Source of the DNA: Escherichia coli | GTDB lineage: Bacteria > Pseudomonadota > Gammaproteobacteria > Enterobacterales > Enterobacteriaceae | Length of the DNA: 64,000 nt | Assembly: GCF_044324785.1 (NCBI RefSeq) | Contig: NZ_CP172127.1 | Reading direction: 5' to 3' (one strand) | Shown here: in pieces, positions 1 through 64,000 of the stretch | How the letters are laid out: the number at the start of each line of letters is the position of its first letter | How positions within the stretch are numbered: position 1 is the first letter of the stretch | Translations under genes and position numbers: made by a program | The notes under the pieces: model-generated | Database searches by the model: none | What the model was told of the DNA's origin: nothing | The model's input: only the letters and a program-made list of their open reading frames with translations

Positions 1-320
1 CGGATGCGCCAACCGGCTCCGGCTGGTGGCACTGGGTCGTTGTTAACTTACCCGCTGATACCCGCGTATTACCGCAAGGGTTTGGCTCTGGTCTGGTAGC
101 AATGCCAGACGGCGTTTTGCAGACGCGTACCGACTTTGGTAAAGCCGGATACGGTGGCGCAGCGCCGCCGAAAGGCGAAACCCATCGCTACATTTTTACC
201 GTTCACGCGCTGGATGTAGAACGTATTGATGTCGATGAAGGTGCCAGCGGCGCGATGGTCGGGTTTAACGTCCATTTCCACTCTCTGGCAAGCGCCTCGA
301 TTACTGCGATGTTTAGTTAA
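1..320 (+). CDS. ybhB: PEBP/YbhB-family protein, 3' portion (5' end lies upstream of window)
   Basis: Open frame running from window edge to stop at 320; C-terminal peptide matches remembered E. coli YbhB; synteny with ybhC. Confidence 0.75.
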   Translation, partial: DAPTGSGWWHWVVVNLPADTRVLPQGFGSGLVAMPDGVLQTRTDFGKAGYGGAAPPKGETHRYIFTVHALDVERIDVDEGASGAMVGFNVHFHSLASASITAMFS

Positions 321-471
321 TCACTCTGCCAGATGGCGCTATGCCATCTGGTATCACTTAAAGGTATTAAAAACAACTTTTTGTCTTTTTACCTTCCCGT
401 TTCGCTCAAGTTAGTATAAAAAAGCAGGCTTCAACGGATTCATTTTTCTATTTCATAGCCCGGAGCAACCT

Positions 472-1755
472 GTGAACACATTTTCAGTTTCCCGTCTGGC
501 GCTGGCATTGGCTTTTGGCGTGACGCTGACCGCCTGTAGCTCAACACCGCCCGATCAACGTCCTTCTGATCAAACCGCGCCTGGTACCTCTTCTCGCCCG
601 ATTCTGTCGGCAAAAGAAGCGCAGAATTTCGATGCTCAACACTATTTTGCATCCCTGACACCAGGTGCGGCAGCGTGGAATCCTTCCCCGATTACCCTGC
701 CTGCACAACCTGACTTTGTTGTCGGCCCGGCGGGTACTCAAGGTGTAACGCATACCACGATTCAGGCGGCGGTAGATGCGGCAATTATCAAGCGTACCAA
801 CAAGCGCCAGTATATTGCCGTGATGCCTGGTGAGTATCAGGGAACGGTATATGTCCCTGCCGCTCCGGGTGGAATTACTCTGTACGGTACAGGTGAAAAA
901 CCGATTGATGTGAAGATTGGGCTTTCCCTTGATGGGGGCATGAGCCCTGCCGACTGGCGTCATGACGTCAACCCGCGCGGCAAATATATGCCAGGTAAAC
1001 CAGCGTGGTATATGTACGATAGCTGCCAGAGCAAACGCAGCGACAGTATCGGTGTTCTCTGCTCTGCGGTCTTCTGGTCACAAAACAATGGCCTGCAACT
1101 GCAAAACCTGACCATCGAAAACACGCTGGGCGATAGCGTAGATGCGGGTAACCATCCGGCGGTGGCACTGCGTACTGATGGTGACCAGGTACAGATTAAC
1201 AACGTTAACATTCTCGGTCGTCAGAATACCTTCTTTGTCACCAACAGTGGTGTGCAAAACCGTCTGGAAACCAACCGTCAGCCGCGTACTCTGGTGACCA
1301 ACAGTTACATTGAAGGGGATGTGGATATCGTTTCTGGTCGCGGCGCAGTGGTGTTCGATAATACCGAATTCCGCGTGGTGAACTCACGTACTCAGCAAGA
1401 AGCGTATGTGTTTGCACCGGCAACACTGTCTAACATCTATTACGGTTTCCTCGCCGTAAACAGCCGTTTCAATGCTTCCGGTGATAGCGTGGCGCAACTG
1501 GGCCGCTCGCTGGATGTTGATGCTAATACCAACGGTCAGGTGGTGATCCGTGATAGCGCCATCAACGAAGGTTTTAATACGGCTAAACCGTGGGCCGATG
1601 CGGTGATTTCCAATCGTCCGTTTGCGGGTAATACTGGCAACGTTGATGATAACGACGAAGTACAGCGTAATCTGAATGACACTAACTACAACCGCATGTG
1701 GGAATACAATAACCGCGGCGTGGGTAGCAAAGTGGTTGCAGAGGCGAAGAAGTAA
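472..1755 (+). CDS. ybhC: Pectinesterase-family outer-membrane lipoprotein (putative acyl-CoA thioesterase)
   Basis: 427 aa ORF with GTG start; signal peptide ending in lipobox LTAC; synteny. Confidence 0.85.
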   Translation: MNTFSVSRLALALAFGVTLTACSSTPPDQRPSDQTAPGTSSRPILSAKEAQNFDAQHYFASLTPGAAAWNPSPITLPAQPDFVVGPAGTQGVTHTTIQAAVDAAIIKRTNKRQYIAVMPGEYQGTVYVPAAPGGITLYGTGEKPIDVKIGLSLDGGMSPADWRHDVNPRGKYMPGKPAWYMYDSCQSKRSDSIGVLCSAVFWSQNNGLQLQNLTIENTLGDSVDAGNHPAVALRTDGDQVQINNVNILGRQNTFFVTNSGVQNRLETNRQPRTLVTNSYIEGDVDIVSGRGAVVFDNTEFRVVNSRTQQEAYVFAPATLSNIYYGFLAVNSRFNASGDSVAQLGRSLDVDANTNGQVVIRDSAINEGFNTAKPWADAVISNRPFAGNTGNVDDNDEVQRNLNDTNYNRMWEYNNRGVGSKVVAEAKK

Positions 1756-1762
1756 AAAAGAA

Positions 1763-1827
1763 AACCCGATAGTCTGAACCATCGGGTTAATGAAACAGGG
1801 CGCTATATTTCATAGCGCCTTTTTTTA
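1763..1827. terminator. Tail-to-tail intrinsic terminators between ybhC (+) and ybhJ (-)
   Basis: Hairpin aacccgat..atcgggtt flanked by A-run on + strand (U-run for minus transcript), then hairpin agggcgctata..tagcgcct followed by T7. Confidence 0.6.
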
Positions 1828-4110
1828 CATCTGACGGTTTTTATTGAAGTTAATCAAACTACCCGCCTTGATAATCTCGCGTTCTTCAGCAGTCAGACTT
1901 TCCATATAGAGCGTAATCTCTGTTACCGGCGCATCTTCATGGATCACATAACCTTTAAACGTCGTACCCGGATTATCCAGCGCCGCTTTAATGCCAGGGA
2001 TGTAAATGTAATCCCCCACTTCAAACGCTGGTGCTTCCGCCATTTGCAGCGGTAACATCCCCCAGTTGATGACGTTAGAACGGTAGCGTTTAGTCGCGTA
2101 TTCCTCGGCAATATTCGCCAGACCGCCAATCACACGCTGGCAGCTCGCCGCCTGCTCACGCGCAGAACCATCGCCTGGTTTCACCGCATAGACCATGCTG
2201 CCAATTTCAGTTTGCAGCGGATCAATATGCTCCTGACCAGCAATCTGCTTAATGCGCGCAAACACCTCTGTCAGCTCACTGACATTCCCCGCCAGACGCT
2301 GATTTTCCAGCTCAGCAGTCGCTTTACTTCTGCCAACATAACCTGGATCGCGGCGTGACAGGGTAAACTCCGCCAGACCAATCGGATTTGAACGATAAGA
2401 AGATGTTTCACCGGAAGGAATCAGTTCGTCGGTGGTGGTCACTTCGTCGAGGATCTTCGAGCACACTTTGAGGACGATATTGTCAGTCAGCGCACCCAAT
2501 TCCGGCCAGTCTTTAATGTTCGGTCCGTAAATCAGCGGTTGCTGGGTCGCCCCTTTCACAAAGCCCTGATAAACACGGTTTTTATACGGCGTTACATCGA
2601 AGGCGTACTCCGGCACGTTGTCCCAGCAATCCAGCTCGCTGGCAGAGGTTAAATAGCCACCGTTTGCCGCAGTCGCAGCGATGGAACGAGCGTCCATCAA
2701 CGCCACTGCTGACATCTGCCCATTGGCTGGCTTAGAGCCTTCGCGGTTCGGGAAGTTACGCGTGGTGTGGCGAATACTCAAACCGTTGTTGATTGGCGTA
2801 TCGCCCGCGCCGAAGCATGGGCCGCAGAACGCGGTTCTGATGATTGCGCCTGCGCCAATCAAATCTGCTACCACGCCTTTTTTGGCTAAATCCATAAACA
2901 CCGGCTGTGATGACGGGTAAACCGCCAGCGAGAAGGTGTCATTGCCACAGGATTGACCGCGCAGTGCATTCGCCGCCGCGATGACGTTTTCGTAGTTACC
3001 GCCAGAACAGCCCGCGATAATCCCCTGCTGCACTTTCAGGCGACCATTTTCCACTTTATCCAGCAGCGAGAGTTTGGCTTTACCGTGCGCCACGCGTTCG
3101 GACTCAATTTCAATCTCACGCAGAATGTCGGTCAGGTTCTGGTTCAGCGTGTCGATTTCATACACGTTGCTCGGGTGGAACGGCAGCGCAATCATTGGTT
3201 TGATGGCGCTTAAATCAACGCTGATGCAGCCATCGTAGTACGCCATCGGTTGAGGGTTAAGCTGGCAGTAATCCTGGCCGCGACCGTGCAGCGCCAGCCA
3301 GTTATGGACTTCTTCATCGGTTTGCCAGATAGAACTTAAACAGGTCGTTTCAGTGGTCATAACGTCAACGCTGTTACGGAAATCGGTAGAGAGCGCAGCA
3401 ACACCGGGACCTACGAATTCCATCACTTTGTTTTTGACGTAGCCGTTTTTGAACACGGCACCGATGATAGCCAGCGCCACATCCTGTGGCCCCACATACG
3501 GCGCAGGTTTTCCGGTCAGATGCACCGCAACAACTCCCGGATAGTCGATATCCCAGGTGTCATTAAGCAGCTGTTTTACCAACTCACCGCCACCCTCACC
3601 GACTGCCATTGTCCCTAATGCACCGTAACGGGTGTGGCTGTCTGACCCGAGGATCATTTTGCCCCCGCCTGCCATCATCTCACGCATATATTGATGGATG
3701 ACCGCAATATGCGGAGGCACAAAAATACCGCCATAACGCTGAGCTGCCGATAAACCAAAAACATGGTCATCACCGTTAATGGTGCCGCCGACGGCGCAGA
3801 GTGAGTTATGGCAGTTGGTCAGCACATACGGCAGCGGGAAACGTTCCATACCGGACGCTTTAGCGGTCTGTACAATACCAACAAAGGTAATATCGTGAGA
3901 GGCTAATGAATCAAACTTAATTTTAAGTTTATCCATATTTCCGGACGTATTATGAGAAGAGAGAATAGACCAGGCAATAGTGCCTTTTTTTGCTTCTTCT
4001 TTTTTAATTTCGCCGGTGAAATGTTCTTCGGCAATTATTTCGTTATTACTGGCGAGAAACACGCCTTTTTCAGATAACTTGATCATCAAATGCTCCAGAT
4101 ATCTGCGCAC
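1825..4110 (-). CDS. ybhJ: Aconitase-family hydratase
   Basis: 761 aa ORF; aconitase-like sequence; position in ybhHIJ cluster. Confidence 0.8.
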
Positions 4111-4152
4111 CGTGAAGTGCGCAGAAAGATAATAAATGGATATACTCTAAAT

Positions 4153-4268
4153 AATTCGAGTTGCAGGAAGGCGACAAGCGAGTGAATCCCCAGGAGCTTA
4201 CATAAGTAAGTGACTGGGGTGAGCGAACGCAGACGCAGCACATGCAACTTGAAGTATGACGAGTATAT
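4153..4268. repeat. ERIC/IRU enterobacterial repetitive intergenic consensus element
   Basis: Contains gtgaatccccaggagcttacat and aagtaagtgactggggtgagcg, the two halves of the ERIC inverted repeat (the classical ERIC primer sites). Confidence 0.8.
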
Positions 4269-5702
4269 TTACAGCATGTTCCAGCCGATCAGCATATTCC
4301 ACCACCACACTCCGAGGGTGATATGCACCAGGAAGGTTAATATCGTCAGTACCGCACCGACCAACCACCAGGATTTAATATCGTTGTAACCCACGCCAAA
4401 GATGACCGGACCTGCCGCGCCGCCATAGTGAGTAACCATGCCGCCATAGGAGTTGGAGAACAACAGTGCCAGCGCGGTTAACATTAACGGTGCGCCGGAG
4501 ACGTTCGCCAGCATGGCAAATACCGGTAACATGGCAACGATATAGGCACTACCGGAAGCGAAGAAATAACGCACGATAATGCTGAGGAAAATAATAACGA
4601 AGAAAGCAACGTTACCGTGACCATCAAATGCCAGGTTATTTTTAAAGACTTCAGCTAACCATTCGAAGAATTTCACTTTCGATAATAAGGAGCTTAAGCC
4701 GATAATACCGCCGTACCAGATTAAGGTATTCCAGCCGCCTTTATTTTTAACCACGTCTTCCCAGGTAACGATACCCAGCAGCAGCATAGTCGCCATAACA
4801 ACGATTGCCACGGTGGATTCATCAACCCCCAGTGACTTACTGAAAATCCAGCCCAGTAGCGCCAGCACAAAGACACCGAGCAGCATTTTTTCGCGGATTT
4901 TCATCGGTCCCAGTTCGGCAAGGCCCGCTTTGGCGATGGTTTTGTTATCCACCTTCTTAATTTCTGGCGGATACATGGTGTAAATCACCAGCGGGGTGAC
5001 CAGCAGCATAATGATACCCGGCAATCCAGCGGCCAGCGCCCATCCACCCCAGCTAATTTGCAGGTGCAGAATGTCGTTGATCATTTTCAGCGCCAGAATG
5101 TTCCCCGCCATTGCGGTAAAGAACATATAGCTGGTGGTTTTGGTGACCATGTAAATGGACATCATCAGGTAATGTCCGACACGACGCGGACTTTTTTCCG
5201 GTTCGGACCCCAAAGCCACCGCCACACTGTTGATGATCGGTAACACAATGCCGCCCGCACGCGCGGTGTTAGACGGTGTTGCCGGAGCCAGTACCAGATC
5301 GAGGAATACCGTAACGTAACCCAGACCCAGCGTGGTGTTACCGATTTTACCAATCAGCAGATAGGCTATACGTTTGCCTAAGCCGGTGGTCACAAATGCG
5401 GCGCTTAAGGTGAACGCCGAGAACACCAGCCAGGTGGTACCTGAAGAGTAACCGCTTAATACGGCGGTGGTCTTAAACGCACCGTCGGATAAGTTACCGA
5501 CCACCACCATTGAGGCAGCAACGGCAATTAACAGTACGACAGGTTCCGGGAAAGGCTTGATAACCAGCCCCACAATGGCCGCCAGGTAAATACCAAAAAG
5601 CACCCACGCCAGTTCGCTTAATCCTGCCGGAGCTGGCATAAAGCCAATAATACATGGGATCGCTAATATCAGAATTAGCTTCCATAACGATTTTTTATTC
5701 AT
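4269..5702 (-). CDS. ybhI: DASS-family anion/tricarboxylate transporter
   Basis: 477 aa highly hydrophobic ORF; synteny. Confidence 0.8.
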   Translation of the reverse strand: MNKKSLWKLILILAIPCIIGFMPAPAGLSELAWVLFGIYLAAIVGLVIKPFPEPVVLLIAVAASMVVVGNLSDGAFKTTAVLSGYSSGTTWLVFSAFTLSAAFVTTGLGKRIAYLLIGKIGNTTLGLGYVTVFLDLVLAPATPSNTARAGGIVLPIINSVAVALGSEPEKSPRRVGHYLMMSIYMVTKTTSYMFFTAMAGNILALKMINDILHLQISWGGWALAAGLPGIIMLLVTPLVIYTMYPPEIKKVDNKTIAKAGLAELGPMKIREKMLLGVFVLALLGWIFSKSLGVDESTVAIVVMATMLLLGIVTWEDVVKNKGGWNTLIWYGGIIGLSSLLSKVKFFEWLAEVFKNNLAFDGHGNVAFFVIIFLSIIVRYFFASGSAYIVAMLPVFAMLANVSGAPLMLTALALLFSNSYGGMVTHYGGAAGPVIFGVGYNDIKSWWLVGAVLTILTFLVHITLGVWWWNMLIGWNML

Positions 5703-5777
5703 TTAAAATCCTGTTCTTTCTGTATGACTCATACAGAAGTCCTTTATTGATTGTCCTTATCCTGACAACGAATTTTT

Positions 5778-6830
5778 TCAGGGAAGAAAAACTTCACCGG
5801 AAAATATTTTTCTGGTTGTCCGAATAACAGATGCGCGTAACGTCGTGGCATCCTGACCTTCATTACTTAAATGAACGTCGAGCGCACCACTGGGGTGTTC
5901 AATATTGATATTGCCGTATCCTACAGAAGGGACGATTTGTCGGGTGACGGTGCCTTCCAATGCACAACTACTGGAAATGGCAATAGCTCCGGTTATCGCC
6001 AGAGCGCGATGGCAAGAATGCGGCATAAAATAACGCACATTAATTGCTCCGCCTTTCTGCGCTGGAGAAATAAGCACAGGTTTAGGGATAACCATATTAC
6101 TGACATCGCCTAAGCCCATTGCTTTACCCGCTTGTAGACGGATAGATTCAATGCGGGCTAATAATGCTTTGTCAGCATCCAGCTCCGTCGGTAATTCATA
6201 GCCTGTTTTTCCCAGATATTCAGCAGGAATAATAACAACTGGCATCGCCATATCGATACAGGTCACCGGGACATCGTCAAAATAATCAATCTGATTATCA
6301 GTCGGGAAGACTTTTCCGGTTTTGGTTCCGGCGGCATTCAGGAAAGTGAGCGCAACCGGTGCGGCAGTACCCGGTACGCCGTCAATTCTGGCGCTACCCT
6401 CGTACTCGACAACACCATTTGGCGTTTGCACATCAGCTTCGATGAACGTACCCGTATTGACGTTGCGGATACGTACGCGGGTAACTGGCGAAGTCGCTGC
6501 AATCAAACCATTTTCAATGGCGAATGCCCCAACGCCAGACAGCATATTGCCGCAGTTAGGCGTGGTATCGACACGTTGCTCATGGACGATAACTTGAGCA
6601 AACAGATAATCGACATCTGCACGCGGATCGCTGGAGCGGCTAATAATGGCGACTTTACTGGTCAGCGGATTACCGCCGCCAATACCGTCAATTTCCAGAT
6701 CGTTACCGGAACCCATAATTGCCATCAATATTTTATCGCGCTGCGTTTGATCTTCGGGTAAATGTTCCGCTAACAAGAACGCGCCCCTCGAGGTTCCACC
6801 TCGCATCATCACGCAGGGTATTTTTTTCAT
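5778..6830 (-). CDS. ybhH: PrpF/AcnD-accessory-like isomerase
   Basis: 350 aa ORF; synteny with ybhI/ybhJ and divergent LysR gene. Confidence 0.8.
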   Translation of the reverse strand: MKKIPCVMMRGGTSRGAFLLAEHLPEDQTQRDKILMAIMGSGNDLEIDGIGGGNPLTSKVAIISRSSDPRADVDYLFAQVIVHEQRVDTTPNCGNMLSGVGAFAIENGLIAATSPVTRVRIRNVNTGTFIEADVQTPNGVVEYEGSARIDGVPGTAAPVALTFLNAAGTKTGKVFPTDNQIDYFDDVPVTCIDMAMPVVIIPAEYLGKTGYELPTELDADKALLARIESIRLQAGKAMGLGDVSNMVIPKPVLISPAQKGGAINVRYFMPHSCHRALAITGAIAISSSCALEGTVTRQIVPSVGYGNINIEHPSGALDVHLSNEGQDATTLRASVIRTTRKIFSGEVFLP

Positions 6831-7013
6831 AATAATGCCCTCAATTTAAAAACATAACTTATTGCGATATGGTTACATTAAGGGCAAAGCATCTCTAATG
6901 ACTTTAGCTCAACGATTAATAACATTTTTTCATTAATTTAAGTTGGCTAAATGCAGTTAAAATTTTTAACGGCCAGCCACCCAAAATCGAGGCTTCCATT
7001 TTCCGGAGTAATA

Positions 7014-7967
7014 ATGAAGCATGAATTATCAAGTATGAAGGCATTTGTCATACTGGCAGAGTCCAGTTCATTTAACAATGCCGCTAAATTACTCAATATT
7101 ACGCAACCTGCATTAACGCGAAGAATAAAAAAGATGGAGGAAGATTTACATATCCAACTATTTGAGCGTACAACTCGCAAGGTTACGTTAACAAAAGCAG
7201 GAAAAAGGTTGCTCCCGGAGGCGCGGGAATTAATAAAAAAATTCGATGAAACACTTTTTAATATTCGTGATATGAATGCTTATCATCGTGGTATGGTGAC
7301 GTTAGCGTGTATTCCGACCGCGGTATTTTATTTTTTACCATTGGCAATCGGTAAATTTAATGAGCTGTATCCCAATATTAAAGTGCGGATTCTGGAACAA
7401 GGCACGAATAATTGCATGGAATCGGTGCTGTGTAACGAATCAGACTTTGGCATAAACATGAACAACGTCACAAATTCATCCATTGATTTTACCCCACTGG
7501 TCAACGAGCCGTTCGTGCTGGCCTGTCGGCGTGACCATCCATTGGCCAAAAAGCAGCTTGTAGAATGGCAGGAGTTAGTGGGTTACAAAATGATTGGCGT
7601 ACGCTCCTCCAGCGGCAACCGACTGTTGATAGAACAACAGCTAGCCGACAAGCCCTGGAAGCTGGACTGGTTTTACGAAGTGCGTCATCTTTCGACGTCA
7701 TTAGGACTGGTGGAGGCGGGACTGGGGATTTCGGCGCTTCCTGGTCTGGCAATGCCCCATGCACCCTATTCTTCGATTATTGGTATCCCGCTGGTGGAAC
7801 CGGTTATACGTCGGACATTGGGGATTATTCGCCGCAAAGATGCCGTGCTTTCTCCGGCAGCTGAACGCTTTTTTGCCTTGCTGATTAATTTGTGGACTGA
7901 CGATAAAGACAATTTGTGGACCAATATCGTCGAACGCCAGAGACATGCGTTACAGGAGATAGGTTAA
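7014..7967 (+). CDS. ybhD: LysR-family transcriptional regulator
   Basis: N-terminal LysR HTH region; start placed at internal MKHELSS (317 aa) rather than ORF-track 6951; divergent from ybhH. Confidence 0.75.
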   Translation: MKHELSSMKAFVILAESSSFNNAAKLLNITQPALTRRIKKMEEDLHIQLFERTTRKVTLTKAGKRLLPEARELIKKFDETLFNIRDMNAYHRGMVTLACIPTAVFYFLPLAIGKFNELYPNIKVRILEQGTNNCMESVLCNESDFGINMNNVTNSSIDFTPLVNEPFVLACRRDHPLAKKQLVEWQELVGYKMIGVRSSSGNRLLIEQQLADKPWKLDWFYEVRHLSTSLGLVEAGLGISALPGLAMPHAPYSSIIGIPLVEPVIRRTLGIIRRKDAVLSPAAERFFALLINLWTDDKDNLWTNIVERQRHALQEIG

Positions 7968-8007
7968 TACACCGGCGCAGGAGAGACTGCGCCGGGTAAA
8001 TCAGCGG

Positions 8008-9039
<1,032 letters not shown>

Positions 9040-9157
9040 CTAAAATTAGTCGCTTTTGGCGGTGAATGCTGAATTAAAACGCAGAATTTTGTCCGATAGT
9101 GGTATCGGTGTACCATTCGCGCAGACGAAAATTCTTAACCTTAATCTGGAATACGCC

Positions 9158-9976
9158 ATGACCACACGCGTGATTGCTCTCGACTTAGACGGCACCTTAT
9201 TGACCCCGAAAAAGACCTTGCTTCCATCATCGATAGAAGCCCTGGCCCGCGCTCGCGAAGCAGGCTATCAATTAATCATCGTCACAGGTCGCCATCACGT
9301 CGCTATTCATCCTTTTTATCAGGCGCTGGCGCTGGATACACCTGCTATTTGCTGTAATGGCACCTATTTGTATGATTATCATGCAAAAACCGTGCTGGAA
9401 GCGGACCCAATGCCCGTTAATAAAGCCCTGCAACTCATTGAGATGCTGAATGAACACCACATTCACGGTCTGATGTATGTCGATGATGCAATGGTCTATG
9501 AGCACCCGACCGGGCATGTCATTCGCACGTCTAACTGGGCGCAAACCCTGCCGCCGGAACAGCGTCCGACTTTCACACAAGTCGCTTCTCTGGCTGAAAC
9601 GGCGCAACAAGTTAACGCCGTATGGAAGTTCGCCCTGACGCACGATGACCTGCCGCAATTGCAGCATTTTGGTAAGCATGTCGAACATGAACTGGGACTG
9701 GAGTGTGAATGGTCCTGGCACGATCAGGTTGATATTGCACGCGGCGGCAACAGCAAAGGTAAACGTTTGACGAAATGGGTTGAGGCGCAAGGCTGGTCGA
9801 TGGAAAACGTCGTGGCGTTCGGCGATAACTTTAATGATATCAGTATGCTGGAAGCCGCTGGTACAGGCGTGGCGATGGGCAACGCCGATGACGCAGTAAA
9901 AGCGCGCGCCAACATTGTGATTGGTGATAACACCACCGACAGCATTGCCCGGTTCATTTATAGCCACCTGATTTAA
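9158..9976 (+). CDS. ybhA: HAD-superfamily phosphatase (pyridoxal phosphate phosphatase)
   Basis: HAD motif IALDLDGTLL at N-terminus; start placed at MTTRV (ATG 9158) inside the longer ORF-track frame. Confidence 0.85.
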   Translation: MTTRVIALDLDGTLLTPKKTLLPSSIEALARAREAGYQLIIVTGRHHVAIHPFYQALALDTPAICCNGTYLYDYHAKTVLEADPMPVNKALQLIEMLNEHHIHGLMYVDDAMVYEHPTGHVIRTSNWAQTLPPEQRPTFTQVASLAETAQQVNAVWKFALTHDDLPQLQHFGKHVEHELGLECEWSWHDQVDIARGGNSKGKRLTKWVEAQGWSMENVVAFGDNFNDISMLEAAGTGVAMGNADDAVKARANIVIGDNTTDSIARFIYSHLI

Positions 9977-11035
9977 TCAGGCGGTTATCGACACACTTTT
10001 AATTTGCGCATACAGCCACAGGCCAGGTTTGATCGCCAGTTCATCCCTGGCCCACGGGCTGATACGCGCCCACAGCGTTTTACCGCCGACTTCCAACTCC
10101 ACTTCCACCTGGCCGTTGTCGTCATAACTATTAACAACTTTTGCCCGCAATACGTTACGAATGCTGGTTTGCTGCGGCGGTTGTAAAACCAGCGAGACAT
10201 CGGAAGCCTGAATGCGGATACGTAGCGCAGCTTGCAGCGGTTCGTCCAGCTTATTGACCCACAAATGCTGATCGCCCAGCGCCAGCGCAGTCATCGCGTA
10301 ATGCGGATGATGCTCAAGTACCGTCACTTTCAGAATGCTACTTTGTTGCTCTTTCGGCAGCCACGGATTCATCACGCTACTGCCCCAGACTTCTTCCAGC
10401 GCGCCAAAGGCTTTCACCTGACCGTTTTCCAGTACCATCACTCTGTCTGCCAGATGGAGGATCTCATCCAGCGAATGGCTGACATACAACATCGGAATGT
10501 TGATTTCCCGTGTCAGCCGTTGCAGATAAGGCAACAGTTCGCGTTTACGCGGAATATCCAGTGACGCCAGCGGTTCATCCAGCAACAGCAATTCCGGTGC
10601 TGTCAGCAAAGCCCGACCAATCGCCACGCGCTGTTTTTCGCCTCCGGAAAGACTGCCCGGTAAACGCTCAAGCAACGGTTCAATGCCTAAAAGCGTCACC
10701 AGCTTATCGAACTGATCGACCATGCTTTTCGCCATGCCGTAGCGCAAATTGCCACGCACTTTATAATGCGGAAACAGCCGCGCATCCTGAAACACATAGC
10801 CTACGCGACGCTTTTCCGGCGTCAGGCAGATACCTTTATCGGCGTCATTTAGTACCCGACCATTGAGGACAATCCGCCCCTTTTGCGGACGTGTCAGCCC
10901 ACTGATGGCGTTAATCAGCGAGGTTTTTCCGGCACCAGAGACACCAAAAATAGCGGTGATGCCATTGGCGGGCAGCGTTTCATTAATAGTCAGGCAATGG
11001 TTGCCCAACGTCTGGGAAAAATTCAGTTCCAGCAT
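9977..11035 (-). CDS. modC: Molybdate ABC transporter ATP-binding protein
   Basis: 352 aa; Walker [13 protein letters not shown] signature LSGGEKQR, C-terminal TOBE domain. Confidence 0.9.
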
Positions 11036-11037
11036 GA

Positions 11038-11727
11038 TTAGCGCCCCGCCCGTTCACGGCTGATTCTGGCCAGCCATTCTGAAATCAACAGGGAGATCAT
11101 CGCCAGCGCAATAGAAATAATACACAGTCTCGCCGCGCCACTTTCCCCGCCGGGAGTCTGGATCAGGGTATACATGGCAGAAGGAATGGTTCGCGTTTCA
11201 CCAGGAATGTTAGAAACAAAGGTTATGGTTGCACCAAACTCACCGAGCGAACGTGCGAATGCCAGTACCGTACCAACAATAATTCCCGGTAAGGTCAGCG
11301 GTAACGTGATAGTAAAGAAAACGCGCCAGCGCCCCGCCCCCAGTGTTCTTGCGGCCTGCTCCAGTTTGATATCAACCCCTTCCAGCGCCAGACGAATCGC
11401 CCGCACCATCAGCGGAAAAGACATGACAGCGGCAGCGAGAACCGCACCGCGCCAGCTAAACGCGAAAGAAAGACCAAACCAGTCATACAGACGTTCACCG
11501 ATAAATCCGCGCCGTCCCATCGAAACTAATAATAAGTAACCGACGACCACGGGCGGTAACACCAGCGGTAGATGCAGTACGCTATCGAGCAGAGCTTTGC
11601 CCGGAAACGTGCAACGTACCAGTAACCAGGCAAAAAAGATCCCAAACGGCAGGCTAAACAGCACAGCCAGGGAAGAAACTTTCAGGCTTAATAAAACTGC
11701 CTGCCATTCTGGATCGGTCAGTATCAT
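11038..11727 (-). CDS. modB: Molybdate ABC transporter permease
   Basis: 229 aa membrane protein; synteny. Confidence 0.9.
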
Positions 11728-12500
11728 TACTTGGTTGTAAATCCGTAACGTTTAAAGATTTCCGCAGCCTGCGGCCCTTTCAAATAATCATAAAATGCTT
11801 TCACTGTCGCATTGTTATGCCCTTCCACAACAGCAACCGGGTATTCCACTTTTTTATGCGAATCTTCCGGGAAGGTGGCGACCACTTTTACCCCTTTGCT
11901 GGCAACTGCGTCAGAACCGTAAACTATGCCCAGCGGCGCTTCATTGCGTTCGACCAACGCCAGCGCGCCACGAACATCTTCCGCCGGAGCCAGTTTCGGG
12001 GAGAGCGTATCCCATGCGCCCAGTTTTTGCAGTGCTTCTTTCGCATAAATGCCAGCAGGGACATGTTCCGGATCACCAACCGCGAGGCGACCGCCATTCA
12101 GCAGCGAAGTCCAGTTGGTTTTGCTGTCGATGGTGAAATCTTTCTGCTCGCTGGCTTTCGGTGCTACAACGACCAGGCTATTGCCGAGCAGTGTCTGGCG
12201 CGAAGCCGTATCGATCGCTTTTTTATCAACCGCATAATCCATCCATTTCTGATCGGCAGAAATAAACAGATCCGCAGGCGCACCCGCTTCAATCTGACGG
12301 GCCAAAGTAGATGACGAAGCGAAAGAAGAAACCACATCCACGCCTTTCTCTTTTTTATACTGCGTAGCAATGTCCTGCATTGCGTTAGTCAGTGATGCGG
12401 CGGCGAACACCGTGATTTTCCCTTCATCTGCCAGTGCATTGCCAGCAACAGCGAAAGTGAGTGCCGCCCCGGTAAACAAGTTCAACCATTTACGAGCCAT
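11727..12500 (-). CDS. modA: Molybdate ABC transporter periplasmic binding protein
   Basis: 257 aa with signal peptide; synteny. Confidence 0.9.
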   Translation of the reverse strand: MARKWLNLFTGAALTFAVAGNALADEGKITVFAAASLTNAMQDIATQYKKEKGVDVVSSFASSSTLARQIEAGAPADLFISADQKWMDYAVDKKAIDTASRQTLLGNSLVVVAPKASEQKDFTIDSKTNWTSLLNGGRLAVGDPEHVPAGIYAKEALQKLGAWDTLSPKLAPAEDVRGALALVERNEAPLGIVYGSDAVASKGVKVVATFPEDSHKKVEYPVAVVEGHNNATVKAFYDYLKGPQAAEIFKRYGFTTK

Positions 12501-12519
12501 TGGTAACCCCTTAATCTAA

Positions 12520-12543
12520 CGTTATGTAGGCGTCAATATAACG
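12520..12543 (-). promoter_or_regulatory. ModE operator at the modA promoter
   Basis: Minus-strand reading CGTTATATTGACGCCTACATAACG, imperfect inverted repeat resembling the remembered ModE site, about 20 bp upstream of modA start. Confidence 0.55.
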
Positions 12544-12666
12544 GCAAGTTCGGAATTTTCCCAGCAGTTATTGCTAACCTTTGTGAGGTAGATAAGAAAA
12601 AATATCGGCAGGAAAAGCAGGAAGTTGAGAAAAAGAAAATGCCCGACTAAGCGGGCATTCAGGGAA

Positions 12667-12834
<168 letters not shown>

Positions 12835-12944
12835 TCATGAGACTATTCTAACCGCTAAGCACAGAAAAGCACTCCCCTTTTGTGCGGTCAGCTTTGCGTG
12901 GCGTTCGTTTTCCGTCACAATAAGACTTTTGCCAGGATATTGTT

Positions 12945-13733
12945 ATGCAGGCCGAAATCCTTCTCACCCTTAAGCTCCAACAAAAATTATTCGCCGACCC
13001 GCGCCGCATTTCGCTACTAAAACACATTGCGCTTTCCGGTTCCATTAGCCAGGGAGCGAAAGATGCCGGTATCAGCTATAAAAGCGCCTGGGATGCCATT
13101 AACGAAATGAATCAGTTAAGTGAGCATATTCTGGTCGAGCGCGCAACAGGCGGTAAAGGTGGCGGCGGCGCAGTACTGACCCGCTATGGTCAGCGACTGA
13201 TTCAGCTCTATGACTTACTGGCGCAAATCCAGCAAAAAGCCTTTGATGTGTTAAGTGACGATGACGCCCTGCCGCTGAACAGCCTGCTGGCCGCGATCTC
13301 ACGTTTTTCACTGCAAACCAGCGCCCGTAACCAATGGTTTGGCACCATCACCGCCCGCGATCATGATGACGTTCAACAGCATGTTGATGTCTTACTGGCT
13401 GACGGAAAAACACGCCTGAAAGTCGCAATTACCGCACAAAGCGGCGCGCGTCTGGGGCTGGATGAAGGCAAAGAAGTGTTGATATTGCTAAAAGCGCCGT
13501 GGGTAGGCATTACTCAGGACGAAGCTGTCGCACAAAACGCCGACAACCAATTACCGGGTATTATTAGTCATATTGAGCGCGGCGCAGAGCAGTGCGAAGT
13601 ATTAATGGCGCTACCCGACGGGCAAACACTGTGCGCCACAGTGCCGGTAAATGAAGCGACTTCTCTTCAGCAAGGACAGAATGTCACGGCCTACTTTAAT
13701 GCCGACAGCGTGATTATCGCCACGCTGTGCTAA
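12945..13733 (+). CDS. modE: Molybdate-responsive transcriptional regulator
   Basis: 262 aa; synteny, divergent from acrZ-modABC. Confidence 0.9.
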   Translation: MQAEILLTLKLQQKLFADPRRISLLKHIALSGSISQGAKDAGISYKSAWDAINEMNQLSEHILVERATGGKGGGGAVLTRYGQRLIQLYDLLAQIQQKAFDVLSDDDALPLNSLLAAISRFSLQTSARNQWFGTITARDHDDVQQHVDVLLADGKTRLKVAITAQSGARLGLDEGKEVLILLKAPWVGITQDEAVAQNADNQLPGIISHIERGAEQCEVLMALPDGQTLCATVPVNEATSLQQGQNVTAYFNADSVIIATLC

Positions 13734-13800
13734 GCGTGTTGACAATTTGTTATGAAACACGTATCCCTGTCAGTAATCGCTGCACAAAATGGGATATAAA

Positions 13801-15273
13801 ATGTCATCGTTGCAAATTTTGCAAGGCACGTTTCGTCTTGGCGACACAAAAACGCTGCAATTGCCTCAGCTAACGTTAAACGCGGGTGATAGTTGGGCGT
13901 TTGTCGGTTCGAATGGAAGCGGGAAATCGGCCCTGGCCCGCGCGCTGGCGGGGGAACTTCCGCTTTTGAAAGGTGAACGGCAAAGCCAGTTTTCCCACAT
14001 CACTCGTCTCTCCTTCGAGCAATTGCAAAAGCTCGTCAGCGACGAATGGCAGCGGAATAACACCGATATGCTCGGCCCTGGCGAAGATGACACCGGACGC
14101 ACTACGGCTGAGATCATTCAGGATGAAGTAAAGGATGCACCGCGTTGCATGCAACTGGCGCAGCAGTTCGGTATTACCGCCCTCCTCGACCGACGCTTTA
14201 AATACCTTTCCACTGGCGAGACGCGAAAAACCCTGCTGTGTCAGGCGCTGATGTCGGAGCCTGACTTGTTGATTCTTGATGAGCCGTTCGATGGCCTGGA
14301 TGTTGCCTCACGTCAGCAGCTGGCTGAGCGACTCGCCTCGTTACATCTGTCCGGTATTACTCTGGTACTGGTGCTCAATCGCTTCGATGAGATCCCGGAA
14401 TTTGTCCAGTTTGCTGGCGTGCTGGCGGATTGCACGTTAGCGGAAACTGGCGCTAAAGAGGAACTGCTCCAACAAGCACTCGTCGCTCAACTGGCGCATA
14501 GTGAACAGCTTGAAGGTGTGCAACTGCCGGAGCCGGATGAACCTTCAGCACGTCACGCCTTACCCGCCAACGAACCGCGCATTGTGCTGAACAATGGCGT
14601 GGTTTCTTATAACGATCGCCCCATTCTTAATAACCTTAGCTGGCAGGTGAATCCAGGTGAACACTGGCAAATTGTCGGGCCAAATGGCGCGGGAAAATCG
14701 ACGTTATTAAGCCTGATTACTGGCGATCATCCGCAAGGTTACAGCAACGATTTGACGCTTTTCGGACGACGTCGTGGCAGCGGCGAAACCATCTGGGATA
14801 TCAAAAAGCATATCGGTTACGTCAGCAGTAGTTTGCATCTGGAATACCGGGTCAGTACTACTGTGCGTAATGTGATTCTTTCTGGCTATTTTGATTCGAT
14901 TGGCATTTATCAGGCCGTTTCGGATCGCCAGCAAAAACTGGTGCAGCAGTGGCTGGATATTCTCGGCATTGATAAACGCACGGCTGACGCTCCTTTCCAT
15001 AGTCTTTCCTGGGGACAGCAGCGTCTGGCGCTGATCGTCCGCGCACTGGTGAAACATCCGACGTTGCTTATTCTCGATGAACCACTACAGGGGCTTGATC
15101 CGCTCAATCGCCAGCTTATCCGCCGTTTTGCTGATGTGCTGATTAGCGAAGGTGAAACGCAATTGTTGTTTGTTTCGCACCACGCTGAAGATGCGCCTGC
15201 CTGTATTACCCATCGTCTTGAGTTCGTGCCGGACGGTGACTTTTATCGCTATGCGCTGACAAAAATAAACTGA
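13801..15273 (+). CDS. modF: Duplicated ABC-ATPase protein ModF
   Basis: Two ABC ATPase halves (GSNGSGKS and GPNGAGKS); start placed at MSSLQIL. Confidence 0.85.
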   Translation: MSSLQILQGTFRLGDTKTLQLPQLTLNAGDSWAFVGSNGSGKSALARALAGELPLLKGERQSQFSHITRLSFEQLQKLVSDEWQRNNTDMLGPGEDDTGRTTAEIIQDEVKDAPRCMQLAQQFGITALLDRRFKYLSTGETRKTLLCQALMSEPDLLILDEPFDGLDVASRQQLAERLASLHLSGITLVLVLNRFDEIPEFVQFAGVLADCTLAETGAKEELLQQALVAQLAHSEQLEGVQLPEPDEPSARHALPANEPRIVLNNGVVSYNDRPILNNLSWQVNPGEHWQIVGPNGAGKSTLLSLITGDHPQGYSNDLTLFGRRRGSGETIWDIKKHIGYVSSSLHLEYRVSTTVRNVILSGYFDSIGIYQAVSDRQQKLVQQWLDILGIDKRTADAPFHSLSWGQQRLALIVRALVKHPTLLILDEPLQGLDPLNRQLIRRFADVLISEGETQLLFVSHHAEDAPACITHRLEFVPDGDFYRYALTKIN

Positions 15274-15330
15274 GTCGGTAATGCTGACTGTACCGGAGGC
15301 GGCCTAAGCGCCCTCTCCGGCCTACAGTTC

Positions 15331-15363
15331 GACGCATCCAGGCATGAAACCGCGTCTTTTTTT
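15331..15363 (+). terminator. Intrinsic terminator after modF
   Basis: Hairpin gacgc..gcgtc followed by T8. Confidence 0.55.
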
Positions 15364-15440
15364 CAGATAAAAAGCGCAATCATTCATAAACCTGCTGTTT
15401 TATAATCACTTAATCGCACATAAAAAAAGGCTAAACTCTT

Positions 15441-15456
15441 GTGTAAACGATTCCAC
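15441..15456 (+). promoter_or_regulatory. gal operator OE (GalR/GalS site)
   Basis: Exact GTGTAAACGATTCCAC upstream of the gal P1/P2 promoter region (tatgctatggttat). Confidence 0.85.
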
Positions 15457-15534
15457 TAATTTATTCCATGTCACACTTTTCGCATCTTTGTTATGCTATG
15501 GTTATTTCATACCATAAGCCTAATGGAGCGAATT

Positions 15535-16551
15535 ATGAGAGTTCTGGTTACCGGTGGTAGCGGTTACATTGGAAGTCATACCTGTGTGCAATTACTGCAA
15601 AACGGTCATGATGTCATCATTCTTGATAACCTCTGTAACAGTAAGCGCAGCGTACTGCCTGTTATCGAGCGTTTAGGCGGCAAACATCCAACGTTTGTTG
15701 AAGGCGATATCCGTAACGAAGCGTTGATGACCGAGATCCTGCACGATCACGCTATCGATACCGTGATCCACTTCGCCGGGCTGAAAGCCGTTGGCGAATC
15801 GGTACAAAAACCGCTGGAATATTACGACAACAATGTCAACGGCACCCTGCGCCTGATTAGCGCCATGCGCGCCGCGAACGTCAAAAACTTTATTTTTAGC
15901 TCCTCCGCCACCGTCTATGGCGATCAGCCCAAAATTCCATACGTTGAAAGCTTCCCGACCGGCACACCGCAAAGCCCTTACGGCAAAAGCAAGCTAATGG
16001 TGGAACAGATCCTCACCGATCTGCAAAAAGCCCAGCCGGACTGGAGCATTGCCCTGCTGCGCTACTTCAACCCGGTTGGCGCGCATCCGTCGGGCGATAT
16101 GGGCGAAGATCCGCAAGGCATTCCGAATAACCTGATGCCATACATCGCCCAGGTTGCTGTAGGCCGTCGCGACTCGCTGGCGATTTTTGGTAACGATTAT
16201 CCGACCGAAGACGGTACTGGCGTGCGCGATTACATCCACGTAATGGATCTGGCGGACGGTCACGTCGTGGCGATGGAAAAACTGGCGAACAAGCCAGGCG
16301 TACACATCTACAACCTCGGCGCTGGTGTGGGCAGCAGCGTGCTGGATGTGGTTAATGCCTTCAGCAAAGCCTGCGGCAAACCGGTTAACTATCATTTTGC
16401 ACCGCGTCGCGAGGGCGACCTTCCGGCCTACTGGGCGGACGCCAGCAAAGCCGACCGTGAACTGAACTGGCGCGTAACGCGCACACTCGATGAAATGGCG
16501 CAGGACACCTGGCACTGGCAGTCACGCCATCCACAGGGATATCCCGATTAA
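15535..16551 (+). CDS. galE: UDP-glucose 4-epimerase
   Basis: N-terminus MRVLVTGGSGYIGSH (Rossmann motif); start placed at ATG 15535. Confidence 0.95.
   Translation: MRVLVTGGSGYIGSHTCVQLLQNGHDVIILDNLCNSKRSVLPVIERLGGKHPTFVEGDIRNEALMTEILHDHAIDTVIHFAGLKAVGESVQKPLEYYDNNVNGTLRLISAMRAANVKNFIFSSSATVYGDQPKIPYVESFPTGTPQSPYGKSKLMVEQILTDLQKAQPDWSIALLRYFNPVGAHPSGDMGEDPQGIPNNLMPYIAQVAVGRRDSLAIFGNDYPTEDGTGVRDYIHVMDLADGHVVAMEKLANKPGVHIYNLGAGVGSSVLDVVNAFSKACGKPVNYHFAPRREGDLPAYWADASKADRELNWRVTRTLDEMAQDTWHWQSRHPQGYPD
15554..15569 (+). promoter_or_regulatory. gal operator OI inside the 5' end of galE
   Basis: Exact GTGGTAGCGGTTACAT. Confidence 0.85.
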
Positions 16552-16560
16552 GGAACGACC

Positions 16561-17607
16561 ATGACGCAATTTAATCCCGTTGATCATCCACATCGCCGCT
16601 ATAACCCGCTCACCGGGCAATGGATTCTGGTTTCACCGCACCGCGCTAAGCGCCCCTGGCAGGGGGCGCAGGAAACGCCAGCCAAACAGGTGTTACCTGC
16701 GCACGATCCAGATTGCTTCCTCTGCGCAGGTAATGTGCGGGTGACAGGCGATAAAAACCCCGATTACACCGGGACTTACGTTTTCACTAATGACTTTGCG
16801 GCCTTGATGTCTGACACGCCAGATGCGCCAGAAAGCAAAGATCCGCTGATGCGTTGCCAGAGCGCGCGCGGTACCAGCCGGGTGATCTGCTTTTCACCGG
16901 ATCACAGTAAAACGTTGCCAGAACTGAGCGTTGCGGCATTGACGGAAATCGTCAAAACCTGGCAGGAGCAAACCGCAGAACTGGGGAAAACATACCCATG
17001 GGTGCAGGTCTTTGAAAACAAAGGTGCGGCGATGGGCTGCTCTAACCCGCATCCGCACGGACAGATTTGGGCAAATAGCTTCCTGCCTAACGAAGCTGAG
17101 CGCGAAGACCGCCTGCAAAAAGAATATTTTGCCGAACAGAAATCACCAATGCTGGTGGATTATGTTCAGCGCGAGCTGGCAGACGGTAGCCGTACCGTTG
17201 TCGAAACCGAACACTGGTTAGCCGTCGTGCCTTACTGGGCTGCCTGGCCGTTCGAAACGCTACTGCTGCCCAAAGCCCACGTTTTGCGGATCACCGATTT
17301 GACCGACGCCCAGCGCAGCGATTTGGCGCTGGCGTTGAAAAAGCTGACCAGTCGTTATGACAACCTCTTCCAGTGCTCCTTCCCCTACTCTATGGGCTGG
17401 CACGGCGCGCCATTTAATGGCGAAGAGAATCAACACTGGCAGCTGCACGCGCACTTTTATCCGCCTCTGTTGCGCTCCGCCACCGTACGTAAATTTATGG
17501 TTGGTTATGAAATGCTGGCAGAGACCCAGCGAGACCTGACCGCAGAACAGGCAGCAGAGCGTTTGCGCGCAGTCAGCGATATCCATTTTCGCGAATCCGG
17601 AGTGTAA
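16561..17607 (+). CDS. galT: Galactose-1-phosphate uridylyltransferase
   Basis: 348 aa; HPH motif; gal operon synteny. Confidence 0.95.
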
Positions 17608-17610
17608 GAA

Positions 17611-18759
17611 ATGAGTCTGAAAGAAAAAACACAATCTCTGTTTGCCAACGCATTTGGCTACCCTGCCACTCACACCATTCAGGCGCCTGGCCGCGTGAAT
17701 TTGATTGGTGAACACACCGACTACAATGACGGTTTCGTTCTGCCCTGCGCGATTGATTATCAAACCGTGATCAGTTGTGCGCCACGCGATGACCGTAAAG
17801 TTCGCGTAATGGCAGCCGATTATGAAAATCAGCTCGACGAGTTTTCCCTTGATGCGCCCATTGTCGCACATGAAAACTATCAATGGGCGAACTACGTTCG
17901 TGGCGTGGTGAAACATCTGCAACTGCGTAACAACAGCTTCGGCGGCGTGGACATGGTGATTAGCGGCAATGTGCCGCAGGGTGCCGGGTTAAGTTCTTCC
18001 GCCTCACTGGAAGTCGCGGTCGGAACCGTATTGCAGCAGCTTTATCATCTGCCGCTGGACGGCGCACAAATCGCGCTTAACGGCCAGGAAGCAGAAAACC
18101 AGTTTGTTGGCTGTAACTGCGGGATCATGGATCAGCTAATTTCCGCGCTCGGCAAGAAAGATCATGCCTTGCTGATTGACTGCCGCTCACTGGGTACCAA
18201 AGCAGTCTCCATGCCGAAAGGTGTGGCTGTCGTCATCATCAACAGTAACTTCAAACGTACCCTGGTTGGCAGCGAATACAACACCCGTCGTGAACAGTGC
18301 GAAACCGGTGCGCGTTTCTTCCAGCAGCCAGCCCTGCGCGATGTCACCATTGAAGAGTTCAACGCTGTTGCGCATGAACTGGACCCAATCGTGGCGAAAC
18401 GCGTGCGTCATATCCTGACTGAAAACGCCCGCACCGTTGAAGCTGCCAGCGCGCTGGAGCAAGGCGACCTGAAACGTATGGGCGAGTTGATGGCGGAGTC
18501 TCATGCCTCTATGCGCGATGATTTCGAAATCACCGTGCCGCAAATTGACACTCTGGTAGAAATCGTCAAAGCTGTGATTGGCGACAAAGGTGGCGTACGC
18601 ATGACCGGCGGCGGATTTGGCGGCTGTATCGTCGCGCTGATCCCGGAAGAGCTGGTGCCTGCCGTACAGCAAGCTGTCGCTGAACAATATGAAGCAAAAA
18701 CAGGTATTAAAGAGACTTTTTACGTTTGTAAACCATCACAAGGAGCAGGACAGTGCTGA
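17611..18759 (+). CDS. galK: Galactokinase
   Basis: 382 aa; GHMP kinase motifs; synteny. Confidence 0.95.
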
Positions 18760-19793
18760 ACGAAACTCCCGCACTGGCACCCGATGGTCAGCCGTACCGA
18801 CTGTTAACTTTGCGTAACAACGCAGGGATGGTAGTCACGCTGATGGACTGGGGTGCGACTTTACTTTCAGCCCGTATTCCGCTTTCCGATGGCAGCGTCC
18901 GCGAGGCGCTGCTCGGCTGTGCCAGCCCGGAATGCTATCAGGATCAGGCCGCGTTTCTGGGGGCCTCTATTGGTCGTTATGCCAACCGTATCGCCAATAG
19001 CCGTTATACCTTTGACGCTGAAACCGTGACGCTTTCGCCAAGTCAGGGCGTTAACCAGCTGCACGGCGGCCCGGAAGGGTTCGACAAACGTCGCTGGCAG
19101 ATTGTGAACCAGAACGATCGTCAGGTACTGTTTGCCCTGAGTTCAGATGATGGCGATCAGGGCTTCCCGGGTAATCTCGGTGCGACGGTGCAATATCGTC
19201 TGACCGACGATAACCGTATCTCCATTACTTATCGCGCCACAGTTGATAAACCTTGCCCGGTGAATATGACTAATCACGTCTATTTCAATCTTGACGGCGA
19301 GCAGTCTGACGTGCGCAATCACAAGTTGCAGATTCTGGCGGACGAATATCTGCCGGTTGATGAAGGCGGCATTCCGCACGACGGCCTAAAATCTGTCGCC
19401 GGAACGTCTTTTGATTTCCGCAGCGCCAAAATCATCGCCAGTGAGTTTCTTGCCGACGACGATCAGCGCAAAGTGAAAGGTTACGATCACGCGTTCTTGT
19501 TACAGGCCAAAGGCGATGGCAAGAAAGTGGCGGCGCATGTCTGGTCAGCAGATGAAAAATTGCAGCTGAAGGTCTACACCACCGCTCCGGCTCTGCAATT
19601 CTACTCCGGCAACTACCTCGGCGGCACACCGTCGCGGGGAACCGAACCTTACGCCGACTGGCAAGGGCTAGCTCTGGAAAGCGAGTTTCTGCCGGACAGC
19701 CCGAACCACCCTGAATGGCCGCAACCGGACTGCTTCCTGCGTCCTGGCGAAGAGTATTCCAGCCTGACGGAATATCAGTTTATTGCTGAGTAA
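18753..19793 (+). CDS. galM: Aldose 1-epimerase (galactose mutarotase)
   Basis: 346 aa; overlaps galK stop; synteny. Confidence 0.9.
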
Positions 19794-19947
19794 TGTTAAG
19801 CCCTCGTCATGAGGGCTTTATCCTCATATTGTTCAAATCACCAGCAAACACCGACATATTTGCAACTCAATATTCACAACAACCTTACACTGCGACACTA
19901 TTTTCGCTATGGTTATGCGTAAGCATTGCTGTTGCTTCGTCACGGCA

Positions 19948-19970
19948 ATATAATGAGAATTATTATCATT
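19948..19970 (+). promoter_or_regulatory. Fur-box-like element upstream of gpmA
   Basis: atataatgagaattattatcatt resembles the Fur consensus (gataatgataatcattatc); gpmA is reported to be Fur-regulated. Confidence 0.45.
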
Positions 19971-19995
19971 AAAAGATGATTTGAGGAGTAAGTAT

Positions 19996-20748
19996 ATGGC
20001 TGTAACTAAGCTGGTTCTGGTTCGTCATGGCGAAAGTCAGTGGAACAAAGAAAACCGTTTCACCGGTTGGTACGACGTGGATCTGTCTGAGAAAGGCGTA
20101 AGCGAAGCAAAAGCAGCAGGTAAGCTGCTGAAAGAGGAAGGTTACAGCTTTGACTTTGCTTACACCTCTGTGCTGAAACGCGCTATTCATACCCTGTGGA
20201 ATGTGCTGGACGAACTGGATCAGGCATGGCTGCCCGTTGAGAAATCCTGGAAACTGAACGAACGTCACTACGGTGCGTTGCAGGGTCTGAACAAAGCGGA
20301 AACTGCTGAAAAGTATGGCGACGAGCAGGTGAAACAGTGGCGTCGTGGTTTTGCAGTGACTCCGCCGGAACTGACTAAAGATGATGAGCGTTATCCGGGT
20401 CACGATCCGCGTTACGCGAAACTGAGCGAGAAAGAACTGCCGCTGACGGAAAGCCTGGCGCTGACCATTGACCGCGTGATCCCTTACTGGAATGAAACCA
20501 TTCTGCCGCGTATGAAGAGCGGTGAGCGCGTAATCATCGCCGCACACGGTAACTCGTTACGTGCGCTGGTGAAATATCTCGATAACATGAGCGAAGAAGA
20601 GATTCTTGAGCTGAATATCCCGACTGGTGTGCCACTGGTGTATGAGTTCGACGAGAATTTCAAACCGTTGAAACGCTATTATCTGGGTAATGCTGACGAG
20701 ATCGCGGCGAAAGCAGCGGCCGTTGCGAACCAGGGTAAAGCGAAGTAA
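19996..20748 (+). CDS. gpmA: 2,3-bisphosphoglycerate-dependent phosphoglycerate mutase
   Basis: N-terminus [17 protein letters not shown]; start placed at internal ATG of the ORF-track frame. Confidence 0.9.
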
Positions 20749-20772
20749 ACGTCATTCGCTTAAAAATGAGAA

Positions 20773-20802
20773 AGCCGACTGCAAGTGAGTCGGCTTTTTT
20801 GT
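20773..20802 (+). terminator. Intrinsic terminator after gpmA
   Basis: Hairpin agccgact..agtcggct followed by T6. Confidence 0.7.
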
Positions 20803-20895
20803 TTGTCGTTGCTAACAATGGAGCACATTGCCTGATGCGACGCTGCGCGTCTTATCAGGGCTGCAAACGTACAGTCATGGCGATTCGACTATAAA

Positions 20896-21948
20896 TTACC
20901 CGCGACGCGCTTTTACTGCATTCGCCAGTTGACGTAACAGAGCATCGGTATCATCCCAGCCAATGCAGGCATCGGTGATGCTCTTGCCATAGGCCAGCGG
21001 TTCCCCACTCTCGAGGCTCTGATTGCCTTCCACCAGATGGCTTTCCACCATCACGCCAATAATGGCCTTTTCGCCACCGGCAATCTGCTGGCAAACGTCA
21101 GTACAAACATCCATCTGCTTTTTGAATTGTTTGGACGAATTAGCATGGCTGAAATCGATCATCACCTGTGCTGGCAGGCCTGCTTTGTTCAGCCCTTCTT
21201 TCACTTCAGCAACGTGCTTCGCGCTGTAGTTAGGCTCTTTACCGCCGCGCAGAATGATATGGCAATCGCCGTTACCGCTGGTATTCACAATCGCCGAATG
21301 CCCCCATTTCGTTACGGACAGGAAGCAGTGCGGCGCACCGGCGGCATTAATGGCATCGATAGCCACTTTAATCGTACCATCAGTGCCATTTTTGAAGCCT
21401 ACCGGGCAAGAAAGCCCTGATGCCAGTTCGCGGTGCACCTGCGATTCCGTAGTACGTGCGCCAATTGCGCCCCAGCTCATCAGGTCAGCGAGATATTGTG
21501 GGGTGATCATATCCAGGAATTCACCCGCCGCTGGCAGACCGCTGTCGTTAATATCGAGCAGCAATTTGCGGGCAATACGCAGACCGTCGTTGATCTGGAA
21601 GCTGTTATCCATATGCGGATCGTTAATCAGCCCTTTCCAGCCCACCGTAGTACGCGGCTTTTCAAAATAGACGCGCATCACGATTTCCAGCTCATCTTGC
21701 AGCTCTTCACGCAGCGTCAGCAAGCGAGCGGCATACTCTTTAGCCGCGACAGGATCATGAATTGAGCACGGACCAATCACCACCAACAGGCGATCATCAT
21801 TACCTTTCAGGATTTTATGGATCGCTTTTCGGGCATGGGCGACCGTATTCGCGGCATTTTCAGTAGCGGGGAATTTTTCCAGCAATGCGACAGGAGGAAG
21901 TAACTCTTTGATTTCTTTGATGCGTAAATCGTCGTTCTGATAATTCAT
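20896..21948 (-). CDS. aroG: Phe-sensitive DAHP synthase
   Basis: 350 aa starting MNYQNDDLRIKEIKELLPP; synteny. Confidence 0.9.
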   Translation of the reverse strand: MNYQNDDLRIKEIKELLPPVALLEKFPATENAANTVAHARKAIHKILKGNDDRLLVVIGPCSIHDPVAAKEYAARLLTLREELQDELEIVMRVYFEKPRTTVGWKGLINDPHMDNSFQINDGLRIARKLLLDINDSGLPAAGEFLDMITPQYLADLMSWGAIGARTTESQVHRELASGLSCPVGFKNGTDGTIKVAIDAINAAGAPHCFLSVTKWGHSAIVNTSGNGDCHIILRGGKEPNYSAKHVAEVKEGLNKAGLPAQVMIDFSHANSSKQFKKQMDVCTDVCQQIAGGEKAIIGVMVESHLVEGNQSLESGEPLAYGKSITDACIGWDDTDALLRQLANAVKARRG

Positions 21949-22018
21949 GTCTGTTCCAGTGTTGCCATACTTATCTTAGTGAATGCAATACTTCCAATCT
22001 ATATCTTCCGTCAGAATG

Positions 22019-22036
22019 TGTAAACGGGGTTTTACA
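22019..22036. promoter_or_regulatory. TyrR box upstream of aroG
   Basis: TGTAAA-N6-TTTACA palindrome about 70 bp upstream of the aroG start. Confidence 0.6.
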
Positions 22037-22263
22037 CTATGAACGGATTAATCCTGGAATTAGCAAGAAAAACGCCAGATTGTCGCGAAAAACGAGATCT
22101 CTCCTACAATTTCTAACTGTAACTCCTTTGTTTGTTAATTATTTCAAGATTCTCTGCTGGGTATCTTTGCCTGGCTGAAATCTTAAACCATTGCCTTATA
22201 TTCACCTGCAAATGCACTGTTGGAAGAGGTTATCCGACATAACGACCATAACAGGAGCATCCT

Positions 22264-22644
22264 ATGAAAATGACAAAACTGGCCACACTATTTTTGACTG
22301 CCACTCTAAGCCTTGCCAGCGGTGCCGCACTGGCTGCCGATAGCGGAGCGCAAAGCAATAACGGCCAGGCAAACGCCGCAGCTGATGCGGGCCAGGTAGC
22401 CCCTGATGCCCGTGAAAATGTCGCGCCAAATAACGTCGACAATAACGGGGTAAATACCGGTTCTGGCGGCACAATGCTGCATCCGGATGGTTCTTCAATG
22501 AACAATGACGGCATGACCAAAGATGAAGAGCACAAGAACACCATGTGCAAAGATGGTCGCTGCCCGGATATCAATAAAAAAGTCCAAACCGGTGATGGCA
22601 TCAACAATGATGTCGATACCAAAACCGACGGTACCACGCAGTAA
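22264..22644 (+). CDS. ybgS: Secreted low-complexity protein YbgS
   Basis: 126 aa with signal peptide; synteny. Confidence 0.75.
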
Positions 22645-22757
22645 CCCTGCGAAATAGCCAATAATGGGAGAGCGGAGTCTCTCCCTTTTAATTTTTCCCT
22701 TCTAAAAGCAGTATGATGTCATAAAGTTAAGTGAGAATAATTAAGGGATGACTCGTC

Positions 22758-23693
22758 ATGGCGCACTCACACACTTCCTCACACCTGCCAGAAGATAATA
22801 ATGCTCGTCGCTTGTTGTATGCTTTCGGCGTGACTGCCGGGTTTATGCTCGTAGAAGTCATTGGTGGTTTTCTTTCCGGTTCTCTGGCATTGCTGGCCGA
22901 TGCGGGTCATATGTTGACCGATACTGCCGCCCTGCTTTTCGCCCTACTCGCCGTGCAATTTTCACGTCGACCTCCCACCATTCGCCACACTTTCGGTTGG
23001 CTAAGATTGACCACGCTCGCAGCATTTGTGAATGCTATCGCCCTGGTGGTGATTACCATTTTGATTGTCTGGGAGGCGATAGAACGCTTCCGCACACCGC
23101 GTCCGGTCGAGGGCGGCATGATGATGGCAATTGCCGTGGCTGGGCTGTTGGCAAATATACTTTCTTTCTGGTTACTTCATCACGGCAGCGAAGAGAAAAA
23201 CCTCAACGTGCGAGCAGCGGCACTGCATGTGCTCGGGGACCTGCTGGGTTCGGTTGGGGCTATTATTGCCGCGTTGATTATTATCTGGACCGGCTGGACA
23301 CCTGCTGACCCCATTCTCTCAATACTGGTGTCGCTTCTGGTTCTGCGTAGCGCGTGGCGACTGTTGAAAGATAGCGTGAATGAATTACTTGAAGGTGCAC
23401 CGGTATCGCTGGATATCGCCGAACTGAAGCGTCGTATGTGCCGGGAAATCCCGGAAGTCCGCAATGTGCACCATGTACATGTATGGATGGTAGGCGAGAA
23501 GCCGGTGATGACGCTGCATGTGCAGGTGATCCCGCCACACGATCACGATGCCTTGTTAGATCAGATCCAACACTACCTGATGGATCACTATCAGATTGAG
23601 CACGCCACTATTCAGATGGAATATCAACCTTGTCATGGGCCAGACTGCCACCTGAATGAAGGGGTGTCTGGCCATTCACATCATCACCATTAA
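22758..23693 (+). CDS. zitB: Cation diffusion facilitator zinc efflux transporter
   Basis: 311 aa CDF-family membrane protein with His-rich C-terminus (GHSHHHH); synteny. Confidence 0.85.
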
Positions 23694-24409
23694 TGGGACA
23701 GCGCGCGTGAACCTCTTTCGCGTGCGCTGTTGATCCACATCCGGCTGCCGTTGAGGGCAATAAAGGTCAGGATGATGTACTCCAGAGACATGGCGTAAAC
23801 GCCCTGAAGTGCAAAAATAACGACGCTAATCACGTTAATAATCACCCACAACAGCCAGTTTTCCACATACTTACGCGTCATCAGAATCATTGCCACGATA
23901 GATAACACCATCATACAGGAATCCCAGAACGGGAAAGCGTCCGGTTGCAGTTCAGGCATCGCAACCTGTAATCCTAATGCTTGCATGATCATGACTGCCA
24001 CGCGGGTCAAAAATGCAAACACCGGATTGATAAATACCGTCATCAGACCAATCGAAACAACGCAAACCGCTAACCAGCTTAGCGCCTTCGGCAATGGCAA
24101 CCAGCGAATTTTCAACTCCGCCTCGTTCTGACTGGTTTGTCGCGACCACGCATACCAGCCGTAAATATTCGCGGCAAAGAAAAACACTTGTAAGAGCAGG
24201 CTGGCATACAGCTGAATCTGAAAGAAAATAATGCCAAACAAGGTGACGTTGATCAGGCCAAAGAAGTAGTTGCTGATCTTCTCCAGACTGGCAAGGCCAA
24301 TACACAGCAACCCGGCGATCGTGCCTACCGCTTCGATCCATGAGAGATCATAACCGCCTGCTCCTATTGGTATATGTACCAGGATATTCTGCACACTAAA
24401 AAAATCCAT
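23690..24409 (-). CDS. pnuC: Nicotinamide riboside transporter
   Basis: 239 aa membrane protein co-transcribed downstream of nadA. Confidence 0.85.
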
Positions 24410-24446
24410 CTTTCCCCCAAAGCGTAACGTTACGCCTTATTATTCG

Positions 24447-25490
24447 TTATCCACGTAGTGTAGCCGCAAAATACAGCATACGATTGAGCGGCACTAGCGC
24501 CCTCTCTCGCAGCCTTTCATCAACATGAACCTCGTGATTGCTTCCTTCCTGTTCTAATGCCTCTGCGATGGCCTGAAGGCCATTCATGGCCATCCACGGA
24601 CAATGCGCGCAGCTGCGGCAGGTTGCACCCTCACCTGCGGTTGGTGCTTCCAGTAACTCTTTATCTGGCACCGCCTGCTGCATTTTGTAGAAAATACCCC
24701 GATCGGTTGCCACAATAATCCTCTGATGTGGCAATGTTTTCGCAGCAGCGATCAGTTGACTGGTGGAACCGACCGCATCCGCCATATCGACAATAGCGTG
24801 TGGTGATTCTGGATGCACCAGTATGGCAGCATCCGGGTATTCTTCTTGCAAGCGGGTTAACGCCTGAGTCTTAAATTCATCATGCACAATGCAGGCACCC
24901 TGCCAGCATAAAATGTCTGCGCCCGTCTGTTTTTGCACGTAACGCCCCAGATGTTTGTCGGGTGCCCAGATGATTTTTTCACCCAAACTATCCAGATGAT
25001 CAATAAGTTCGACGGCAATGCTTGAAGTTACCACCCAATCTGCCCGCGCTTTTACCGCAGCAGAAGTGTTGGCGTAGACGACGACAGTATGATCGGGATG
25101 GGCATCGCAAAATACGTTAAATTCTTCAACAGGGCAGCCGAGATCCAGTGAACATTCAGCCTGAAGTGTCGGCATCAGAATTGTTTTTTCCGGACTGAGA
25201 ATTTTGGCGGTTTCTCCCATAAATCTCACCCCAGCGACTAACAACGTAGAAGCGGGATGCTTTGCACCGAAGCGCGCCATTTCCAGAGAATCAGAAATAC
25301 AGCCACCGGTTTCTTCTGCCAGTTGTTGAATTTCGGGATCGGTATAGTAGTGGGCAACCATCACCGCATTACGTTCTTTTAGCAGACGTTTTATCTTCTC
25401 GCGGTAATACGCTTTTTCATCAATGCTTAACGGCGTCGGCTTCGGGGGGAAAGGATAAATCGCCGTGTCTGGATCAAACATCACGCTCAT
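24447..25490 (-). CDS. nadA: Quinolinate synthase A
   Basis: 347 aa; synteny. Confidence 0.9.
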
Positions 25491-25562
25491 CTTACCATCT
25501 CGTTTTACAGGCTTAACGTTAAAACCGACATGAGCGTAATATTCGCTGTTATCGGTGAAATT

Positions 25563-25580
25563 TGTTTTATATGCTAAACA
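25563..25580. promoter_or_regulatory. NadR operator (NAD box) at the nadA promoter
   Basis: TGTTTT-N6-TAAACA palindrome about 75 bp upstream of nadA. Confidence 0.6.
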
Positions 25581-25707
25581 AGATAGTCGAATGGTGGGGA
25601 AAAGTCACTCGAATTACGCCTAATTCCACCGACGTAGAGTTGCTTGCAAAGTAAGCTCTGAAGATGTCATCAGGTTACAAAGTGAAATTGAGGATGCCTG
25701 AATAGCC

Positions 25708-25733
25708 AAAAAGCGCCTTTAGGGCGCTTTTTT
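25708..25733 (-). terminator. Second copy of the tRNA-operon intrinsic terminator
   Basis: aaaaagcgcctttagggcgctttttt, strand-symmetric hairpin with flanking A/T runs; duplicate of the 25864-25890 element. Confidence 0.55.
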
Positions 25734-25737
25734 ACAT

Positions 25738-25800
25738 TGGTGGGTCGTGCAGGATGACTCGCTTCGCTCGCCCTTCGGGCCGTCGCCGCGAGCGGCTCCG
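25738..25800 (-). repeat. tRNA-Lys 3'-end-like fragment, copy 1
   Basis: Begins with the 17 nt tggtgggtcgtgcagga shared with the real tRNA-Lys 3' end, then diverges into atgactcgcttcgctcgcccttcgggccg. Confidence 0.6.
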
Positions 25801-25863
25801 TTGTTTCGCTGCGCTCAACTCAAACCTGCTGCAGGTTCGAATCTTTGAGTATCGCAGATAGCA

Positions 25864-25890
25864 AAAAAGCGCCTTTAGGGCGCTTTTTTA
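25864..25890 (-). terminator. Intrinsic terminator immediately after lysQ
   Basis: gcgcctttagggcgc hairpin with T-run on the minus-strand transcript. Confidence 0.7.
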
Positions 25891-25893
25891 CAT

Positions 25894-25969
25894 TGGTGGG
25901 TCGTGCAGGATTCGAACCTGCGACCAATTGATTAAAAGTCAACTGCTCTACCAACTGAGCTAACGACCC
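25894..25969 (-). tRNA. lysQ: tRNA-Lys(UUU)
   Basis: Reverse complement matches E. coli tRNA-Lys (GGGTCGTTAGCTCAGTTGG...CGACCCACCA), 76 nt. Confidence 0.95.
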
Positions 25970-26002
25970 CTTGCGGGATTATGCTGCTTTAATCATTCAG
26001 GA

Positions 26003-26078
26003 TGGTGGGTCGTGCAGGATTCGAACCTGCGACCAATTGATTAAAAGTCAACTGCTCTACCAACTGAGCTAACGACCC
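26003..26078 (-). tRNA. lysZ: tRNA-Lys(UUU)
   Basis: Identical 76 nt tRNA-Lys copy. Confidence 0.95.
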
Positions 26079-26126
26079 ATACGGGTGTTACCTGAAAGAT
26101 TTCTACTCGGAACCAATCTTTAAAAT

Positions 26127-26195
26127 TGGTGGGTCGTGCAGGATGACTCGCTTCGCTCGCCCTACGGGCCGTTGCTGACGCAACGTTATCCTTCA
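26127..26195 (-). repeat. tRNA-Lys 3'-end-like fragment, copy 2
   Basis: Same 17 nt tRNA 3' terminus plus atgactcgcttcgctcgccctacgggccgttgctgacgcaacg (contains CGTTGC-tga-GCAACG hairpin). Confidence 0.6.
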
Positions 26196-26224
26196 CGCTT
26201 AACATCTGAGTTTGATGTTAAAAT

Positions 26225-26300
26225 TGGTGGGTCGTGCAGGATTCGAACCTGCGACCAATTGATTAAAAGTCAACTGCTCTACCAACTGAGCTAACGACCC
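26225..26300 (-). tRNA. lysY: tRNA-Lys(UUU)
   Basis: Identical 76 nt tRNA-Lys copy. Confidence 0.95.
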
Positions 26301-26303
26301 GAG

Positions 26304-26379
26304 TGGTGGGTGATGACGGGATCGAACCGCCGACCCCCTCCTTGTAAGGGAGGTGCTCTCCCAGCTGAGCTAATCACCC
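26304..26379 (-). tRNA. valZ: tRNA-Val(UAC)
   Basis: Reverse complement matches E. coli tRNA-Val (GGGTGATTAGCTCAGCTGGGAGAGC...), 76 nt. Confidence 0.95.
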
Positions 26380-26430
26380 GATACTGCGCTGGATACTACA
26401 AACTACTTCCACCGAACCCACCGTAATTAG

Positions 26431-26506
26431 TGGTGGGTCGTGCAGGATTCGAACCTGCGACCAATTGATTAAAAGTCAACTGCTCTACCAACTGAGCTAA
26501 CGACCC
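26431..26506 (-). tRNA. lysW: tRNA-Lys(UUU)
   Basis: Identical 76 nt tRNA-Lys copy. Confidence 0.95.
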
Positions 26507-26508
26507 GG

Positions 26509-26584
26509 TGGTGGGTGATGACGGGATCGAACCGCCGACCCCCTCCTTGTAAGGGAGGTGCTCTCCCAGCTGAGCTAATCACCC
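26509..26584 (-). tRNA. valT: tRNA-Val(UAC)
   Basis: Identical 76 nt tRNA-Val copy. Confidence 0.95.
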
Positions 26585-26619
26585 GATACTACGCTGGATA
26601 CTACAACTAACTATGTTAG

Positions 26620-26690
26620 TGGTGGGTCGTGCAGGATGACTCGACTTCGTCTCGCCCTTCGGGCCGTTGCTGATGCAACGTTATCCTTCA
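26620..26690 (-). repeat. tRNA-Lys 3'-end-like fragment, copy 3
   Basis: Same 17 nt tRNA 3' terminus plus atgactcgacttcgtctcgcccttcgggccgttgctgatgcaacg. Confidence 0.6.
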
Positions 26691-26719
26691 CGTTTTACTA
26701 CCGCTTCCACCTTAGCGAT

Positions 26720-26795
26720 TGGTGGGTCGTGCAGGATTCGAACCTGCGACCAATTGATTAAAAGTCAACTGCTCTACCAACTGAGCTAACGACCC
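26720..26795 (-). tRNA. lysT: tRNA-Lys(UUU)
   Basis: Identical 76 nt tRNA-Lys copy; first gene of the operon. Confidence 0.95.
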
Positions 26796-26959
26796 ACTTT
26801 TTCGTTGCTTTCGGTTTGTTTGATATCCCGTGGCAACGGCGGCATATATTACTGATTTCAGACTTGAGCGCAACAAAAATTTCGATGTAGATCACTCAAC
26901 TGCTTATGATTCGCACGACACGACCAGAAATAATGCGACTTCTGGTCGTGTGTTATGCA

Positions 26960-27751
26960 TTACATCGCGTTCAGACGTTTTTGCGCCTGTTTAGCGCCAT
27001 CAGTACCAGGATATTTACTGATAACCTGCTGGTATACGGCTTTCGCTTTTGCGGTGTCACCTTTGTCCTGCATGATGACGCCGACTTTAAACATCGCATC
27101 TGCAGCCTTTGGTGACTTCGGATAGTTTTTCACTACCGAAGCAAAATAGTACGCCGCATCATCTTTTTTACCCTTGTTGTAGTTTAACTGACCCAGCCAA
27201 TAATTGGCGTTTGGCAGGTAAGTTGAATCAGGGTAATTTTTGATGAAATTCTGAAATGCCACCATTGCGTCATCCTGGCGGGATTTATCCTGCACCAGCG
27301 CAATAGCTGCATTGTAATCCGTGTTTGCATCACCGCTTTTCACCGGCGCGCCAGCATTCGCAGTACCAGCATCAGCTGTCGGCGTCGTTGATGCCGCCGC
27401 ACCGCTTTGATCACCGCTGGTTGATTGCGCCGCTGCACCACCGCTGCTGAGGCTGTCGATCTGCAACAGGATCTGCTTTTGCCGCTCCACGACCTGATTC
27501 AGTTGATACTGATTTTCCTGAATCTGACCGCGCAGGGAATCAATATCGGATTGATTATCAGAGAGTTGTTGCTGGAGTTGGGTTAAAAGCTGGCTGTGAG
27601 CATTTGAAATACGCTCAAGTTGAGTGACGCGGTCTTCGACCGAGCCTGAGCCGACACTACTGATTGGTGCCTGAGCAAAAGCGGCCCAGGGGGCCGCTAT
27701 ACCAACCAGTAACGACAGACTCAATAGTTGATGTCTGAAGTTACTGCTCAT
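26960..27751 (-). CDS. cpoB: Cell division coordinator CpoB (YbgF), TPR protein
   Basis: 263 aa with signal peptide, coiled-coil and TPR region; last gene of the tol-pal cluster. Confidence 0.9.
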   Translation of the reverse strand: MSSNFRHQLLSLSLLVGIAAPWAAFAQAPISSVGSGSVEDRVTQLERISNAHSQLLTQLQQQLSDNQSDIDSLRGQIQENQYQLNQVVERQKQILLQIDSLSSGGAAAQSTSGDQSGAAASTTPTADAGTANAGAPVKSGDANTDYNAAIALVQDKSRQDDAMVAFQNFIKNYPDSTYLPNANYWLGQLNYNKGKKDDAAYYFASVVKNYPKSPKAADAMFKVGVIMQDKGDTAKAKAVYQQVISKYPGTDGAKQAQKRLNAM

Positions 27752-27760
27752 GCAATTCTC

Positions 27761-28306
<546 letters not shown>

Positions 28307-28316
28307 TTAATTATTA

Positions 28317-29609
28317 TCACAGATACGGCGACCAGGCAGGGAATTTGACCTGTCCATCAGTTGCCGGAAGACGCGCTTTGAAACGCCCATCTGTAGAAAC
28401 CAAATTCAGCACGGATCCCATCCCCTGAGAAGAGCTGTAGATTACCATAGTGCCGTTAGGTGCCAGACTTGGCGTTTCATCCAGGAACGTGGACGACAGA
28501 ACTTGTACGCCTCCCGTTGCCAGATCTTGTTTGGCAATGTGCTGCTGCCCACCATTGGAGCTGACCATTACCATAAATTTACCGTCGCTGCTGACATCCG
28601 CATCCTGGTTCTGCGAACCTTCCCAGGTAATACGTTGTGGCGCACCGCCGTTGATATTCACTTTATAAACCTGTGGACGACCGGCCTGGTCAGAAGTAAA
28701 TGCCAGGTTCTGGCTGTCCGGGAACCAGGTCGGTTCGGTATTGTTACTGCGACCATCCGTCACCTGGCGGATCTGACCAGAAGCCAAATCCATTACGTAC
28801 AGGTTCAGACTACCGGTTTTCGACAAGGCGAATGCCAGTTTGCTGCCGTCTGGCGAGAATGCAGGTGCACCGTTGTGACGCGGGAATGAAGCCACCTGAC
28901 GTACAGCGCCATTTGCCAGCGTTTGGATGACCAGCGCGGAACGACCGCTTTCGAAGGTCACATAAGCCAGTTTAGAACCGTCTGGTGACCACGCCGGAGA
29001 CATCAGCGGCTGCGGTGAACGGTGAACGACAAACTGGTTGTAACCGTCATAGTCAGATACGCGCAGTTCATACGGGAACTGACCGCCGTTGGTCTGAACA
29101 ACGTAGGCAATACGGGTACGGAACGCACCTTTAATGCCGGTCAGTTTTTCAAACACTTCATCACTGGCGGTATGACCAGCATAACGCAGCCACTGCTTGT
29201 TCACTTTGTACGAGTTCTGAGCAAGTACAGTACCCGGTGCGCCGCCAGTGTCAACAAGTTGATAAGCAACATTGTAAGAACCATCCGGATTCGGAGTGAC
29301 CTGACCGACAACTACAGCGTCAATACCCAGCGCAGACCATGCAGCTGGTTGTACTTCCTGCGCACTACCCGGCTGCTGTGGCAGACGAGCGCGATCTAAC
29401 GGATTAAATTTACCGCTGTTACGCAAGTCAGCAGCAACGATACCGCCAATATCTTCAGGTGCCGCACCAGGACCCGCCCACTGGAAAGGAACAACGCCAA
29501 TAGGACGACCGGAATCTACACCGCTGTCGATCACAATGCGGACTTCAGCATGCAGAACTGATGCCCACAGTATGAGAAAACCAAATGCTACTCGTAATGC
29601 CTGCTTCAT
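28317..29609 (-). CDS. tolB: Tol-Pal system periplasmic beta-propeller protein
   Basis: 430 aa from [21 protein letters not shown]; synteny. Confidence 0.9.
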
Positions 29610-29741
29610 CATATCTCCCTTATCTGGACCGATGGCCCACGATAATTTAGCAGAATGTTAACAAACTAAAATACACAAAACTACCAGAACCCCGTGGCAA
29701 CCGGAGCCTGATGTTGACCGTCGGAACAGTCAGCATCGCGA

Positions 29742-31007
29742 TTACGGTTTGAAGTCCAATGGCGCGTTTTTGAACACTTCATATACTGCCTGGCTTGGTG
29801 GTTTCGGGATCTTCGCAAGTTTAGCTGCTGCCAACGCAGCCTGACAAAGTGCGGGATCGCCACCTTCAGGTTTGATATCCAGTAACATACCATCGGGTGC
29901 CAGTTTTATGCGCAGCGTACAGGTTTTGCCTGCATAGGACGATGCGTCATAGAACTTACTTTCGATAGCAGATTTAATCTGCCCGGCATAGTTATTGATA
30001 TCGGCCCCTGATGCGCCATTGTTTTTAGTATTACCACTCCCGGCTGGCGAAGCATTGTTCCCTTTCGCCCCTCCCCCCGTTTTCGGTGCATTCTTACCAG
30101 AGCTTAGCTCACCGAAAATATCATCTGCCTCTGCGGCCGCTTTTGCTGCAGCGGCTTTTTCAGCTGCTGCTTTTGCAGCTGCCGCTTTTTTGTCTGCGGC
30201 GGCTTTTTCTGCCGCTGCTTTCTTATCAGCTGCTGCCTTTTCAGCAGCCGCTTTTTCTGCTGCTTTTTTGTCGGCTGCAGCTTTCTCTGCTGCCGCTTTC
30301 TTATCAGCTGCAGCCTTTTCAGCAGCCGCTTTCTTCTCAGCTTCTGCCTTGGCTTTTTCAGCAGCTTCAGTTGCCGCTTTCTTTCTTGCTTCAGCTGCAG
30401 CTGCTTCTGCCGCTTCCGCTTTCTTCTTCAGTGCCGCCGCGGCTGCCTCGGCTTTTTTCTGCGCTTCGGCTGCGGCTTTGGCGGCTTCTGCTTCTGCTTT
30501 TTTCTTCGCGTCTGCAGCCGCTTTCTTCGCAGCTTCTTCCGCAGCTTTAGCATCCGCTTCGGCCTTCGCTTTAGCATCTGCCGCCGCTTTCGCTGCCGCC
30601 TCTTCCGCTTGCTTCTGCTTTAACTCGGCCTGTTTTGCGGCTTCTTCAGCCTGCTTTTTCTGCTCCTGAGCCGCTAACCGCTCTTTCTCAAGTTGCTTCA
30701 GGCGTTCCTGTTCAGCCGCTTGTTTCTCACGCAGTTCTTCAGCAGCCTGCTGTTCCTTCATCTTGCGCTGCTCATCAGAACGCTTCGCGCTTGATTCCTG
30801 GCTTTGCATGCGTTTGTACTGCTCAACTACCGCACCTGAATCAACCATGACAGCGTCGATGGACGAACCACCGCCGCCTCCGGCTGAAGCTTCTATATTC
30901 TCATCGAACGAACTCCAGATCAGCGCCGCAAATAAGATGACATGCAGCACTGCTGAAATAATTATCGCCCGCTTGAGCTTGTCGTTTTGTTCGGTTGCCT
31001 TTGACAC
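29742..31007 (-). CDS. tolA: Tol-Pal system protein TolA
   Basis: 421 aa; N-terminal TM anchor, long Ala/Lys/Glu-rich repetitive domain II, C-terminal globular domain. Confidence 0.9.
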   Translation of the reverse strand: MSKATEQNDKLKRAIIISAVLHVILFAALIWSSFDENIEASAGGGGGSSIDAVMVDSGAVVEQYKRMQSQESSAKRSDEQRKMKEQQAAEELREKQAAEQERLKQLEKERLAAQEQKKQAEEAAKQAELKQKQAEEAAAKAAADAKAKAEADAKAAEEAAKKAAADAKKKAEAEAAKAAAEAQKKAEAAAAALKKKAEAAEAAAAEARKKAATEAAEKAKAEAEKKAAAEKAAADKKAAAEKAAADKKAAEKAAAEKAAADKKAAAEKAAADKKAAAAKAAAEKAAAAKAAAEADDIFGELSSGKNAPKTGGGAKGNNASPAGSGNTKNNGASGADINNYAGQIKSAIESKFYDASSYAGKTCTLRIKLAPDGMLLDIKPEGGDPALCQAALAAAKLAKIPKPPSQAVYEVFKNAPLDFKP

Positions 31008-31071
31008 TCTCGGTTTCCAAAAACTGTTCGCCTGTTACCCGCTCTCTTTCAAGCAAGGGAAACGCAGATGT

Positions 31072-31500
31072 TTAGATAGGCTGCGTCATTAAACCAACCG
31101 ATTTCACACCCGCACTATGTAACAAGTTCAGTGCTTTAATTATTTCATCGTAAGGCACATCTTTTGCGCCACCGATCAGAAAGACCGTTTTCGGGTTGGC
31201 CTTGAAACGGCTGGACACTTCCGCCACCACCTGCTCTGGTGGTAAACGCTCCAGGCGATCTTTCTCAACCACCACGGTGTACTGACCAATACCAGACACT
31301 TCAACAATCACTGGCGGATTATCGTTACTGCTCACCGCCTGTGATTCAGTAGCGTCTGGCAGATCGACCTCCACGCTCTGGGTGATGATGGGCGCTGTCG
31401 CCATAAAGATCAGCAACAGCACCAGCAGTACGTCCAGCAACGGTACAATGTTGATTTCGGACTTGAGATCGCGACGACCCCGTCCACGCGCTCTGGCCAT
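31072..31500 (-). CDS. tolR: Tol-Pal system protein TolR
   Basis: 142 aa ExbD/TolR family; synteny. Confidence 0.9.
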   Translation of the reverse strand: MARARGRGRRDLKSEINIVPLLDVLLVLLLIFMATAPIITQSVEVDLPDATESQAVSSNDNPPVIVEVSGIGQYTVVVEKDRLERLPPEQVVAEVSSRFKANPKTVFLIGGAKDVPYDEIIKALNLLHSAGVKSVGLMTQPI

Positions 31501-31503
31501 GGC

Positions 31504-32597
<1,094 letters not shown>

Positions 32598-32746
32598 TTT
32601 ACATCCCGGTAATGCAACAAAAGTTAGAGCTTTTAAACGCTGCTACTATACGCGCGCGATTGAGGTTTGGGAATGAGGGCAAGTTAAGGGAGCGTAAAAA
32701 TTTATGGGCCTTAAGCGGCCCATAATTTTTTAAAGAGAATTCTGAT

Positions 32747-33040
32747 TTAAAAGAAGAAGAAAATCAGCCCGACAATGAGAACAATATCGGCAAGCAATGG
32801 GCAAAAAATCCCTTGCCAAAGAACCTTCTGCGGACGAAAACCCACGCCGTGAATCACACCAGCACAGACGGCCCACATCAGCAATAAACCATGCCAGATT
32901 TCCAGTTCACTGGTCTTCGCGGCGAAACGTGATGGGTCCCAAAACATACATCCTGCTAACAGAAGCGCCATCACGAAGGAAAGCGCCCGCAGGGGGCGCT
33001 TGTCCATTACCGCATACAAGGTTGCGATAATCTTACTCAT
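32747..33040 (-). CDS. ybgE: Small membrane protein of the cyd operon
   Basis: 97 aa hydrophobic ORF directly downstream of cydX. Confidence 0.8.
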   Translation of the reverse strand: MSKIIATLYAVMDKRPLRALSFVMALLLAGCMFWDPSRFAAKTSELEIWHGLLLMWAVCAGVIHGVGFRPQKVLWQGIFCPLLADIVLIVGLIFFFF

Positions 33041-33153
33041 CAGATGTCTTCTTGACCGGCTTTGCCTGATTCGACGTGCTCAAGCGCTAGCGCGGTGATT
33101 ACCCCAAACGAACAGGCAAGAAGCGTTCCCAGAATCCATGCGAAATACCACAT
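33040..33153 (-). CDS. cydX: Cytochrome bd-I small subunit CydX (37 aa)
   Basis: Hand translation MWYFAWILGTLLACSFGVITALALEHVESGKAGQEDI; stop overlaps ybgE start by 1 nt; below ORF-track length cutoff. Confidence 0.8.
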   Translation of the reverse strand: MWYFAWILGTLLACSFGVITALALEHVESGKAGQEDI

Positions 33154-33167
33154 TTTTAGCTCCTTAC

Positions 33168-34307
33168 TTAGTACAGAGAGTGGGTGTTACGTTCAATATC
33201 TTCTTTGGTGATACGACCGAACATTTTCCAGTAACACCAGGCGGTGTAGAGCAGAATGATCGGTACCAGAACCACCGCAACCCAGGTCATGACGTTAAGT
33301 GTCAGCTGGCTGGAAGTTGCATCCCACATTGTCAGACTTGCGTTCATCATGGTGCTGGACGGCATCACAAACGGGAACATTGCAATACCGGCAGTCAGGA
33401 TGATGCAGGCCAGCGTCAGGGAGGAGAACACAAACGCCCACGCCGCTTTATCCATACGTGCAGTCAGAATGGTCAGCAGTGGCAGAACCACACCCAGTGC
33501 CGGAATAGCCCACAGAATCGGCGTGTTGTTGAAGTTCACCAACCATGCGCCAGCTTCACGAACCACTTCTTTATTCAACGGGTTAGAGGCTGCGTAATGG
33601 TCCATTGTCGATTTCACGACATAACCATCGATACCGTACATCACCCATACGCCAGCCAGTGCGAAGCAGACCAGTGTCACCAGTGCCGCCACCTGAGCCG
33701 TTGCACGGGTACGCAGGTGCAGTTCGCCCACGGTACGCATTTGCAGATAGGTTGCGCCCTGAGTAATGATCATCCCTACGCTCACCACGCCAGCCAGCAG
33801 GCCGAACGGGTTAAGCAGCTGGAAGAAGTTACCGGTGTAGTACAGACGCAGATATTCATCAACGTTGAACGGTACGCCCTGCAACAGGTTACCGAACGCC
33901 ACACCAATCACCAGCGGCGGAACGAAGCTACCAATGAAGATGCCCCAGTCCCACATGTTACGCCAGCGGGTTTCTTCAATCTTGGAGCGGTAGTCAAAAC
34001 CGACCGGACGGAAGAACAAAGACGCCAGCACGAGGATCATCGCCACATAGAAGCCGGAGAACGCAGCGGCATAGACCATCGGCCAGGCAGCAAAGAGTGC
34101 GCCGCCCGCGGTGATCAGCCAAACCTGGTTACCGTCCCAGTGTGGAGCAATGGAGTTAATCATAATTCGACGCTCGGTGTCGTTACGACCGAGGAAACGG
34201 GTGAGCATGCCCACCCCCATGTCGAAACCGTCAGTGACTGCAAAACCAATCAGCAGAACGCCAACCAGCAGCCACCAGATAAAACGCAATACTTCATAAT
34301 CGATCAT
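33168..34307 (-). CDS. cydB: Cytochrome bd-I ubiquinol oxidase subunit II
   Basis: 379 aa polytopic membrane protein; synteny. Confidence 0.9.
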   Translation of the reverse strand: MIDYEVLRFIWWLLVGVLLIGFAVTDGFDMGVGMLTRFLGRNDTERRIMINSIAPHWDGNQVWLITAGGALFAAWPMVYAAAFSGFYVAMILVLASLFFRPVGFDYRSKIEETRWRNMWDWGIFIGSFVPPLVIGVAFGNLLQGVPFNVDEYLRLYYTGNFFQLLNPFGLLAGVVSVGMIITQGATYLQMRTVGELHLRTRATAQVAALVTLVCFALAGVWVMYGIDGYVVKSTMDHYAASNPLNKEVVREAGAWLVNFNNTPILWAIPALGVVLPLLTILTARMDKAAWAFVFSSLTLACIILTAGIAMFPFVMPSSTMMNASLTMWDATSSQLTLNVMTWVAVVLVPIILLYTAWCYWKMFGRITKEDIERNTHSLY

Positions 34308-34322
34308 TTGACGACTCCTGTC

Positions 34323-35891
34323 TTAGCGTGCCGGCTGAGTAGTCGTGGAAGACTGCTCAAAGTGATAGCGACCGGTTTTCAGGCTGCTTGGGCCGAGGCG
34401 TGCAAACTTGAACATTAAGAACAATTCTGCCACCAGGAACAGGGTATACAGGCCGCAAATCAGCACCATTGAGAAGATGAGGTCGCCTGCGGTCAGTGAC
34501 GAGTTCGCCACAGCTGTCGGCAGCACTTCACCGATAGCCCACGGTTGGCGGCCATATTCAGCCACAAACCAGCCCGCTTCTACAGCAATCCACGGCAGCG
34601 GAATACCGTACAGCGCGGCGCGCAGCAGCCATTTTTTCTCGCCAATGCGGTTGCGGATGACACTCCAGAAAGAGAGCGCGATGATTGCCAGCAGCAGGAA
34701 GCCACACGCCACCATGATACGGAACGCGAAGTACAGCGGCGCTACACGTGGAATGGAGTCTTTGGTTGCCTGTTGAATCTGCGCTTCAGTTGCATCCGCC
34801 ACGTTTGGCGTATAGCGTTTCAGCAGCAGACCGTAACCGAGGTCTTTCTTCATGCTATTGAACTGATCACGAACCGCCTGGTCGGTAGAACCAGAACGCA
34901 GTTGCTCGAGCAGAGAGTACGCCTTCATCCCGTTACGAATGCGTTCTTCATGCTGCACCATCAGTTCTTTCAGGCCGATAACTGGAGTATCCACGGAACG
35001 CGTTGCAATGATGCCCAGCGCGTAAGGGATCTGGATCGCAAATTTGTTCGTCTCCTCTTCCTGATCAGGAATGCCGAACAGAGTAAAGGCAGCAGGCGCA
35101 GGTTGCGTTTCCCACTCGGCTTCAATAGCAGCCAGTTTGGTTTTCTGCACGTCGCCCATTTCGTAGCCGGATTCATCACCCAGAACAATAACAGACAGAA
35201 CGGCAGCCATACCGAAGCTGGCAGCGATAGCAAAGGAGCGTTTAGCGAAGGCGAAGTCACGACCTTTCAGCATATACCATGCGCTGATACCGAGGATGAA
35301 CATCGCGCCAGTCACATAACCAGACGCTACAGTGTGAACGAATTTCACCTGAGCAACCGGGTTAAGCACCAGCTCGGAGAAGCTCACCATCTCCATACGC
35401 ATAGTTTCAAAGTTGAAATCGGATGCGATTGGGTTTTGCATCCAGCCGTTCGCAACCAGAATCCACAGTGCGGACAGGTTTGAACCGAGCGCCACCAGCC
35501 AGGTGACACACATATGCTGAACTTTACCCAGACGATCCCAACCGAAGAAGAACAGACCTACAAAGGTGGATTCGAGGAAGAAGGCCATCAGACCTTCGAT
35601 TGCCAGCGGCGCACCGAAGATATCCCCTACATAGTGGGAATAGTAAGACCAGTTAGTCCCGAACTGGAACTCCATGGTCAGACCGGTAGCCACACCCAGA
35701 GCGAAGTTGATACCAAACAACTTGCCCCAGAACTTGGTCATATCTTTATAAATCTGTTTGCCGGAAAGGACGTAGACCGTTTCCATAATGGCCAGCAGGA
35801 ACGCCATACCGAGCGTCAGTGGCACAAAAAGGAAGTGGTACATCGCGGTCAAGGCAAACTGTAAGCGCGACAGTTCGACTATATCTAACAT
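34323..35891 (-). CDS. cydA: Cytochrome bd-I ubiquinol oxidase subunit I
   Basis: N-terminus [20 protein letters not shown]; start placed at second Met of the ORF-track frame. Confidence 0.9.
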
Positions 35892-36229
35892 CATGACTCC
35901 TTGCTCATCGCATGAAGACTCCGAGAGTGAACCCCGTTAGAAAGGGTCACACGCATGCCCCAATACAAAATTATTTGCTCGCCTCTATCGTTGCCATTTC
36001 ATCAAAAGAGGAAAAGACAATGATAAAAAAGTTACAAATATGTTAATGAATAAACCAAATTGATCCCGTAATTATATTACGCCGCAAAATCCTTACAATA
36101 AACAGGTTTTTATTGAGCAAATTTGCATTTTTCGACAGTGATCAATTTATAGCGAAATTGTCACGACATCACCAATTTGATCTACGACAATTTATCGTGT
36201 TTTGCAGATTTTTTTCAAGAATTAAAAAT

Positions 36230-36243
36230 TGATTTATATCAAA
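36230..36243. promoter_or_regulatory. FNR-type site (TTGAT-N4-ATCAA) in the cydAB upstream region
   Basis: Perfect ttgatttatatcaa palindrome about 340 bp upstream of cydA in a long AT-rich leader; cydAB is FNR/ArcA-regulated. Confidence 0.4.
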
Positions 36244-36696
36244 ATCAGCCAAATATGTTAATTATGTATAAACCATAGATCATTGGTAATTTTATTGTTA
36301 ATTTATTGTGAAATATTTATGCAACACAATTATTACAATGAAAAAGTATAGATAAAAAACCAGTGTTTTATTTAACAGAACCGCCCTATCCACTTTTTAT
36401 AATACCAATTGATTAGAGTAGCCAATTTGTTGCTATTTTACATAACATATTTTTATCAAAGTTAATTGATTGTTGCCTTTATGAGCACCGACCGTAAGCC
36501 CGTTATGTTATTGTTTCATTAGTAATAATCACTTAAATGTATCGATAAAACAGGTATGACTTAGCGGGAGTGATTGTTTCTGAGTGAACAGAGGACACTT
36601 TCGCCTGATAAATGAAAAATGAGCGATTTTTGCAAGTTAGTTTTTCTATAGCCGAGTACGCTCAGCGCCTCGCTTGATTACAATGAGGTTGCTGCT

Positions 36697-37641
36697 ATGA
36701 GTCCTGATAATATCGGTTCGGCTGTCAATCGCTTCTTAGGTTGGCCATCTAATGATCCTCTAAAAACAGATAACGAATCAATGACATCACCCGTGACTGT
36801 GCAGGTAATAAAGATGATTGCCGCCATCCTTGACCCACATCGGATAGTCGTTGGAATCGATACACTTTATACAACGCAGCGCGAAACATTTACCTCAGAG
36901 AGTCAACAGCTCATTGAATCAGCATTGCAAACACTTCATGTGATGAATTTAAATAACCTGGAAACAAATCTCGATGAGGAAGGTCACTATCTGGCTTTTG
37001 GATATAACGTTGACACTCCTGACAGAATAACCGTTTCTGCTTATAATGAAAAAAAGCCTGGCTGCTATGGTCAATGTCTTTTAATACAGGATGACGAAAC
37101 AGACTTATTTAACCTGATAAAAGTTAAAATTTTTGAAACCAGGCATAATTATGTCGCTCAATTGATGAGCGATCCGGAATTTATGTTCAAATTTAGTTAT
37201 AGCGCTCAACAAAATAGATTAGAACCTCATCTTCTGGTTCCCACTTATTTCCCTCTAAAAACAAACGAACCGGTTACGCAAGAGGATGTACTGTTACTTT
37301 ATCGTTTCTTTAAAATGGATGGTGATTTTAATATATTAACATCAGATGAATACATGAGTATCATGACACCTCTGATGAAGTGTGAGCGCAGCATCCACGA
37401 CCACAACAGGTATGTGACGGGCAAAGATACCCTTCTTCTGGACTATCCTCCTTCTGGTAACCAGATATATTTCCATATTTTTCCTGACGAATCAGCAACA
37501 CTAGTCCTTTATTTTTCAAACAATGACATTGAATGTTTCGTCTTTGAAAGAGATATTCCGAGCCAGTATCGCTTTTTCAAAATGTTTACCAATCTGGCAC
37601 TGGTTATTGATCAGTTAACCGATGCCAATCAAATACTTTAA
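36697..37641 (+). CDS. Hypothetical protein (314 aa), no recognisable family, low G+C
   Basis: Long ORF with GAGG RBS 8 nt upstream of ATG; AT-rich codon usage unlike flanking core genes; N-terminus rich in Ser/Thr/Asn/Pro; absent from this position in K-12 as recalled. Confidence 0.5.
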   Translation: MSPDNIGSAVNRFLGWPSNDPLKTDNESMTSPVTVQVIKMIAAILDPHRIVVGIDTLYTTQRETFTSESQQLIESALQTLHVMNLNNLETNLDEEGHYLAFGYNVDTPDRITVSAYNEKKPGCYGQCLLIQDDETDLFNLIKVKIFETRHNYVAQLMSDPEFMFKFSYSAQQNRLEPHLLVPTYFPLKTNEPVTQEDVLLLYRFFKMDGDFNILTSDEYMSIMTPLMKCERSIHDHNRYVTGKDTLLLDYPPSGNQIYFHIFPDESATLVLYFSNNDIECFVFERDIPSQYRFFKMFTNLALVIDQLTDANQIL

Positions 37642-37721
37642 TTTTTATATATTCCCTGTGGCAAATATTGCTAAACAATGCCCGGGGATTAATTTTTATT
37701 ACTCACGGAAAGATTTAAATA

Positions 37722-38144
37722 ATGATCCCATCTCAAATCTCTTTCAACACCCTTCCTGTCAATGCAACATACGCTTCAGAGACAACAGTTGACACACAAA
37801 AATTCTCTGACATCCTCTACTCAGCGGGGTGTTCCCTAAAGGATCTGGCTTATCTGAGCAGATGTCTGGCATCAATACATCCGACTATCGCCAAAAACAT
37901 TTATGAAACAGAAAATCTCAGCGATCAAAAATTACTGCATATTGATTGCCGTAGTACAAATGAAATCAAGATAAATATCTTTTTTGGTCAACAACGAGAA
38001 GGATTAATTGAAATTAATTCTGACACTGTCATTTTTCCGATATTGTCTTCATTAATTGACTCCGCCATTTCTAAATTTCAACACCAAATCCCCGTTAACG
38101 GTTCAGTAAATCCTGACCTATTGTATGAGGATTATACTGATTAA
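37722..38144 (+). CDS. Hypothetical protein (140 aa), acidic, low G+C
   Basis: ORF 80 bp downstream of and co-oriented with the 314 aa ORF; similar AT-rich composition; acidic C-terminus (LLYEDYTD). Confidence 0.4.
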   Translation: MIPSQISFNTLPVNATYASETTVDTQKFSDILYSAGCSLKDLAYLSRCLASIHPTIAKNIYETENLSDQKLLHIDCRSTNEIKINIFFGQQREGLIEINSDTVIFPILSSLIDSAISKFQHQIPVNGSVNPDLLYEDYTD

Positions 38145-38691
38145 ATCCCTCCTGTCGCGAAAAATGGCCTGCGTTATTGCCAGACGTAATAAAACTTTTG
38201 ATTAACGTTACTCGTACTGGTAGCACCTTCATGTACTTTTCTTTTTTACGAAAAATCAAAAGAGCTAACAAAGGTCATAATTCGCATGAATCATTAATTA
38301 TTTGTTATTTTCAACATTATTTTTACATTAAGCAGAGATGAATTGCAGTGAAATTCGACTTAACTTTTATGAAATGCATTTACTCATGGCTAAAGCCACG
38401 TCACAAAAATGCAAATTAGAAGTTGATCACAATTATCTCAATACATCAAATCAAGTTAATTTTAAAAATTTAACATTCATGACATTAGTTGACATAACAC
38501 ACTGAATTAAAATGATAATTTGAAAACACACTTTAAACAATCATTTCCCGAAAGACATTTTGAAAATAGATCAATTGCAACATTACGGTCAGATAAAGAC
38601 ACTCCTGTGATATTAAACCTGTGCCGTTATGAGCGGCCATAAATACGACGTGTGTAACTTATTTTACTCTCTGTCTTACAAAGGATTACCC

Positions 38692-39141
38692 ATGAAGAAA
38701 GCAACACTTGTGATTGGCGTTATTGGCGCGGACTGCCATGCAGTAGGCAATAAAGTTCTGGACCGAGTTTTTAGCAACCATGACTTCAGAGTTATTAATC
38801 TGGGCGTAATGGTCAGCCAGGACGAATATATTGATGCTGCCATTGAAACTGGTGCTGACGCGATTGTCGTCTCCTCTATCTATGGGCATGGCGATATCGA
38901 TTGTCTGGGCATGCGCGAACGCTGCATCGAGCGTGGGCTGGGTAACATCCTGCTCTATGTGGGCGGTAACCTGGTGGTCGGAAAACATGACTTCGCTGAC
39001 GTGGAAACCAAGTTCAAAGAGATGGGATTTGATCGCGTCTTTTCCCCAAGTCATGACTTAGAAGATGTTTGTCAGCTGATGGCCCACGATATCAACCAAC
39101 GTCATGACGTTGATACTCGCATTCTTGAAGAGGCAATCTGA
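38692..39141 (+). CDS. glmS: Glutamate mutase sigma (B12-binding) subunit
   Basis: [18 protein letters not shown] cobalamin-binding motif (DxHxxG); start placed at MKKATLV with AAGGA RBS; stop overlaps the next start. Confidence 0.85.
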
Positions 39142-40529
39142 TGCAAATCGTCTCTGTCGATATTGGATCGACGTGGACCAAAGCAGCCCTCTTCACCCGG
39201 GAGGGGGACGCGTTAACGTTGGTTAACCACGTTCTGACCCCAACCACCACCCATCATCTGGCGAAGGGGTTTTTCTCCAGCCTGGACCAGGTGTTAAACG
39301 TAGATAATGCCCTCCCCCTGTTAAACAGTGGTGAGGTTGCATTGAAGTATTCCTCCTCTGCCAAAGGTGGGCTGGCGGTTGCCGCAATGGGATTGGTGCC
39401 TTCTATCACCCTGGAAACCGCGAAAGTAACCGCTCACTCTGCGGGGGCTAAAATTGCGCAATATTACGCCTACAAGCTGAACCGCCGTGATATCCAGGCA
39501 CTGGAAGAAACGCAGCCCGATATTCTCTTGTTCACCGGCGGCACCGACGGCGGAGAAGAAAGCTACGGCCTGAATAACGCCCGTGTGCTGGCAGAATCCA
39601 AACTCGACTGCGCCATTATTTATGCCGGAAACCGGGATATTCAGGACGAGGTGCAGGAGATCCTAGGGCATAAAGACCTGACCATCGTCGACAATGTTCT
39701 GCCCGATCTTGACCATCCGAACCCTTTAGCTGCACGCCAGGCTATCTGCGACATATTCCTTAAACGCATCGTTAAAGGGAAAGGGCTGGATGTCGTTGTT
39801 GATAAAACAGGCGAAGAACCAATGCCGACACCGTGGACAGTCTTTGAACTGGTTAAGGCAATCAGTAATGTCGATCACAGCTGGAAAGAGTTCATGCTGA
39901 TCGACATGGGTGGCGCAACCACCGATGTCTATTCCGCCTGTGCCAACACGCTCTCGCCCGACACCGTTTTACACGGCGTACCGGAACCCTTCGTGAAACG
40001 GACGGTGGAAGGCGATCTGGGAATGCGCGTCTCGGCAATGGTGGTTGGTGAAAGTGCGAAAGAGTTAGTCAATGTGAATTTTGCTCAGCAACCCGCACAG
40101 CTGGACGCTTTTTATCATTACCTCCGTCATCTAGTCGCTCATCCCGACTACTTACCCGCGAATGCAGAAGAAAAATATTTCGATACCGTCCTGGCCGGAC
40201 TGTGTGTGGGTTATGCCACCGAAAGACATGCGGGCACCAAAAAAGAGGTCTGCACCTGCGTCGGCAATGTCGATTTACAGATGGGACGTGACCTGACAAC
40301 CGTGCGTAAAGTCGTCGGATCCGGCGGATGGCTCTCGCGTGCCAGTCAGTTCGATATGCATCACTGGTTGAAATACCGCGAGTTAAACGACGACGGTAAA
40401 CGCATTCTCTTACCGACCGAATTTGAATATTACCGCGATTCCCGGGGGCTATTACCACTGCTGGCAAACGTCGCCAGAGTCGATCCACTGGCCGCCGCGC
40501 GCACCAGTATTCAATGCTTAACCCTATAA
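39141..40529 (+). CDS. glmL: Glutamate mutase accessory/reactivating protein (MutL/GlmL-like)
   Basis: 462 aa starting [18 protein letters not shown] (ASKHA/actin-like ATPase fold); sits between the S and E subunit genes as in clostridial glutamate mutase operons. Confidence 0.75.
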   Translation: MQIVSVDIGSTWTKAALFTREGDALTLVNHVLTPTTTHHLAKGFFSSLDQVLNVDNALPLLNSGEVALKYSSSAKGGLAVAAMGLVPSITLETAKVTAHSAGAKIAQYYAYKLNRRDIQALEETQPDILLFTGGTDGGEESYGLNNARVLAESKLDCAIIYAGNRDIQDEVQEILGHKDLTIVDNVLPDLDHPNPLAARQAICDIFLKRIVKGKGLDVVVDKTGEEPMPTPWTVFELVKAISNVDHSWKEFMLIDMGGATTDVYSACANTLSPDTVLHGVPEPFVKRTVEGDLGMRVSAMVVGESAKELVNVNFAQQPAQLDAFYHYLRHLVAHPDYLPANAEEKYFDTVLAGLCVGYATERHAGTKKEVCTCVGNVDLQMGRDLTTVRKVVGSGGWLSRASQFDMHHWLKYRELNDDGKRILLPTEFEYYRDSRGLLPLLANVARVDPLAAARTSIQCLTL

Positions 40530-40547
40530 CAATTAAGGCTGCAATCA

Positions 40548-41993
40548 ATGGAACTTCGAAATAAGAAATTAACCCATGACGAATTCATGACCGAGCGGCA
40601 ACAGGTACTGAAAACCTGGGAAACCGGCAAGGATGTTGAAAACTTTGAAGATGGCGTTAAATACCAACAAACCATTCCTGAGCATAAACGCTTCTCTCTT
40701 GCGCTGTTGAAAGCAGACAAGGAAGGTAAAACCCTTAGCCAACCGCGCGCAGGTGTGGCGCTGATGGACGAACACATCGAACTACTGAAAACACTACAAG
40801 AAGAGTGCGATCTGCTGCCGAGCACCATCGATGCATATACCCGTCTGAATCGGTACGAAGAAGCGGCTGTAGGGATTAAAAAATCCATCGAAGCCGGAAC
40901 CTCTAAACTGAACGGTTTACCGGTAGTTAACCACGGCGTCGCAGCTTGCCGTCGCCTCACCGAAACTTTGCAAAAACCGCTACAGATCCGCCACGGCACG
41001 CCAGATGCGCGTCTGCTGGCTGAAATCTCGATGGCCAGCGGCTTTACCAGTTATGAAGGCGGCGGCATTTCCTACAATATTCCGTATGCCAAGCGCGTAA
41101 CGCTGGAAAAATCGATCCGCGACTGGCAGTACTGCGACCGTTTAATGGGGATGTATGAAGAACACGGGATCCGCATCAACCGCGAACCGTTTGGCCCACT
41201 AACGGGTACGCTGATCCCGCCGTTTATCTCGCACTCTATCGCGATAATCGAAGGATTACTGGCGCTGGAACAGGGTGTGAAATCTATCACCGTTGGTTAT
41301 GGACAGGTCGGCAGCCTGACGCAGGATGTTGCGGCGATCCAGTCTCTGCGTGAACTTGCACATGAATACTTTCAGAGCTATGGCTATACCGACTATGAAT
41401 TAAGTACCGTGTTTCACCAGTGGATGGGCGGCTTTCCGGAAGACGAATCGAAAGCGTTCGCTATTATCTCCTGGGGCGCAGCCGTCGCGGGGATGTCTGG
41501 TGCCACCAAAGTCATCACCAAAAGTCCGCACGAAGCCTGGGGTATCCCGACTGCCGCTGCCAACATTCAGGGGCTGAAAGCCTCCCGCCAGATGCTCAAC
41601 ATGGTCAATGAGCAGAAATTCCCGCCGTGCCCTGCGGTTGAACTGGAAATTGAACTGATTAAGAGCGAGGTTCGCGCGGTACTGAATAAAGTGTTCGAAC
41701 TGGGTAATGGTGATATTGCGCGCGGTACGGTGCTGGCATTTGAAGCGGGCGTACTGGATGTGCCGTTTGCGCCAGCCGCCTGCAACGCGGGCAAAATTCT
41801 TCCGGTCCGTGACAACACCGGCGCAATACGCGTACTGGAAGCCGGAGCCGTTCCATTGCCAAAAGATATTCTCGACCTCCACCACGATTACGTTGCGGAA
41901 CGCGCACGCTTTGAAGGACGCCAACCGACATTCCAGATGGTTGTAGATGACATCAATGCTGTATCCCACAGTAAATTAATAGGAAGACCATAA
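40548..41993 (+). CDS. glmE: Glutamate mutase epsilon (catalytic) subunit
   Basis: 481 aa with extensive similarity to remembered clostridial GlmE/MutE (e.g. QPRAGVALMDEHIELL, NREPFGPLTGTL, FQMVVDDI). Confidence 0.85.
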   Translation: MELRNKKLTHDEFMTERQQVLKTWETGKDVENFEDGVKYQQTIPEHKRFSLALLKADKEGKTLSQPRAGVALMDEHIELLKTLQEECDLLPSTIDAYTRLNRYEEAAVGIKKSIEAGTSKLNGLPVVNHGVAACRRLTETLQKPLQIRHGTPDARLLAEISMASGFTSYEGGGISYNIPYAKRVTLEKSIRDWQYCDRLMGMYEEHGIRINREPFGPLTGTLIPPFISHSIAIIEGLLALEQGVKSITVGYGQVGSLTQDVAAIQSLRELAHEYFQSYGYTDYELSTVFHQWMGGFPEDESKAFAIISWGAAVAGMSGATKVITKSPHEAWGIPTAAANIQGLKASRQMLNMVNEQKFPPCPAVELEIELIKSEVRAVLNKVFELGNGDIARGTVLAFEAGVLDVPFAPAACNAGKILPVRDNTGAIRVLEAGAVPLPKDILDLHHDYVAERARFEGRQPTFQMVVDDINAVSHSKLIGRP

Positions 41994-43234
41994 TGAAAAT
42001 AAAACAGGCTCTGTTCACCGCTGGCTACTCCTCATTCTATTTCGATGACCAGCAGGCGATAAAAAACGGAGCGGGTCATGACGGCTTTTTTTATACCGGG
42101 GAGCCAGTAACACAGGGGTTTAACGCCGTACGTCAGGCCGGGGAGTGCGTATCGGTACAGTTGATTCTGGAAAACGGCGCGGTCGCTGTAGGTGACTGTG
42201 CTGCCGTACAGTATTCCGGGGCAGGTGGTCGCGATCCACTGTTCCTCGCAGAGCACTTTATTCCGTTCCTCAACGACCATATTAAGCCATTACTGGTAGG
42301 CCGCGATGTAGATGCTTTCCTGCCGAATGCCCGTTTCTTCGACAAATTGCGTATTGACGGCAACTTGCTACATACCGCCGTACGCTACGGATTATCACAG
42401 GCGCTGCTTGATGCTACCGCGCTGGCAACCGGCCGTCTGAAAACTGAAGTGGTCTGTGATGAATGGCAGTTGCCACGCGTGGCGGAATCCATTCCATTAT
42501 TTGGTCAGAGCGGGGACGATCGATATATCGCCGTCGATAAGATGATCCTTAAGGGCATCGACGTGCTGCCCCATGCACTGATTAATAACGTCGAAGAGAA
42601 ACTGGGCTTTAAAGGTGAAAAACTGCGCGAATATGTCCGCTGGCTGTCGGATCGTATTCTGAGCAAGCGCACCAGCGCACGCTACCACCCTACCCTGCAC
42701 ATCGATGTATACGGCACTATCGGTCTGATCTTCGATATGGATCCGCTTCGCTGTGCGCAATACATCGCCAGCCTGGAAAAAGAAGCGCAAGGCCTGCCGC
42801 TCTACATTGAAGGGCCGGTCGATGCCGGTAACAAGACCGATCAAATTCGCCTGCTGACCGCGATTACCAAAGAGCTGACGCGCCTCGGTTCCGGCGTGAA
42901 AATTGTGGCCGATGAATGGTGTAACACCTACCAGGATATTGTTGATTTCACTGATGCCGCCAGTTGCCACATGGTGCAAATCAAAACCCCGGATCTGGGC
43001 AGTATTCACAACATCGTCGATGCAGTTCTTTATTGCAACAGCCACAGCATGGAAGCGTACCAGGGCGGCACCTGCAATGAAACTGATGTCAGTGCCCGCA
43101 CCTGTGTCCACGTCGCCCTTGCCGCTCGCCCCATGCGTATGCTGGTAAAGCCAGGGATGGGCTTTGACGAAGGCCTCGATATCGTCTTCAACGAAATGAA
43201 TCGTACTATCGCGCTGTTGCAGGCTAAGGATTAA
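41993..43234 (+). CDS. mal: 3-methylaspartate ammonia-lyase (beta-methylaspartase)
   Basis: 413 aa enolase-superfamily protein matching remembered clostridial MAL (GDCAAVQYSGAGGRDPLF, HMVQIKTPDLG); start overlaps glmE stop. Confidence 0.85.
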   Translation: MKIKQALFTAGYSSFYFDDQQAIKNGAGHDGFFYTGEPVTQGFNAVRQAGECVSVQLILENGAVAVGDCAAVQYSGAGGRDPLFLAEHFIPFLNDHIKPLLVGRDVDAFLPNARFFDKLRIDGNLLHTAVRYGLSQALLDATALATGRLKTEVVCDEWQLPRVAESIPLFGQSGDDRYIAVDKMILKGIDVLPHALINNVEEKLGFKGEKLREYVRWLSDRILSKRTSARYHPTLHIDVYGTIGLIFDMDPLRCAQYIASLEKEAQGLPLYIEGPVDAGNKTDQIRLLTAITKELTRLGSGVKIVADEWCNTYQDIVDFTDAASCHMVQIKTPDLGSIHNIVDAVLYCNSHSMEAYQGGTCNETDVSARTCVHVALAARPMRMLVKPGMGFDEGLDIVFNEMNRTIALLQAKD

Positions 43235-43237
43235 CAA

Positions 43238-44608
43238 ATGGCTCGTTCTTTTAAAGTCTTATCGCCAACGGCAATCCTCGGGTATGGATTCCCGGAAGAG
43301 AGCTTCCGCAAAGCGATGGCAGAATCGCCCGATCTGATCGCCGTTGATGCAGGCTCTTCCGATCCAGGCCCCCACTACCTCGGGGCGGGCAAACCGTTTA
43401 CCGATCGCGCAGGGGTCAAGCGCGATCTGCGCTATATGATCACCGCAGGCGTTCAAAATAATATACCGGTGGTGATCGGAACGGCCGGCGGTTCTGGTGC
43501 CGCTCCACACCTGGAGTGGTGCCGAGAAATAATTCATGAGATTGCCCGGGAAGAGCACCTCTCGTTCTCGATGGCGCTGATCCCAGCAGACGTTGACAAA
43601 GCCATCGTCCACCAGGCGCTGGATAACGGCAAAATCACGGCGCTGGATTTTGTCCCGCCGTTAACCCACGACGCGATTGACGAAAGTACGTATATCGTCG
43701 CGCAAATGGGCATCGAACCCTTCCAGCGGGCGCTGAAAGAAGGCGCGCAAGTGGTGCTGGGCGGGCGCGCTTACGACCCGGCCTGCTTTGCTGCGCTACC
43801 GATCATGCAAGGCTTTGATGAAGGTCTGGCGCTGCATTGCGGGAAAATCCTTGAATGCGCGGCAATCGCCGCAACGCCCGGCTCAGGCTCTGACTGTGCG
43901 ATGGGCATCATTGATGACAACGGCTTTACGCTGAAGACATTTAATCCGAAGCGTAAATTTACCGAAACGTCAGCAGCTGCACACACACTGTATGAGAAAT
44001 CCGATCCCTACTTCCTGCCAGGACCTGGCGGCGTGTTGAACCTGAAAGGCTGCACATTTAAAGCGGTCAATGACGGCGAAGTGTACGTCAGCGGTTCTAA
44101 GCATGAAGAAACGCCGTATGCCCTGAAACTGGAAGGTGCGCGACGGGTGGGCTTCCGCTGTCTGACCATCGCCGGAACGCGCGACCCGATCATGATCGCC
44201 GGGATCGATAAAATCATCGATGAAGTCAAAACCAGCGTTTCGCGTAACCTGTCGCTCGACGATGACAGCATTCGCATCAATTTCCACCTGTACGGCAAAA
44301 ACGGGGTGATGGGCGACCATGAACCGATGCAAACTGCCGGGCATGAGCTGGGGATTGTCCTAGATGTAGTTGCACCGACCCAGGAAATTGCCAACAGCGT
44401 TTGCTCGCTGGTGCGCTCTACTATGCTGCACTACGGCTATGAAAACCGCATCGCTACCGCAGGCAACCTGGCGTTCCCGTTCTCCCCTTCTGATATCCAG
44501 GGCGGGCCAGTATACGAATTTTCCATATATCACCTGATTGAAGCCAACGACGCTCTGCGTTTTGATTTCCATATTGAACAGGTGACGCCAGAAGGAGTTC
44601 AGGCATGA
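43238..44608 (+). CDS. DUF1446-like (AtuA-like) protein of unknown function
   Basis: 456 aa ORF beginning 4 nt after the mal stop; family assignment from memory of the N-terminal region, not verified. Confidence 0.55.
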   Translation: MARSFKVLSPTAILGYGFPEESFRKAMAESPDLIAVDAGSSDPGPHYLGAGKPFTDRAGVKRDLRYMITAGVQNNIPVVIGTAGGSGAAPHLEWCREIIHEIAREEHLSFSMALIPADVDKAIVHQALDNGKITALDFVPPLTHDAIDESTYIVAQMGIEPFQRALKEGAQVVLGGRAYDPACFAALPIMQGFDEGLALHCGKILECAAIAATPGSGSDCAMGIIDDNGFTLKTFNPKRKFTETSAAAHTLYEKSDPYFLPGPGGVLNLKGCTFKAVNDGEVYVSGSKHEETPYALKLEGARRVGFRCLTIAGTRDPIMIAGIDKIIDEVKTSVSRNLSLDDDSIRINFHLYGKNGVMGDHEPMQTAGHELGIVLDVVAPTQEIANSVCSLVRSTMLHYGYENRIATAGNLAFPFSPSDIQGGPVYEFSIYHLIEANDALRFDFHIEQVTPEGVQA

Positions 44609-44922
44609 AACAGTCAATTGTCTCACTGGCGCAAGTCATTCGTTCGAAAAATGCCGGACCTTACGAACTGGTTTTAGATATTTTATTTAAAACCAAAGAA
44701 AACTATGAGCGAGTTAAATCATCAGGGCAATTAACCCCAGAACTGATTGCGCGCTTATATCATGTTGAACCTGACTTTATTCACCGTATTGTCTGGTTTG
44801 ATCCTTCTAACGCAGTAAAAATCGTCATGCCACGAGATATTATCTCCGGGAATGTAGGTGACAATGATGTCTATGGTGCACAGCAACATGCACCTTTATT
44901 AAATATGAGTTTCGATTTGTAA
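44605..44922 (+). CDS. Small protein (105 aa), DUF4387-like
   Basis: Start overlaps the stop of the preceding ORF (ATGA); DUF1446/DUF4387 pairing recalled from other genomes. Confidence 0.5.
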   Translation: MKQSIVSLAQVIRSKNAGPYELVLDILFKTKENYERVKSSGQLTPELIARLYHVEPDFIHRIVWFDPSNAVKIVMPRDIISGNVGDNDVYGAQQHAPLLNMSFDL

Positions 44923-45003
44923 AAATCCGAACATTTTTAGCCAACTGACATCCCGTCACTTATTGCAGTTCAACACTTCAGCTATTTGTAAGGTTGTAAT
45001 AGC

Positions 45004-45055
45004 AGGTAGATGCCTGAATCTCTATTCGGGCATCTACTTCTCCTGATTCTGATTT
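45004..45055 (+). terminator. Candidate hairpin/partial terminator between the enzyme block and the transporter gene
   Basis: 10 bp stem GTAGATGCC..GGCATCTAC followed by a T-rich tract (ttctcctgattctgattt). Confidence 0.3.
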
Positions 45056-45082
45056 ATCGCCGTGCACCTGATGGAGGAAAAA

Positions 45083-46363
45083 ATGAAGAAAATAAGTTTA
45101 ACCACGATGATTCTTTTGGCGCTGGTACTTGGAATGATTATCGGCGTAGTGCTCAATAACACTGCTTCACCGGAAACCGCAAAACTCTATGCGCAAGAAA
45201 TATCGATATTCACGACGATTTTCTTACGACTGATAAAAATGATTATCGCTCCGTTAGTGGTCTCTACCCTGGTGGTAGGTATAGCTAAAATGGGCGATGC
45301 CAAAGCCCTTGGTCGTATTTTTTCTAAAACACTCTTTTTATTTATTTGCGCCTCATTGCTGTCAATTGCCTTAGGCTTGATAACAGTAAATTTCTTCATG
45401 CCAGGCACAGGAATTAATTTTGTTGCACACGGAGCCGAAACCACCGGAGTGGTCGCGTCAGAACCCTTTACGCTAAAAGTATTTATTTCGCATGCTTTCC
45501 CCACCAGCATTGTCGATGCCATGGCGCACAATGAAATTTTGCAAATCGTGGTGTTCTCAATTTTCCTCGGCTGTAGCCTGACGGCGATTGGCGAGAAAGG
45601 CAGCGCCATCGTTCACGCCTTAGATTCGCTGGCACATGCCATGTTAAAGCTCACTGGCTACGTCATGCTCTTCGCTCCCCTGACCGTATTCGCTGCTATT
45701 TCAGCATTGATTGCTGAACGAGGACTGGCAGTTATGGTGAGCGCCGGGATCTTTATGGGTGAATTTTATTTCACCATGTTATTACTTTGGGTGCTGCTTA
45801 TCGGTCTGGCCATCGTTTATGTCGGCCCCTGCATCAGACGCCTGACCCGCGCCCTTTCGGAACCCGCCCTGCTGGCATTTACCACATCCAGTTCTGAAGC
45901 GGCTTTTCCGGGAACGCTTGAAAAACTGGAGCAATTTGGCGTTTCCCCCAAAATTGCCAGCTTTGTCTTACCCATTGGCTACTCATTTAATCTCGTTGGA
46001 TCAATGGCCTACTGCTCCTTCGCCACAGTTTTCATCGCCCAGGCCTGCAATATCCATTTATCCATCGGTGAGCAAATCACCATGCTGTTGATCCTGATGT
46101 TGACCTCGAAAGGAATGGCTGGCGTACCACGCGCCTCAATGGTGGTTATCGCCGCCACGCTCAACCAGTTCAATATTCCGGAAGCGGGGCTGATCTTGCT
46201 GATGGGCGTTGATCCGTTCCTTGATATGGGGCGTTCCGCGACAAACGTCATGAGCAACGCAATGGGCGCTGCGATGGTGAGTCGGTGGGAAGGCGAACAT
46301 TTCGGCGAGGGCTGTCGGGGTAAAGCATTAAAACCCAATGAATCGAACGTTGCTCTGCCCTGA
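45083..46363 (+). CDS. Dicarboxylate/amino acid:cation symporter (GltP/DctA family), probable glutamate uptake
   Basis: Hydrophobic ORF, start placed at MKKISL with GGAGG RBS; GltP-like N-terminus. Confidence 0.8.
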   Translation: MKKISLTTMILLALVLGMIIGVVLNNTASPETAKLYAQEISIFTTIFLRLIKMIIAPLVVSTLVVGIAKMGDAKALGRIFSKTLFLFICASLLSIALGLITVNFFMPGTGINFVAHGAETTGVVASEPFTLKVFISHAFPTSIVDAMAHNEILQIVVFSIFLGCSLTAIGEKGSAIVHALDSLAHAMLKLTGYVMLFAPLTVFAAISALIAERGLAVMVSAGIFMGEFYFTMLLLWVLLIGLAIVYVGPCIRRLTRALSEPALLAFTTSSSEAAFPGTLEKLEQFGVSPKIASFVLPIGYSFNLVGSMAYCSFATVFIAQACNIHLSIGEQITMLLILMLTSKGMAGVPRASMVVIAATLNQFNIPEAGLILLMGVDPFLDMGRSATNVMSNAMGAAMVSRWEGEHFGEGCRGKALKPNESNVALP

Positions 46364-46470
46364 GGGGGATCTTAAGCAATCAGAAGCCAATGACTACGCA
46401 TTTTTATAAGCCGGATCATGAAGTTAGACGGCAATTAAGTAACACTAACGTTTAAGGTGAAAAGTGAAAT

Positions 46471-48123
46471 ATGTCCAAACCATTTATCTGGCAAGAACCG
46501 TTTCTACAAAATAAAGACGGTACAGAATATACATTAATTAGCGATCAACATATTACAGTAACGGAATTAGACGGCGAAGAAGTGATAAAAATCGCTCCTG
46601 AAGCATTAACGCTGCTTGCCCGGCAGGCATTTTATGAAGCCTCTTTTTTCTTACGTTCCGCTCATTTGCAACAGGTCGCCAGCATTCTTAACGATCCGCA
46701 GGCCAGTAGTAATGATAAATACGTTGCGTTGCAGTTATTACGTAATGCTGAAGTCTCAGCAAAAGGGGTATTACCCAACTGTCAGGATACCGGCACCGCA
46801 ACTATTGTTGCCAGTAAAGGGCAACAGATATGGACCGGAGGTAACGACGCCGAAGCCTTAAGCAAAGGCATTTACACCACTTTTCAGGAAAATAATCTGC
46901 GCTTTTCACAAAATGCGCCACTGGATATGTATACCGAAGTCAATACGCAAACCAATCTACCGGCGCAGATTGATATCAGCGCCGTCGCTGGTGATGAGTA
47001 CCATTTTCTCTGTATTAATAAAGGGGGCGGCTCTGCCAATAAAGCCGCGCTTTATCAGGAAACAAAATCCCTATTGCAACCAGAAAAACTGACCGCATTT
47101 TTAATCGAAAAAATGAAATCGCTGGGCACCGCTGCCTGCCCGCCTTACCACATCGCCTTTGTCGTCGGAGGGCTTTCAGCCGATCAAACCTTAAAAGTTG
47201 CCAAGCTGGCCTCAACGAAATATTACGACAATTTGCCCACCAGCGGAAACGCGCAGGGACAAGCATTCCGTGATATTGAGTTGGAAAAAGCGTTGCTCAA
47301 CGCCAGTCAGCAATTTGGTATTGGTGCGCAATTTGGGGGTAAATATTTCGCTCATGATATTCGCGTCATTCGTCTGCCGCGTCACGGTGGCTCTTGCCCG
47401 ATAGCTATGGCGCTCTCCTGTTCTGCCGATCGCAATATCAAAGCAAAAATTAACAAGCACGGTATCTGGCTGGAAAAACTCGTACACAATCCGGGGCAAT
47501 ATATTCCAGCCTCACTGCGGGAAGAAAATCACCCGCAACATGTACAGCTGGATCTAAACCGTCCGTTGCGTGACGTGATGCAGGATCTCGCCAGATTACC
47601 GGTAGGCACCCGCGTGTCGTTAAATGGTCCCATCGTAGTGGCGCGCGATATCGCCCACGCCAAAATAAAAGCGCGGCTGGATAGCGGCGAACCGATGCCG
47701 GATTACCTGAAGCATCATATTGTCTATTACGCTGGCCCGGCGAAAACACCTGAGAACATGGCCTGCGGTTCACTGGGTCCAACCACGGGTGGACGAATGG
47801 ACGGTTATGTCGATACCTTCCAGGCGGTTGGCGGCAGTCTGGTGATGTTATCGAAAGGTAACCGCAGCCAGCAGGTCACCGATGCCTGTCACAAACATGG
47901 CGGCTTCAATCTGGGAAGTATTGGCGGTGCAGCAGCGTTACTGGCGCAAGAATATGTCAAAAGTCTGCGTTGCCTGGAATACCCGGAGCTGGGTATGGAA
48001 GCGGTGTGGATGATGGAAGTGGAAAATCTGCCCGCATTCATCCTGGTAGATGATAAAGGCAATAATTTCTTTAGTCAGTTTGAGCAGCAACACCGCTGCG
48101 CCAGTTGCCCTGCGGGACATTAA
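46471..48123 (+). CDS. Class I fumarate hydratase paralog (candidate mesaconase)
   Basis: 550 aa nearly collinear with remembered E. coli FumA ([37 protein letters not shown]); located in the methylaspartate cluster. Confidence 0.85.
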
Positions 48124-48132
48124 GGAAAATGA

Positions 48133-48735
48133 ATGGAAGCGCGAATTTCAACTGAACGGCATGTGCAGCGCCAGCAGAAATTGAAGGAACAGGTCGATAC
48201 GCGCGTCGCGGCGGCGATAGAGAAAAAAGGGATCTTGATTGTTTTCACCGGCAACGGCAAAGGGAAATCCACTGCCGCGTTTGGTACTGTGACGCGCGCG
48301 GTGGGTCATGGCAAAACGGTGGGGGTTGCGCAGTACATCAAGGGGCAATGGGACAACGGCGAATACAACCTTCTCCAGCCGCTGGGGGTTGAGTTTCATA
48401 TTATGGGAACCGGTTTTACCTGGGAGACACAGAACCGGCAAGCGGATATCGACGCGGCGAAAGAGGTCTGGTCGGAAAGCAAACGGATGCTGGCTGACAA
48501 GCGTTACGACTTAGTGGTGCTTGATGAGCTGACCTATATGCTGGCTTACCATTATCTGGACACCGAAGAAGTGATCGCTTCTCTGCAAAACCGCCCGGCA
48601 CAACAAAGTGTCATTGTCACCGGACGCGGTTGCCACAGTCAGATATTAAAAATGGCGGATACGGTCAGCGAAATCCGCCCCGTCAAACATGCTTTTGATA
48701 ACGGCATTCAGGCGCAGCCGGGTATCGACTGGTAA
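48133..48735 (+). CDS. ATP:cob(I)alamin adenosyltransferase (BtuR/CobA family)
   Basis: 200 aa with IVFTGNGKGKSTAAFG P-loop; collinear with remembered BtuR. Confidence 0.85.
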   Translation: MEARISTERHVQRQQKLKEQVDTRVAAAIEKKGILIVFTGNGKGKSTAAFGTVTRAVGHGKTVGVAQYIKGQWDNGEYNLLQPLGVEFHIMGTGFTWETQNRQADIDAAKEVWSESKRMLADKRYDLVVLDELTYMLAYHYLDTEEVIASLQNRPAQQSVIVTGRGCHSQILKMADTVSEIRPVKHAFDNGIQAQPGIDW

Positions 48736-48768
48736 TAACTGCGCCTGGCATCCCGCCAGGCGCAGGTT

Positions 48769-49674
48769 TTACATCTCCTGCGGTACGACCGATTTCGCCA
48801 GCAACCATTCACGAAATTGCTGCAAGTGCGGCGAGTCAGACTTCTCTTCCTGCCACGTCATAATAAAACGATTACCGGTACGAATAGGCACATCACAGGG
48901 AATCACCATATCGCCACTATCCAAATCATGTTGAATAGCGAACCGTGGTAACAGCGCCACGCCGAGATTAGAGCGCACGGCGGCAATCAGCATTGAAAGC
49001 AAATCGAAACGTGGTCCGTTGTTGACCAGCGGACTGCTAACGCCAGATAAGGCAAACCACTCTTCCCAGCCAGTAATACGGGTACTTTGATGCAGAAGTG
49101 GTAACTCTGTAAGCAGTTCTGCCACTGACAGTTTTTGATCGGACATTGCAAGCAAACTGCCGCTGCATACCGGCAAAATCTCTTCTTCAAAGAGATATTC
49201 TACTTCCGCCCAGGGCGCGCAAAAATTTTCGCGCATAATGACAGCATCGTACTCCCGATTAAGAAAATCGCCGTTATTAGCTAAAGAGTGAATATTAACA
49301 ATAATATCGGGATGTAACTTTGTGAATTCATGTAAATTTGGGATTAACCAGTGGGTACTAAACGTAGGATTCACGGCAAGTTCAATAACCTGAACCGTAG
49401 GCTGCCAGGTCATAATGGTATTGGTATCGCGTTCCAGCTTATTTAATGTTTCTTTTACTATCCCCAGGTAATACTTCCCTGCATCATTAAGAAAAATACG
49501 TTTTTTAGAGTGTGAAAATAACGGAGTATGTAAAAATTCCTCCAGCGCACTCACTTGTCTGAATACTGCACTTTGGGTTAACGCTAACTCCTCTGCCGCT
49601 CTGGTATAACTTTCATGACGTGCGACGACCTCAAAAGTCACCAGCAGTTCCGTTTTAGGTATTTTCCCTCGCAT
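48769..49674 (-). CDS. LysR-family transcriptional regulator
   Basis: 301 aa with N-terminal LysR HTH (YTRAAEELALTQSAVFRQVSALE); convergent with the pathway operon. Confidence 0.8.
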   Translation of the reverse strand: MRGKIPKTELLVTFEVVARHESYTRAAEELALTQSAVFRQVSALEEFLHTPLFSHSKKRIFLNDAGKYYLGIVKETLNKLERDTNTIMTWQPTVQVIELAVNPTFSTHWLIPNLHEFTKLHPDIIVNIHSLANNGDFLNREYDAVIMRENFCAPWAEVEYLFEEEILPVCSGSLLAMSDQKLSVAELLTELPLLHQSTRITGWEEWFALSGVSSPLVNNGPRFDLLSMLIAAVRSNLGVALLPRFAIQHDLDSGDMVIPCDVPIRTGNRFIMTWQEEKSDSPHLQQFREWLLAKSVVPQEM

Positions 49675-49705
49675 AATGCCGTCCCTTAAAAATAGTTTAA
49701 ACCAT

Positions 49706-49723
49706 CAAAAATACATTACTTAT
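49706..49723. promoter_or_regulatory. Inverted repeat TTACTT-N6-AAGTAA upstream of the LysR gene
   Basis: Perfect 6 bp arms about 32 bp upstream of the LysR start; fits a T-N11-A LysR-type box. Confidence 0.3.
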
Positions 49724-50239
49724 TACGAAGTAATGGTAACCAAAGCAGCAATAAATAATTTATAAGAATCATGATTGACATTTATAACCCAGTAAGCCTG
49801 GCGTGACAAATATCTTAATCAGATAATAATAATCCGAAAAGCACAGCGCCTTTCGAATTATCCGGAATCACATTAAGTGAAAATTATTAAATTGATATCA
49901 TTTATCATATCTGTGGATATTATGATAAACAATCAACAAAGATTTTATTTTTGATTTATAGCATATCCCTCTAAGAATTTTTGCGATGCTGCAATATCCG
50001 GGGTAAAGACCCGATCCTGGCTGACAAATGGCACGACTTGACGATAAGCGGTGAACATCGCTTTTGTTGATTTACTTAACGCTACGGTCAAACGCTGGGA
50101 AGCCAGTGCATCAGGTAACGATTCGAAATTCGCCGTCGTTCTTATTCGTGGCTTGCGGTCGGTTGCGGCAATCCACAGTGGCTGTGGTCATGCAGTCAAG
50201 CCAGCGGTCAGATTTCGACCGTGGTTAACGTTTAAGGCA

Positions 50240-50339
50240 TAAAAAAGGCCATCATACGATGGCCAACCATGTCGAAACCGACAGCCCTTCGCCATTCCTG
50301 TAGAGGGAAGCGGCGAGGGCTATTTCTTATTACAGATAT
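50240..50339 (-). ncRNA. sdhX: sucD 3'UTR-derived sRNA (SdhX/RybD-like) with intrinsic terminator
   Basis: About 100 nt directly downstream of the sucD stop ending in hairpin ggccatcgtatgatggcc plus U-run on the minus transcript; identity by position and memory only. Confidence 0.45.
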
Positions 50340-51209
50340 TTATTTCAGAACAGTTTTCAGTGCTTCACCGATATCCGCCAGGCTGCGAACGGTTTTCACG
50401 CCTGCGGCTTCCAGAGCAGCGAATTTCTCATCCGCAGTCCCTTTACCACCGGCAATGATGGCACCTGCGTGACCCATACGTTTGCCTTTCGGCGCAGTCA
50501 CACCAGCGATGTAACCCACAACTGGCTTGGTAACGTGCTCTTTGATGTACGCAGCCGCTTCTTCTTCAGCGCTACCGCCGATCTCACCGATCATCACGAT
50601 CGCTTCGGTCTGCGGATCTTTTTCGAACATTTCGAGGATGTCGATAAAGTTAGAGCCAGGGATCGGGTCGCCGCCGATACCAACACAGGTCGACTGACCG
50701 AAACCGTAATCCGTGGTCTGTTTAACCGCTTCATAGGTCAGTGTACCGGAACGGGAAACGATACCCACTTTACCCGGTTTGTGAATGTGACCAGGCTGGA
50801 TACCGATTTTGCATTCACCCGGAGTGATAACGCCTGGGCAGTTCGGGCCGATCATGCGAACGCCCGCTTCATCCAGTTTCACCTTCACGGTCAGCATATC
50901 CAGCGTCGGGATGCCTTCAGTGATGGTGATAATCAGTTTGATGCCTGCATCGATAGCTTCCAGAATGGAGTCTTTGCAGAACGGTGCTGGTACGTAGATA
51001 ACAGAAGCGGTAGCGCCAGTAGCAGCAACAGCTTCACGCACGGTGTTGAACACCGGCAGGCCGAGGTGGGTAGTACCGCCTTTACCTGGGGTTACGCCGC
51101 CAACCATTTTGGTGCCGTATGCAATGGCCTGTTCAGAGTGGAAAGTCCCCTGGCTACCGGTAAAGCCCTGGCAGATAACCTTGGTGTTTTTATCAATTAA
51201 AATGGACAT
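50340..51209 (-). CDS. sucD: Succinyl-CoA synthetase alpha subunit
   Basis: 289 aa starting [18 protein letters not shown]; synteny. Confidence 0.95.
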
Positions 51210-52375
51210 TATTTCCCCTCCACTGCGGCAACAACCTGCTGAGCTGCATCCGTCAGACCTTTTGCTGCAATAATATTCAGGCCGCTGTCAGCCAGTTTCT
51301 TCGCGCCGAGTTCGGCGTTGTTACCTTCCAGACGTACCACGACCGGTACGTTAACACCCACTTCCGCTACCGCGCCGATGATACCGTCAGCGATCAGGTC
51401 GCAACGAACGATACCGCCGAAAATGTTAACCAGAACGGCTTTCACTTTGTCGTCAGAGAGGATGATTTTGAACGCTTCGGTTACACGTTCTTTGGTTGCG
51501 CCGCCGCCAACGTCCAGGAAGTTAGCTGGTTCGCCGCCGTGCAGTTTAACGATGTCCATGGTGCCCATCGCCAGACCTGCGCCGTTAACCATACAACCGA
51601 TGTTACCGTCCAGCGCAACGTAGTTCAGTTCCCACTGTGCAGCCTGTGCTTCACGCGGATCTTCCTGCGACTGGTCACGCATTTCGCGCAGATCAGGCTG
51701 GCGGAACAGTGCGTTGCCGTCAGCGCCCAGTTTGCCGTCGAGGCAAATCAGATCGCCCTGTTTGGTGATGACCAGCGGGTTGATTTCGATCAGCGCCAGG
51801 TCGCGCTCCAGGAAAATGGTCGCCAGGCCCATGAAGATTTTGGTGAACTGCTGAACCAGTTTACCTTCCAGACCCAGTTTGAACGCCAGCTCGCGTCCCT
51901 GATATGGCATCGGGCCAGTCAGCGGATCAAGCGCAACTTTGTGGATCAGGTGCGGAGTTTCTTCCGCCACTTTTTCGATTTCCACGCCGCCTTCGGTGGA
52001 GGCCATAAAGACCACACGACGGGAACTACGGTCTACAACGGCACCGAGATACAGCTCTTTAGCGATATCGGTCGCTGCTTCAACCAGAATCTGGTTAACC
52101 GGTTGGCCATTGGCATCTGTTTGATACGTTACCAGACGCTTGCCCAGCCAGTTTTCTGCAAAAGCACGGATGTCTTCTTTGCTGTTTACAACTTTCACAC
52201 CGCCCGCTTTACCGCGGCCACCAGCGTGAACCTGACATTTCACTACCCACGGACCGGCACCGATTTTTGAAGCGGCTTCTTCTGCTTCGCGCGGAGTAGT
52301 ACAGGCATAACCCACCGGTGCTGGTAAGCCATAGCGGGCAAAAAGTTGTTTTGCCTGATATTCATGTAAGTTCAT
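51209..52375 (-). CDS. sucC: Succinyl-CoA synthetase beta subunit
   Basis: 388 aa starting [18 protein letters not shown]; stop overlaps sucD start. Confidence 0.95.
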
Positions 52376-52468
52376 GTGTTCTGTCCATCCTTCAGTAATC
52401 GTTATCTTTTAAACCGTAGACCGACACCCTATCCACGTCGGTCTACAGTGCAGGTGAAGCTTAAACTA

Positions 52469-53686
52469 CTAAACGTCCAGCAGCAGACGCGTCGGATCTT
52501 CCAGCAACTCTTTGATCGTTACCAGGAAGCCCACGGATTCGCGACCATCGATCAGACGGTGATCGTAGGACAGCGCCAGGTACATCATCGGCAGGATCTC
52601 AACCTGGCCATTCACTGCCATCGGACGATCTTTGATAGCGTGCATACCCAGAATTGCGCTCTGCGGCGGGTTGATGATCGGCGTAGACATCAGGGAACCG
52701 AACACACCACCGTTGGTGATGGTGAAGTTACCACCGGTCAGATCTTCAACCGTCAGCTTGCCGTCACGGCCTTTGACTGCCAGCTCTTTGATTTTCTTCT
52801 CGATGTCTGCCATGCCGAGGGTATCGACATCACGCAGTACCGGCGTCACCAGGCCGCGCGGCGTAGAAACCGCCATGCTGACGTCGAAATAGTTGTGGTA
52901 AACCACATCATCGCCGTCGATAGACGCGTTCACTTCCGGGTAACGTTTCAGGGCTTCAACCACCGCTTTCACGTAGAAGGACATAAAGCCCAGACGAATA
53001 CCGTGACGTTTTTCAAACGCTTCACCGTACTGCTTACGCAGATCCATAATCGGCTTCATGTTGACTTCGTTGAACGTGGTCAGCATGGCGGTGGAGTTTT
53101 TCGCTTCCAGCAGACGCTCTGCCACACGCTTACGCAGGCGAGTCATCGGCACACGTTTTTCGCTACGTGCAGCCAGAGCCGGTTGCGCCGCCGGAGCCGC
53201 AGCTGCCGGAGCAGACTCTTTCGCCGGAGCTTTCGCCAGATGTTTTTCCACATCTTCACGAGTCAGACGACCACCCACACCGGTACCTTTAATGGCGCTG
53301 GCGTCGAGGTTATGTTCAGCCAGCAGGCGACGGATCGCCGGGCTTAACGCATCGTTGTTTTGCTCTTCCAGAGACGCCTGCTGGCGTTGCGCCGGAGTGG
53401 ACGCTTTCTCTTCAGATTTGGCGCTGGTTTCTTTACCCGCGCTGTTGCCTTCACGCAGGCGACCAAGGATCTGACGAGACGTTACGGTTGTACCTTCATC
53501 TTCCAGAACCGCATCCAGAATGCCGTCTGCTGATGCCGGTACTTCCAGTACCACTTTGTCAGTTTCGATTTCTACCAGCACTTCATCACGTACGACTGCG
53601 TCGCCGGGTTTTTTATGCCAGGTTGCGACGGTGGCATCGGCTACGGATTCAGGCAGGTCAGGGACCAGAATATCTACGCTACTCAT
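52469..53686 (-). CDS. sucB: 2-oxoglutarate dehydrogenase E2 (dihydrolipoyl succinyltransferase)
   Basis: 405 aa with lipoyl domain, Ala/Pro-rich linker and catalytic domain. Confidence 0.95.
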
Positions 53687-53700
53687 TGTGTATCCTTTAT

Positions 53701-56502
53701 TTATTCGACGTTCAGCGCGTCATTAACCAGATCTTGTTGCTGTTTCTGGTGAACGGACATATACCCTACCGCCGGAGAGGCGGAGGCCGGGCGGCCTGCA
53801 TAACGCAGAGAAGCCCCAAACGGAATCACTTCACGGAAATGATGCTGGCTGCAGTACCATGCGCCCTGGTTGAGCGGTTCTTCCTGGCACCAGACAAAAT
53901 CCTTGACGTGAGCAAACTGCTGCAACACTTCCTGCATCGCTTTATGCGGGAACGGGTAGAGTTGCTCGATACGCACAATGGCGACATCGTGTTGATTGTT
54001 CTTACGGCGTTGTTCCAACAGGTCGTAATAAACCTTACCAGAACACATCACTACGCGCTTCACGCCCTTCGGATCAAGCTCGTCGATTTCACCGATGGCT
54101 GGCAGGAAGGTGCCGTTCGCCAGTTCTTCGAGGCTGGAAACCGCCAGCGGATGACGCAGCAGGGATTTCGGCGACATCACGACCAGCGGACGACGCATCC
54201 CGCGCAGCGCCTGACGACGCAGCATGTGGTAAACCTGTGCCGGGGTAGACGGTACGCACACCTGCATGTTTTGCTCAGCGCAAAGTTGCAGATAACGTTC
54301 CAGACGCGCGGAGGAGTGCTCCGGCCCCTGCCCTTCGTAACCGTGCGGCAGCAACATCACCAGACCACACATCCGGCCCCATTTCTGTTCGCCAGAGGAG
54401 ATGAACTGGTCGATAACCACCTGAGCACCGTTGGCGAAGTCACCGAATTGCGCTTCCCAGATGGTCAGGGTGCGTGGTTCTGCGGTGGCATAACCGTATT
54501 CAAACGCCAGCACTGCTTCTTCAGACAGTACGGAGTCCCAGACACGGAACGCGCCCTGGCCGTTATGGATGTGTTGCAGCGGCGTGTAAGTGGAACCGTT
54601 AGACTGGTTGTGGATCACCGCGTGGCGGTGGAAGAAGGTACCGCGACCGGAGTCTTCACCCGACAGGCGAACCGGAATGCCTTCGTCAACCAGCGTGGCG
54701 TAAGCGAGGTTTTCCGCGCCGCCCCAGTCGAACAGTTTCTCACCGGCTGCCATTGCCTGGCGATCGCCATAAATCTTGGCAACGCGAGACTGCATTTCAA
54801 CTGCTTCCGGCACCGTGCTGATGCGTTTAGCCAGTTCCTGCAGGCGCTTCATCTCAACTTTGTTCGGGTACTCTTCGTCCCATTCGTGGTTGAGGTACGG
54901 TGACCAGGTGAAAGAGTGCATGTTCATCGGACGCCACTCTGCTACCACGCAATCGCCAGCATCCAGCGCATCGCGGTACAGGTTAACCATCTCGGTGGCA
55001 TCTTCCAGCGTCGCGACTTTTTCCTGCTCCAGCTTGTCAGCGTAGATTTTGCGCGGCGTCGGATGTTTTTTGATTTTCTGATACATCAGCGGCTGGGTTG
55101 CGCTCGGCTCGTCGGCTTCGTTATGGCCATGACGGCGGTAGCACACCAGGTCGATGAAGACATCACGTTTAAAGGTGTTACGGAAATCGAGCGCCAGACG
55201 GGTCACAAAGGCAACGGCTTCCGGATCGTCCGCGTTAACGTGGAAAATCGGGGCCTGAACCATCTTACCGATATCAGTACAGTACGGCGTAGAACGGGCA
55301 TCCAGCGGATTAGAGGTGGTGAAGCCAACCTGGTTGTTGATAACGATACGTACCGTACCGCCAACTTCATAACCACGCGCTTTCGACATGTTCAGAGTTT
55401 CCTGAACCACGCCCTGCCCGGTCACTGCGGCGTCACCATGAATGGTGATTGGCAGCACTTTGTTGCTGCTCGGCTCATCAAGTCTGTCCAGACGGGCACG
55501 AACAGAACCGATAACTACCGGGCTTACAATCTCAAGGTGAGACGGGTTAAACGCCAGCGCCAGGTGCACCAGGCCGCCATCGGTCTGGAAGTCAGACGAG
55601 AAGCCCATATGGTATTTCACGTCGCCTGTGCCGAGGTGTTCTTTATGTTTACCGGCAAACTCGTCGAACAAGTCTTGCGGTTTTTTACCCAGCACGTTCA
55701 CCAACACGTTCAGACGACCACGGTGCGCCATTCCGAGAACCACTTCGCGGGTGCCGCTGTTGCCAGCGTGGCGGATCATCTCTTTAAGCATCGGGATTAA
55801 CGCGTCACCGCCTTCCAGCGAGAAGCGTTTTGCGCCAGGGAATTTTGCGCCGAGGTAACGTTCAAGGCCTTCAGCGGCGGTCAGTTCGCTTAAGAAGCGT
55901 TTTTTCTCTTCGCTATTGAAAGTCGCGCGACCAGACTCGATACGCTGTTGGATCCAGCGTTTTTCTTCGGTGCTGGTGATGTGCATATACTCGGCACCAA
56001 TCGGGCCGCAGTAGGTTTGCTTGAGTGCTTCCAGCAGTTCGCCGAGTTTCATGGTTTCTTTGCCGCTGGCAAATGAACCGACGTTGAAGGTCTCCTGGAA
56101 GTCTGCTTCGGTCAGATCGTGGAAAGACGGATCCAGATCGGCCACTTTATCTTGCTGCCACAGTCCCAGCGGATCGAGATTCGCATGCTGGTGACCACGG
56201 AAGCGGTATGCGTTAATGAGCTGCAGGACTTTAACCTGCTTCACATTGGTGTCAGGGTCGGAGATCGTTGAAGAGTAACGTGAAGCGTCTTTCGCCAGGC
56301 GGCGGAAATATTCACGCGTTTGAGAGTGGAATTGATCCGGTTTGACTCCCGTACCAGGTAACTGCTGGAACGTCGAACGCCAGTTAGCGTCAACCGAGTC
56401 AGGATCGGTTAAGAAGTCTTCATAGAGCTGTTCTATCCAGCTCTGGTTTGCGCCAGAGAGGTAAGAAGAGTCCAACCAGGCTTTCAAAGCGCTGTTCTGC
56501 AT
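53701..56502 (-). CDS. sucA: 2-oxoglutarate dehydrogenase E1
   Basis: 933 aa starting [17 protein letters not shown]. Confidence 0.95.
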
Positions 56503-56702
56503 CGTGATCCCTTAAGCATCTTTTTTATGCTTACTTCGCCGTGGATACTACCACGCACAGTGATGTGCGTGCCGGGGTTCACTTGCGAGCTCTTGTCTAC
56601 GTAGTGGCTCGCGAAGGAACCTTTAAAAACTGTCTTAGTGTCAGGGGCAGTTTTTAAAGATTTCCTGAATAGCCGGGGGATTTCCCCGGCATCAACATTT
56701 AA

Positions 56703-57419
56703 TTACGCATTACGTTGCAACAACATCGACTTGATATGGCCGATGGCGCGCGTCGGGTTCAGCCCCTTCGGACATACACTGACGCAGTTCATGATGCTGT
56801 GACAGCGGAATACGCTGAATGCATCGCTCAAACCGTCGAGGCGGCTGTCAGTCTCGGTATCACGGCTATCGATCAGGAAACGATATGCCGCTAACAAGCC
56901 TGCCGGGCCGATAAACTTATCGGGATTCCACCAGAAAGACGGACAAGAGGTTGAACAACATGCGCAGAGAATACATTCATACAGCCCGTCGAGTTTTTCG
57001 CGCTGCTCTGGCATCTGTAAATGCTCGCGAGCTGGCGGATTTTGTCCATTATTCAACAGGTAAGGCTTAATTTTCTCATATTGCGCATAGAATTGTCCCA
57101 TGTCTACCACCAAATCGCGGATCACCGGTAAACCTGGCAGCGGGCGAATCACAATCTTCTTGCCCGGCTGGTTGAGTGCCGAAATCGGGGTAATACAGGC
57201 CAGACCATTCTTGCCGTTCATGTTCAGACCGTCGGAACCGCACACACCTTCACGGCAGGAGCGACGGAACGACAGGCTGGGATCTTTCTCTTTCAGCTGG
57301 ATAAGCGCATCCAGCAGCATCATGTCACGACCTTCTTCCGCTTCCAGGGTGTAATCCTGCATACGCGGAGCATCATCAACATCCGGGTTATAGCGATAAA
57401 TTGAAAACTCGAGTCTCAT
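56703..57419 (-). CDS. sdhB: Succinate dehydrogenase iron-sulfur subunit
   Basis: 238 aa with Cys clusters for 2Fe-2S/4Fe-4S/3Fe-4S centres. Confidence 0.95.
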   Translation of the reverse strand: MRLEFSIYRYNPDVDDAPRMQDYTLEAEEGRDMMLLDALIQLKEKDPSLSFRRSCREGVCGSDGLNMNGKNGLACITPISALNQPGKKIVIRPLPGLPVIRDLVVDMGQFYAQYEKIKPYLLNNGQNPPAREHLQMPEQREKLDGLYECILCACCSTSCPSFWWNPDKFIGPAGLLAAYRFLIDSRDTETDSRLDGLSDAFSVFRCHSIMNCVSVCPKGLNPTRAIGHIKSMLLQRNA

Positions 57420-57434
57420 TTTCCTGTCTCCGCA

Positions 57435-59201
57435 TTAGTAAGTACGAATCTTCGGCGGGAATGCCGGGCGCAGTTTCGGTTCCATGTTGACGCTTCGGCG
57501 CGTCATGGATTCCGACTCTGGCAGATACAGGGAGTGGCACAGCCAGTTTTCATCATCACGATCCGGGAAGTCGAAGCGGCTATGCGCGCCACGGCTTTCG
57601 GTACGGAAGTTGGCAGAAACAGCCGTTGCATACGCCGTTTCCATCAGGTTATCCAGTTCCAGGCACTCAACGCGCTGGGTGTTGAACTCGCTGGAAGTGT
57701 CATCCAGACGGGCATTTTTCAGACGCTCGCGGATCACTTTCAACTGCTCAAGCCCTTTCGCCATCGCATCACCTTCACGGAAGACCGAGAAGTTATGCTG
57801 CATACATTCTTGCAGCGCTTTACGGATCGCCACCGGATCTTCACCGTTACGGTTGTTGTTCCAGCGGTTCAGACGATCCAGAGACGCTTCTACATCAGAC
57901 TCGCTGGCATCGCGCAGTGCGCCCTGCTCGGCGATAGACTCTTGCAGATGCAGACCTGCCGCACGACCAAATACTACCAGGTCCAGCAGCGAGTTGCCGC
58001 CCAGACGGTTAGCACCGTGTACCGATACGCAGGCAATTTCACCTACCGCGAACAGCCCCGGAACCACCACATCTTCGCCTTTCTCATTCACAGTCAGCGC
58101 CTGACCGGTCACTTTGGTCGGAATACCGCCCATCATGTAGTGACAGGTTGGGATAACCGGAATCGGCTCTTTCACCGGATCGACGTGAGCGAAGGTACGG
58201 GAGAGTTCCAGGATACCCGGCAGACGGGATTCGAGAACTTCTTTACCCAGATGGTCAAGTTTCAGTTTTGCGTGTGGCCCCCACGGACCATCACAGCCGC
58301 GACCTTCACGGATTTCGATCATGATGGAACGCGCCACCACGTCACGGCCCGCCAGGTCTTTGGCGTTCGGCGCATAACGCTCCATAAAGCGTTCGCCATG
58401 TTTGTTCAGCAGATAACCGCCTTCACCACGGCAACCTTCGGTGACCAGTACGCCCGCACCTGCAATGCCGGTCGGGTGGAACTGCCACATTTCCATATCC
58501 TGTACTGGTACGCCTGCACGGATAGCCATGCCGACGCCGTCGCCAGTGTTAATGTGGGCGTTGGTGGTGGACTGATAAATACGCCCTGCCCCGCCAGTCG
58601 CCAGCACGGTAGCGCGGGCTTTGAAATAAACCACTTCACCAGTTTCGATGCACAGTGCGGTACAACCGACCACCGCGCCATCGGCGTTTTTCACCAGATC
58701 CAGCGCATACCATTCGGAGAAAATAGTGGTGTGGTTTTTCAGGTTCTGCTGATAAAGGGTGTGCAACAGTGCGTGACCGGTACGGTCAGCTGCCGCCGCA
58801 GTGCGTGCCGCCTGCTCGCCGCCGAAGTTTTTCGACTGACCGCCAAACGGACGTTGATAGATACGACCATCATCAAGACGCGAGAACGGGAGGCCCATGT
58901 GTTCCAGTTCCAGAATCGCTTCCGGCCCGGTTTTACACATATATTCAATCGCGTCCTGGTCACCGATATAGTCCGAACCTTTTACGGTGTCGTACATATG
59001 CCATTCCCAGTTATCTTCATGGGTATTACCCAGCGCAACGGTAATACCACCTTGCGCAGAAACGGTATGGGAACGGGTCGGGAAGACTTTAGAGAGCAGC
59101 GCACAGGTCTGACCGCTCTGGGAAATTTGCAGCGCCGCGCGCATACCTGCGCCACCGGCACCAATCACAACTGCATCAAATTCTCTGACTGGCAATTTCA
59201 T
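57435..59201 (-). CDS. sdhA: Succinate dehydrogenase flavoprotein subunit
   Basis: N-terminus [24 protein letters not shown]; start placed at internal Met of the ORF-track frame. Confidence 0.95.
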
Positions 59202-59548
59202 CACACACCCCACACCACAACGAATCCATAAATCACGTAAACCACCAGAGCAACGACAATCACCAGTTGCAGCATCAGGCGCAAGGCCAGCGGTTTAACG
59301 TAGTCGGTCAACACCTGCCACATGCCGATCCAGGCATGGATCAAGATAGAAAACAGCGCCAGCAGGGTGAACACTTTGGTGAACGCAGAGGCGAAGAAAC
59401 CGATCCAGACTTCATATGTCAGCTCGCCACTGGTAGCGAAAAAACCGACCATATAAATGATGTAGAGCGTCAGGACGATAGCGGTAGCGCGAACGAGGAT
59501 AAAATCATGTACGCCATTGCGTCCTAATGCGGAGGCGTTGCTTACCAT
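59201..59548 (-). CDS. sdhD: Succinate dehydrogenase membrane anchor subunit
   Basis: 115 aa hydrophobic; synteny. Confidence 0.9.
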
Positions 59549-59931
59549 ACGAGGACTCCTGCGAGAAGTGAAAGCACGACAGTAATAACAAAGGAGATTT
59601 TGGCGGAGCGTTTACCCGCTTCGAATGTTTCTTCCAGATAGCCAAAATCCATCATCATGTGGCGAATACCTACGACGACGTGATACGCCAGAGCGGTAAG
59701 GATGCCCCACATGATAAATTTGACGAAGAAGCTGCCCATAATCGCAGAAGCTTGCTCGAAACCTTCAGGGGAAGAGAGGCTGGTACCCAGAAGCCACAGC
59801 AGGATGCCCACTGCAACAAAGGTGATCACACCGGAAACGCGATGGAGAATGGACGCTATCGCCGTGATGGGGAACCGGATGGTCTGTAGGTCCAGATTAA
59901 CAGGTCTTTGTTTTTTCACATTTCTTATCAT
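59542..59931 (-). CDS. sdhC: Succinate dehydrogenase cytochrome b556 subunit
   Basis: Start placed at [15 protein letters not shown] (129 aa). Confidence 0.9.
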
Positions 59932-59946
59932 GAATAACGCCCACAT

Positions 59947-60638
59947 GCTGTTCTTATTATTCCCTGGGGACTACGGGCACAGAGGTTAACTTTCTGTTAC
60001 CTGGAGACGTCGGGATTTCCTTCCTCCGGTCTGCTTGCGGGTCAGACAGCGTCCTTTCTATAACTGCGCGTCATGCAAAACACTGCTTCCAGATGCGAAA
60101 ACGACACGTTACAACGCTGGGTGGCTCGGGATTGCAGGGTGTTCCGGAGACCTGGCGGCAGTATAGGCTGTTCACAAAATCATTACAATTAACCTACATA
60201 TAGTTTGTCGGGTTTTATCCTGAACAGTGATCCAGGTCACGATAACAACATTTATTTAATTTTTAATCATCTAATTTGACAATCATTCAACAAAGTTGTT
60301 ACAAACATTACCAGGAAAAGCATATAATGCGTAAAAGTTATGAAGTCGGTATTTCACCTAAGATTAACTTATGTAACAGTGTGGAAGTATTGACCAATTC
60401 ATTCGGGACAGTTATTAGTGGTAGACAAGTTTAATAATTCGGATTGCTAAGTACTTGATTCGCCATTTATTCGTCATCAATGGATCCTTTACCTGCAAGC
60501 GCCCAGAGCTCTGTACCCAGGTTTCCTCTCTTTCGCAGAGCGGCGAGCCAAATAACAAACGGGTAAAGCCAGGTTGATGTGCGAAGGCAAATTTAAGTTC
60601 CGGCAGTCTTACGCAATAAGGCGCTAAGGAGACCTTAA
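59947..60638. promoter_or_regulatory. Divergent sdhC / gltA promoter region
   Basis: About 690 bp AT-rich intergenic region between divergently transcribed sdhCDAB and gltA; individual sites not resolved. Confidence 0.5.
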
Positions 60639-61922
60639 ATGGCTGATACAAAAGCAAAACTCACCCTCAACGGGGACACAGCTGTTGAACTGGATGTGCT
60701 GAAAGGCACGCTGGGTCAAGATGTTATTGATATCCGTACTCTCGGTTCAAAAGGTGTGTTCACCTTTGACCCAGGCTTCACTTCAACCGCATCCTGCGAA
60801 TCTAAAATTACTTTTATTGATGGTGATGAAGGTATTTTGCTGCACCGCGGTTTCCCGATCGATCAGCTGGCGACCGATTCTAACTACCTGGAAGTTTGTT
60901 ACATCCTGCTGAATGGTGAAAAACCAACTCAGGAACAGTATGACGAATTTAAAACTACGGTGACCCGTCATACCATGATCCACGAGCAGATTACCCGTCT
61001 GTTCCATGCTTTCCGTCGCGACTCGCATCCAATGGCAGTCATGTGTGGTATTACCGGCGCGCTGGCGGCGTTCTATCACGACTCGCTGGATGTTAACAAT
61101 CCTCGTCATCGTGAAATTGCCGCGTTCCGCCTGCTGTCGAAAATGCCGACCATGGCCGCGATGTGTTACAAGTATTCCATTGGTCAGCCATTTGTTTACC
61201 CGCGCAACGATCTCTCCTACGCCGGTAACTTCCTGAATATGATGTTCTCCACGCCGTGCGAACCGTATGAAGTTAATCCGATTCTGGAACGTGCTATGGA
61301 CCGTATTCTGATCCTGCACGCTGACCATGAACAGAACGCCTCCACCTCCACCGTGCGTACCGCTGGCTCTTCGGGGGCGAACCCGTTTGCCTGTATCGCA
61401 GCTGGTATTGCTTCACTGTGGGGACCTGCGCACGGTGGTGCTAACGAAGCGGCGCTGAAAATGCTGGAAGAAATCAGCTCCGTTAAACACATTCCGGAAT
61501 TTGTTCGTCGTGCGAAAGACAAAAATGACTCTTTCCGCCTGATGGGCTTCGGTCACCGCGTGTACAAAAATTACGACCCGCGCGCCACCGTAATGCGTGA
61601 AACCTGCCATGAAGTTCTGAAAGAGCTGGGCACCAAAGATGACCTGCTGGAAGTGGCTATGGAGCTGGAAAACATCGCGCTGAACGACCCGTACTTTATC
61701 GAGAAGAAACTCTACCCGAACGTCGATTTCTACTCTGGTATCATCCTGAAAGCGATGGGTATTCCGTCTTCTATGTTCACCGTGATCTTCGCTATGGCAC
61801 GTACCGTTGGCTGGATCGCCCACTGGAGCGAAATGCACAGTGACGGTATGAAGATTGCCCGTCCGCGTCAACTGTATACAGGATATGAAAAACGCGACTT
61901 TAAAAGCGATATCAAGCGTTAA
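60639..61922 (+). CDS. gltA: Citrate synthase
   Basis: 427 aa starting [13 protein letters not shown]. Confidence 0.95.
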
Positions 61923-61950
61923 TGGTTGATTGCTAAGCCGTTTACTTTCC

Positions 61951-61984
61951 GGACCCGCCTTTAATAGAGCGGGTTCTTTTTTAT
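61951..61984 (+). terminator. Intrinsic terminator after gltA
   Basis: Hairpin acccgc..gcgggt followed by T6. Confidence 0.6.
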
Positions 61985-62311
61985 ATGGCTGAACATAATA
62001 AATTGTAAAAATTAAACCAGATGCAAATACCCATTAATAAGGTGAAAAAATGTGACAAGTCACATACTGAGCAGAATGATAAGTTTATTTTTATACTTTC
62101 CTGCCGGTAGCATTGTTAACCCAATGAAAATTATGCATATCCATCCCACCCCATCTTTCATCTCATTAAACAATAAATTTATGCACTCAATTATTCCATT
62201 CTTTATATAACAAGCTTTTTAATATTGTTAAATAAAACCAAATACATTCAACTGTCAGTTAATATATTCTTGCCACGCAACACTCTATCTCATTATTTAA
62301 AGGACTCAGTT

Positions 62312-62878
62312 ATGTTTAAAGGACAAAAAACATTGGCCGCACTGGCCATATCTCTGCTATTCACAGCACCTGTTTATGCGGCTGATGAAGGATCCGGTGA
62401 AATTCACTTTAAAGGTGAAGTTATTGAAGCACCGTGTGAAATACATCAGGATGATATTGATAAAGAGGTTGAACTCGGTCAGGTGACCACCAGCCATATT
62501 AATCAGTCGCATCACAGCGATGCCGTTGCTGTCGACCTGCGCTTAGTCAACTGCGATCTGGAAAACTCCAACAACGGTTCCGGCGGCAAGATTTCTAAAG
62601 TTGCAGTCACCTTTGAAAGCTCAGCGAAAACCACCGGCGCAGATCCGATTCTCAACAACACCAGCACGGGTGAAGCGACCGGTGTCGGCGTGCGTTTAAT
62701 GAATAAAGATCAAAGCAATATCGTTTTAGGCACCGCTACTCCAGATATCGACCTGGCACCAACCTCCAGCGAACAAACGTTAAATTTCTTTGCGTGGATG
62801 GAACAAATTGATCAGGCTACGCCCGTAACACCAGGCGCAGTTACGGCTAATGCGACCTACGTACTGGATTATAAATAA
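62312..62878 (+). CDS. ybgD: Fimbrial major subunit (chaperone-usher pilus)
   Basis: Signal peptide MFKGQKTLAALAISLLFTAPVYA, conserved Cys and C-terminal beta-strand typical of fimbrial subunits; start placed at ATG 62312. Confidence 0.75.
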   Translation: MFKGQKTLAALAISLLFTAPVYAADEGSGEIHFKGEVIEAPCEIHQDDIDKEVELGQVTTSHINQSHHSDAVAVDLRLVNCDLENSNNGSGGKISKVAVTFESSAKTTGADPILNNTSTGEATGVGVRLMNKDQSNIVLGTATPDIDLAPTSSEQTLNFFAWMEQIDQATPVTPGAVTANATYVLDYK

Positions 62879-62928
62879 GTATCACTTTGGCGGCGTCATC
62901 GCCGCCTTTCTTCAAATATTTATCAGGT

Positions 62929-64000
62929 ATGGACACCGTGAATATTTATCGACTCTCTTTTATATCCTGCCTGGTCATGGCGATACCTTCCGCATTGGCG
63001 GTCGAATTCAACCTGAATGTCCTCGATAAATCGATGCGAGATCGCATTGATATTTCATTATTAAAGGAAAAAGGGGGCATTGCTCCCGGTGAATATTTTG
63101 TTAGCGTTGCAGTAAATAACAACCAAATCAGTAACGGACAAAAAATTGACTGGAAAAAGAACGGTGACCAAACCATTCCATGCATCAATGATTCACTGGT
63201 CGATAAATTTGGTTTAAAACCAGATATCCGTCAGTCCTTGCCACAGATAGATCGGTGTATTGATTTCAGTTCCCGACCTGAAATGCTCTTCAATTTCGAT
63301 CAAGCCAATCAGCAACTGAATATTAGTATTCCGCAAGCCTGGCTGGCGTGGCACTCAGAAAACTGGGCTCCCCCCTCTACATGGAAAGAAGGTGTTGCCG
63401 GTGTCCTGATGGATTACAACTTGTTTGCCAGCAGCTACCGCCCACAGGACGGCAGCAGCAGCACTAATCTGAATGCCTACGGTACCGCCGGAATTAACGC
63501 CGGGGCATGGCGCTTACGCAGTGATTACCAGCTTAATAAGACTGATAGCGAAGATAACCATGACCAGTCAGGCGGAATATCGCGCACCTATCTTTTTCGT
63601 CCATTACCGCAATTAGGCTCTAAGTTAACCCTCGGCGAAACCGATTTCAGTTCCAATATTTTCGATGGTTTTTCTTATACCGGCGCGGCACTGGCGAGTG
63701 ACGATCGAATGTTACCGTGGGAGCTGCGTGGCTACGCCCCACAAATTAGCGGTATTGCACAGACCAATGCCACGGTGACGATCAGTCAATCAGGCCGCGT
63801 CATTTACCAGAAAAAAGTCCCGCCAGGCCCGTTTATTATTGATGACCTCAATCAGTCTGTTCAGGGCACGCTGGATGTCAAAGTGACGGAAGAAGATGGT
63901 CGGGTGAACAATTTCCAGGTTTCGGCAGCATCGACACCCTTCCTTACGCGCCAGGGGCAGGTTCGCTATAAATTGACCGCGGGTCAGCCACGGCCCTCCA
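62929..64000 (+). CDS. ybgQ: Fimbrial outer-membrane usher, 5' portion (continues past window end)
   Basis: Hand translation from ATG 62929 gives a signal peptide and usher-like N-terminal domain with no stop before the window end. Confidence 0.7.
   Translation, partial: MDTVNIYRLSFISCLVMAIPSALAVEFNLNVLDKSMRDRIDISLLKEKGGIAPGEYFVSVAVNNNQISNGQKIDWKKNGDQTIPCINDSLVDKFGLKPDIRQSLPQIDRCIDFSSRPEMLFNFDQANQQLNISIPQAWLAWHSENWAPPSTWKEGVAGVLMDYNLFASSYRPQDGSSSTNLNAYGTAGINAGAWRLRSDYQLNKTDSEDNHDQSGGISRTYLFRPLPQLGSKLTLGETDFSSNIFDGFSYTGAALASDDRMLPWELRGYAPQISGIAQTNATVTISQSGRVIYQKKVPPGPFIIDDLNQSVQGTLDVKVTEEDGRVNNFQVSAASTPFLTRQGQVRYKLTAGQPRPS

Follow-up and report, generated by a model that had tools for sequence, protein, structure and literature searches.

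The spacer between ybhI and ybhJ of E. coli carries a full-length ERIC element, which was inserted at a TA dinucleotide just past the stop codon of ybhI, with duplication of the TA, within the genus Escherichia, and which is now essentially fixed in E. coli. ERIC is a tiny non-autonomous mobile element. The copy described here occupies positions 4141-4267 of the window, that is, the whole stretch of 64,000 nucleotides of E. coli DNA that was analysed, and its identification as ERIC is as good as certain. The explanation that we consider best overall, and very probably the right one, is that of a MITE insertion at the ybhI stop codon that became fixed, coupled with the proposal of an RNase E-type effect on the mRNA; the size of our belief in that effect taken by itself is given with the evidence for it.

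Identification and boundaries of the element

The element and the features around it are as follows (positions are those of the window).

4141..4267, minus strand (the strand transcribed with ybhI and ybhJ): full-length 127-bp ERIC (IRU / RU-1) element, by ungapped alignment
4182..4225: conserved central core of 44 nt with both ERIC-PCR primer sites, exact match
4182-4203: ERIC1R primer site, exact match
4204-4225: ERIC2 primer site, exact match
4141..4165: ybhJ-proximal terminal inverted repeat, the 3' arm in the mRNA, AU-rich (..CUCGAAUUAUUUAGAGUAUA), inverted repeat I1
4243..4267: ybhI-proximal terminal inverted repeat, the 5' arm in the mRNA, beginning 1 nt past the ybhI stop codon
4141..4142: TA dinucleotide, one copy of the target-site duplication, from the empty-site alleles with a single TA
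4266..4267: TA dinucleotide, second copy of the target-site duplication, from the empty-site alleles
4269..4271, minus strand: ybhI stop codon TAA, from the ORF 4269-5702 and the RefSeq annotation
4102..4125, minus strand: native spacer hairpin outside ERIC, 9-bp perfect stem (UCUGCGCAC-N6-GUGCGCAGA), inverted repeat I5
4084..4096, minus strand: ybhJ ribosome-binding region, GGAG at 4096-4093 and ATG at 4086-4084, from the RefSeq start and the sequence as read

The element is exactly 127 bp in length and its ends read TATAC...GTATA. On the transcribed (minus) strand, from 4267 down to 4141, its sequence is 5'-TATACTCGTCATACTTCAAG...TTTAGAGTATA-3', and the opening of this reading is also given as TATACTCGTCATAC...TTTAGAGTATA. 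The same orientation is printed in Table 1a of PMC2759123, where it is described as the reverse complement of the RU-1 sequence, and both reference sequences used in our alignments were taken from that table. The results showed that 113 of the 127 nucleotides (89%) are identical to the 127-nt E. coli consensus and 119 of the 127 (94%) to the Salmonella reference copy SeRU-1, with no gaps in either alignment; the sub-group of the ybhI-ybhJ copy is thus nearer to SeRU-1 than to the E. coli consensus. The earlier note on this DNA had named weak similarity to the ERIC consensus as the observation that would speak against its reading; the similarity found upon alignment is high (113/127), and the ERIC identity stands. 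Its statement that the ybhI-ybhJ spacer holds a full-length ERIC/IRU with both halves of the inverted repeat was borne out by the length of 127 bp, the arms and the ungapped reference alignments. It had placed the element at 4153-4268; the element is indeed there, but its true span is 4141-4267, as 12 bp of the left terminal repeat had been missed and one flanking base had been added.

The 44-nt core occurs once in the window, with 0 mismatches, while 0 occurrences are expected (100 shuffles), and the sequences of the ERIC1R and ERIC2 primers were confirmed in PMC3696847. The arms of the terminal inverted repeat (4140-4165 and 4243-4268) are 26 nt in length and 81% complementary, and an inner inverted repeat (4188-4201 and 4206-4219) lies within the element. 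All the sequence characteristics of ERIC / IRU were found in this copy, namely a length of about 127 bp, agreement with the consensus and the core, terminal repeats, TA ends and multi-copy occurrence.

The ERIC / IRU / RU-1 elements described from E. coli and Salmonella (Sharples & Lloyd 1990; Hulton et al. 1991; Wilson & Sharp 2006; all cited through PMC2229807 and PMC2759123) share with the present copy the length, sequence, core, terminal repeats, TA duplication, intergenic position and multi-copy status; the present copy differs from them in being fixed and not strain-variable. We concluded that the element is of a kind already known, a textbook ERIC in which nothing essential is different from the described family. 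It is of little importance beyond annotation, the family having been known since 1990-91 and the copy being present in K-12.

The E. coli genomes contain a median of 5 and a maximum of 11 ERIC places each that are detectable by megablast, and the literature, including PMC10969869, gives 19-30 ERIC copies in K-12. A scan of viral contigs for ERIC copies yielded 5 loci only, and a scan of metagenome contigs was used instead, in which 47 distinct ERIC sites were found. Rfam has no ERIC family. The Rfam family RF02818 (V_AS5), an ERIC-like Vibrio RNA, matches positions 4140-4263 on the plus strand with 46.9 bits (E = 1e-8), as against a gathering threshold of 96 bits, and isrH, a Salmonella Hfq-binding RNA, scored 17.5 bits as against a threshold of 45 bits; membership in both families was rejected. 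Both have sequence and structure in common with ERIC, V_AS5 from end to end (model positions 1-129), and the two Rfam families appear to contain ERIC-derived sequence.

Gene context and spacer

The two neighbours are named in the RefSeq annotation as ybhI (anion permease) and ybhJ (hydratase), as seen in E. coli records that match the window. Both are on the minus strand, and upstream are ybhH and the divergent LysR regulator gene ybhD. The annotation confirmed the intergenic location of the ERIC. The ybhI ORF extends over 4269-5702, and the single base 4268 parts its TAA (4271-4269) from the end of the ERIC at 4267. Since ybhJ is annotated to start with the ATG at 4086, the length of the spacer (4087-4268) is 182 bp and not 158 bp as had been claimed; the latter figure agrees with an upstream in-frame GTG at 4110, which opens the longest ORF. 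As judged from the empty-site alleles, the spacer without ERIC is about 57 nt, and the insertion widens the gap from about 57 to 182 nt.

Reckoned from the positions of the annotated genes, the K-12 copy is located at about 803,322-803,448 of NC_000913.3. The ERIC is unannotated as a feature in that record, and the curated MG1655 annotation has no gene in the spacer. The K-12 strains (MG1655, L054; and L001) carry a T-to-A change at window position 4264, in the ybhI-proximal terminal repeat, which reads GAGAATA and not GAGTATA; one basal pair of the hairpin is lost by this change.

The native hairpin at 4102-4125 stops 5 nt upstream of the ybhJ Shine-Dalgarno sequence and is not followed by a U-run. 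It is present in alleles with and without ERIC, including the empty-site alleles (the position was seen in L003-L021 and L044). A hairpin with a different stem sequence is found at the same position in most Citrobacter loci and in Edwardsiella, none being evident in C. sedlakii (L050), and compensatory changes were observed in 6 of the 9 pairs of the native hairpin. Beyond its TAA, the ybhI frame meets no further stop codon in the ERIC or the remaining spacer until a TGA (4088-4086), which overlaps the ybhJ ATG as TGATG, and a second reading frame is likewise open across the ERIC on the transcribed strand. The open ybhI frame is probably a by-product of the intrinsic open frames of ERIC and of chance, and the idea of a small ORF or of translational coupling by way of this frame, having been judged in the same manner, was rejected.

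Distribution of the ERIC at the ybhI-ybhJ site

The junction of the ybhI stop codon with the ERIC was detected in at least 5306 of the 5426 complete E. coli genomes (about 98%), and the whole spacer, at a coverage of at least 80%, in 5331 of them. The unique left flank was also found in 5331 of the 5426 genomes; 79 genomes gave no match to it at all and 16 gave a partial match only. The earlier note had regarded ERIC copies as polymorphic between strains. This does not apply to the present copy, given the frequency of the junction and the occurrence of a precise empty site in one genome only, and we concluded that the ERIC at ybhI-ybhJ is fixed, not polymorphic, in E. coli. ERIC-PCR bands primed from this copy would be monomorphic in the species.

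Among the 16 genomes with a partial left flank is L002 (NZ_AP027829.1), in which an IS1 (4049-4818) has taken the place of the ERIC together with the adjoining 3' end of ybhI and start of ybhJ. The other partial left flanks possibly result from events of a similar kind.

For the wider distribution, species-representative genomes were scanned with YbhI and the fetched loci were then analysed by BLAST. An ERIC at the identical site and in the identical orientation was found in the E. coli E69 lineage, E. whittamii and E. albertii. By the same YbhI scan and BLAST, no ERIC was found in seven Citrobacter loci that keep ybhI and ybhJ adjacent, nor in Edwardsiella, Intestinirhabdus and Klebsiella. 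In Klebsiella grimontii, Klebsiella michiganensis and Klebsiella oxytoca (L013, L014 and L016; 5435-6950), the gap between ybhI and ybhJ is widened by about 1.5 kb of non-ERIC sequence, which is probably an extra gene, and in Intestinirhabdus (L011, 5435-5631) the spacer is a GC-rich non-ERIC sequence of about 197 bp.

Empty-site alleles and the mode of insertion

A synthetic empty-site query of 50 nt, composed of 24 nt of the left flank, TA and 24 nt of the right flank, was searched against the 5426 complete E. coli genomes, and exactly one of them matched, that of the guinea fowl strain GF4-3. This strain has an intact ybhH-ybhI-ybhJ locus, and its spacer has a single TA and aligns to that of the window with a clean gap of 125 bp. 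The same empty TA site was found in another Escherichia lineage (L005). The filled allele reads TAAA-TA[..]TA-TCC and the empty alleles (GF4-3, which is L003, and L005) read TAAATATCC, a difference of 125 bp. A clean 125-bp gap with a single TA is the trace of a MITE-type insertion with TA duplication, and we therefore concluded that the element arrived in this way; TA duplication upon MITE-type insertion has been reported for ERIC (PMC3184786, PMC2229807). A further Escherichia lineage (L006) is also without ERIC, but has 10 extra nt right past the ybhI stop codon.

The genes of GF4-3 are unremarkable for E. coli, with about 98% identity to the window, and its spacer differs from the L005 spacer at 1 position in 57 nt. 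The likeness of the two spacers suggests either recombination over a short patch or the retention of an old allele. The precise empty allele of GF4-3 is a ready-made natural control for the effect of an E. coli ERIC on its flanking genes.

Folding of the element as RNA

The ability of the element to form a hairpin, which had been claimed, was confirmed by RNA folding. The transcribed strand folds with -45 kcal/mol (z = -6.3) and the other strand with -57.4 kcal/mol (z = -9.7). A family alignment was made of 37 distinct full-length ERIC copies, ungapped, in which 98% of cells pair. Compensatory double changes were found in 10 of the 26 pairs, as compared with 2.5 +/- 1.0 in shuffles and 0-4 in slid controls, and the base pairs of the outer arms covary across the 37 copies. 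In each of the 37 copies the more stable fold is that of the opposite strand, not of the strand transcribed at ybhI-ybhJ (mean -53.6 vs -42.9 kcal/mol), and thus the ybhI-ybhJ mRNA carries the weaker, pyrimidine-rich version of the hairpin. When a terminating ribosome was modelled at the ybhI stop codon, the basal helix melted and the unpaired probability of the AU-rich 3' arm increased from 0.28 to 0.49.

Sequence conservation

There are 0 differences in 127 sites between the window ERIC and that of E. albertii (L007, 5436-5562; also L004, 5436-5562), whereas 8.9% of the sites of ybhI and ybhJ differ between the two (21-28% at third codon positions) and 3 of the 55 sites of the remaining spacer. 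At the rate of the flanks, the probability of 0/127 is about 7e-6. The same was seen at five orthologous ERIC sites on metagenome contigs, where the most divergent pairs differ at 0.3% of the element as against 6.4% of the 250-nt flanks (Fisher P about 1e-13). Near-identical ERIC copies (at most 3 mismatches) are present at at least 8 unrelated loci. A divergence of ERIC far below that of its flanks restates the old puzzle of ERIC conservation, for which selection, gene conversion and hairpin-templated repair are each conceivable causes.

The only difference between the E. whittamii copy (L020, about 5500-5512) and that of the window is a block of three bases, in which TGA replaces CTC. Through this change the central palindrome, imperfect in the window copy, becomes perfect (CCCCAGTCACTTAC-TTAT-GTAAGTGACTGGGG); it looks as though one arm had served as template for the other, a hint of templated repair.

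Proposed effect on the mRNA and alternative explanations

A consensus scan of 3800-4600 predicted no promoter-like site, on either strand, and no terminator-like site in the spacer, and the promoter and intrinsic-terminator readings were dropped. Because no promoter or terminator is predicted and the spacer without ERIC is only about 57 nt, the co-transcription of ybhI and ybhJ is plausible from the sequence. A search for transcript data on the ybhI-ybhJ junction found none, and the SMRT-Cappable-seq supplements contain no mention of ybhH, ybhI or ybhJ. A study of the YbhD regulator names ybhH and ybhI as targets; ybhJ is not among them.

In Yersinia, as set out in sections of PMC2229807, PMC3184786 and PMC10969869, the upstream mRNA is destabilised in an ERIC-dependent and orientation-dependent manner via an RNase E site in the 3' terminal repeat, and the same sections, relating De Gregorio et al. 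2005, state that in Yersinia enterocolitica the ERICs at the 3' ends of genes lower the upstream transcript by unmasking the RNase E site. The ybhI-ybhJ copy is of the same family as the regulatory ERIC of Yersinia, and also abuts an upstream stop codon (1 nt away) between genes on the same strand. In the ybhI-ybhJ mRNA the AU-rich arm is on the 3' side, in keeping with the RNase E site that PMC10969869 places in the 3' TIR of the Yersinia ERICs. The effect on mRNA has been demonstrated in Yersinia only, and the present copy is likened to those by its geometry; the regulatory ERICs of Yersinia are those in the B orientation, and the assignment of the present copy to the Yersinia A/B classes is our own and tentative.

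On this analogy, the ERIC would have no coding or promoter function of its own, and would most likely be transcribed within the ybhI-ybhJ (probably ybhHIJ) mRNA in the less strongly folding, pyrimidine-rich orientation. It would form a long imperfect hairpin in the mRNA from 1 nt after the ybhI stop codon. A ribosome terminating at this stop codon would melt the basal helix, as may be supposed from the Yersinia enterocolitica ERICs beside stop codons, and the melting would expose the AU-rich 3' arm and its flank (AAUUAUUUAGAGUAUAUCCAUUUAUUAUCUUU) to RNase E, so that the stability of the ybhI and ybhJ segments of the mRNA would then be uncoupled.

The orientation of ERIC beside genes was surveyed at the 47 metagenome sites, with ORFs of at least 100 codons serving as gene proxies. 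Within 5 nt of, or overlapping, the end of an upstream ORF, 9 copies were in the orientation seen here and 10 in the other, so that no orientation bias was found in this small sample with crude gene calls. The absent bias weakens the Yersinia analogy but does not exclude it. Because the analogy is weakened, by this result (9 vs 10) among others, we consider a measurable effect of the ERIC on the mRNA at ybhI-ybhJ a tentative proposition, holding about a third of our belief. That the element has stayed nearly unchanged across Escherichia because it now serves as a cis-acting RNA, co-opted to set the ratio of expression of the ybhI transporter to the YbhJ hydratase, we hold to be unlikely. If it were true, the rare empty alleles would be natural loss-of-regulation variants, and the extreme conservation of ERIC, long noted and unexplained, would gain a testable functional cause at a defined locus.

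About equally likely as an effect on the mRNA, and credible to a degree that stays somewhat short of even, is that the element is a neutral passenger, a dead MITE without effect on ybhI or ybhJ, the conservation of which is due to homogenisation (gene conversion or hairpin-templated repair) and not to selection. The near-identical copies (0-3 mismatches) at no fewer than 8 unrelated loci are in agreement with this, and the perfecting of the central palindrome by the CTC-to-TGA change of E. whittamii is what would be expected of templated repair within a hairpin. The lack of an orientation bias beside stop codons points the same way, as do the intact ybhHIJ genes without ERIC in GF4-3 and two Escherichia lineages. 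However, homogenisation within genomes does not alone explain 0/127 between species whose flanks diverge by 9%, and the same pattern of low divergence is shown by five sites; moreover, the compensatory changes in the arms keep the pairing, and the ERIC has been kept in about 98% of the E. coli genomes.

The element might also act at the level of transcription, either by a leaky terminator or pause hairpin or by offering an untranslated C-over-G region for Rho loading, with the consequence that ybhJ is expressed less than ybhI (polarity). A U-rich stretch (UCCAUUUAUUAUCUUU) follows the hairpin, the untranslated gap is widened from about 57 to 182 nt, C exceeds G on the transcribed strand (35 vs 24 in the ERIC and 48 vs 35 in the spacer), and the targets in the YbhD study are ybhH and ybhI without ybhJ. 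Nevertheless, no intrinsic terminator was called in the spacer by the consensus scan, the AU-rich base of the stem and the interrupted tail make a poor intrinsic terminator, and strong structure disfavours Rho loading; 3'-end data for the junction were looked for and none were found. We regard this explanation as improbable. Least probable, and in our view hardly to be expected, is that the element supplies something else, be it a ybhJ promoter, a small RNA or antisense RNA, or a small ORF (e.g. the open ybhI frame to TGATG). Two frames are indeed open across the ERIC on the transcribed strand, that of ybhI reaching the TGA at 4088-4086, ORF fusions derived from ERIC have been described (PMC2759123), and V_AS5 and isrH of Rfam give partial matches. 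But the spacer has no predicted promoter-like site on either strand, the Rfam scores are far under gathering (46.9 vs 96; 17.5 vs 45), open frames are intrinsic to ERIC in this orientation (PMC2759123), a run of 18 extra codons without a stop would arise by chance in about 40% of cases, and the curated annotation of MG1655 places no gene in the spacer.

Comparison with other small repeated elements

The Correia/NEMIS elements of Neisseria and other bacterial MITEs (RUP, RPE) are likewise small and non-autonomous, with terminal inverted repeats and TA duplication, and MITEs of the Correia type are co-transcribed with neighbour genes, their hairpins being processed by RNases. Correia elements differ from ERIC in that their sequence is unrelated and in that they are cut by RNase III and may carry IHF sites and promoters, none of which were seen at the ybhI-ybhJ copy. 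The REP/BIME (PU) repeats of E. coli are intergenic, transcribed and palindromic, and can stabilise the upstream mRNA. REP units measure about 35-40 bp and have a GC-rich sequence that is unrelated to that of ERIC, and no REP-like sequence was found at the ybhI-ybhJ spacer element.

Rearranged ERIC copies

On one metagenome contig (L108, 9536-9662), the 3' end of ybhI is to the left of the ERIC and the right flank comes from another ERIC site (that of L174, L135 and L162); this junction is due either to misassembly at the repeat or to true recombination between ERICs. Some ERIC copies (L155, 300-575; L172, L077, L115 and L101) are split by 1-2 insertions of about 70-80 bp, and these are at fixed internal points, after about position 40 and about position 83.

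What the first reader, a model, noticed from the sequence alone, without database searches (positions are those of the whole stretch)
5778..7967. ybhD-ybhHIJ: LysR regulator divergent from an isomerase/transporter/aconitase-family operon
A PrpF-like isomerase, a DASS-type carboxylate transporter and an aconitase-family protein are co-directional and face a LysR gene, the classic layout of an inducible catabolic operon for a tri- or dicarboxylate. As far as I know the substrate is not firmly established. An ERIC element sits between ybhI and ybhJ, which may uncouple expression of ybhJ.
Basis: partly seen in the sequence, partly recalled or inferred. Interest (0 to 1): 0.3.

Follow-up and report, generated by a model that had tools for sequence, protein, structure and literature searches.

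The report
E. coli ybhD–ybhHIJ tricarboxylate operon
This is the known but functionally unassigned E. coli ybhD–ybhHIJ gene cluster. Comparison with other bacteria suggests it takes up the plant acid trans-aconitate and converts it into citric-acid-cycle intermediates, which would make the database name of its isomerase wrong.

Summary
Window 1825-7967 carries ybhJ (aconitase family), ybhI (DASS transporter) and ybhH (PrpF family) on the minus strand, facing the LysR gene ybhD. A 129-bp ERIC repeat lies between ybhI and ybhJ. The stated coordinates cover only ybhH and ybhD.

The layout and the regulator are already published: YbhD binds here and ybhH is derepressed in a ybhD mutant (Sci Rep 2022). 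I found no published substrate.

My evidence points to trans-aconitate:
- YbhH is 59-63% identical to Pseudomonas proteins that were shown to be fully active aconitate isomerases. It is only 45% identical to LigU, the enzyme behind its RefSeq name.
- YbhD is 47-60% identical to the LysR genes divergent from those isomerases.
- In twelve neighbourhoods of this clade the pair sits with carboxylate transporters of six families, and once with none. It never sits with oxalomesaconate-pathway enzymes.
- YbhJ keeps its three Fe-S cysteines and the aconitase catalytic residues.
- An ATTAAT-N11-ATTAAT dyad, unique in the window, recurs at the same position in Dickeya.
- The ERIC is an Escherichia-specific insertion into a spacer that is 26 bp in Citrobacter. 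Its effect on ybhJ expression is untested.

This is an ordinary inducible operon with a sharply testable substrate prediction.

The parts
1825..4086 (-). ybhJ, an aconitase-family [4Fe-4S] hydro-lyase of 753 aa. The predicted role is hydration of cis-aconitate or a close analogue.
   Evidence: RefSeq CDS. Pfam Aconitase 297 bits; NCBIfam PRK11413 1541 bits against a cutoff of 641. Alignment to pig aconitase 5ACN and to family members keeps Cys360/421/424, D149-S150-H151, H93, H131, E246, R443, R448, S641 and R643. An SD sequence GGAG lies 6 nt before the ATG.
4103..4124 (.). GC-rich hairpin CTGCGCAC-N6-GTGCGCAG between the ERIC and the ybhJ ribosome-binding site. Its function is unknown.
   Evidence: Read directly from the sequence. 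No U-run follows it on the transcribed strand.
4140..4268 (.). ERIC (IRU) repeat inserted in the ybhI-ybhJ spacer, abutting the ybhI stop codon.
   Evidence: It is absent from the orthologous 26-bp spacer of Citrobacter and the 85-bp spacer of Edwardsiella.
4269..5702 (-). ybhI, a DASS-family carboxylate transporter of 477 aa. The predicted role is trans-aconitate uptake, possibly by exchange.
   Evidence: Pfam Na_sulph_symp 649 bits; TIGR00785 554 bits. The closest solved structures are the chloroplast dicarboxylate exchangers DiT1 and DiT2 and a bacterial DASS.
5778..6830 (-). ybhH, a PrpF-superfamily isomerase of 350 aa. The predicted role is aconitate isomerase (trans- to cis-aconitate).
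   Evidence: Pfam PrpF 557 bits. The structure is solved as PDB 6OTV, 'putative isomerase YbhH'. The catalytic pair Lys59/Cys93 aligns with the LigU residues mutated in 6P3H and 6P3K. It is 59-63% identical to the Pseudomonas AI-7-1/AI-32-1 orthogroup and 45% to LigU.
6831..7013 (.). Divergent ybhD/ybhH control region of 183 bp.
   Evidence: YbhD ChIP-exo binding and ybhH derepression are reported in PMC9068703.
6915..6937 (.). Candidate YbhD operator, the dyad ATTAAT-N11-ATTAAT (a T-N11-A type LysR box), centred 95 bp upstream of the ybhH ATG.
   Evidence: It is the only match in the 64-kb window even with one mismatch allowed (0.11 expected). The same dyad lies 94 bp upstream of the orthologous isomerase in Dickeya. 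Among the 32 loci fetched at that point (L001-L032) it was found only there and in E. coli. That YbhD binds it is inferred.
7014..7967 (+). ybhD, a LysR-type regulator of 317 aa. It represses ybhH without inducer; the predicted effector is trans- or cis-aconitate.
   Evidence: Pfam HTH_1 plus LysR_substrate. It is 47-60% identical over its full length to the LysR genes divergent from YbhH-clade isomerases in Dickeya, Pseudomonas, Providencia and Rhizobium. RNA-seq and ChIP-exo data are in PMC9068703.

Best explanation
ybhD-ybhHIJ is a LysR-controlled module for taking up trans-aconitate, or a very close unsaturated tricarboxylate, and feeding it into the citric-acid cycle.

1. Repression (shown elsewhere). 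Without inducer YbhD represses ybhH.
2. Operator (inferred). YbhD most likely acts from the ATTAAT-N11-ATTAAT dyad at 6915-6937.
3. Induction (inferred). Trans-aconitate or cis-aconitate binds YbhD and relieves the repression.
4. Uptake (inferred). YbhI, a DASS transporter, imports the acid. It may exchange it for succinate or malate, as the E. coli paralogues CitT and TtdT do.
5. Isomerisation (inferred from close homologues). YbhH uses its Lys59/Cys93 pair for a 1,3-proton shift that converts trans- to cis-aconitate.
6. Hydration (chemistry inferred, rationale speculative). YbhJ, an Fe-S hydro-lyase with a complete aconitase catalytic set, hydrates cis-aconitate to citrate or isocitrate. This would pull an equilibrium that favours the trans isomer, and would bypass the housekeeping aconitases that trans-aconitate inhibits.
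7. ERIC. The repeat between ybhI and ybhJ is a later insertion in the Escherichia lineage. It is transcribed as a long hairpin and its regulatory effect is unknown.
For: (1) Closest characterised relatives.
- PMC11495376 Table S4 gives AI-7-1, AI-16-1, AI-32-1 and AI-41-1, from Pseudomonas isolates that assimilate trans-aconitate, 88-101% of TarA activity in the trans-to-cis direction. The canonical PrpF paralogues from the same strains give 2-4%.
- The published primers encode MQRIPCV...(F/L/Q)RLAG.
- The AI-7-1/AI-16-1 primer pair matches exactly, 1077 bp apart, in six P. putida-group genomes, for example L019 3979-5058.
- YbhH is 59% identical to that protein and 63% to the AI-32-1-type protein P0361. 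It is 45% identical to LigU.
- Of 145 positions invariant across the YbhH/isomerase clade, 38 differ in LigU. These include active-site-proximal motifs: CIDMAMP against LIDNGMP, and RYFMPHxCH against RSFIPHRAH.

(2) Co-inherited regulator. YbhD is 60% identical to the divergent LysR gene in Dickeya, 54% in Providencia, 51-54% in Pseudomonas and 47-50% in Rhizobium, over the full length.

(3) Neighbourhoods. The pair is joined by non-orthologous carboxylate transporters:
- DASS in enterics
- SDF plus CitMHS plus an OprD porin
- OprD plus TctCBA, the tripartite tricarboxylate transporter
- MFS in Dickeya
- ABC in Rhizobium
In most of these loci no further enzyme gene follows the pair (the exceptions are under evidence against), which fits an isomerase product that is already a central metabolite. 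By contrast, authentic LigU on plasmid pCAR3 sits among ligK, amidohydrolases and ligAB dioxygenases.

(4) Citrate genes nearby. The module abuts citrate-fermentation genes in K. aerogenes (citS-type 2HCT transporter and oadGAB) and citrate lyase genes in Dickeya (citCDEF).

(5) YbhJ residues. It keeps all three cluster cysteines and the aconitase catalytic residues. It also keeps an Arg (R565) in the swivel-domain loop; from my recollection of the aconitase sequence, this is where the gamma-carboxylate-binding Arg580 lies.

(6) A precedent. tarR-tarAB of B. velezensis is a divergent LysR gene plus a PrpF-family aconitate isomerase plus an importer, and is induced by trans-aconitate. That paper's Table S6 lists Shigella, E. 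albertii and E. fergusonii as carrying a tarA homologue at about 40% identity.

(7) Chemistry. Trans-aconitate is about 88% of the equilibrium mixture and is a competitive aconitase inhibitor (PMC8050072).

(8) Regulation. ybhH is strongly up in a ybhD deletion, and YbhD has a ChIP-exo site here. ybhD rose 30-fold while ybhH fell 5.7-fold in an ethanol array.
Against: - No enzyme, transport or growth data exist for the E. coli proteins.
- 59% identity does not guarantee the same substrate.
- AI-79, from a Providencia rettgeri isolate that assimilates trans-aconitate, has a YbhH-like C-terminus (GDVYVP) and was inactive, at 0.67% and 0.35% of TarA. However, its construct starts at an internal MRGGTSK, about 8 residues short of the aligned start of its homologues.
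- E. coli and E. tarda YbhH carry L56, N43 and S98 next to the catalytic residues, where the active clade has Q, H and C. L56 is shared with LigU and Mii.
- A dedicated hydratase is not needed for trans-aconitate in Pseudomonas or Dickeya, so the presence of YbhJ is unexplained.
- From memory (Blank, Green and Guest 2002, not held in the library): deleting ybhJ did not reduce the residual aconitase activity of an acnAB mutant. That is compatible with repression by YbhD, but it gives no support.
- The only reported phenotype involves L-malate.
- Some related clusters add a 2-hydroxyacid dehydrogenase or an Iso_dh-family dehydrogenase. This hints at a longer pathway in some lineages.
Confidence: 0.55

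Rival explanations
1. The RefSeq reading. YbhH is a 4-oxalomesaconate (OMA) tautomerase/delta-isomerase like GalD and LigU. The operon would process an OMA-like product of gallate or protocatechuate ring cleavage made by other microbes, with YbhJ replacing the LigJ/GalB hydratase.
For: YbhH scores 514.8 bits on NCBIfam NF033377, above the equivalog cutoff of 440. LigU is the closest solved homologue of known function, at E = 1e-94 and 45% identity, and it shares the Lys/Cys pair. OMA is a 4-oxo analogue of homoaconitate, so hydration by an aconitase-type enzyme is chemically conceivable (my inference).
Against: No dioxygenase, LigJ/GalB-type hydratase or CHA aldolase lies near ybhH in E. coli, nor in any of the eleven other neighbourhoods of the YbhH/isomerase clade. 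Authentic LigU is embedded among them. Closer relatives, at 59-63% identity, are demonstrated aconitate isomerases. 38 of 145 clade-invariant positions differ in LigU. Without an aldolase the product would be a dead end.
Confidence: 0.05
2. Same logic, different acid. The operon handles another unsaturated carboxylate that needs a double-bond shift and then an Fe-S hydration. Candidates are itaconate to citraconate to citramalate, methylitaconate/dimethylmaleate, 2-methyl- or 4-methyl-aconitate, and trans-homoaconitate.
For: PrpF-family isomerases are paired with aconitase-family hydro-lyases in the AcnD/PrpF 2-methylcitrate route (PMC5690661). They are also paired in the Mii/DmdAB nicotinate fermentation (established knowledge); Mii is a solved homologue at E = 3e-67. 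Needing YbhJ is easier to explain if housekeeping aconitases cannot act on the product. YbhJ differs from aconitase at three positions (Q72 to H, D100 to C, N258 to V). A metagenomic cluster joins PrpF, a YbhJ-like gene and an Iso_dh-family gene of unassigned specificity. E. coli YbhH has L56 as Mii and LigU do.
Against: The orthologous LysR-isomerase pairs elsewhere have transporters only, including tricarboxylate-type TctCBA and CitMHS. Tested members of the clade are efficient aconitate isomerases. YbhJ keeps the Arg I expect to bind a third carboxylate. No lyase or CoA-transferase for citramalate or dimethylmalate lies nearby.
Confidence: 0.2
3. Reverse direction. The operon makes and exports trans-aconitate: YbhJ dehydrates citrate to cis-aconitate, YbhH isomerises it to the thermodynamically favoured trans form, and YbhI exports it. 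This would resemble tbrA-tbrB of Bacillus thuringiensis.
For: Aconitate isomerases are reversible and the trans isomer is about 88% at equilibrium. A dedicated citrate dehydratase makes more sense for production than for assimilation. Enterobacterales (Enterobacter, Citrobacter, Providencia) were recently reported as trans-aconitate producers (PMC13188880). The closest relatives of YbhI among solved structures are exchangers.
Against: Orthologous regulator-isomerase pairs sit next to dedicated uptake systems: SBP-dependent TctCBA, ABC importers and OprD porins. The system is repressed by a LysR regulator in the manner of catabolic operons. No evidence was found that E. coli secretes trans-aconitate.
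Confidence: 0.1
4. The ERIC element functionally uncouples ybhJ from ybhHI. This is the reader's sub-hypothesis: the transcribed hairpin would act as a processing, stability or partial termination site, so that ybhJ is expressed at a different level.
For: The 129-nt palindrome folds at -44.4 kcal/mol, z = -5.6. It widens an ancestral 26-bp spacer to 182 bp. It is fixed in 98% of E. coli genomes. A second GC-rich hairpin lies just before the ybhJ SD. From memory (De Gregorio et al. 2005), ERICs in Yersinia change the stability of flanking mRNA in an orientation-dependent way.
Against: The hairpin base is AU-rich with no immediately following U-run, so it is not terminator-like, and no terminator-like site was reported between ybhI and ybhJ (4087-4268). 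No promoter-like site lies between the ERIC and ybhJ. ybhJ keeps a good SD. No expression data across the element were found. Most ERICs are regarded as neutral passengers.
Confidence: 0.25

Closest known systems
tarR-tarAB trans-aconitate assimilation system of Bacillus velezensis FZB42 (PMC11495376)
   Same: A divergent LysR regulator faces an operon that starts with a PrpF-superfamily isomerase and continues with a carboxylate transporter. The paper's Table S6 lists Shigella and Escherichia species other than E. coli as carrying a tarA homologue at about 40% identity.
   Different: TarB is an MFS importer whereas YbhI is DASS. TarR is described as an activator, whereas YbhD behaves as a repressor in RNA-seq. 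tar has no aconitase-family gene. Nothing has been measured for the E. coli proteins.
Pseudomonas AI-7-1 / AI-16-1 / AI-32-1 / AI-41-1 aconitate isomerase loci (enzymes assayed in PMC11495376 Table S4; loci L012, L019, L033, L035)
   Same: These are the closest characterised homologues of YbhH, at 59-63% identity. Their divergent LysR gene is 51-54% identical to YbhD. The catalytic Lys and Cys and most active-site-proximal motifs are identical.
   Different: The transporters are SDF plus CitMHS plus OprD, or OprD plus TctCBA. There is no YbhJ. E. coli YbhH has L56/N43/S98 in place of Q/H/C. The genetics of these Pseudomonas loci are not published; only the enzyme activity is.
ttdR-ttdABT L-tartrate fermentation genes of E. 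coli (from established knowledge; cited as ref. 48)
   Same: The parts list in the same organism matches: a divergent LysR regulator, an oxygen-labile Fe-S hydro-lyase, and a DASS-family transporter (TtdT, a tartrate/succinate antiporter and a paralogue of YbhI).
   Different: TtdAB belongs to the class I fumarase-type family, not the aconitase family. There is no isomerase. The substrate is a C4 dicarboxylate.
AcnD-PrpF (2-methylcitrate cycle) and Mii-DmdAB (nicotinate fermentation)
   Same: A PrpF-family double-bond isomerase works in tandem with an aconitase-family hydro-lyase.
   Different: YbhJ scores far below the AcnD model, at 63 bits against a cutoff of 1420, and is a single 753-aa chain with its own equivalog family. 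YbhH scores 187 bits on the PrpF model against a cutoff of 441. No prp or nicotinate-pathway genes are nearby.
LigU/GalD (4E)-oxalomesaconate delta-isomerase of the protocatechuate 4,5-cleavage and gallate pathways
   Same: Same superfamily and the same Lys/Cys catalytic pair. It is the source of the RefSeq product name. YbhH passes the NCBIfam model.
   Different: Identity is only 45%. LigU is embedded among ligK, amidohydrolase hydratase/hydrolase genes and ligAB, none of which accompany ybhH. 38 clade-invariant residues differ.
ERIC / IRU enterobacterial repetitive intergenic consensus elements
   Same: It is an imperfect palindrome of about 127 bp, located in a transcribed intergenic spacer and present in multiple copies per genome. 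The core CCCCAGGAGCTTACATAAGTAAGTGACTGGGG is present.
   Different: Nothing unusual for an ERIC. Only its position inside this operon is specific to Escherichia.

Membership tests
PrpF superfamily (PF04303) | Full-length match to the family profile. | tested here: met
   556.7 bits against a cutoff of 27, residues 1-350. A solved structure of the K-12 protein exists as PDB 6OTV.
PrpF superfamily (PF04303) | Catalytic Lys/Cys acid-base pair. | tested here: met
   YbhH K59 (in TSKVA) and C93 (in NCGN) align with the LigU residues replaced in PDB 6P3H (K to M) and 6P3K (C to S).
4-oxalomesaconate tautomerase / delta-isomerase (GalD, LigU; NCBIfam NF033377) | Score above the curated equivalog cutoff. 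| tested here: met
   514.8 bits against 440. RefSeq names the Pseudomonas aconitate-isomerase clade '4-oxalomesaconate tautomerase' as well, so this model probably does not discriminate.
4-oxalomesaconate tautomerase / delta-isomerase (GalD, LigU; NCBIfam NF033377) | Genomic association with a ring-cleavage dioxygenase, an OMA/KCH hydratase (LigJ/GalB) and a CHA aldolase (LigK/GalC). | tested here: not met
   None is present in the 17.8 kb annotated around ybhH, nor in eleven other neighbourhoods of the clade. The positive control, LigU on pCAR3, has all of them.
4-oxalomesaconate tautomerase / delta-isomerase (GalD, LigU; NCBIfam NF033377) | Catalyses OMA to KCH. | not testable with these tools
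   This needs an enzyme assay. The LigU structure paper, which might mention YbhH, is not in the library.
PrpF-type aconitate isomerase (EC 5.3.3.7; TarA, TbrA, AI-7-1) | Close sequence relationship to an enzyme with measured activity. | tested here: met
   YbhH is 59% identical to the AI-7-1/AI-16-1 orthologue, identified by exact matches of both primers, and 63% to the AI-32-1-type protein. It is about 40% identical to TarA according to the paper's Table S6.
PrpF-type aconitate isomerase (EC 5.3.3.7; TarA, TbrA, AI-7-1) | A divergent LysR regulator and an adjacent carboxylate transporter, with no other pathway enzyme needed. | tested here: inconclusive
   The LysR gene and the transporter are present. 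The enteric clusters carry an additional enzyme, YbhJ, which the known systems lack.
PrpF-type aconitate isomerase (EC 5.3.3.7; TarA, TbrA, AI-7-1) | Interconverts trans- and cis-aconitate and supports growth on or consumption of trans-aconitate. | not testable with these tools
   No data exist for E. coli. The one YbhH-like enteric-type protein tested, AI-79, was inactive, but its construct starts about 8 residues short of the aligned start of its homologues.
Aconitase family (PF00330/PF00694) | Three Cys ligands of the [4Fe-4S] cluster. | tested here: met
   YbhJ C360, C421 and C424 align with pig aconitase C358, C421 and C424. They are conserved in catalytic family members.
Aconitase family (PF00330/PF00694) | Catalytic and substrate-binding residues: D165-S166-H167, H101, H147, E262, R447, R452, S642, R644. 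| tested here: met
   The YbhJ equivalents are D149-S150-H151, H93, H131, E246, R443, R448, S641 and R643. Q72, D100 and N258 are replaced by H64, C92 and V.
Aconitase family (PF00330/PF00694) | Membership of a functionally defined aconitate hydratase equivalog (AcnA, AcnB, PRK07229, mitochondrial). | tested here: not met
   All are below cutoff, with the best being PRK07229 at 343.5 against 612. YbhJ forms its own equivalog, PRK11413 'hydratase', which has few full-length 50%-identity clusters.
DASS transporters (TIGR00785 / PF00939) | Full-length profile match. | tested here: met
   553.9 bits against 198.6, and 649 bits on Pfam. The substrate and the transport mode (symport or exchange) were not testable.
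LysR-type transcriptional regulators | N-terminal HTH_1 plus a LysR_substrate domain, transcribed divergently from the target, with a T-N11-A dyad in the shared region. | tested here: met
   Domains. Divergent layout. The unique ATTAAT-N11-ATTAAT dyad at 6915-6937 is conserved in position in Dickeya. Binding to this exact site was not tested.
ERIC / IRU repeats | An imperfect palindrome of about 127 bp, intergenic, in many copies per enterobacterial genome. | tested here: met
   129 bp with 26-nt outer arms that are 81% complementary. Median of 5 megablast places per genome in 5425 genomes. The identity of the core sequence with the published consensus rests on my memory.

The most novel reading that the evidence does not exclude
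The enteric version is more than an uptake-plus-isomerase module. On this reading YbhJ is a third, dedicated aconitase-like enzyme of E. coli. One possibility is a hydratase that tolerates trans-aconitate and lets the gut bacterium ferment a plant acid that poisons its normal aconitases. The other is the first step of a citrate to cis-aconitate to trans-aconitate export route that makes an aconitase inhibitor or antifeedant in the gut. Either would give E. coli a previously unrecognised tricarboxylate pathway. It would also mean that thousands of RefSeq '4-oxalomesaconate tautomerase' names are wrong.
Probability: 0.15. Interest if true: 0.6.

Novelty: new variant of a known kind. Interest (0 to 1): 0.4.

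Why it matters
ybhD, ybhH, ybhI and ybhJ are part of the shrinking set of conserved genes without a function in the best-studied bacterium. The region 4500-13500, which holds ybhD, ybhH and most of ybhI, matches in 5391 of 5426 complete E. coli genomes; the ybhI-ybhJ junction is contiguous in 5328.

If the prediction holds, several things follow:
- E. coli and its enteric relatives would gain a defined route for trans-aconitate. This acid is abundant in grasses, maize and sugar cane, and therefore in herbivore guts, and it inhibits aconitase.
- YbhJ would be a new functionally defined branch of the aconitase family.
- YbhI would be a DASS transporter with a known substrate.
- The RefSeq/NCBIfam name '4-oxalomesaconate tautomerase' would need to be restricted to proteins in true lig/gal contexts.

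If the prediction fails, the cluster remains an ordinary LysR-controlled carboxylate operon. The test itself is simple, since one commercial substrate and four single-gene knockouts are enough.

Tried and rejected
- A generic T-N11-A search was uninformative: 3948 matches against about 3940 expected.
- The sigma-70 consensus scan found no promoter-like site in the ybhD-ybhH region or upstream of ybhJ. The TSS positions therefore remain unknown.
- An Rfam scan of 1-14000 found nothing.
- The LigU structure paper from the Raushel laboratory, which I assume (unverified) accompanies the YbhH entry 6OTV, is not in the library. An open 'LigU' word search mostly returned irrelevant papers.
- The supplement of PMC9068703 holds no fold-change for ybhJ, so the ERIC-uncoupling idea could not be tested from published RNA-seq.
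- No RB-TnSeq or fitness paper was found that links trans-aconitate to these genes.
- Papers that mention ybhJ gave only a strain genotype note, a candidate antisense sRNA and a biofilm-screen hit.
- The OMA-tautomerase reading was considered and rejected on context and on closer characterised homologues.
- The PrpF/AcnD 2-methylcitrate reading was rejected because both proteins score far below those equivalog cutoffs, and E. coli uses PrpD (established knowledge).
- Two distant YbhJ homologues, P0148 and P0155, turned out to lack the cluster cysteines and were set aside as non-catalytic.
- Structure prediction and fold searches were not run. YbhH is already solved, and a YbhJ model would not reveal the substrate.
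- The expensive metagenome neighbourhood scan was not run.

Full report
**What is there.**
The window around the finding is the E. coli ybh locus. A 9-kb stretch (4500-13500) matches 5391 of 5426 complete E. coli genomes at 95-99% identity. RefSeq annotation of the best match gives the order ybhC, ybhJ, ybhI, ybhH on one strand, then ybhD, pgl, ybhA, modCBA.

In window coordinates the genes are as follows.

| Gene | Coordinates | Strand |
|---|---|---|
| ybhJ | 1825-4086 | - |
| ybhI | 4269-5702 | - |
| ybhH | 5778-6830 | - |
| ybhD | 7014-7967 | + |

- YbhJ is an aconitase-family protein with its own NCBIfam equivalog, PRK11413 'hydratase'.
- YbhI is a DASS transporter.
- YbhH is a PrpF-superfamily protein.
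- YbhD is a LysR-type regulator.

**The ERIC element.**
- The 182-bp gap between ybhI and ybhJ contains a 129-bp imperfect palindrome at 4140-4268.
- As RNA on the transcribed strand it folds at -44.4 kcal/mol, z = -5.6.
- It occurs at a median of five megablast-detectable places per genome in 5425 of 5426 E. coli genomes.
- The junction with both flanking genes is contiguous in 5328 genomes.
- In Citrobacter, at the same chromosomal site, ybhI and ybhJ are only 26 bp apart. In Edwardsiella the gap is 85 bp. In Klebsiella aerogenes an additional CitMHS transporter gene occupies the position.
- The ERIC is therefore a secondary insertion in the Escherichia lineage into a tightly packed operon.
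- It has no terminator-like features. Its base is AU-rich with no adjacent U-run, and no terminator-like site was reported between ybhI and ybhJ. No promoter-like site follows it, and ybhJ keeps a good Shine-Dalgarno sequence.
- Whether it changes ybhJ expression cannot be decided here.

**What is already published.**
- A 2022 systems study (PMC9068703) describes this layout. It reports a YbhD ChIP-exo site and strong up-regulation of ybhH in a ybhD deletion, and notes Nac control. It proposes only an 'L-malate utilisation related' role, from a growth phenotype on glycerol plus malate.
- An older array data set shows ybhD up 30-fold while ybhH is down 5.7-fold.
- The K-12 YbhH structure is deposited as 6OTV, 'putative isomerase'.
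- A 2023 preprint still says YbhH has no known function.
- No paper in the searchable library assigns a substrate.

**What YbhH most likely does.**
RefSeq calls YbhH a '4-oxalomesaconate tautomerase' because it passes NCBIfam NF033377, at 514.8 bits against a cutoff of 440. The solved enzyme of that function, LigU, is only 45% identical.

Much closer homologues, at 59-64% identity, exist in Pseudomonas, Dickeya, Pantoea, Providencia and Rhizobium. Some of these have been assayed. The trans-aconitate assimilation paper (PMC11495376) expressed 16 TarA homologues from environmental isolates that grow on trans-aconitate.
- AI-7-1, AI-16-1, AI-32-1 and AI-41-1 had 88-101% of TarA's activity in the trans-to-cis direction.
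- The canonical PrpF paralogues from the same strains had 2-4%.
- The published primers encode MQRIPCV at the N-terminus and (F/L/Q)RLAG at the C-terminus.
- The native part of the forward primer occurs in 16 genomes of the P. putida group.
- In six of those genomes the reverse primer also matches exactly, 1077 bp downstream. This defines a 359-aa protein, for example L019 3979-5058.
- YbhH is 59% identical to that protein and 63% to the AI-32-1-type protein P0361.

In a 14-sequence alignment, 145 positions are invariant across the YbhH/isomerase clade and 38 of them differ in LigU. The differing positions include motifs beside the two catalytic residues. The catalytic Lys59 and Cys93 are conserved.

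**The regulator travels with the isomerase; the transporter does not.**
YbhD is identical over its full length to the LysR gene divergent from the isomerase at these levels.

| Organism | Identity to YbhD |
|---|---|
| Dickeya | 60% |
| Providencia (plasmid) | 54% |
| Pseudomonas | 51-54% |
| Rhizobium | 47-50% |

Downstream of the isomerase, each lineage has a different carboxylate uptake system.

| Lineage | Transporter |
|---|---|
| Enterics | DASS |
| P. putida and related groups | SDF + CitMHS + OprD porin |
| Other Pseudomonas | OprD + TctCBA (tripartite tricarboxylate transporter) |
| Dickeya | MFS |
| Rhizobium plasmids | ABC system |
| Providencia plasmid | none |

None of these neighbourhoods contains a ring-cleavage dioxygenase, a LigJ/GalB-type hydratase or a CHA aldolase. 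Authentic LigU on plasmid pCAR3 sits among ligK, amidohydrolase genes and ligAB.

A conserved regulator plus one isomerase plus any available tricarboxylate transporter implies that the isomerase product is already a central metabolite. Trans-aconitate to cis-aconitate fits that pattern, and I could think of no other tricarboxylate that does. Two further contexts agree. The Klebsiella module lies beside citrate-fermentation genes, and the Dickeya module lies beside citrate lyase.

**A candidate operator.**
- The 183-bp ybhD-ybhH region contains ATTAAT-N11-ATTAAT at 6915-6937.
- This is the only occurrence in the 64-kb window even with one mismatch allowed, against 0.11 expected.
- It is centred 95 bp upstream of the ybhH start codon.
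- Dickeya has the same dyad 94 bp upstream of its isomerase gene.
- Among the 32 loci fetched at that point (L001-L032), the pattern occurred only at these orthologous positions.
- This is the expected form and position of a LysR recognition site. Binding of YbhD to it is inferred, not shown.

**YbhJ.**
Alignment with pig mitochondrial aconitase and with family members shows the following.
- The three cluster cysteines are kept: C360, C421 and C424.
- The D-S-H triad is kept: D149, S150 and H151.
- H93, H131, E246, R443, R448, the catalytic serine S641 and R643 are kept.
- An arginine (R565) is kept in the swivel-domain loop [15 protein letters not shown]. It has the same spacing from the TTD motif as Arg580 of aconitase; this rests on my recollection of the aconitase sequence.
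- Q72, D100 and N258 of aconitase are replaced by H64, C92 and V.

YbhJ is thus a competent Fe-S hydro-lyase, probably acting on a tricarboxylate, but it is not a member of any defined aconitase equivalog. The family is small. One metagenomic locus combines a LysR gene, an Iso_dh-family dehydrogenase, a PrpF gene, two YbhJ-type genes and a standard aconitase. That again points to aconitate- or isocitrate-like chemistry.

Why enterics need YbhJ when Pseudomonas does not is unexplained. Two rationales are plausible but speculative. One is pulling an equilibrium that lies 88% towards trans-aconitate. The other is avoiding inhibition of AcnA and AcnB by the substrate. The same gene set could also run in reverse, as a route to make and export trans-aconitate.

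**Weak points.**
- Nothing has been measured for the E. coli proteins.
- The one tested protein with an enteric-type C-terminus, AI-79 from Providencia rettgeri, was inactive. However, its construct begins at an internal MRGGTSK, about 8 residues short of the aligned start of its homologues.
- E. coli and Edwardsiella YbhH differ from the active clade at three positions near the catalytic residues (L56, N43 and S98). L56 is shared with LigU and Mii.
- From memory, deleting ybhJ did not lower the residual aconitase activity of an acnAB mutant (Blank et al. 2002). That paper is not in the library.
- I put 0.55 on trans-aconitate as the physiological substrate. I put about 0.8 on the broader statement that this is an inducible operon for an aconitate-like unsaturated tricarboxylate.

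**Verdict.**
The layout and the regulator are already in the literature, so the finding as written is not new. What this analysis adds:
- a specific, well-supported and easily testable substrate prediction
- a probable mis-annotation of the YbhH clade in RefSeq
- a candidate operator
- evidence that the ERIC is a lineage-specific insertion into an ancestral three-gene operon

It is an ordinary kind of system with an open and now tractable functional question.

Noticed in passing
window 5778-6830; loci L012, L019, L033, L035, L038-L040: NCBIfam NF033377 ('4-oxalomesaconate tautomerase', equivalog) and the RefSeq product name cover the whole YbhH/Pseudomonas aconitate-isomerase clade. None of the clade's neighbourhoods contains oxalomesaconate-pathway genes, so the model looks over-broad.
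   Followed up: yes
L004 7483-8915 (Edwardsiella tarda): ybhI is split into ORFs of 230 and 260 aa, so it looks like a frameshifted pseudogene, while ybhD, ybhH and ybhJ are intact. The cluster is 83-88% identical in protein sequence to E. coli's, in a different family of Enterobacterales. This suggests recent horizontal transfer.
   Followed up: partly
L002 3865-11286 (Klebsiella aerogenes): The module sits at another chromosomal site, between ispH/rihC and the citrate-fermentation genes. A 420-aa CitMHS transporter gene lies between ybhI and ybhJ, where E. coli has the ERIC.
   Followed up: partly
L010 8001-10966; L011 1175-4287: Distant YbhJ homologues (38-39% identical) have lost the Fe-S cysteines and the DSH motif. 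Each is followed by a Macro-domain gene. They are probably non-catalytic derivatives.
   Followed up: no
L009 199-10202 (metagenome contig): One locus holds three aconitase-family genes (two YbhJ-type and one PRK07229 aconitase), an Iso_dh-family dehydrogenase of unassigned specificity, a PrpF-family gene and a LysR gene. It may be a complete alternative tricarboxylate pathway.
   Followed up: partly
window 4103-4124: A perfect 8-bp GC-rich hairpin, CTGCGCAC-N6-GTGCGCAG, lies between the ERIC and the ybhJ Shine-Dalgarno sequence. The mechanical GTG ORF start at 4110 lies inside it.
   Followed up: no
window 5717-5739: A 10-bp-stem hairpin lies in the 75-bp ybhH-ybhI spacer, just upstream of the ybhI ribosome-binding site.
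   Followed up: no
window 5778-6830 (YbhH residues 43, 56, 98, 214, 348): E. coli and E. tarda YbhH have N43, L56 and S98 where Klebsiella, Enterobacter, Dickeya and the Pseudomonas isomerases have H, Q and C. The window's protein also differs from the K-12 crystal sequence at T214A and F348Y.
   Followed up: partly
window 4500-13500: The best identity to any of 5426 complete E. coli genomes over 9 kb is only 99.0%, and most matches are 95-99%. The window therefore comes from a lineage that is poorly represented among complete genomes.
   Followed up: no
L033 13424-14383; L035 13612-14604: In the Pseudomonas clusters with tctCBA, a D-2-hydroxyacid dehydrogenase gene follows the transporter genes. 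Its role next to an aconitate isomerase is unclear.
   Followed up: no
window 1825-4086 (ybhJ): The literature reports a candidate cis-antisense small RNA, ECS012 (about 66-120 nt), opposite the ybhJ coding region (PMC3175480). It also reports a ybhJ L54I polymorphism between MG1655 stocks (PMC13192712).
   Followed up: no
window 6951-7013: The longest ybhD ORF starts at 6951. Orthologue N-termini (MKHELSSMKAF and relatives) and a GGAG 6 nt upstream support the RefSeq start at 7014. The longer ORF would nearly abut the candidate operator, starting 13 bp from it.
   Followed up: yes

Follow-up and report, generated by a model that had tools for sequence, protein, structure and literature searches.

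Copies of the tRNA-Lys 3' end in an Escherichia coli lysT operon as probable tails of tRNA-linked repeats

Three copies of the tRNA-Lys 3' end that lie outside tRNA genes in the lysT operon of an Escherichia coli sequence (a stretch of 64,000 nucleotides, referred to here as the window) are very probably, at about 0.85, the tails of tRNA-linked repeats (TLRs; Rfam RtT, RF00391), an already known family. Each copy pairs with an upstream strand that tracks the host tRNA and thus is a structural component of the TLR, not a relic. TLRs were first noticed at tyrT (Stenum et al. 2021, PMC8144298, citing Egan & Landy 1978), and K-12 has 22 of them at 10 loci, with one to five at each (PMC8144298, citing Rudd 1999). 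Their hallmark is an 18-19 bp segment that matches exactly the 3' end of whichever tRNA or 5S gene lies upstream (PMC8144298). An earlier note on this DNA, which singled out the three fragments, was unsure whether they are described for K-12. The family is; the layout in the window is not that of MG1655, with three units in place of five. TLR elements are already catalogued, have an Rfam model and are annotated in part in RefSeq, so that the finding, though real, is an ordinary one.

The operon lies on the minus strand, as do all the genes, units, empty sites and terminators described below. ARAGORN finds seven tRNA genes there in the window, five tRNA-Lys(UUU) and two tRNA-Val(UAC), in agreement with the seven intact genes counted previously. 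These are lysT, the first gene of the operon (tRNA-Lys, 26720-26795; Rfam tRNA score 79.2 bits), valT (tRNA-Val, 26509-26584), lysW (tRNA-Lys, 26431-26506), valZ (tRNA-Val, 26304-26379), lysY (tRNA-Lys, 26225-26300), lysZ (tRNA-Lys, 26003-26078) and lysQ (tRNA-Lys, 25894-25969), the final tRNA gene. In the ARAGORN calls the five tRNA-Lys copies are identical to each other, and so are the two tRNA-Val copies. Processing of the lysT operon has been studied by Agrawal et al. (2014, PMC4176162), where the repeats go unmentioned.

An exact search with the 17-mer TGGTGGGTCGTGCAGGA returns eight perfect occurrences (0 mismatches), where chance would give 0.03. Of these, five are within tRNA-Lys genes and three elsewhere, at 25738-25754, 26127-26143 and 26620-26636. 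With these counts and the ARAGORN boundaries, the three extra termini reported in the earlier note can be attributed neither to chance matches nor to misplaced tRNA boundaries, the two errors against which that note had cautioned. The stretch identical to the tRNA is 18 nt, not 17, and reads ATCCTGCACGACCCACCA in RNA sense in 3/3 units. Units A, B and C lie directly downstream of lysT, lysY and lysQ, respectively, on the same strand as the tRNA genes. Unit A (26620-26719, position TLR1) is of the short form, with a 27-nt leader and a structured module of ~73 nt that ends in the tRNA-Lys 3' end, its exact 18-nt copy lying at 26620-26637. Unit B (26127-26224, position TLR3; end copy 26127-26144) is also of the short form, while unit C (25738-25863, position TLR5; end copy 25738-25755) is of the full-length form, is placed between terminators, and contains a T-arm-like inverted repeat, GATTCGAACCTGC/GCAGGTTTGA, followed by the conserved core. 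The non-tRNA sequence said to be shared by all three fragments is exact at 25754-25782 and has one mismatch at 26143-26171; in the third copy, beyond 26636, there are two single-base insertions that give unit A one more A-U hairpin pair.

All three units reach the RF00391 gathering score of 45. The match of unit A spans 26620-26788 (60.2 bits) and that of unit B 26127-26293 (55.0 bits), these two passing the threshold only by way of the upstream tRNA-Lys body placed on the 5' half of the model with a 44-nt insertion, so that they are truly homologous to the model over ~65 nt only. The match of unit C covers 25738-25863 (46.7 bits, model positions 1-130), and this unit is annotated as 'RtT sRNA' in the RefSeq record of strain N3, which equals the window at 100% over 25600-26900. 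When the 17-nt end copy is excluded, alignment of the three units with the tyrT unit gives z values of 9.6 (A), 11.4 and 12.4 (C), as against -0.4, 0.4 and 1.4 with the first 58 nt of tRNA-Lys. Neither ARAGORN nor the Rfam tRNA model calls any of the units in the window as a tRNA. The units resemble the tyrT repeat and not the body of tRNA-Lys, which rules them out as decayed tRNA-Lys genes.

This comparison bears directly on the interpretation offered in the earlier note, in which the fragments are footprints of tRNA-gene duplication and decay, that is, what is left, at the 3' end, of tRNA-Lys copies that arose by duplication inside the operon and later decayed. A link between the repeats and rearrangement stands, and the operon is indeed repetitive, with identical tRNA-Lys genes that would permit unequal crossing-over and with strains in our comparison that have four or six of them. 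Unit C also keeps, just upstream of its core, a near-copy of the 5' half of the T arm (GCAGGTTTGA versus GCAGGTTCGA). Decay as such, however, is contradicted by the z values outside the 18-mer, which point to tyrT rather than to tRNA-Lys, and by features of the fold and of the wider family to which we return below.

Unit C sits between two copies of the putative operon terminator. The first copy (25863-25888) consists of an A-run, a GCGCC-CUAAA-GGCGC hairpin and a U-run, and the second (25708-25733) falls within a 54-nt direct repeat; the hairpin has been described as the lysT operon's Rho-independent terminator and is identical to the valU terminator (PMC4176162). The duplication of the terminator with a fragment between its copies, as first noticed, is borne out by the two occurrences of GCGCCTTTAGGGCGC (25713-25727 and 25869-25883). 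Both are inside the 54-nt repeat (25702-25755 and 25858-25911, 98% identical), which is made up of the 18-mer and 36 nt of terminator, and the fragment at 25738 is flanked by both hairpins. Each terminator copy has a 5-bp stem, all GC, plus a T6 run. The output of a simple terminator scan lacked the GCGCC/GGCGC hairpin; we suspect that the flanking A and T runs lengthen the stem and consume the T tail, which would explain the miss. A 35-codon arginine-rich open reading frame runs antisense to unit C, on the plus strand; we considered it as a tpr-like gene and rejected it: the frame in unit B stops after 11 codons, and in the tyrT repeat tpr sits on the sense strand.

An alignment of 29 short-form units with Lys and Arg hosts supports a fold in which a closing helix, formed by an upstream strand and the tRNA-end copy, surrounds three hairpins. 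The GC-rich TLR core begins with the hairpin CGUUGC/GCAACG, continues with GCCCGWAGGGC and a variable GNRA-like hairpin, and is followed by the 18-nt end copy. The T-stem and acceptor bases of the end copy pair with the upstream strand (GUGAAGGAU/AUCCUGCAC), and ~8 nt ending in CCA stay single-stranded. Standard pairs fill 94.7% of the cells of the alignment, a level reached by 0/500 shuffles and compared with 27-49% for slid controls. In five pairs both partners change. Pair 8-71 is G-C when the unit is Arg-linked and U-A when it is Lys-linked, and pair 48-57 occurs as five pair types; it is the hairpin with this latter pair that acquires the additional A-U pair from the two extra bases of unit A, relative to units B and C. 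The minimum free energy fold of unit A (26620-26695) is the structure supported by covariation, with a z of -3.7, and the folds of units B and C also beat those of shuffled sequence. The full-length form, seen in unit C and in the tyrT units, in addition places the 5' half of the host tRNA T arm and its reverse complement upstream of the core.

A partner strand that follows the host tRNA in this way points to selection on structure rather than to a neutral relic, and the covarying closing helix argues that a structure of RNA (or of single-stranded DNA) is under selection. It also tells against decay from tRNA-Lys, as upstream of the core stands the tRNA end in reverse complement, a strand that covaries with the host.

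The core pattern GCRACGRCCCGWAGGGYGAR, scanned over a collection with one genome per species, finds loci in many genera of Enterobacterales, in Gilliamella/Zophobihabitans, and in a few other Gammaproteobacteria (Thioalkalivibrio, Marinobacterium and Amphritea). Many matches in GC-rich genomes from outside the Gammaproteobacteria (Streptomyces, Acidobacteria and others) were set aside as chance, being remote from any tRNA. [quoted passage not shown] The hosts of the 82 are tRNA-Lys (36), tRNA-Tyr (27), tRNA-Arg-ACG (13), tRNA-Pro (5) and tRNA-Ser (1), and some modules, in Siccibacter and Phytobacter, are closed by the 5S rRNA 3' end. At three loci a variant acceptor base of the host tRNA is also present in the TLR. 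Tandem arrays of TLR plus terminator follow tRNA-Lys at two loci, in Pantoea and Klebsiella, and in E. coli the valU-valX-valY-lysV operon has a full-length TLR after lysV, at the operon end. In Citrobacter, Kosakonia and Phytobacter, whole tRNA-Tyr-like bodies run into the TLR core at the T loop. These joined bodies suggest that the family could have arisen when an insertion entered a duplicated tRNA gene at its T loop.

To that extent a partial copy of a tRNA may stand at the origin of the TLR family, and the tRNA-Tyr-like bodies are in this respect a point in favor of a history of duplication and decay. Local decay of tRNA-Lys, though, cannot explain why the same core is also found on Tyr, Arg, Pro, Ser and 5S ends, and the sharp boundary of identity, at 18-19 nt in nearly every exact-copy module (81/82), runs against it as well. 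The decay of tRNA-Lys copies is largely refuted as the source of the three fragments, and we regard it as extremely improbable.

Comparison of the locus in 15 E. coli sequences, namely 14 strains and the window, reveals that the TLRs vary more than the tRNA genes. In MG1655 a TLR follows every tRNA-Lys gene, which makes five in total, while the window contains only TLR1 (between lysT and valT), TLR3 (between lysY and lysZ) and TLR5 (after lysQ). All five positions are also filled in JME66 and AR202.2; cq9 has positions 1, 2, 3 and 5, O102:H6 has 1, 3, 4 and 5, and N3, like the window, has 1, 3 and 5. Positions 1, 3 and 4 are occupied in WG5, C41(DE3) and ATCC 8739, positions 3 and 4 in SCPM-O-B-8794, and position 3 alone in RIVM_C037794 and 7386Nal; the EPEC E2348/69 derivative has only position 5, and AR_451 has no TLR. 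The number of units thus ranges from 0 to 5 while the set of five tRNA-Lys and two tRNA-Val genes is kept in 13/15 sequences, the exceptions being 7386Nal (4 Lys + 2 Val) and the EPEC derivative (6 Lys + 2 Val). The alignment across genomes proposed in the earlier note, meant to reveal variation in tRNA copy number, accordingly finds that number near-constant, and it is the TLR count that varies instead. Genomes that had appeared to be of a 'tRNA-Lys x2' type proved, once their loci were fetched, to be mere partial matches. Among complete E. coli genomes, 1,048/5,426 (~19%) cover at least 80% of the five-unit arrangement of K-12, a rough figure, as the query spanned the whole operon, with 60 rows at even spacing, and the repeats fragment the alignments.

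The empty sites are precise. The lysW-valZ spacer of the window (26380-26430), the empty TLR2 site, is 51 nt long, as compared with 149 nt in MG1655, where a 98-nt TLR starts exactly at the CCA end of the tRNA; the lysZ-lysQ spacer (25970-26002), the empty TLR4 site, is 33 nt, as compared with 132 nt including a 99-nt TLR. At both positions in the window the tRNA CCA joins directly the sequence that follows the CCA of the TLR in MG1655. Across the 15 sequences, all empty sites are precise at the 18-nt repeat, with position 5 precise at the 54-nt repeat. Exact identity of the end copy is not always kept, since the pseudo-3' end of TLR3 has point mutations in cq9 and WG5. Citrobacter werkmanii, C. 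youngae and Pseudocitrobacter have positions 1 and 4 filled, between flanks that are recognisably orthologous; with these outgroups occupied at TLR1 and TLR4, loss accounts for the empty sites in E. coli. Strains with zero to five units and a nearly constant tRNA set amount to natural knock-outs, and because some or all units are missing from such strains, the operon does not require the units for its expression.

On another reading, the units are remnants or active copies of a small insertion element, or of the attachment sites of integrative elements, aimed at the T loop of stable-RNA genes and duplicating the 18-19 nt up to the CCA. The target sites of many integrases begin in the tRNA T loop, and there the identity block of the units also begins. 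Presence and absence of the units are precise, with direct repeats on the flanks, a single core is found at five tRNA types and 5S, and the tRNA-Tyr-like bodies of Citrobacter, Kosakonia and Phytobacter are broken by the core at this very loop. Yet the 80-138 nt between the repeats hold no integrase or cargo genes, and at unit C the same terminator comes after both repeats, which tandem duplication fits better. Ancestral occupation of TLR1 and TLR4 makes the polymorphism within E. coli one of loss and not of new insertion, and a complementary 5' strand specific to the host would be unexpected in a mobile insert. On balance we find insertion distinctly improbable, and current mobility of TLRs is not supported. 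An extension of the idea, in which the core descends from, or still is, a T-loop-inserting element that has been kept since the paired 3'-end mimic of its folded RNA acts as a decoy or guide for enzymes that recognise the 3' end of the host, strikes us as very doubtful; were it true, the strains with zero to five units would constitute a ready allelic series for function.

For the units as TLRs, the following course would fit the observations. As for the DNA, direct repeats of 18 nt (54 nt at unit C) together with the identical tRNA genes would permit precise loss or duplication of units, and could account for the indel polymorphism as well as for the occasional change in tRNA-Lys number. At the RNA level, the units would be co-transcribed with the tRNAs, unit C only when transcription continues past the first terminator. 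Because each unit ends like a tRNA, the nucleases that mature tRNA would be expected to release it, and we infer that the RNase E, RNase P and exonuclease steps of tRNA maturation yield the units as by-products of ~100 nt. Both rtT and RrB are processed RNAs, and a role of the repeated end in directing RNase E cleavage has been suggested (PMC8144298); the idea of the earlier note that the fragments in the lysT operon may be processing sites is in agreement with that suggestion. Northern blots of the lysT operon with spacer probes revealed only precursors, in RNase P mutants, and a stable ~100-nt spacer RNA was not reported in the wild type (PMC4176162), so the excised by-product may be short-lived.

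These published data also weigh on the possibility that the units are trans-acting RNAs which, after excision, serve as a sponge or decoy for proteins or small RNAs. Hairpins that are conserved and covary across genera, and folds more stable than those of shuffled sequence, indicate selection on structure, as such RNAs would require, and in vitro binding to Hfq and CsrA has been seen for the related rrn-linked TLRs RrA, RrB and RrF, which the dual terminators T1 and T2 flank on both sides (PMC8144298). The 19 TLRs of tRNA operons, on the other hand, score <0.01 as CsrA binders, and the stringent-response phenotype once ascribed to rtT has been retracted (PMC8144298). The want of a reported stable spacer RNA in the wild type (PMC4176162) likewise counts against a trans-acting role, as does the fact that some or all of the five units are missing from natural E. 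coli strains (all five from AR_451). We consider it unlikely, and a regulatory or decoy role for the lysT-operon units has no support. TLRs have been without an assigned function (PMC8144298) since 1978, and the strain series and the data on the closing helix may help future work on the family.

Among known systems, 3'ETS-leuZ offers a parallel for the proposed release of the units, as it is a spacer RNA freed from a tRNA precursor by processing RNases. It is not a TLR, however, and it sponges RyhB and RybB by base-pairing, unlike anything established for the lysT units. The closest likeness is to the TLRs, or RtT elements, of K-12, which are likewise located downstream of a tRNA, with 18-nt end identity, a core with hairpins and several units per locus. 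Nothing essential sets the window units apart from these TLRs, of which they are members; the difference from MG1655 is in number, three units in the window strain and five in MG1655. The rtT RNA (rttR) of the tyrT-tyrV operon has the homologous core (z 9.6-12.4) and the 3' end of its host, as do the window units, and its tandem arrays resemble the lysT operon in that each unit is then followed by the same downstream sequence. The rtT ends correspond to tRNA-Tyr over 19 nt, whereas those in the window correspond to tRNA-Lys over 18 nt. In contrast to the tyrT prototype, units A and B are short and lack its 5' T-arm-like hairpin, and the tpr reading frame present in the tyrT units is absent from unit C. 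The RtT model was itself built from the tyrT repeats, and on it the four MG1655 units at tyrT reach 133-138 bits, compared with 47-60 bits for the window units. Finally, RrA, RrB and RrF, in rrnA, rrnB and rrnD, share with unit C the layout of gene, terminator, TLR and terminator; they end in the 5S rRNA 3' end and bind CsrA by GGA motifs, whereas the units of the window end in tRNA-Lys.

Antisense to unit C, the tRNA-linked repeat (TLR) that follows lysQ, the plus strand of the window contains a 35-codon arginine-rich ORF (MTRFARPSGRRRERLRCF..., 25754-25861), which begins at an ATG created where the 17-mer copied from the tRNA-Lys 3′ end meets the TLR body. This ORF is probably not a gene, because the equivalent frame at unit B, the TLR of the lysY-lysZ spacer, ends after 11 codons.

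On the minus strand, the region at 27722-27860, upstream of cpoB, matches the Rfam CpoB/ybgF intercistronic RNA thermometer (RF02782) with a score of 142 bits. The window nadA gene (24447-25490, minus strand) is intact, with 347 codons, whereas nadA of E. coli strain N3 (L001) is frameshifted according to RefSeq. Thus, despite the identical tRNA operon, the window is not simply the N3 record.

In E. coli IH5 (L128, NZ_CP168949.1), cpoB is followed by a single tRNA-Lys gene and then by yrdA/yrdB/aroE, which replace the remainder of the operon and nadA, suggesting a chromosomal rearrangement with its breakpoint within the tRNA array. The first tRNA-Lys gene, lysT, of E. coli RIVM_C037794 (L129) starts with GGATCG rather than GGGTCG, and a mispair is expected at position 3 of the acceptor stem; this start is either a genuine variant or a sequencing error. 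Single substitutions are also present in the pseudo-3′ end of the position-3 TLR, in the lysY-lysZ spacer, of strains cq9 (L124; …CGACACACCA) and WG5 (L125; …CGAGCCACCA), and therefore upkeep of the tRNA-end copy is not invariable.

A tRNA-Tyr-like body joined to a TLR core was observed in Citrobacter werkmanii (L015, ~9200-9450, reverse strand), Kosakonia cowanii (L017, ~4480-4720, reverse strand) and Phytobacter massiliensis (L095), its position being conserved across the three genera. The body lies immediately 3′ of the tyrT promoter, between it and the real tyrT, and harbors the anticodon loop CTGCAAA and an altered D arm. The TLR core joins the body directly at the T loop, and a degenerate 3′ end closes the unit, an arrangement with the appearance of a tRNA gene copy broken up by a TLR core.

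In L030, L032, L033 (Siccibacter colletis) and L093 (Phytobacter massiliensis), a 5S-like segment, GAGAGTAGGA, lies before the TLR cores, which terminate in the 5S rRNA 3′ end (...AACTGCCAGGCAT). In Brenneria roseae (L115) a core is located just upstream of a 5S gene. The cores that end in the 5S rRNA 3′ end are rrn-linked members of the TLR family (Rfam RtT, RF00391).

Follow-up and report, generated by a model that had tools for sequence, protein, structure and literature searches.

We showed that the tandem-repeat tract of tolA in a stretch of Escherichia coli DNA (contig NZ_CP172127.1) almost certainly forms the C-terminal half of domain II of TolA, and that gain and loss of whole units in frame varies the length of the TolA stalk there. 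The window, which is the whole stretch of 64,000 nucleotides that was analysed, carries the modal 13-unit, K-12-type allele. The variability of the tract, its mechanism and its phenotypic effects were already published in 2012, and nothing in this respect is new here.

The minus-strand ORF that holds the tract is TolA, the Tol-Pal cell envelope integrity protein, and nothing was found against this identification. The location of tolA on the minus strand corrects the preliminary description of this DNA. The gene and its neighbours on the same strand are listed below.

27761..28306, minus strand, Pal/OmpA-family ORF (Pfam match).
28317..29612, minus strand, TolB ORF with TolB_N and PD40 (Pfam match).
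29742..31007, minus strand, tolA coding sequence with a GTG start, 421 aa (ORF list and Pfam/NCBIfam matches).
31072..31500, minus strand, TolR/ExbD ORF (Pfam match).
31504..32196, minus strand, TolQ/MotA_ExbB ORF (Pfam match).
32193..32597, minus strand, YbgC 4HBT thioesterase ORF (Pfam match).

The TolA translation matched Pfam PF06519 over residues 325-419 (E=2e-38, 130.9 bits with a cut-off of 25, profile positions 1-96 of 96), together with the NCBIfam equivalogs PRK09510 (554 bits vs a cut-off of 213) and TIGR02794 (308 bits vs a cut-off of 59). RefSeq annotation at homologous loci agreed with the tolQ/tolR/tolB/pal cluster around tolA. The protein is identical to TolA of K-12 MG1655, and the two genes differ at 10 nucleotides, all of them synonymous and at third codon positions. 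The window is not K-12, and its tolA DNA is 100% identical to that of strain Ecol_316. In the PDB, full-length E. coli TolA chains (entries 9k49, 9kch, 9quq, 9qvd, 9ddm, 9ddn, 9kpz and 9kq0) aligned over residues 1-421, while the domain III fragments 1tol, 2x9a, 3qdp and 1s62 have their first residue at 292-324. Positions 29000..32000 were also searched against Rfam at a permissive threshold, and no credible RNA element was found; the sole match, to a eukaryotic scaRNA, was rejected as a chance hit (20.8 bits vs a gathering score of 60, E=0.64).

Domain II of TolA joins the inner-membrane anchor (domain I, on the proton-driven TolQR motor) to domain III. The latter captures TolB-Pal at the outer membrane and binds TolB, colicins and phage g3p. 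In the window, these parts were located as follows.

30906..30968, minus strand, transmembrane anchor of domain I, about residues 14-34 (translation AIIISAVLHVILFAALIWSSF).
30102..30830, minus strand, Ala/Lys/Glu-rich helical stalk of domain II, residues 60-302 (AlphaFold2 model and composition).
30069..30170, minus strand, last part of domain II, residues 280-313, which binds CpoB/YbgF according to published work (PMC8928145, PMC3477136).
29751..30035, minus strand, globular C-terminal domain III, residues 325-419 (PF06519 and solved structures).

As read from the translation, domain I holds S18, H22, L29 and S33, which make up the 'SHLS' motor-binding motif (Ser-X3-His-X6-Leu-X3-Ser) as defined in PMC10666116, and the AlphaFold2 (AF2) model places a helix at residues 3-34. 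Domain II, taken with approximate bounds, consists of 40% A, 19% K and 15% E and was modelled as two helices, at residues 60-200 and 204-302, with pLDDT mostly 80-89. The AF2 model was computed from the single sequence without an alignment (mean pLDDT 70.6, pTM 0.25), and it supports the secondary structure of TolA, namely its helicity, only, and no tertiary arrangement. Domain II is predicted to be a long alpha-helical, periplasm-spanning stalk of the gamma-proteobacterial type. The helix was broken in the model at residues 201-203 (window 30399-30407, minus strand), where pLDDT dipped to 57-64, and the break splits domain II into helices of 141 and 99 residues. Published work describes domain II as alpha-helical, possibly a helical hairpin that extends under the proton-motive force (PMC8928145), and shows that full outer-membrane stabilisation requires a structured domain II (PMC10666116). 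The region had been taken beforehand as tolA domain II and as the normal TolA helical linker, and this assignment was borne out by PF06519, PRK09510, TIGR02794, the neighbouring genes, the identity to K-12 and the AF2 helices.

The preliminary description had placed Ala/Lys/Glu/Asp tandem repeats across 30100-30700, which corresponds to TolA residues 103-303 within domain II. The repeat is real, but the array is confined to 30129..30335; the strict array makes up ~207 bp of the 600 bp, about one third of the span, while A, K, E, D and Q make up 93% of the residues over the whole of it. The repeat features are given below.

30129..30335, minus strand, the tandem array itself, residues 225-293, with 13 imperfect units, each 15 or 18 bp long.
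30179..30337, minus strand, higher-order 78-nt (5-unit) duplication in the tract (Tandem Repeats Finder).
30336..30383, minus strand, degenerate units immediately preceding unit 1 in the gene, KKAATEAAEKAKAEAE, residues 209-224.
30534..30581, minus strand, minor repeat of two 24-nt units, ADAKAKAE and ADAKAAEE, residues 143-158.

In order, the 13 units are KKAAAE KAAAD KKAAAE KAAAD KKAAE KAAAE KAAAD KKAAAE KAAAD KKAAAA KAAAE KAAAA KAAAE, with the general formula K1-2 A2-3 followed by E, D or A. The motif KAAAEKAAADK, which had been named as the building block, was indeed present; its four copies sit where units 1-2-3, 3-4-5, 6-7-8 and 8-9-10 join. Tandem Repeats Finder reported periods of 15, 30, 33 and 78 nt at 30130..30350, and the repeat search found a single register with units 15, 15 and 18 nt apart from start to start. 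As a control, 1000 codon shuffles were made in which the amino-acid and codon composition was kept. In the 13-unit tract, identities at lags of 15, 78 and 111 nt were 0.69-0.76 against a shuffle mean of ~0.49 (z >5), and the observed periodicity was reached by 0 of the 1000 shuffles, so the tract is a true tandem array beyond compositional bias. Over 30336..30700, only weak 24- and 42-nt periodicity was detected, which 24 of the 1000 shuffles reached, and Tandem Repeats Finder gave a period of 24 at 30532-30594. The 78-nt period had 2.0 copies with 88% match and a score of 255, and 69 of the 78 positions were the same in its two copies. Within 30100..30700, no exact direct repeat was longer than one of 20 nt at a lag of 78 (30235-30254 and 30313-30332). 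With head-to-tail units, a unit length that is a multiple of 3 and a single register, the tolA tract is an in-frame intragenic VNTR.

The same tract was described in 2012 by Zhou, Michiels & Aertsen (PMC3477136), who counted 13 imperfect repeats in MG1655, each of 15 or 18 bp. In 234 isolates sized by PCR, they found 8-16 units, and 66% of the isolates had 13 (PMC3477136). Spontaneous contractions occurred at 6.9e-5 per cell; they fell to 15% in recA, rose 3.3-fold in uvrD and were MutS-independent (PMC3477136). Deletions sometimes reached the less conserved units upstream of TR1, and units 12 and 13 never took part, possibly as part of the YbgF/CpoB-binding segment (PMC3477136). Copy number affected deoxycholate tolerance, fd phage plating and acid-plus-salt tolerance (PMC3477136).

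To compare alleles, tolA was searched by megablast against 5426 complete E. coli genomes, and 40 records were taken at even steps down the similarity ranking. The gene was found in 5425 of the 5426 genomes; one genome had no tolA match, and 2 of the 5429 tolA matches lay on plasmid-classed records. Among the 40 sampled alleles, 27 were 1266 bp, 12 had other lengths (1185, 1215, 1221, 1242, 1251, 1275, 1299 in two and 1311 bp in four records) and the remaining one was an annotated pseudogene; these lengths rest on a sample of 40 records, and the genome database that was ranked by similarity has a clinical bias. The differences from 1266 bp were -81, -51, -45, -24, -15, +9, +33 and +45 nt, all multiples of 3. 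Ten alleles were compared in detail, namely eight variant alleles, MG1655 and the window allele. The eight variants were all intact ORFs of 394-436 aa. When the proteins were aligned, domains I and III were collinear, as was most of domain II. Every indel in these eight alleles fell within the domain II repeats, and seven of the eight changed within or immediately upstream of the 13-unit tract; residues 209-224 were missing in the O157:H7 EDL933, F690 and M7638 alleles. The allele of the chicken isolate Z1323CEC0012 lacked one 24-nt unit (an 8-aa gap at residues 143-150). This deletion is a second, minor in-frame polymorphism outside the classical 13-unit tract.

The repeat number was thus compared with other E. 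coli tolA alleles, as had been proposed, and the variation was confirmed: each of the ten alleles held 10-17 units, counts that hang on the regular-expression definition of a unit and, in alleles without residues 209-224, on a different start, so that the '17 units' of F690 are not directly comparable with the published range of 8-16. The earlier claim that the region is a hotspot of in-frame length variation holds, since 12 of 40 genomes differed by multiples of 3, the indels lay in the domain II repeats and Zhou and colleagues had already demonstrated such change by experiment (PMC3477136). The six C-terminal units (KKAAAE KAAAD KKAAAA KAAAE KAAAA KAAAE) were identical in all ten alleles. 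They occupy window positions 30129-30224 (minus strand, residues 262-293), are as repetitive as the variable units and overlap the published CpoB/YbgF-binding segment at residues 280-313.

The length differences could in principle be artefacts of assembling a repetitive, low-complexity region, and one record points that way. In NIPH17_0036 (NZ_AP024561.1, 601-1742), tolA is annotated as a frameshifted pseudogene, and its scrambled central part resembles long-read noise: about residues 113-340 carry dozens of small indels and 61 mismatches, with both ends clean. We considered this record, the most divergent hit, as a possible natural null or frameshift allele and rejected it as probable noise of an unpolished long-read assembly. 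As a general explanation, however, assembly error is extremely improbable, for the 12 other variant lengths were all multiples of 3, the eight sequences examined encoded intact proteins with whole-unit indels, identical variant lengths recurred across independent genomes and the 234 isolates sized by PCR showed this variation too (PMC3477136). Strain-to-strain differences in tolA length are therefore to be read as real alleles and not as errors, while noisy long-read assemblies can turn the tolA repeat region into a false pseudogene.

The whole-unit alleles would arise when units misalign during homologous recombination or when replication slips between them; either event would add or remove whole units in frame because the units are similar and each is a multiple of 3 nt. 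Such events would give TolA stalks of varying length and leave the protein undestroyed. The lag of 78 nt between the two copies of the 20-nt exact repeat equals five units and spans unit 3, and the predominant event reported under selection is a 5-unit deletion, in experiments with stop codons placed in unit 3 (PMC3477136). We infer that this 20-nt repeat is a preferred recombination substrate for the 5-unit deletion.

Concerning the consequences for the cell, we consider the length variation to be probably essentially neutral. No variant lost the reading frame, and neither the six C-terminal units nor the domains on either side of the stalk varied. TonB's unrelated domain II can replace that of TolA with partial function (PMC10666116), and the length of TolA domain II ranges over 110-335 residues across Proteobacteria (PMC12204202). 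Two points weigh against neutrality: deoxycholate tolerance depends on the unit number in a dose-dependent manner (PMC3477136), and the strong modal allele suggests stabilising selection for ~13 units, not free drift. It is possible, though on the unlikely side, that the variation is adaptive, with tolA as a contingency locus in which opposing selection by bile salts, acid plus osmotic stress and filamentous phage sets the number of units, so that lineages carry different optimal stalk lengths. The deoxycholate plating efficiency of engineered variants with 2-39 units varied over four orders of magnitude, and these variants differed in phage fd and acid-plus-salt phenotypes too (PMC3477136); the contraction frequency is ~7e-5 (PMC3477136), and the 13-unit allele is modal both here (27/40) and in the published survey (66%, PMC3477136). 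Yet the natural alleles are narrow in range (394-436 aa in the sample), phenotypes are modest within the natural range, where 8TR equalled 13TR for SDS, salt and acid plus salt (PMC3477136), and the same length recurs in several independent records, such as the four at 1311 bp.

All of the common length variation fell in the shorter second predicted helix (204-302) of domain II, and the first helix (60-200) was nearly invariant in length, with one rare 8-aa deletion. Since the variation is confined to the second helix, only one arm would be changed if the hairpin model is right. If such a hairpin is the resting state of domain II, a change in copy number would alter that arm alone, and either the hairpin turn would move or an unpaired overhang would adjoin the CpoB-binding end. 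The unit number would then tune stalk extension and force response and not simply reach. This whole reading is speculative and strikes us as improbable.

On the strand opposite the tract, two long ORFs were present.

29995..30669, plus strand, antisense ORF of 224 aa, Ala/Phe/Ser-rich, low complexity (ORF list).
30086..30550, plus strand, antisense ORF of 154 aa, Leu/Pro/Gln-rich, low complexity (ORF list).

Across the repeat, each of the three plus-strand frames had an open stretch of 171-225 codons. The sense codons GCN, AAR and GAR rarely hold TTA, CTA or TCA in any frame, so few antisense stops arise. For comparison, TolA was reshuffled 1000 times, with the protein unchanged and its synonymous codons drawn anew from the pool that the gene itself uses. 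Antisense open frames were equal or longer in 79% of these reshufflings, and the antisense ORFs therefore follow from the amino-acid composition of TolA. Both long plus-strand ORFs are spurious by-products with no sign of coding, as the preliminary description had held.

It is hardly credible that either 29995..30669 or 30086..30550 is a real overlapping gene. Their 224 and 154 codons do exceed the longest open frame of random sequence matched in length and base composition, which averages ~94 codons; by the reshuffled TolA genes above, however, the ORFs are no longer than the amino-acid composition of TolA predicts. Neither ORF had a Pfam or NCBIfam match. Their exact translations were not found among ~15 billion predicted proteins, which is a weak test as the sequences are allele-specific, and RefSeq annotates only tolA at the locus. 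No homologues and no constraint in a frame of their own were seen: among the ten alleles, 53 of the 71 polymorphic sites fell at tolA third codon positions, and with all 10 differences from K-12 synonymous, selection acts on the tolA frame. A promoter scan found no promoter-like site on the plus strand ahead of the antisense ORFs; its single match on that strand, at 30937-30965, lies downstream of them. The plus strand is also studded with terminator-like hairpins.

Nine intrinsic-terminator-like motifs, each a GC-rich hairpin followed by a T run, were counted on the plus strand at window 30131-30492, where shuffles gave 2.9 +/- 1.8. They are a side effect of the tolA codons: read as its reverse complement, (GCN)3-GAR-AAR becomes a palindrome of the GCAGCTGC type with TTTT after it. 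These hairpins might curb any antisense transcription.

For annotation, low-complexity antisense ORFs over the tolA tract are not to be called as genes. Beyond correct annotation the tract matters little, as it is textbook knowledge for E. coli TolA. Current work on force transduction by TolQRA has a mechanistic interest in the stalk, but the window adds nothing new to that question.

Compared with known systems, the closest is TolA of E. coli K-12 (b0739), which is the identical protein with the same 13 imperfect 15/18-bp units (PMC3477136), the same kind of natural variation and equally stable C-terminal units; MG1655 tolA is set apart by its 10 synonymous nucleotide differences only. TonB, the force transducer homologous to TolA, shares its three-domain plan, and domain II of TonB, like that of TolA, is a repetitive periplasm-spanning centre whose length varies between species (PMC10666116, PMC12204202). 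However, the TonB repeats are Glu-Pro and Lys-Pro dipeptides that form a polyproline-II helix, with no sequence similarity to the alpha-helical Ala/Lys/Glu stalk of TolA. The TCT tract of ahpC and the CTGGCG tract of mutL in E. coli, and bacterial contingency loci in general, gain and lose units in frame as tolA does, and in all these coding tandem repeats protein properties change without a frameshift. Unlike these, tolA has long, imperfect units of 15-18 bp; their change is RecA-dependent and MutS-independent (PMC3477136), and it alters the length of a spacer instead of switching a gene on or off.

Follow-up and report, generated by a model that had tools for sequence, protein, structure and literature searches.

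Genomic context

The 64,000-nucleotide stretch of DNA analysed here (the window) is a segment of the Escherichia coli chromosome, and its orientation is reversed relative to that of K-12. Its first part runs from ybhC through modCBA, acrZ, modEF, galETKM, gpmA, aroG, ybgS, zitB and pnuC to nadA; there follow a lys/val tRNA cluster, cpoB-pal-tolBARQ-ybgC, ybgE-cydX-cydB-cydA, sucDCBA-sdhBADC and gltA. The features discussed below are collected in Table 1. Rfam places a CpoB/ybgF thermometer at 27722..27860 on the minus strand (142 bits) and three RtT-like elements at 25738..25863, 26127..26293 and 26620..26788, also on the minus strand, among the seven tRNA genes of the cluster (five Lys, two Val). 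The spacer between sucB and sucC (52424..52439) is about 180 nt shorter than its K-12 equivalent.

Between cydA and sucD, positions 36268..50232 have no counterpart in K-12 and replace mngR-mngA-mngB. This island encodes methylaspartate mutase (glmS, glmL and subunit E) and a methylaspartate ammonia-lyase, genes of the glutamate fermentation type, together with an AtuA-family protein, a DUF4387 protein, a dicarboxylate symporter, a class I fumarate hydratase, cobO and a LysR-type regulator. Among 5426 complete E. coli genomes, about 1117-1135 carry it, roughly a fifth. The island of strain E2348/69 is truncated by ISEc13, and mngR is retained there. Two island ORFs, 36697..37641 (314 aa) and 37722..38144 (140 aa), are annotated as 'hypothetical protein' and belong to no Pfam family; unlike in the neighbouring metabolic genes, amino-acid-changing differences between strains are about as numerous as silent ones or exceed them (33 against 15 in the 314-aa ORF, 10 against 11 in the 140-aa ORF).

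Table 1. Coordinates of the genes, remnants and signals considered in this work
Feature	Position in window	Strand	Description
Intrinsic-terminator-like hairpin with T-run	12637..12660	-	7 nt past the acrZ stop; 9 pairs, 5 of them G-C; tail TCTTTTTCTC
acrZ (ybhT)	12667..12816	-	49 aa; single-helix accessory protein of the AcrB multidrug efflux pump
ybgE	32747..33040	-	97 aa; NF007881, 185.2 bits
cydX (ybgT)	33040..33153	-	Single-helix third subunit of cytochrome bd-I oxidase; stop TGA 33042..33040
Putative cydX Shine-Dalgarno motif AAGGAG	33160..33165	-	6 nt ahead of the ATG, 2 nt past the cydB stop; read from sequence
cydB	33168..34307	-	Cytochrome bd-I subunit II; directly upstream of cydX; based on the ORF and on how RefSeq annotates the homologous locus
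AT-rich spacer upstream of glmS (methylaspartate mutase S)	38145..38691	+	Follows the gene for a 140-aa hypothetical protein; no supported small ORF
HAL/PAL/TAL ammonia-lyase remnant	49945..50138	-	Two pieces, about 113 codons deleted between them
RtcB-family gene remnant	50142..50242		Covers the gene's 3' end plus an internal piece
sdhX sRNA	50241..50339	-	First 99 nt past sucD; 3' end of the sdh-suc transcript
ybgU	60327..60434	+	35 aa; between sdhC and gltA; DNA 100% identical to K-12 b4735
ybgV	60418..60450	+	10 aa, GTG start; DNA 100% identical to K-12 b4768

cydX and its junctions with cydB and ybgE

Both cydX and acrZ fall below the 60-aa default ORF cut-off of the analysis tools used here. 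Length is a poor guide at this size: a six-frame count gave 268 ORFs of 37-59 aa in the window, where shuffled sequences average 357, and the ORF length at cydX and acrZ is by itself not above chance. The two genes stand above chance because their products are identical to chains of known structure, because of their HMM scores, and because of the pattern of differences from K-12, which in cydX and ybgE are all silent.

The minus-strand ORF at 33040..33153 comprises 37 codons, starts with ATG and encodes the product MWYFAWILGTLLACSFGVITALALEHVESGKAGQEDI (37 aa), that is, CydX. The product is 100% identical (37/37 residues) to chain X in the structure of E. coli cytochrome bd-I, PDB entry 6RKO. 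It scores 70.7 bits against the TIGR02106 profile (cut-off 31.6) and 53.9 bits against PF08173 (cut-off 26.2), and RefSeq genomes annotate this ORF as cydX. The key features of CydX have been described as the N-terminal residues Y3, W6 and G9 and a hydrophobic helix (PMC4325964). All three residues are present in the N-terminus of the window protein, MWYFAWILG, which is followed by a hydrophobic stretch reaching to about residue 24. PF08173 also includes CbdX/AppX (YccB), the small subunit of the bd-II oxidase. CydX matches the NF011333 profile weakly, with 21.7 bits, far under the cut-off of 57, and its gene belongs to the cyd operon rather than the app operon. The 37-aa product is the small subunit of bd-I and not its bd-II paralogue CbdX/AppX.

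The cydB stop codon, TAA at 33170..33168, is followed on the same strand by the cydX start 14 nt downstream. At the other end of the gene the minus strand reads ATC TGA TG: the cydX TGA occupies 33042..33040 and the ybgE ATG occupies 33040..33038, and base 33040 is common to both, giving an overlap of 1 nt. The overlap in K-12 is identical (cydX 774196..774309, ybgE 774309..774602). Relative to K-12, cydX carries two nucleotide differences and ybgE five, all seven of them silent. Thus the window shares with K-12 CydX (YbgT, b4515) the entire protein (37/37), the position after cydB, the overlap with ybgE and the Shine-Dalgarno motif, and the two silent differences are the sole departure. The gene order cydA-cydB-cydX-ybgE-ybgC-tolQ is also that of K-12. 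Of the 5426 complete E. coli genomes, 5425 contain the 601 nt around cydX, and cydX is annotated under the match.

acrZ

The 49-aa AcrZ is encoded on the minus strand at 12667..12816. Its sequence is 100% identical (49/49) to chain C of PDB entry 4C48, the AcrB-AcrZ complex, and likewise identical to the chain in 6SGS. The PF10766 profile matches AcrZ with 102.9 bits (cut-off 26.2) over positions 1-47 of its 48; no model was matched in a search of AcrZ against the NCBIfam profiles. P16, where the helix bends, is present in the window protein, which fits the AcrZ layout of an N-terminal transmembrane helix followed by a hydrophilic C-terminus. The annotated ATG at 12816 lies inside a 51-codon ORF that opens with TTG, and this TTG, two codons upstream, falls within the ribosome-binding region. 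A putative Shine-Dalgarno motif, GGAG, is located at 12826..12823, 6 nt ahead of the ATG.

The coding DNA equals that of K-12 at all 150 of 150 nt, and acrZ lies between modE and modA in both genomes; compared with K-12 AcrZ (YbhT, b0762), there is no difference in protein, coding DNA or position. The surrounding 444 nt of modA-acrZ-modE sequence (12501..12944) contain seven mismatches to K-12, an identity of 98.4%. A 451-nt stretch around acrZ occurs in 5391 of the 5426 complete E. coli genomes, and acrZ is annotated under the match. Hobbs and co-workers reportedly found, in 2012, that MarA, Rob and SoxS control acrZ, which is said to be co-regulated with acrAB.

Two further small ORFs, ybgU and ybgV

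Validated ORFs of no more than 50 aa number at least four in the window: cydX, acrZ, ybgU and ybgV. The last two, which are listed in the curated K-12 record, occupy the same sdhC-gltA position as in K-12, and their DNA shows no difference from the K-12 genes. The 3' end of ybgU is overlapped by ybgV, which is read in a different frame. YbgU is matched over its full length (residues 1-35) by the PF23495 profile, with 100.5 bits against a cut-off of 27. The YbgU product has been demonstrated by chromosomal epitope tagging (PMC6001520), and YbgV by ribosome profiling of initiation complexes together with tagging (bioRxiv 10.1101/511675). In a near-identical genome PGAP annotates acrZ, cydX and the ybgU ORF, the latter as 'hypothetical protein'. 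Identity with K-12 falls to 94.2% in the part of the window running from sdhB to ybgD (56703..63107), compared with about 98% in the rest, and yet ybgU and ybgV, which lie in this part, are 100% identical.

An earlier note on this DNA had proposed a 37-aa CydX at 33040-33153 that overlaps ybgE by 1 nt, and a 49-aa AcrZ at 12667-12816. Both proposals hold exactly. For cydX the ORF, the identity with chain X of 6RKO and the K-12 arrangement all agree with what had been claimed; for acrZ the ORF, the identity with chain C of 4C48 and the PF10766 match do so. The statement that the window holds two such small proteins is correct in that both are genuine, and falls short as a count, ybgU and ybgV also being there. 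The practical caution for such scans is that a length cut-off conceals validated genes: four in the window, of which two had been listed.

The region between the regulator gene and sucD

The stretch 49675-50339 had been regarded as an island leader that might harbour short ORFs. It is not a leader. It is made up of sdhX, what is left of two decayed genes, and the AT-rich promoter DNA ahead of the lysR-type gene. The sdhX sequence is identical to K-12 b4764 at 99 of 99 nt; it is absent from the results of the Rfam scan of the window at gathering threshold.

The two remnants could be read against strain 1532WA, in which both genes are intact and about 10 kb lie between sucD and the island regulator gene. 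This block contains rtcB, hutU, a permease gene, hutD, hutI, hutG and the ammonia-lyase gene. With blastn, the debris at 49945..50242 matches the rtcB and HAL regions of 1532WA, and with tblastn the two pieces of the HAL/PAL/TAL remnant match the intact 1532WA gene with E values of 2e-24 and 4e-07. Since 1532WA has an intact hut/rtcB block at this very spot, the version in the window arose by deletions. The map of the window is corrected accordingly: what had passed for a leader is an sRNA gene together with the remains of two genes lost by deletion.

The 48-aa ORF at 49945..50091 matches the C-terminus of the lyase and so is the end of a dead gene, not a small-protein gene. In strain GN02270, PGAP places a 'hypothetical protein' of 84 aa on this debris. 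In the AT-rich sequence of about 270 nt upstream of the lysR-type gene there are a 29-aa ORF on the plus strand (49676..49765) and a 21-aa ORF on the minus strand (49716..49781). Both are invariant in close strains, and both were rejected: in the 87%-identical 1532WA copy they are interrupted, one gaining a stop codon and the other losing its ATG start as well as gaining a stop.

We scanned all island spacers for ORFs of 8-70 codons preceded by a Shine-Dalgarno motif. None was found in 49675-50232, and the only three in the island spacers as a whole were 35955..36023, 36020..36046 and 50259..50303. The last of these is antisense to sdhX. The first two (22 codons, and 8 codons encoding MIKKLQIC) lie on the plus strand, opposite to cydA, each with a Shine-Dalgarno-like motif in front, in the region upstream of cydA that is shared with K-12. 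Neither varies among four strains, which leaves no substitution pattern to judge them by.

The spacer upstream of glmS

The spacer 38145-38691 was aligned among five strains: the window, WP4-S18-ESBL-07, O157:H7 FRIK2533, E2348/69 and 1532WA. Divergence reaches about 5%. For every spacer ORF of at least 15 aa we counted silent (S) and amino-acid-changing (N) differences among the five. The control genes gave S21:N5 (glmS), S33:N5 (glmL) and S20:N2 (the lysR-type gene), counts that point to purifying selection on all three. With five strains and at most 5% divergence, this comparison has little power for ORFs of less than 15 aa, for the block 38546..38700 and for the low-variation stretch 49675..49944.

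No ORF of 15 aa or more in 38145-38691 showed a coding pattern of substitutions among the five strains. Each informative ORF lacks its start or contains a stop in at least one strain, or else shows a clear excess of N over S. As coding sequences, the short ORFs of this spacer are rejected on present evidence, being broken or having N>S wherever they are informative. Three ORFs in or beside an invariant block (38560..38610, 38533..38640 and 38627..38707) carry zero to two differences and are unscorable. The longest ORF in the spacer, 55 codons at 38338..38505, has S3:N12, a ratio that appears close to the neutral expectation and typical of unconstrained sequence. It belongs to no family in a Pfam search, and none of the ORFs of 8-70 codons in 38145-38691 is preceded by a Shine-Dalgarno motif.

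The block 38546..38700 (about 155 nt), immediately ahead of glmS, has one variable column among the five strains, against 2-4 per 30 nt further upstream, and is more conserved than the adjacent coding sequence; this conservation is the single real feature of the spacer. Its fold, taken over 38545-38700, is no better than that of shuffled sequences (z = 0.18). An Rfam search over 38100-38720 returned nothing at E<=1. A riboswitch ahead of glmS, for instance a cobalamin riboswitch (the mutase is B12-dependent), was considered and discarded: no such match was obtained from Rfam at the gathering threshold in the whole window. A promoter scan of the spacer found 3 sites where 2.7 are expected. The core of an FNR site is TTGA-N6-TCAA; the sequence TTGA-N7-TCAA at 38560..38574 has a spacing one base too long, and as a non-canonical match it was rejected. 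A promoter, operator or 5' UTR of glmS would explain the conservation of the block.

The spacer might nevertheless encode one or more real small proteins or leader peptides that are restricted to certain strains and beyond the reach of comparative analysis, the candidates being the 55-codon ORF or a very short ORF within 38546..38700. This reading can draw on three observations. The 55-codon ORF is open in all five strains compared; the block is nearly invariant, so its substitution pattern cannot be scored; and a 16-codon ORF starting with TTG (38560..38610) lies unchanged inside the block. As to the first of these, an ORF of 168 nt with about ten substitutions is, by our estimate, expected to stay open by chance. 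Against the reading, the counts for the 55-codon ORF are quite unlike those for glmS, the ORF has neither a Shine-Dalgarno motif nor a Pfam family, and such a motif is wanting on every spacer ORF of 8-70 codons. We consider the existence of such peptides very improbable. Equally slight are the chances that the conserved block or the 55-codon ORF represents a leader peptide, a small protein or an RNA element not described before; such an element would act as a regulator of E. coli's methylaspartate (glutamate fermentation) island, which depends on B12.

The preferred reading of the spacer is that it contains no supported small ORF. The earlier note had expected further short ORFs in the leaders of the island, and comparative sequence support for them is absent in both 38145-38691 and 49675-50339. 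In the former, the small-protein check that had been suggested gave ORFs that are broken, have N>S or are unscorable, and no Shine-Dalgarno motif, Rfam match or fold signal.

Roles of CydX and AcrZ

Taken together, we put a probability of about 0.97 on the reading that cydX and acrZ are characterised small-protein genes in their normal sites, that at least two more validated small ORFs are present in the window, and that the island spacers are without a supported one. That the cydX or acrZ ORF is here an unexpressed relic, annotated by homology only, is scarcely credible: both proteins are 100% identical to functional K-12 proteins, the ribosome-binding sites and the acrZ terminator are intact, and cydX and ybgE have gathered silent changes only in an operon context that is itself intact. 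The identification of CydX and AcrZ is already known, both being part of K-12 and of routine RefSeq annotation, and adds nothing new. Among the small membrane proteins of bacteria they are textbook cases whose structures have been solved, and finding them here is of little significance.

As genes in their normal sites, cydX and acrZ would be expected to act as follows. cydX would form the third cistron of a cydABX-ybgE operon and be translated from its own Shine-Dalgarno motif just past cydB. The TGATG junction may allow translational coupling between cydX and ybgE, judging by the overlap alone. The single transmembrane helix of CydX would sit on CydA in cytochrome bd-I and be needed for an active and stable oxidase; CydX has been found within the CydAB complex and to be required for activity (PMC4325964).

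Lying between modE and modA, acrZ would be a single-gene unit that has a terminator to itself. The bent transmembrane helix of AcrZ is predicted to bind the membrane domain of AcrB and to shift the pump toward some substrates, such as chloramphenicol. AcrZ has been reported to bind the transmembrane part of AcrB, with a bend around P16 that is required for the interaction (PMC7267776). Loss of AcrZ leads to greater sensitivity to chloramphenicol, and sensitivity to erythromycin is not raised; AcrZ and cardiolipin alter the drug-binding pocket of AcrB (PMC7267776).

Follow-up and report, generated by a model that had tools for sequence, protein, structure and literature searches.

What does an E. 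coli chromosome carry between cydA and sucD when the K-12 genes of that site are missing, and how did the locus reach this form? We analyzed a 64,000-nucleotide stretch of E. coli DNA (here called the window). Compared to K-12, its whole variable segment spans positions 36268 to 50236 (13,969 bp), from the cydA upstream/promoter region to the suc terminator. A blastn comparison of window positions 34000 to 52000 with a K-12-type locus (L002) showed that K-12 homology ends at 36267 and restarts at 50237, which in the alignment is the base immediately after the mngR stop codon of K-12. The suc operon terminator hairpin (50247 to 50264, minus strand), a terminator-like site followed by a T-run, lies just outside the segment, in the region shared with K-12. 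K-12-type genomes carry mngB-mngA-mngR at the same site, and tblastn detected no mng remnant in the window. As we argue below, the segment very probably represents a complete, self-contained enterobacterial methylaspartate pathway for glutamate, an old resident of the cydA-sucD site whose form in the window arose by deletion.

Gene annotation (RefSeq style) was transferred from E. coli WP4-S18-ESBL-07, which is 99.1% identical, and the gene calls were checked by NCBIfam scores against curated cutoffs. Among 5,426 complete E. coli genomes, the best match to the window cluster was 99.1%. The original prediction had named glmS, glmL, glmE, a methylaspartate ammonia-lyase, a class I fumarase, a symporter, a cobalamin adenosyltransferase, and a LysR regulator. 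All of these genes were present and intact where it had placed them; its gene list overlooked four others, the cmlA/cmlB pair (43238 to 44922) and two ORFans (36697 to 38144). The alignment also bore out that K-12 lacks these genes and has mngRAB in this position. We looked for the same genes at the K-12 site and for fragmentation of the cluster, the outcomes set as contrary to the prediction, and saw neither; the cluster in the window is intact.

The first four pathway genes encode glutamate mutase and methylaspartase. The small B12-binding subunit of glutamate (methylaspartate) mutase, glmS (38692 to 39141, plus strand), scored 251.9 bits with NCBIfam NF002612 (cutoff, 110), and its translation shows the DxHxxG cobalamin-binding motif as DCHAVG. 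It is followed on the same strand by glmL (mutL; 39141 to 40529), coding for the mutase accessory/reactivating protein (NF040745, 510.6 bits; cutoff, 475), which is thus placed between the genes for the S and E subunits, and by glmE (40548 to 41993), coding for the large catalytic subunit (TIGR01503, 865.1 bits; cutoff, 390). GlmE matched the clostridial glutamate mutase structures 6H9E/1CCW over its full length with 637 bits. The 3-methylaspartate ammonia-lyase gene, mal (41993 to 43234, plus strand), scored 544.9 bits with TIGR01502 (cutoff, 286), and its product is about 93% identical, over its full length, to the Citrobacter methylaspartase structure (PDB 1KKO). We take H194, D238, E273, D307, Q329, and K331 to be the catalytic and metal (Mg2+)-binding residues, per published structures; alignment to 1KKO showed that MAL keeps all six. 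Curated equivalog models were passed by glmS, glmL, glmE, mal, fumD, and cobO. These family scores support the B12-dependent methylaspartate route that had been proposed for the locus.

Directly after mal, the operon continues with cmlA (43238 to 44608, plus strand), encoding the large subunit of a two-subunit citramalate lyase (AtuA family, Pfam PF07287, formerly DUF1446), and cmlB (44605 to 44922, plus strand), encoding the small subunit (DUF4387) and overlapping cmlA by 4 bp. CmlA matched chain A of PDB 9ERQ/9EVF with 973 bits and about 93% identity, residues 1 to 456 on residues 1 to 456; CmlB matched chain B over residues 1 to 104 of 105 with 193 bits and about 85% identity. The molecule names in both PDB entries are "Citramalate lyase, subunit A (cmlA)" and "subunit B (cmlB)." A 2026 preprint (bioRxiv 10.64898/2026.01.16.699985) used "cmlAB" from Raoultella planticola in vivo to convert citramalate to pyruvate and acetate; the searchable literature yielded no primary paper on CmlAB. 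The window pair has the same adjacent two-gene layout as the CmlAB of the structures and of R. planticola, but it is an allele from a different host species to which the function is assigned by match. From the names given by the PDB depositors and the R. planticola enzyme of that preprint, CmlAB is predicted to cleave (S)-citramalate to pyruvate and acetate.

From glmS through cmlB the genes overlap or almost abut, in the arrangement of one operon. The symporter gene, fumD, and cobO come next on the same strand. The class I (Fe-S) fumarase gene fumD (46471 to 48123), whose product is predicted to act as a mesaconase, scored 1,273.9 bits with NF011921 (cutoff, 1,060). FumD is 97.6% identical to its O157:H7 counterpart, whose orthologue had measured mesaconase activity and preferred mesaconate 2- to 3-fold (Kronen and Berg, 2015, PMC4682846). 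The cobO/cobA-type ATP:cob(I)alamin adenosyltransferase gene (48133 to 48735, plus strand) scored 246.6 bits with TIGR00708 (cutoff, 167.75). Since E. coli does not synthesize cobalamin de novo, the route would depend on external corrinoids. No Rfam match at an E value of ≤1, and so no cobalamin riboswitch, was found across positions 35800 to 50400.

Two assignments were less specific. The product of the gene at 45083 to 46363 (plus strand) is a DAACS-family dicarboxylate/amino acid:cation symporter that scored below the cutoffs of both NCBIfam models it matched, with 312 bits for DctA (cutoff, 513) and 302 bits for GltP (cutoff, 638). These scores do not support its identification as the GltP glutamate/aspartate:proton symporter. 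The symporter of the original prediction was present, while its label "glutamate-type" goes further than these scores; glutamate is the presumed substrate. At the far end, a LysR-type regulator gene (48769 to 49674, minus strand) found its best NCBIfam match in the GcvA subfamily (221.5 bits, below the cutoff of 288). It is kept beside the cluster in most Enterobacterales loci and is its presumed regulator; it lies at the distal end of the operon and points toward it, in place of the usual divergent arrangement, so this target is tentative. Between the convergent cobO and lysR genes lies a GC-rich hairpin (48739 to 48765; inverted repeat I6) with an 11-bp stem containing 9 GC pairs, probably a bidirectional terminator.

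Taken in order, these genes suggest the following route. Glutamate would be taken up, presumably via the DAACS symporter, and converted to (2S,3S)-3-methylaspartate by the adenosylcobalamin-dependent mutase GlmS plus GlmE. GlmL would maintain mutase activity, and CobO would supply the cofactor by adenosylating salvaged cobalamin. Methylaspartate ammonia-lyase would then remove ammonia to give mesaconate, FumD would hydrate mesaconate to (S)-citramalate, and CmlAB would split citramalate into pyruvate and acetate. The original prediction described a glutamate-to-mesaconate pathway; the steps to mesaconate stand, but because FumD hydrates mesaconate and CmlAB matches a citramalate lyase, the segment is predicted to encode the conversion of glutamate to pyruvate, acetate, and NH3. 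For several steps, homologues have been characterized directly: FumD of O157:H7 by biochemistry, the Citrobacter methylaspartase and the clostridial glutamate mutase by structures, and CmlAB by structures and in vivo use.

The cluster is already known. As the original prediction had supposed for O157:H7 and other Enterobacteriaceae, it was reported as a B12-dependent glutamate fermentation cluster by Kronen and Berg in 2015 (PLoS One 10:e0145098, PMC4682846). The window holds a further allele of it, with the same genes, order, and chromosomal site and only allelic differences. O157:H7 strain ECP17-46 has the same organization, pathway proteins 97.6 to 100% identical to those of the window, and the same scars at the right end. 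The 2015 paper listed the function of the DUF1446 gene as unknown and considered the fate of citramalate unclear (PMC4682846); CmlAB now fills this gap. With the clostridial pathway (Clostridium tetanomorphum, C. cochlearium, and C. tetani), the window shares glutamate mutase S and E with MutL/GlmL, methylaspartase, a class I fumarase-type mesaconase, and the end products pyruvate and acetate. However, the mesaconase is a single 550-amino-acid FumA-like protein in the window and has two subunits, MesAB, in clostridia (PMC4682846). The host of the window cluster is a facultative anaerobe that lacks a butyrate branch, carries its own adenosyltransferase, and depends on imported corrinoid. Clostridia are thought to cleave citramalate by a citrate-lyase-like CitDEF complex, to which the AtuA/DUF4387-type CmlAB is unrelated. 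No citD, citE, or citF homologue occurs among the open reading frames of 36268 to 50236, all of which were accounted for. The methylaspartate cycle of haloarchaea converts mesaconate to mesaconyl-CoA for acetate assimilation and has no mesaconase or citramalate lyase; we ruled it out, as FumD and CmlAB are encoded in the window and a CoA-transferase is not.

Whether the route operates in E. coli is a separate matter. Kronen and Berg (PMC4682846) detected neither expression nor methylaspartase activity in an O157:H7 strain under any condition tried, and the strain did not grow anaerobically on glutamate, so the cluster may be silent under laboratory conditions. One could go further and regard it as a cryptic, decaying relic, intact in sequence but never expressed and heading to loss. 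Among complete E. coli genomes, about 79% are without the cluster, deletion derivatives and scraps abound at the site, and its AT-rich flanks (35.5 to 38.5 kb and 49 to 50.2 kb) are presumably of the type usually silenced by H-NS. Against this, more than 1,000 genomes carry the full set of ten pathway genes in intact form, and Kronen and Berg (PMC4682846) state that previous studies had shown methylaspartase activity to be common in enterobacteria. Moreover, purifying selection acts on these genes: the dN/dS ratio against O157:H7 is 0.01 to 0.2, although dS reaches 0.02 to 0.12 within E. coli and 0.4 to 0.9 against E. whittamii, which is not the behavior of unconstrained DNA. We consider a relic improbable. 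Still more doubtful is that the purpose of the cluster is to make or export mesaconate or (S)-citramalate, for instance as a metabolite directed at the host, and not to bring glutamate to central metabolites. Working with E. coli extracts, Kronen and Berg did not detect the activity of a citramalate lyase, and they suggested secretion as a possibility (PMC4682846). The earlier glutamate-to-mesaconate reading would be compatible with it. To our knowledge, no citramalate lyase was known when the idea arose in 2015. The position of cmlAB inside the operon, its match to a solved citramalate lyase, and its co-occurrence with glm/mal in distant phyla make this purpose very unlikely. Of the 55 loci that extend far enough to reveal the gene order, 52 have glmS-glmL-glmE-mal-cmlA-cmlB, among them loci of Aromatoleum/Azoarcus, Telmatospirillum, Bacillota, and Dictyoglomaceae. 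We thus retain the route from glutamate to pyruvate and acetate as the predicted function.

The origin of the segment was addressed by comparing loci. The cluster occurs in 1,116 of the 5,426 complete E. coli genomes (about one in five). It had been described as an accessory island, and a recently imported mobile genomic island displacing mngRAB by insertion or replacement would account for the presence of mngRAB at the exact site in K-12, for a right junction that directly adjoins the mngR stop codon, for the restriction of the cluster to a minority of E. coli, and for the low GC of the segment edges. Several observations do not fit an import. The annotation shows no integrase, recombinase, tRNA, or insertion sequence element, and there are no flanking direct repeats. 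No copy on a real plasmid was found, the full-length E. coli matches in the plasmid set being records of 0.73 to 4.9 Mb, two of them chromosome sized. The core GC of the cluster (51 to 56%) matches that of the host. At least four other genera carry the cluster at the same place: it is also flanked by cydA and sucD in Klebsiella, Citrobacter, Salmonella arizonae/diarizonae, and Pseudescherichia. Against O157:H7, dS is 0.033 for cydA and 0.078 for sucD, values of these flanking core genes that are similar to those of the cluster genes. Recent import is thus unlikely, and the description as an island did not hold in that sense. The cluster looks like an old syntenic cydA-sucD locus of Enterobacteriaceae that has frequently been lost.

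Deletion, rather than insertion, is recorded at the right end. Aligned to a fuller locus (L072), window positions 48700 to 50082 correspond to 25200 to 26582, an alignment that takes in 138 bp at the 3' end of a hutH-like (HAL/PAL/TAL family) ammonia-lyase gene, and 50077 to 50138 correspond to 26925 to 26986, inside the same gene. The window thus holds two scraps of this lyase gene (49945 to 50138, minus strand). They are followed by two scraps of rtcB, both from its 3' part (50142 to 50236, plus strand): positions 50142 to 50198 align with L072 36068 to 36124, and 50201 onward aligns with 36300 onward, the last ~42 bp of rtcB. The RtcB fragment was also detected by tblastn (E = 2.9e-9). These scraps argue that the window is a deletion derivative of a larger form, which would have lost the hut block and most of rtcB. 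A tandem arrangement of the glm cluster, rtcB, and mngBAR is present in about 145 E. coli genomes. The claim that the cluster replaces mng is therefore right in that K-12 has mngRAB at the same site, but the tandem genomes and the hutH-like and rtcB scraps point to deletion.

The cydA-sucD site in E. coli is modular, its parts being the ORFans, the glm cluster, a hut block, rtcB, a TPR gene, and mngBAR. In about 144 of the 5,426 complete genomes, the cluster adjoins the hut block and rtcB. The hut block comprises genes for a hutH-like lyase, hutU, hutI, hutG, hutD, and an NCS1-family permease, leading from histidine to glutamate, and fuller forms of the locus were found in E. coli CRECJHTL34 and EC190329. 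A tentative extension, which we hold to be possible though not the likelier case, is that the window cluster is what trimming left of a larger ancestral locus in E. coli, one in which the hut block was linked directly to the glutamate-to-pyruvate route and which persists intact in the roughly 144 genomes. In that case, a minority of E. coli strains would possess a contiguous B12-dependent module fermenting histidine via glutamate to pyruvate and acetate, and K-12-like strains would be loss variants. E. coli is generally regarded as incapable of degrading histidine, and we found no paper on a hut-glm linkage in E. coli in the searchable literature.

Outside the pathway core, the left end of the segment carries the two ORFans, both of low GC and on the plus strand. 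The smaller, a hypothetical protein of 140 amino acids (37722 to 38144), had no family match and is carried by Escherichia loci only. The larger, a hypothetical protein of 314 amino acids (36697 to 37641; GC, about 35 to 39%), is likewise restricted to Escherichia and absent from the loci of other genera. It had no match in Pfam, NCBIfam, PADLOC, or PHROGs, and just 5 protein clusters out of 5.8 billion matched it, each of them a close relative. Its dN/dS ratio is 0.5 to 0.66, and a homologue with 64% identity lies between cydA and sucD in a locus without the glm cluster (L006).

We aligned the window with a K-12-type genome (locus L002), which carries mngB-mngA-mngR at the corresponding site. 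This comparison, proposed along with a search for mng remnants in the original prediction, placed the homology break at position 36267, with K-12 homology restarting at 50237, immediately past the mngR stop codon. The variable segment is therefore 13,969 bp long. Between cydA (34323-35891, minus strand) and sucD (50340-51209, minus strand), the window contains 12 intact genes, annotated from E. coli WP4-S18-ESBL-07, the closest complete genome (99.1% identity, colinear over 18 kb). Two hypothetical genes on the plus strand, of 314 aa (36697-37641) and 140 aa (37722-38144), are followed on the same strand by glmS (38692-39141), glmL (39141-40529), glmE (40548-41993), the methylaspartate ammonia-lyase gene mal (41993-43234), an AtuA-family gene (43238-44608), a DUF4387 gene (44605-44922), a dicarboxylate/amino-acid:cation symporter gene (45083-46363), the class I fumarate hydratase gene fumD (46471-48123), and cobO (48133-48735). 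A LysR-family regulator gene lies on the minus strand (48769-49674). The gene cluster originally predicted was thus present and correctly identified in substance, and the comparison confirmed that K-12 has mngR-mngAB where the window has the glm genes. No significant mng remnant was detected in the window by tblastn with K-12 MngR, MngA, and MngB.

The products of glmS, glmL, glmE, mal, fumD, and cobO exceeded the cut-offs of curated NCBI equivalog models by wide margins. The solved methylaspartase of Citrobacter amalonaticus (PDB 1KKO) shares about 93% identity with the product of mal, which retains H194, D238, E273, D307, Q329, and K331, whose roles we take to be those given by published structures. 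GlmS carries the cobalamin-binding DxHxxG motif as DCHAVG, and clostridial glutamate mutase structures align with GlmE over its full length. In the clostridial pathway the mesaconase MesAB has two subunits, whereas FumD is one polypeptide; the pathway in the window is an enterobacterial variant and not the clostridial one. No citDEF-like lyase was found in the island. The symporter had been predicted to be of the glutamate type. A dicarboxylate/amino-acid:cation symporter is indeed encoded, but the glutamate label comes from context only, because the protein scores below the NCBI curated cut-offs for both GltP and DctA.

Kronen and Berg had already described the same gene set from O157:H7 E. 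coli and further Enterobacteriaceae (PLoS One 2015, PMC4682846). That study named the extra fumarase FumD, showed it to act as a mesaconase/fumarase that prefers mesaconate 2-3-fold, and gave the frequency of the cluster as 26.5% of E. coli genomes and 90.6% of O157:H7 genomes. In our survey, at least 80% of the segment under study was found in 1116 of 5426 complete E. coli genomes (20.6%). O157:H7 strain ECP17-46 has the identical gene set and order, with pathway proteins 97.6% (FumD) to 100% identical, in agreement with the statement in the original prediction that the cluster was probably known from these bacteria. The cluster, its occurrence, and the activity of FumD were all published in 2015, and the pathway itself is not new. 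Solved structures now put a name on the missing citramalate lyase, and the hut-linked form found in other strains is the sole mildly new thread.

What becomes of (S)-citramalate was "still unclear" in 2015, when the gene following mal counted as an unexplained DUF1446 gene (PMC4682846). We found that the AtuA-family protein aligns from residue 1 to 456 with chain A of PDB 9ERQ/9EVF at about 93% identity, a chain that the depositors named "Citramalate lyase, subunit A (cmlA)." The 105-aa DUF4387 protein, the gene for which overlaps the AtuA-family gene, matches chain B, "subunit B (cmlB)." A Raoultella planticola "Cml/cmlAB," a gift from the Berg laboratory, was employed in a 2026 preprint (bioRxiv 10.64898/2026.01.16.699985) for in vivo conversion of citramalate into pyruvate and acetate. 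The depositors' names and this preprint are the basis for the enzymology of CmlAB; our literature search found no primary description. Gene order supports the assignment of the AtuA-family/DUF4387 pair as citramalate lyase. We retrieved 61 loci with CmlA, one genome per species, and the order glmS-glmL-glmE-mal-cmlA-cmlB was kept in 52 of the 55 that were long enough to show it, including loci from Enterobacterales, Aromatoleum/Azoarcus, Telmatospirillum, Bacillota, and Dictyoglomaceae. AtuA itself has a proposed role in terpene catabolism.

Since this pair matches CmlAB, the island is predicted to encode the whole route from glutamate through methylaspartate, mesaconate, and (S)-citramalate to pyruvate and acetate, with release of ammonia. 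The original prediction of a glutamate-to-mesaconate pathway therefore stands as far as mesaconate; as its endpoint, mesaconate gives way to the predicted continuation through CmlAB. The "AtuA family" and "DUF4387" genes in such E. coli genomes should be annotated as citramalate lyase CmlAB. This reading would complete the path to pyruvate and acetate, and from it follows the directly testable prediction that cluster-bearing strains use glutamate anaerobically. In the O157:H7 strain studied by Kronen and Berg, neither expression nor methylaspartase activity was detected, nor was anaerobic growth on glutamate (PMC4682846).

The original prediction described the cluster as replacing mngR-mngAB. 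K-12 does have mng at this site, and mngAB occurs in 3884 of the 5426 complete E. coli genomes, but both cargoes can be present in tandem. In strain EC190329 (locus L073, 6543-27110), the gene order is cydA, two ORFans, the complete glm cluster, lysR, an intact rtcB, mngB, mngA, mngR, and sucD. The lysR-spacer/rtcB/mngB junction of this strain is common to about 145 genomes, and the glm cluster and mng are therefore neither alternatives nor mutually exclusive. In strain CRECJHTL34 (locus L072, 26445-36341), lysR is followed by a hutH-like ammonia-lyase gene, hutG, hutI, hutD, an NCS1-family permease gene, hutU, an intact rtcB, and then sucD. A hut block of this type was found in about 144 of the 5426 genomes; strain TL20 is a further example of the extended form. 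The hutH-like protein scored 281 bits, below the curated HutH cut-off of 539. If the assignments are true, the hut block and glm cluster together would form a contiguous gene set leading from histidine through glutamate to pyruvate and acetate. A literature search turned up no publication that connects hut with methylaspartate genes in E. coli, and this rarer hut-adjacent form may merit study in gut-colonization work. An independent hut/methylaspartate linkage was seen in Desulfotomaculum copahuensis (locus L070, 6-3600), in which glm-mal-cmlAB is closely preceded by homologues of hutU and hutI.

The window retains scraps of the hutH-like gene (49945-50082 and 50077-50138) and of the 3' part of rtcB (50142-50198 and 50201-50236). 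These scraps indicate that the form in the window derives by deletion from a glm + hut + rtcB arrangement; O157:H7 is colinear at 99.25% across the scar-bearing stretch. In strain S14 (locus L005, 4270-4768), degraded but colinear scraps of glmS and hutU, of the spacer between hutU and rtcB, and of the 3' end of rtcB (67-83% identity) also lie 5' of the TPR-repeat gene, and this "TPR + mng" genome type likewise descends from a glm + hut + rtcB arrangement. In strain VE-T9 (locus L003, 12106-13447), an IS1 insertion with an adjoining deletion has eliminated the symporter gene, fumD, cobO, and lysR, along with the 3' part of cmlB and the 5' part of rtcB, leaving glmSLE-mal-cmlA beside mngBAR. 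The K-12 cydA-mngB spacer contained no rtcB, hut, or glm scraps by blastn against the fuller loci, and tblastn found no significant remnant of the TPR protein in the window. With tandem cargoes in other genomes and deletion scars in the window, differential deletion within a modular locus of old standing describes the relation to mng, and the difference between K-12 and O157, better than island insertion does.

The cydA-sucD interval also contains the glm cluster in sister Escherichia species, in the Klebsiella oxytoca group, in many Citrobacter, in Pseudescherichia vulneris, and in Salmonella enterica subsp. arizonae and diarizonae. In Klebsiella grimontii (locus L015), there is an extra glutaminase A gene between the symporter gene and fumD (13237-14238) and, between lysR and sucD, a gene for an AraC-family regulator resembling PocR (17986-18690); gene spacing suggests the same two additions in other Klebsiella and Citrobacter loci. 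The versions in E. whittamii and Escherichia sp. E1V33 (loci L041 and L055) are without the symporter gene and cobO. In Citrobacter amalonaticus S646 (locus L054, 1-4830), mngB-mngA-mngR lies directly left of glmS. Island contigs 98.5-98.7% identical to the E. coli type also occur in metagenome-assembled genomes labelled Citrobacter sp. and Collinsella sp. (loci L011 and L012), probably through binning contamination.

Import into E. coli, which the original term "accessory island" suggests, is made unlikely by the occupation of the same site in other genera, by a host-like GC content (51-56% in the cluster core, like the surroundings), and by the segment in the window, at which no integrase, tRNA, IS element, or flanking repeat was found. 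No genuine plasmid carriage was found either; the matching records in the plasmid collection had the size of chromosomes or were very large, and none was a mobile plasmid. The placement beside TCA-cycle and cytochrome bd genes, singled out in that prediction, proved to be conserved across genera. At four-fold degenerate sites compared between genera, cluster genes showed 27-55% identity versus 49-70% for flanking core genes, and are thus at least as diverged as the latter. The simplest reading is that the glm cluster has long resided in this intergenic site, with the suc terminator on one side and the cyd promoter region on the other, and has often been lost. A possible alternative is repeated homologous replacement via the very conserved flanks.

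Compared with O157:H7, the pathway genes had a dN/dS of 0.01-0.2 and a dS of 0.02-0.12, similar to the dS of the flanking genes cydA (0.033) and sucD (0.078). Compared with E. whittamii, dS reached 0.4-0.9, with dN/dS still at most 0.11. These low ratios, and dS values like those of cydA and sucD, show that the pathway genes are under purifying selection and that the cluster diverged alongside the chromosome within E. coli.

The two ORFans (36697-38144) matched no family in Pfam, NCBIfam, PADLOC, or PHROGs, and their homologues were found in Escherichia only. In an Escherichia-like contig (locus L006, 9880-12562), the cydA-sucD interval has no glm genes and only two genes in all, one for a 64% homologue of the 314-aa protein and the other an unrelated 258-aa ORF. 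By this distribution, the ORFans are a separate module of the site, outside the pathway. Constraint on the 314-aa gene is weak (dN/dS 0.5-0.66), and the AlphaFold2 model of its product (pLDDT 43.5, from a 4-sequence alignment) was too poor to use.

A search of 35800-50400 against Rfam at a permissive threshold gave no match, from which we conclude that this interval has no cobalamin riboswitch or other known RNA element. Promoter and terminator scan counts were not above shuffled expectation. A strong hairpin (48739-48765) lies between the convergent cobO and lysR; this hairpin and the suc terminator are plausible sites.

The suc-sdh-gltA flank (50300-64000) had a best identity of 98.5% among the 5426 complete E. 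coli genomes, compared with 99.1% for the island, and the lineage of the window is not closely represented among them. On the other side, window positions 35800-36267 (3300-3765 in the K-12-type locus L002) span the opening 93 bp of cydA and the 373 bp before it; over this stretch, K-12 and E. coli genomes with a glm-bearing or TPR-type form of the locus are only about 84% identical. The CydA protein, in contrast, is 99-100% identical across the compared E. coli genomes. Divergent haplotypes of the cyd regulatory region seem to occur, linked to the state of the neighboring variable site.
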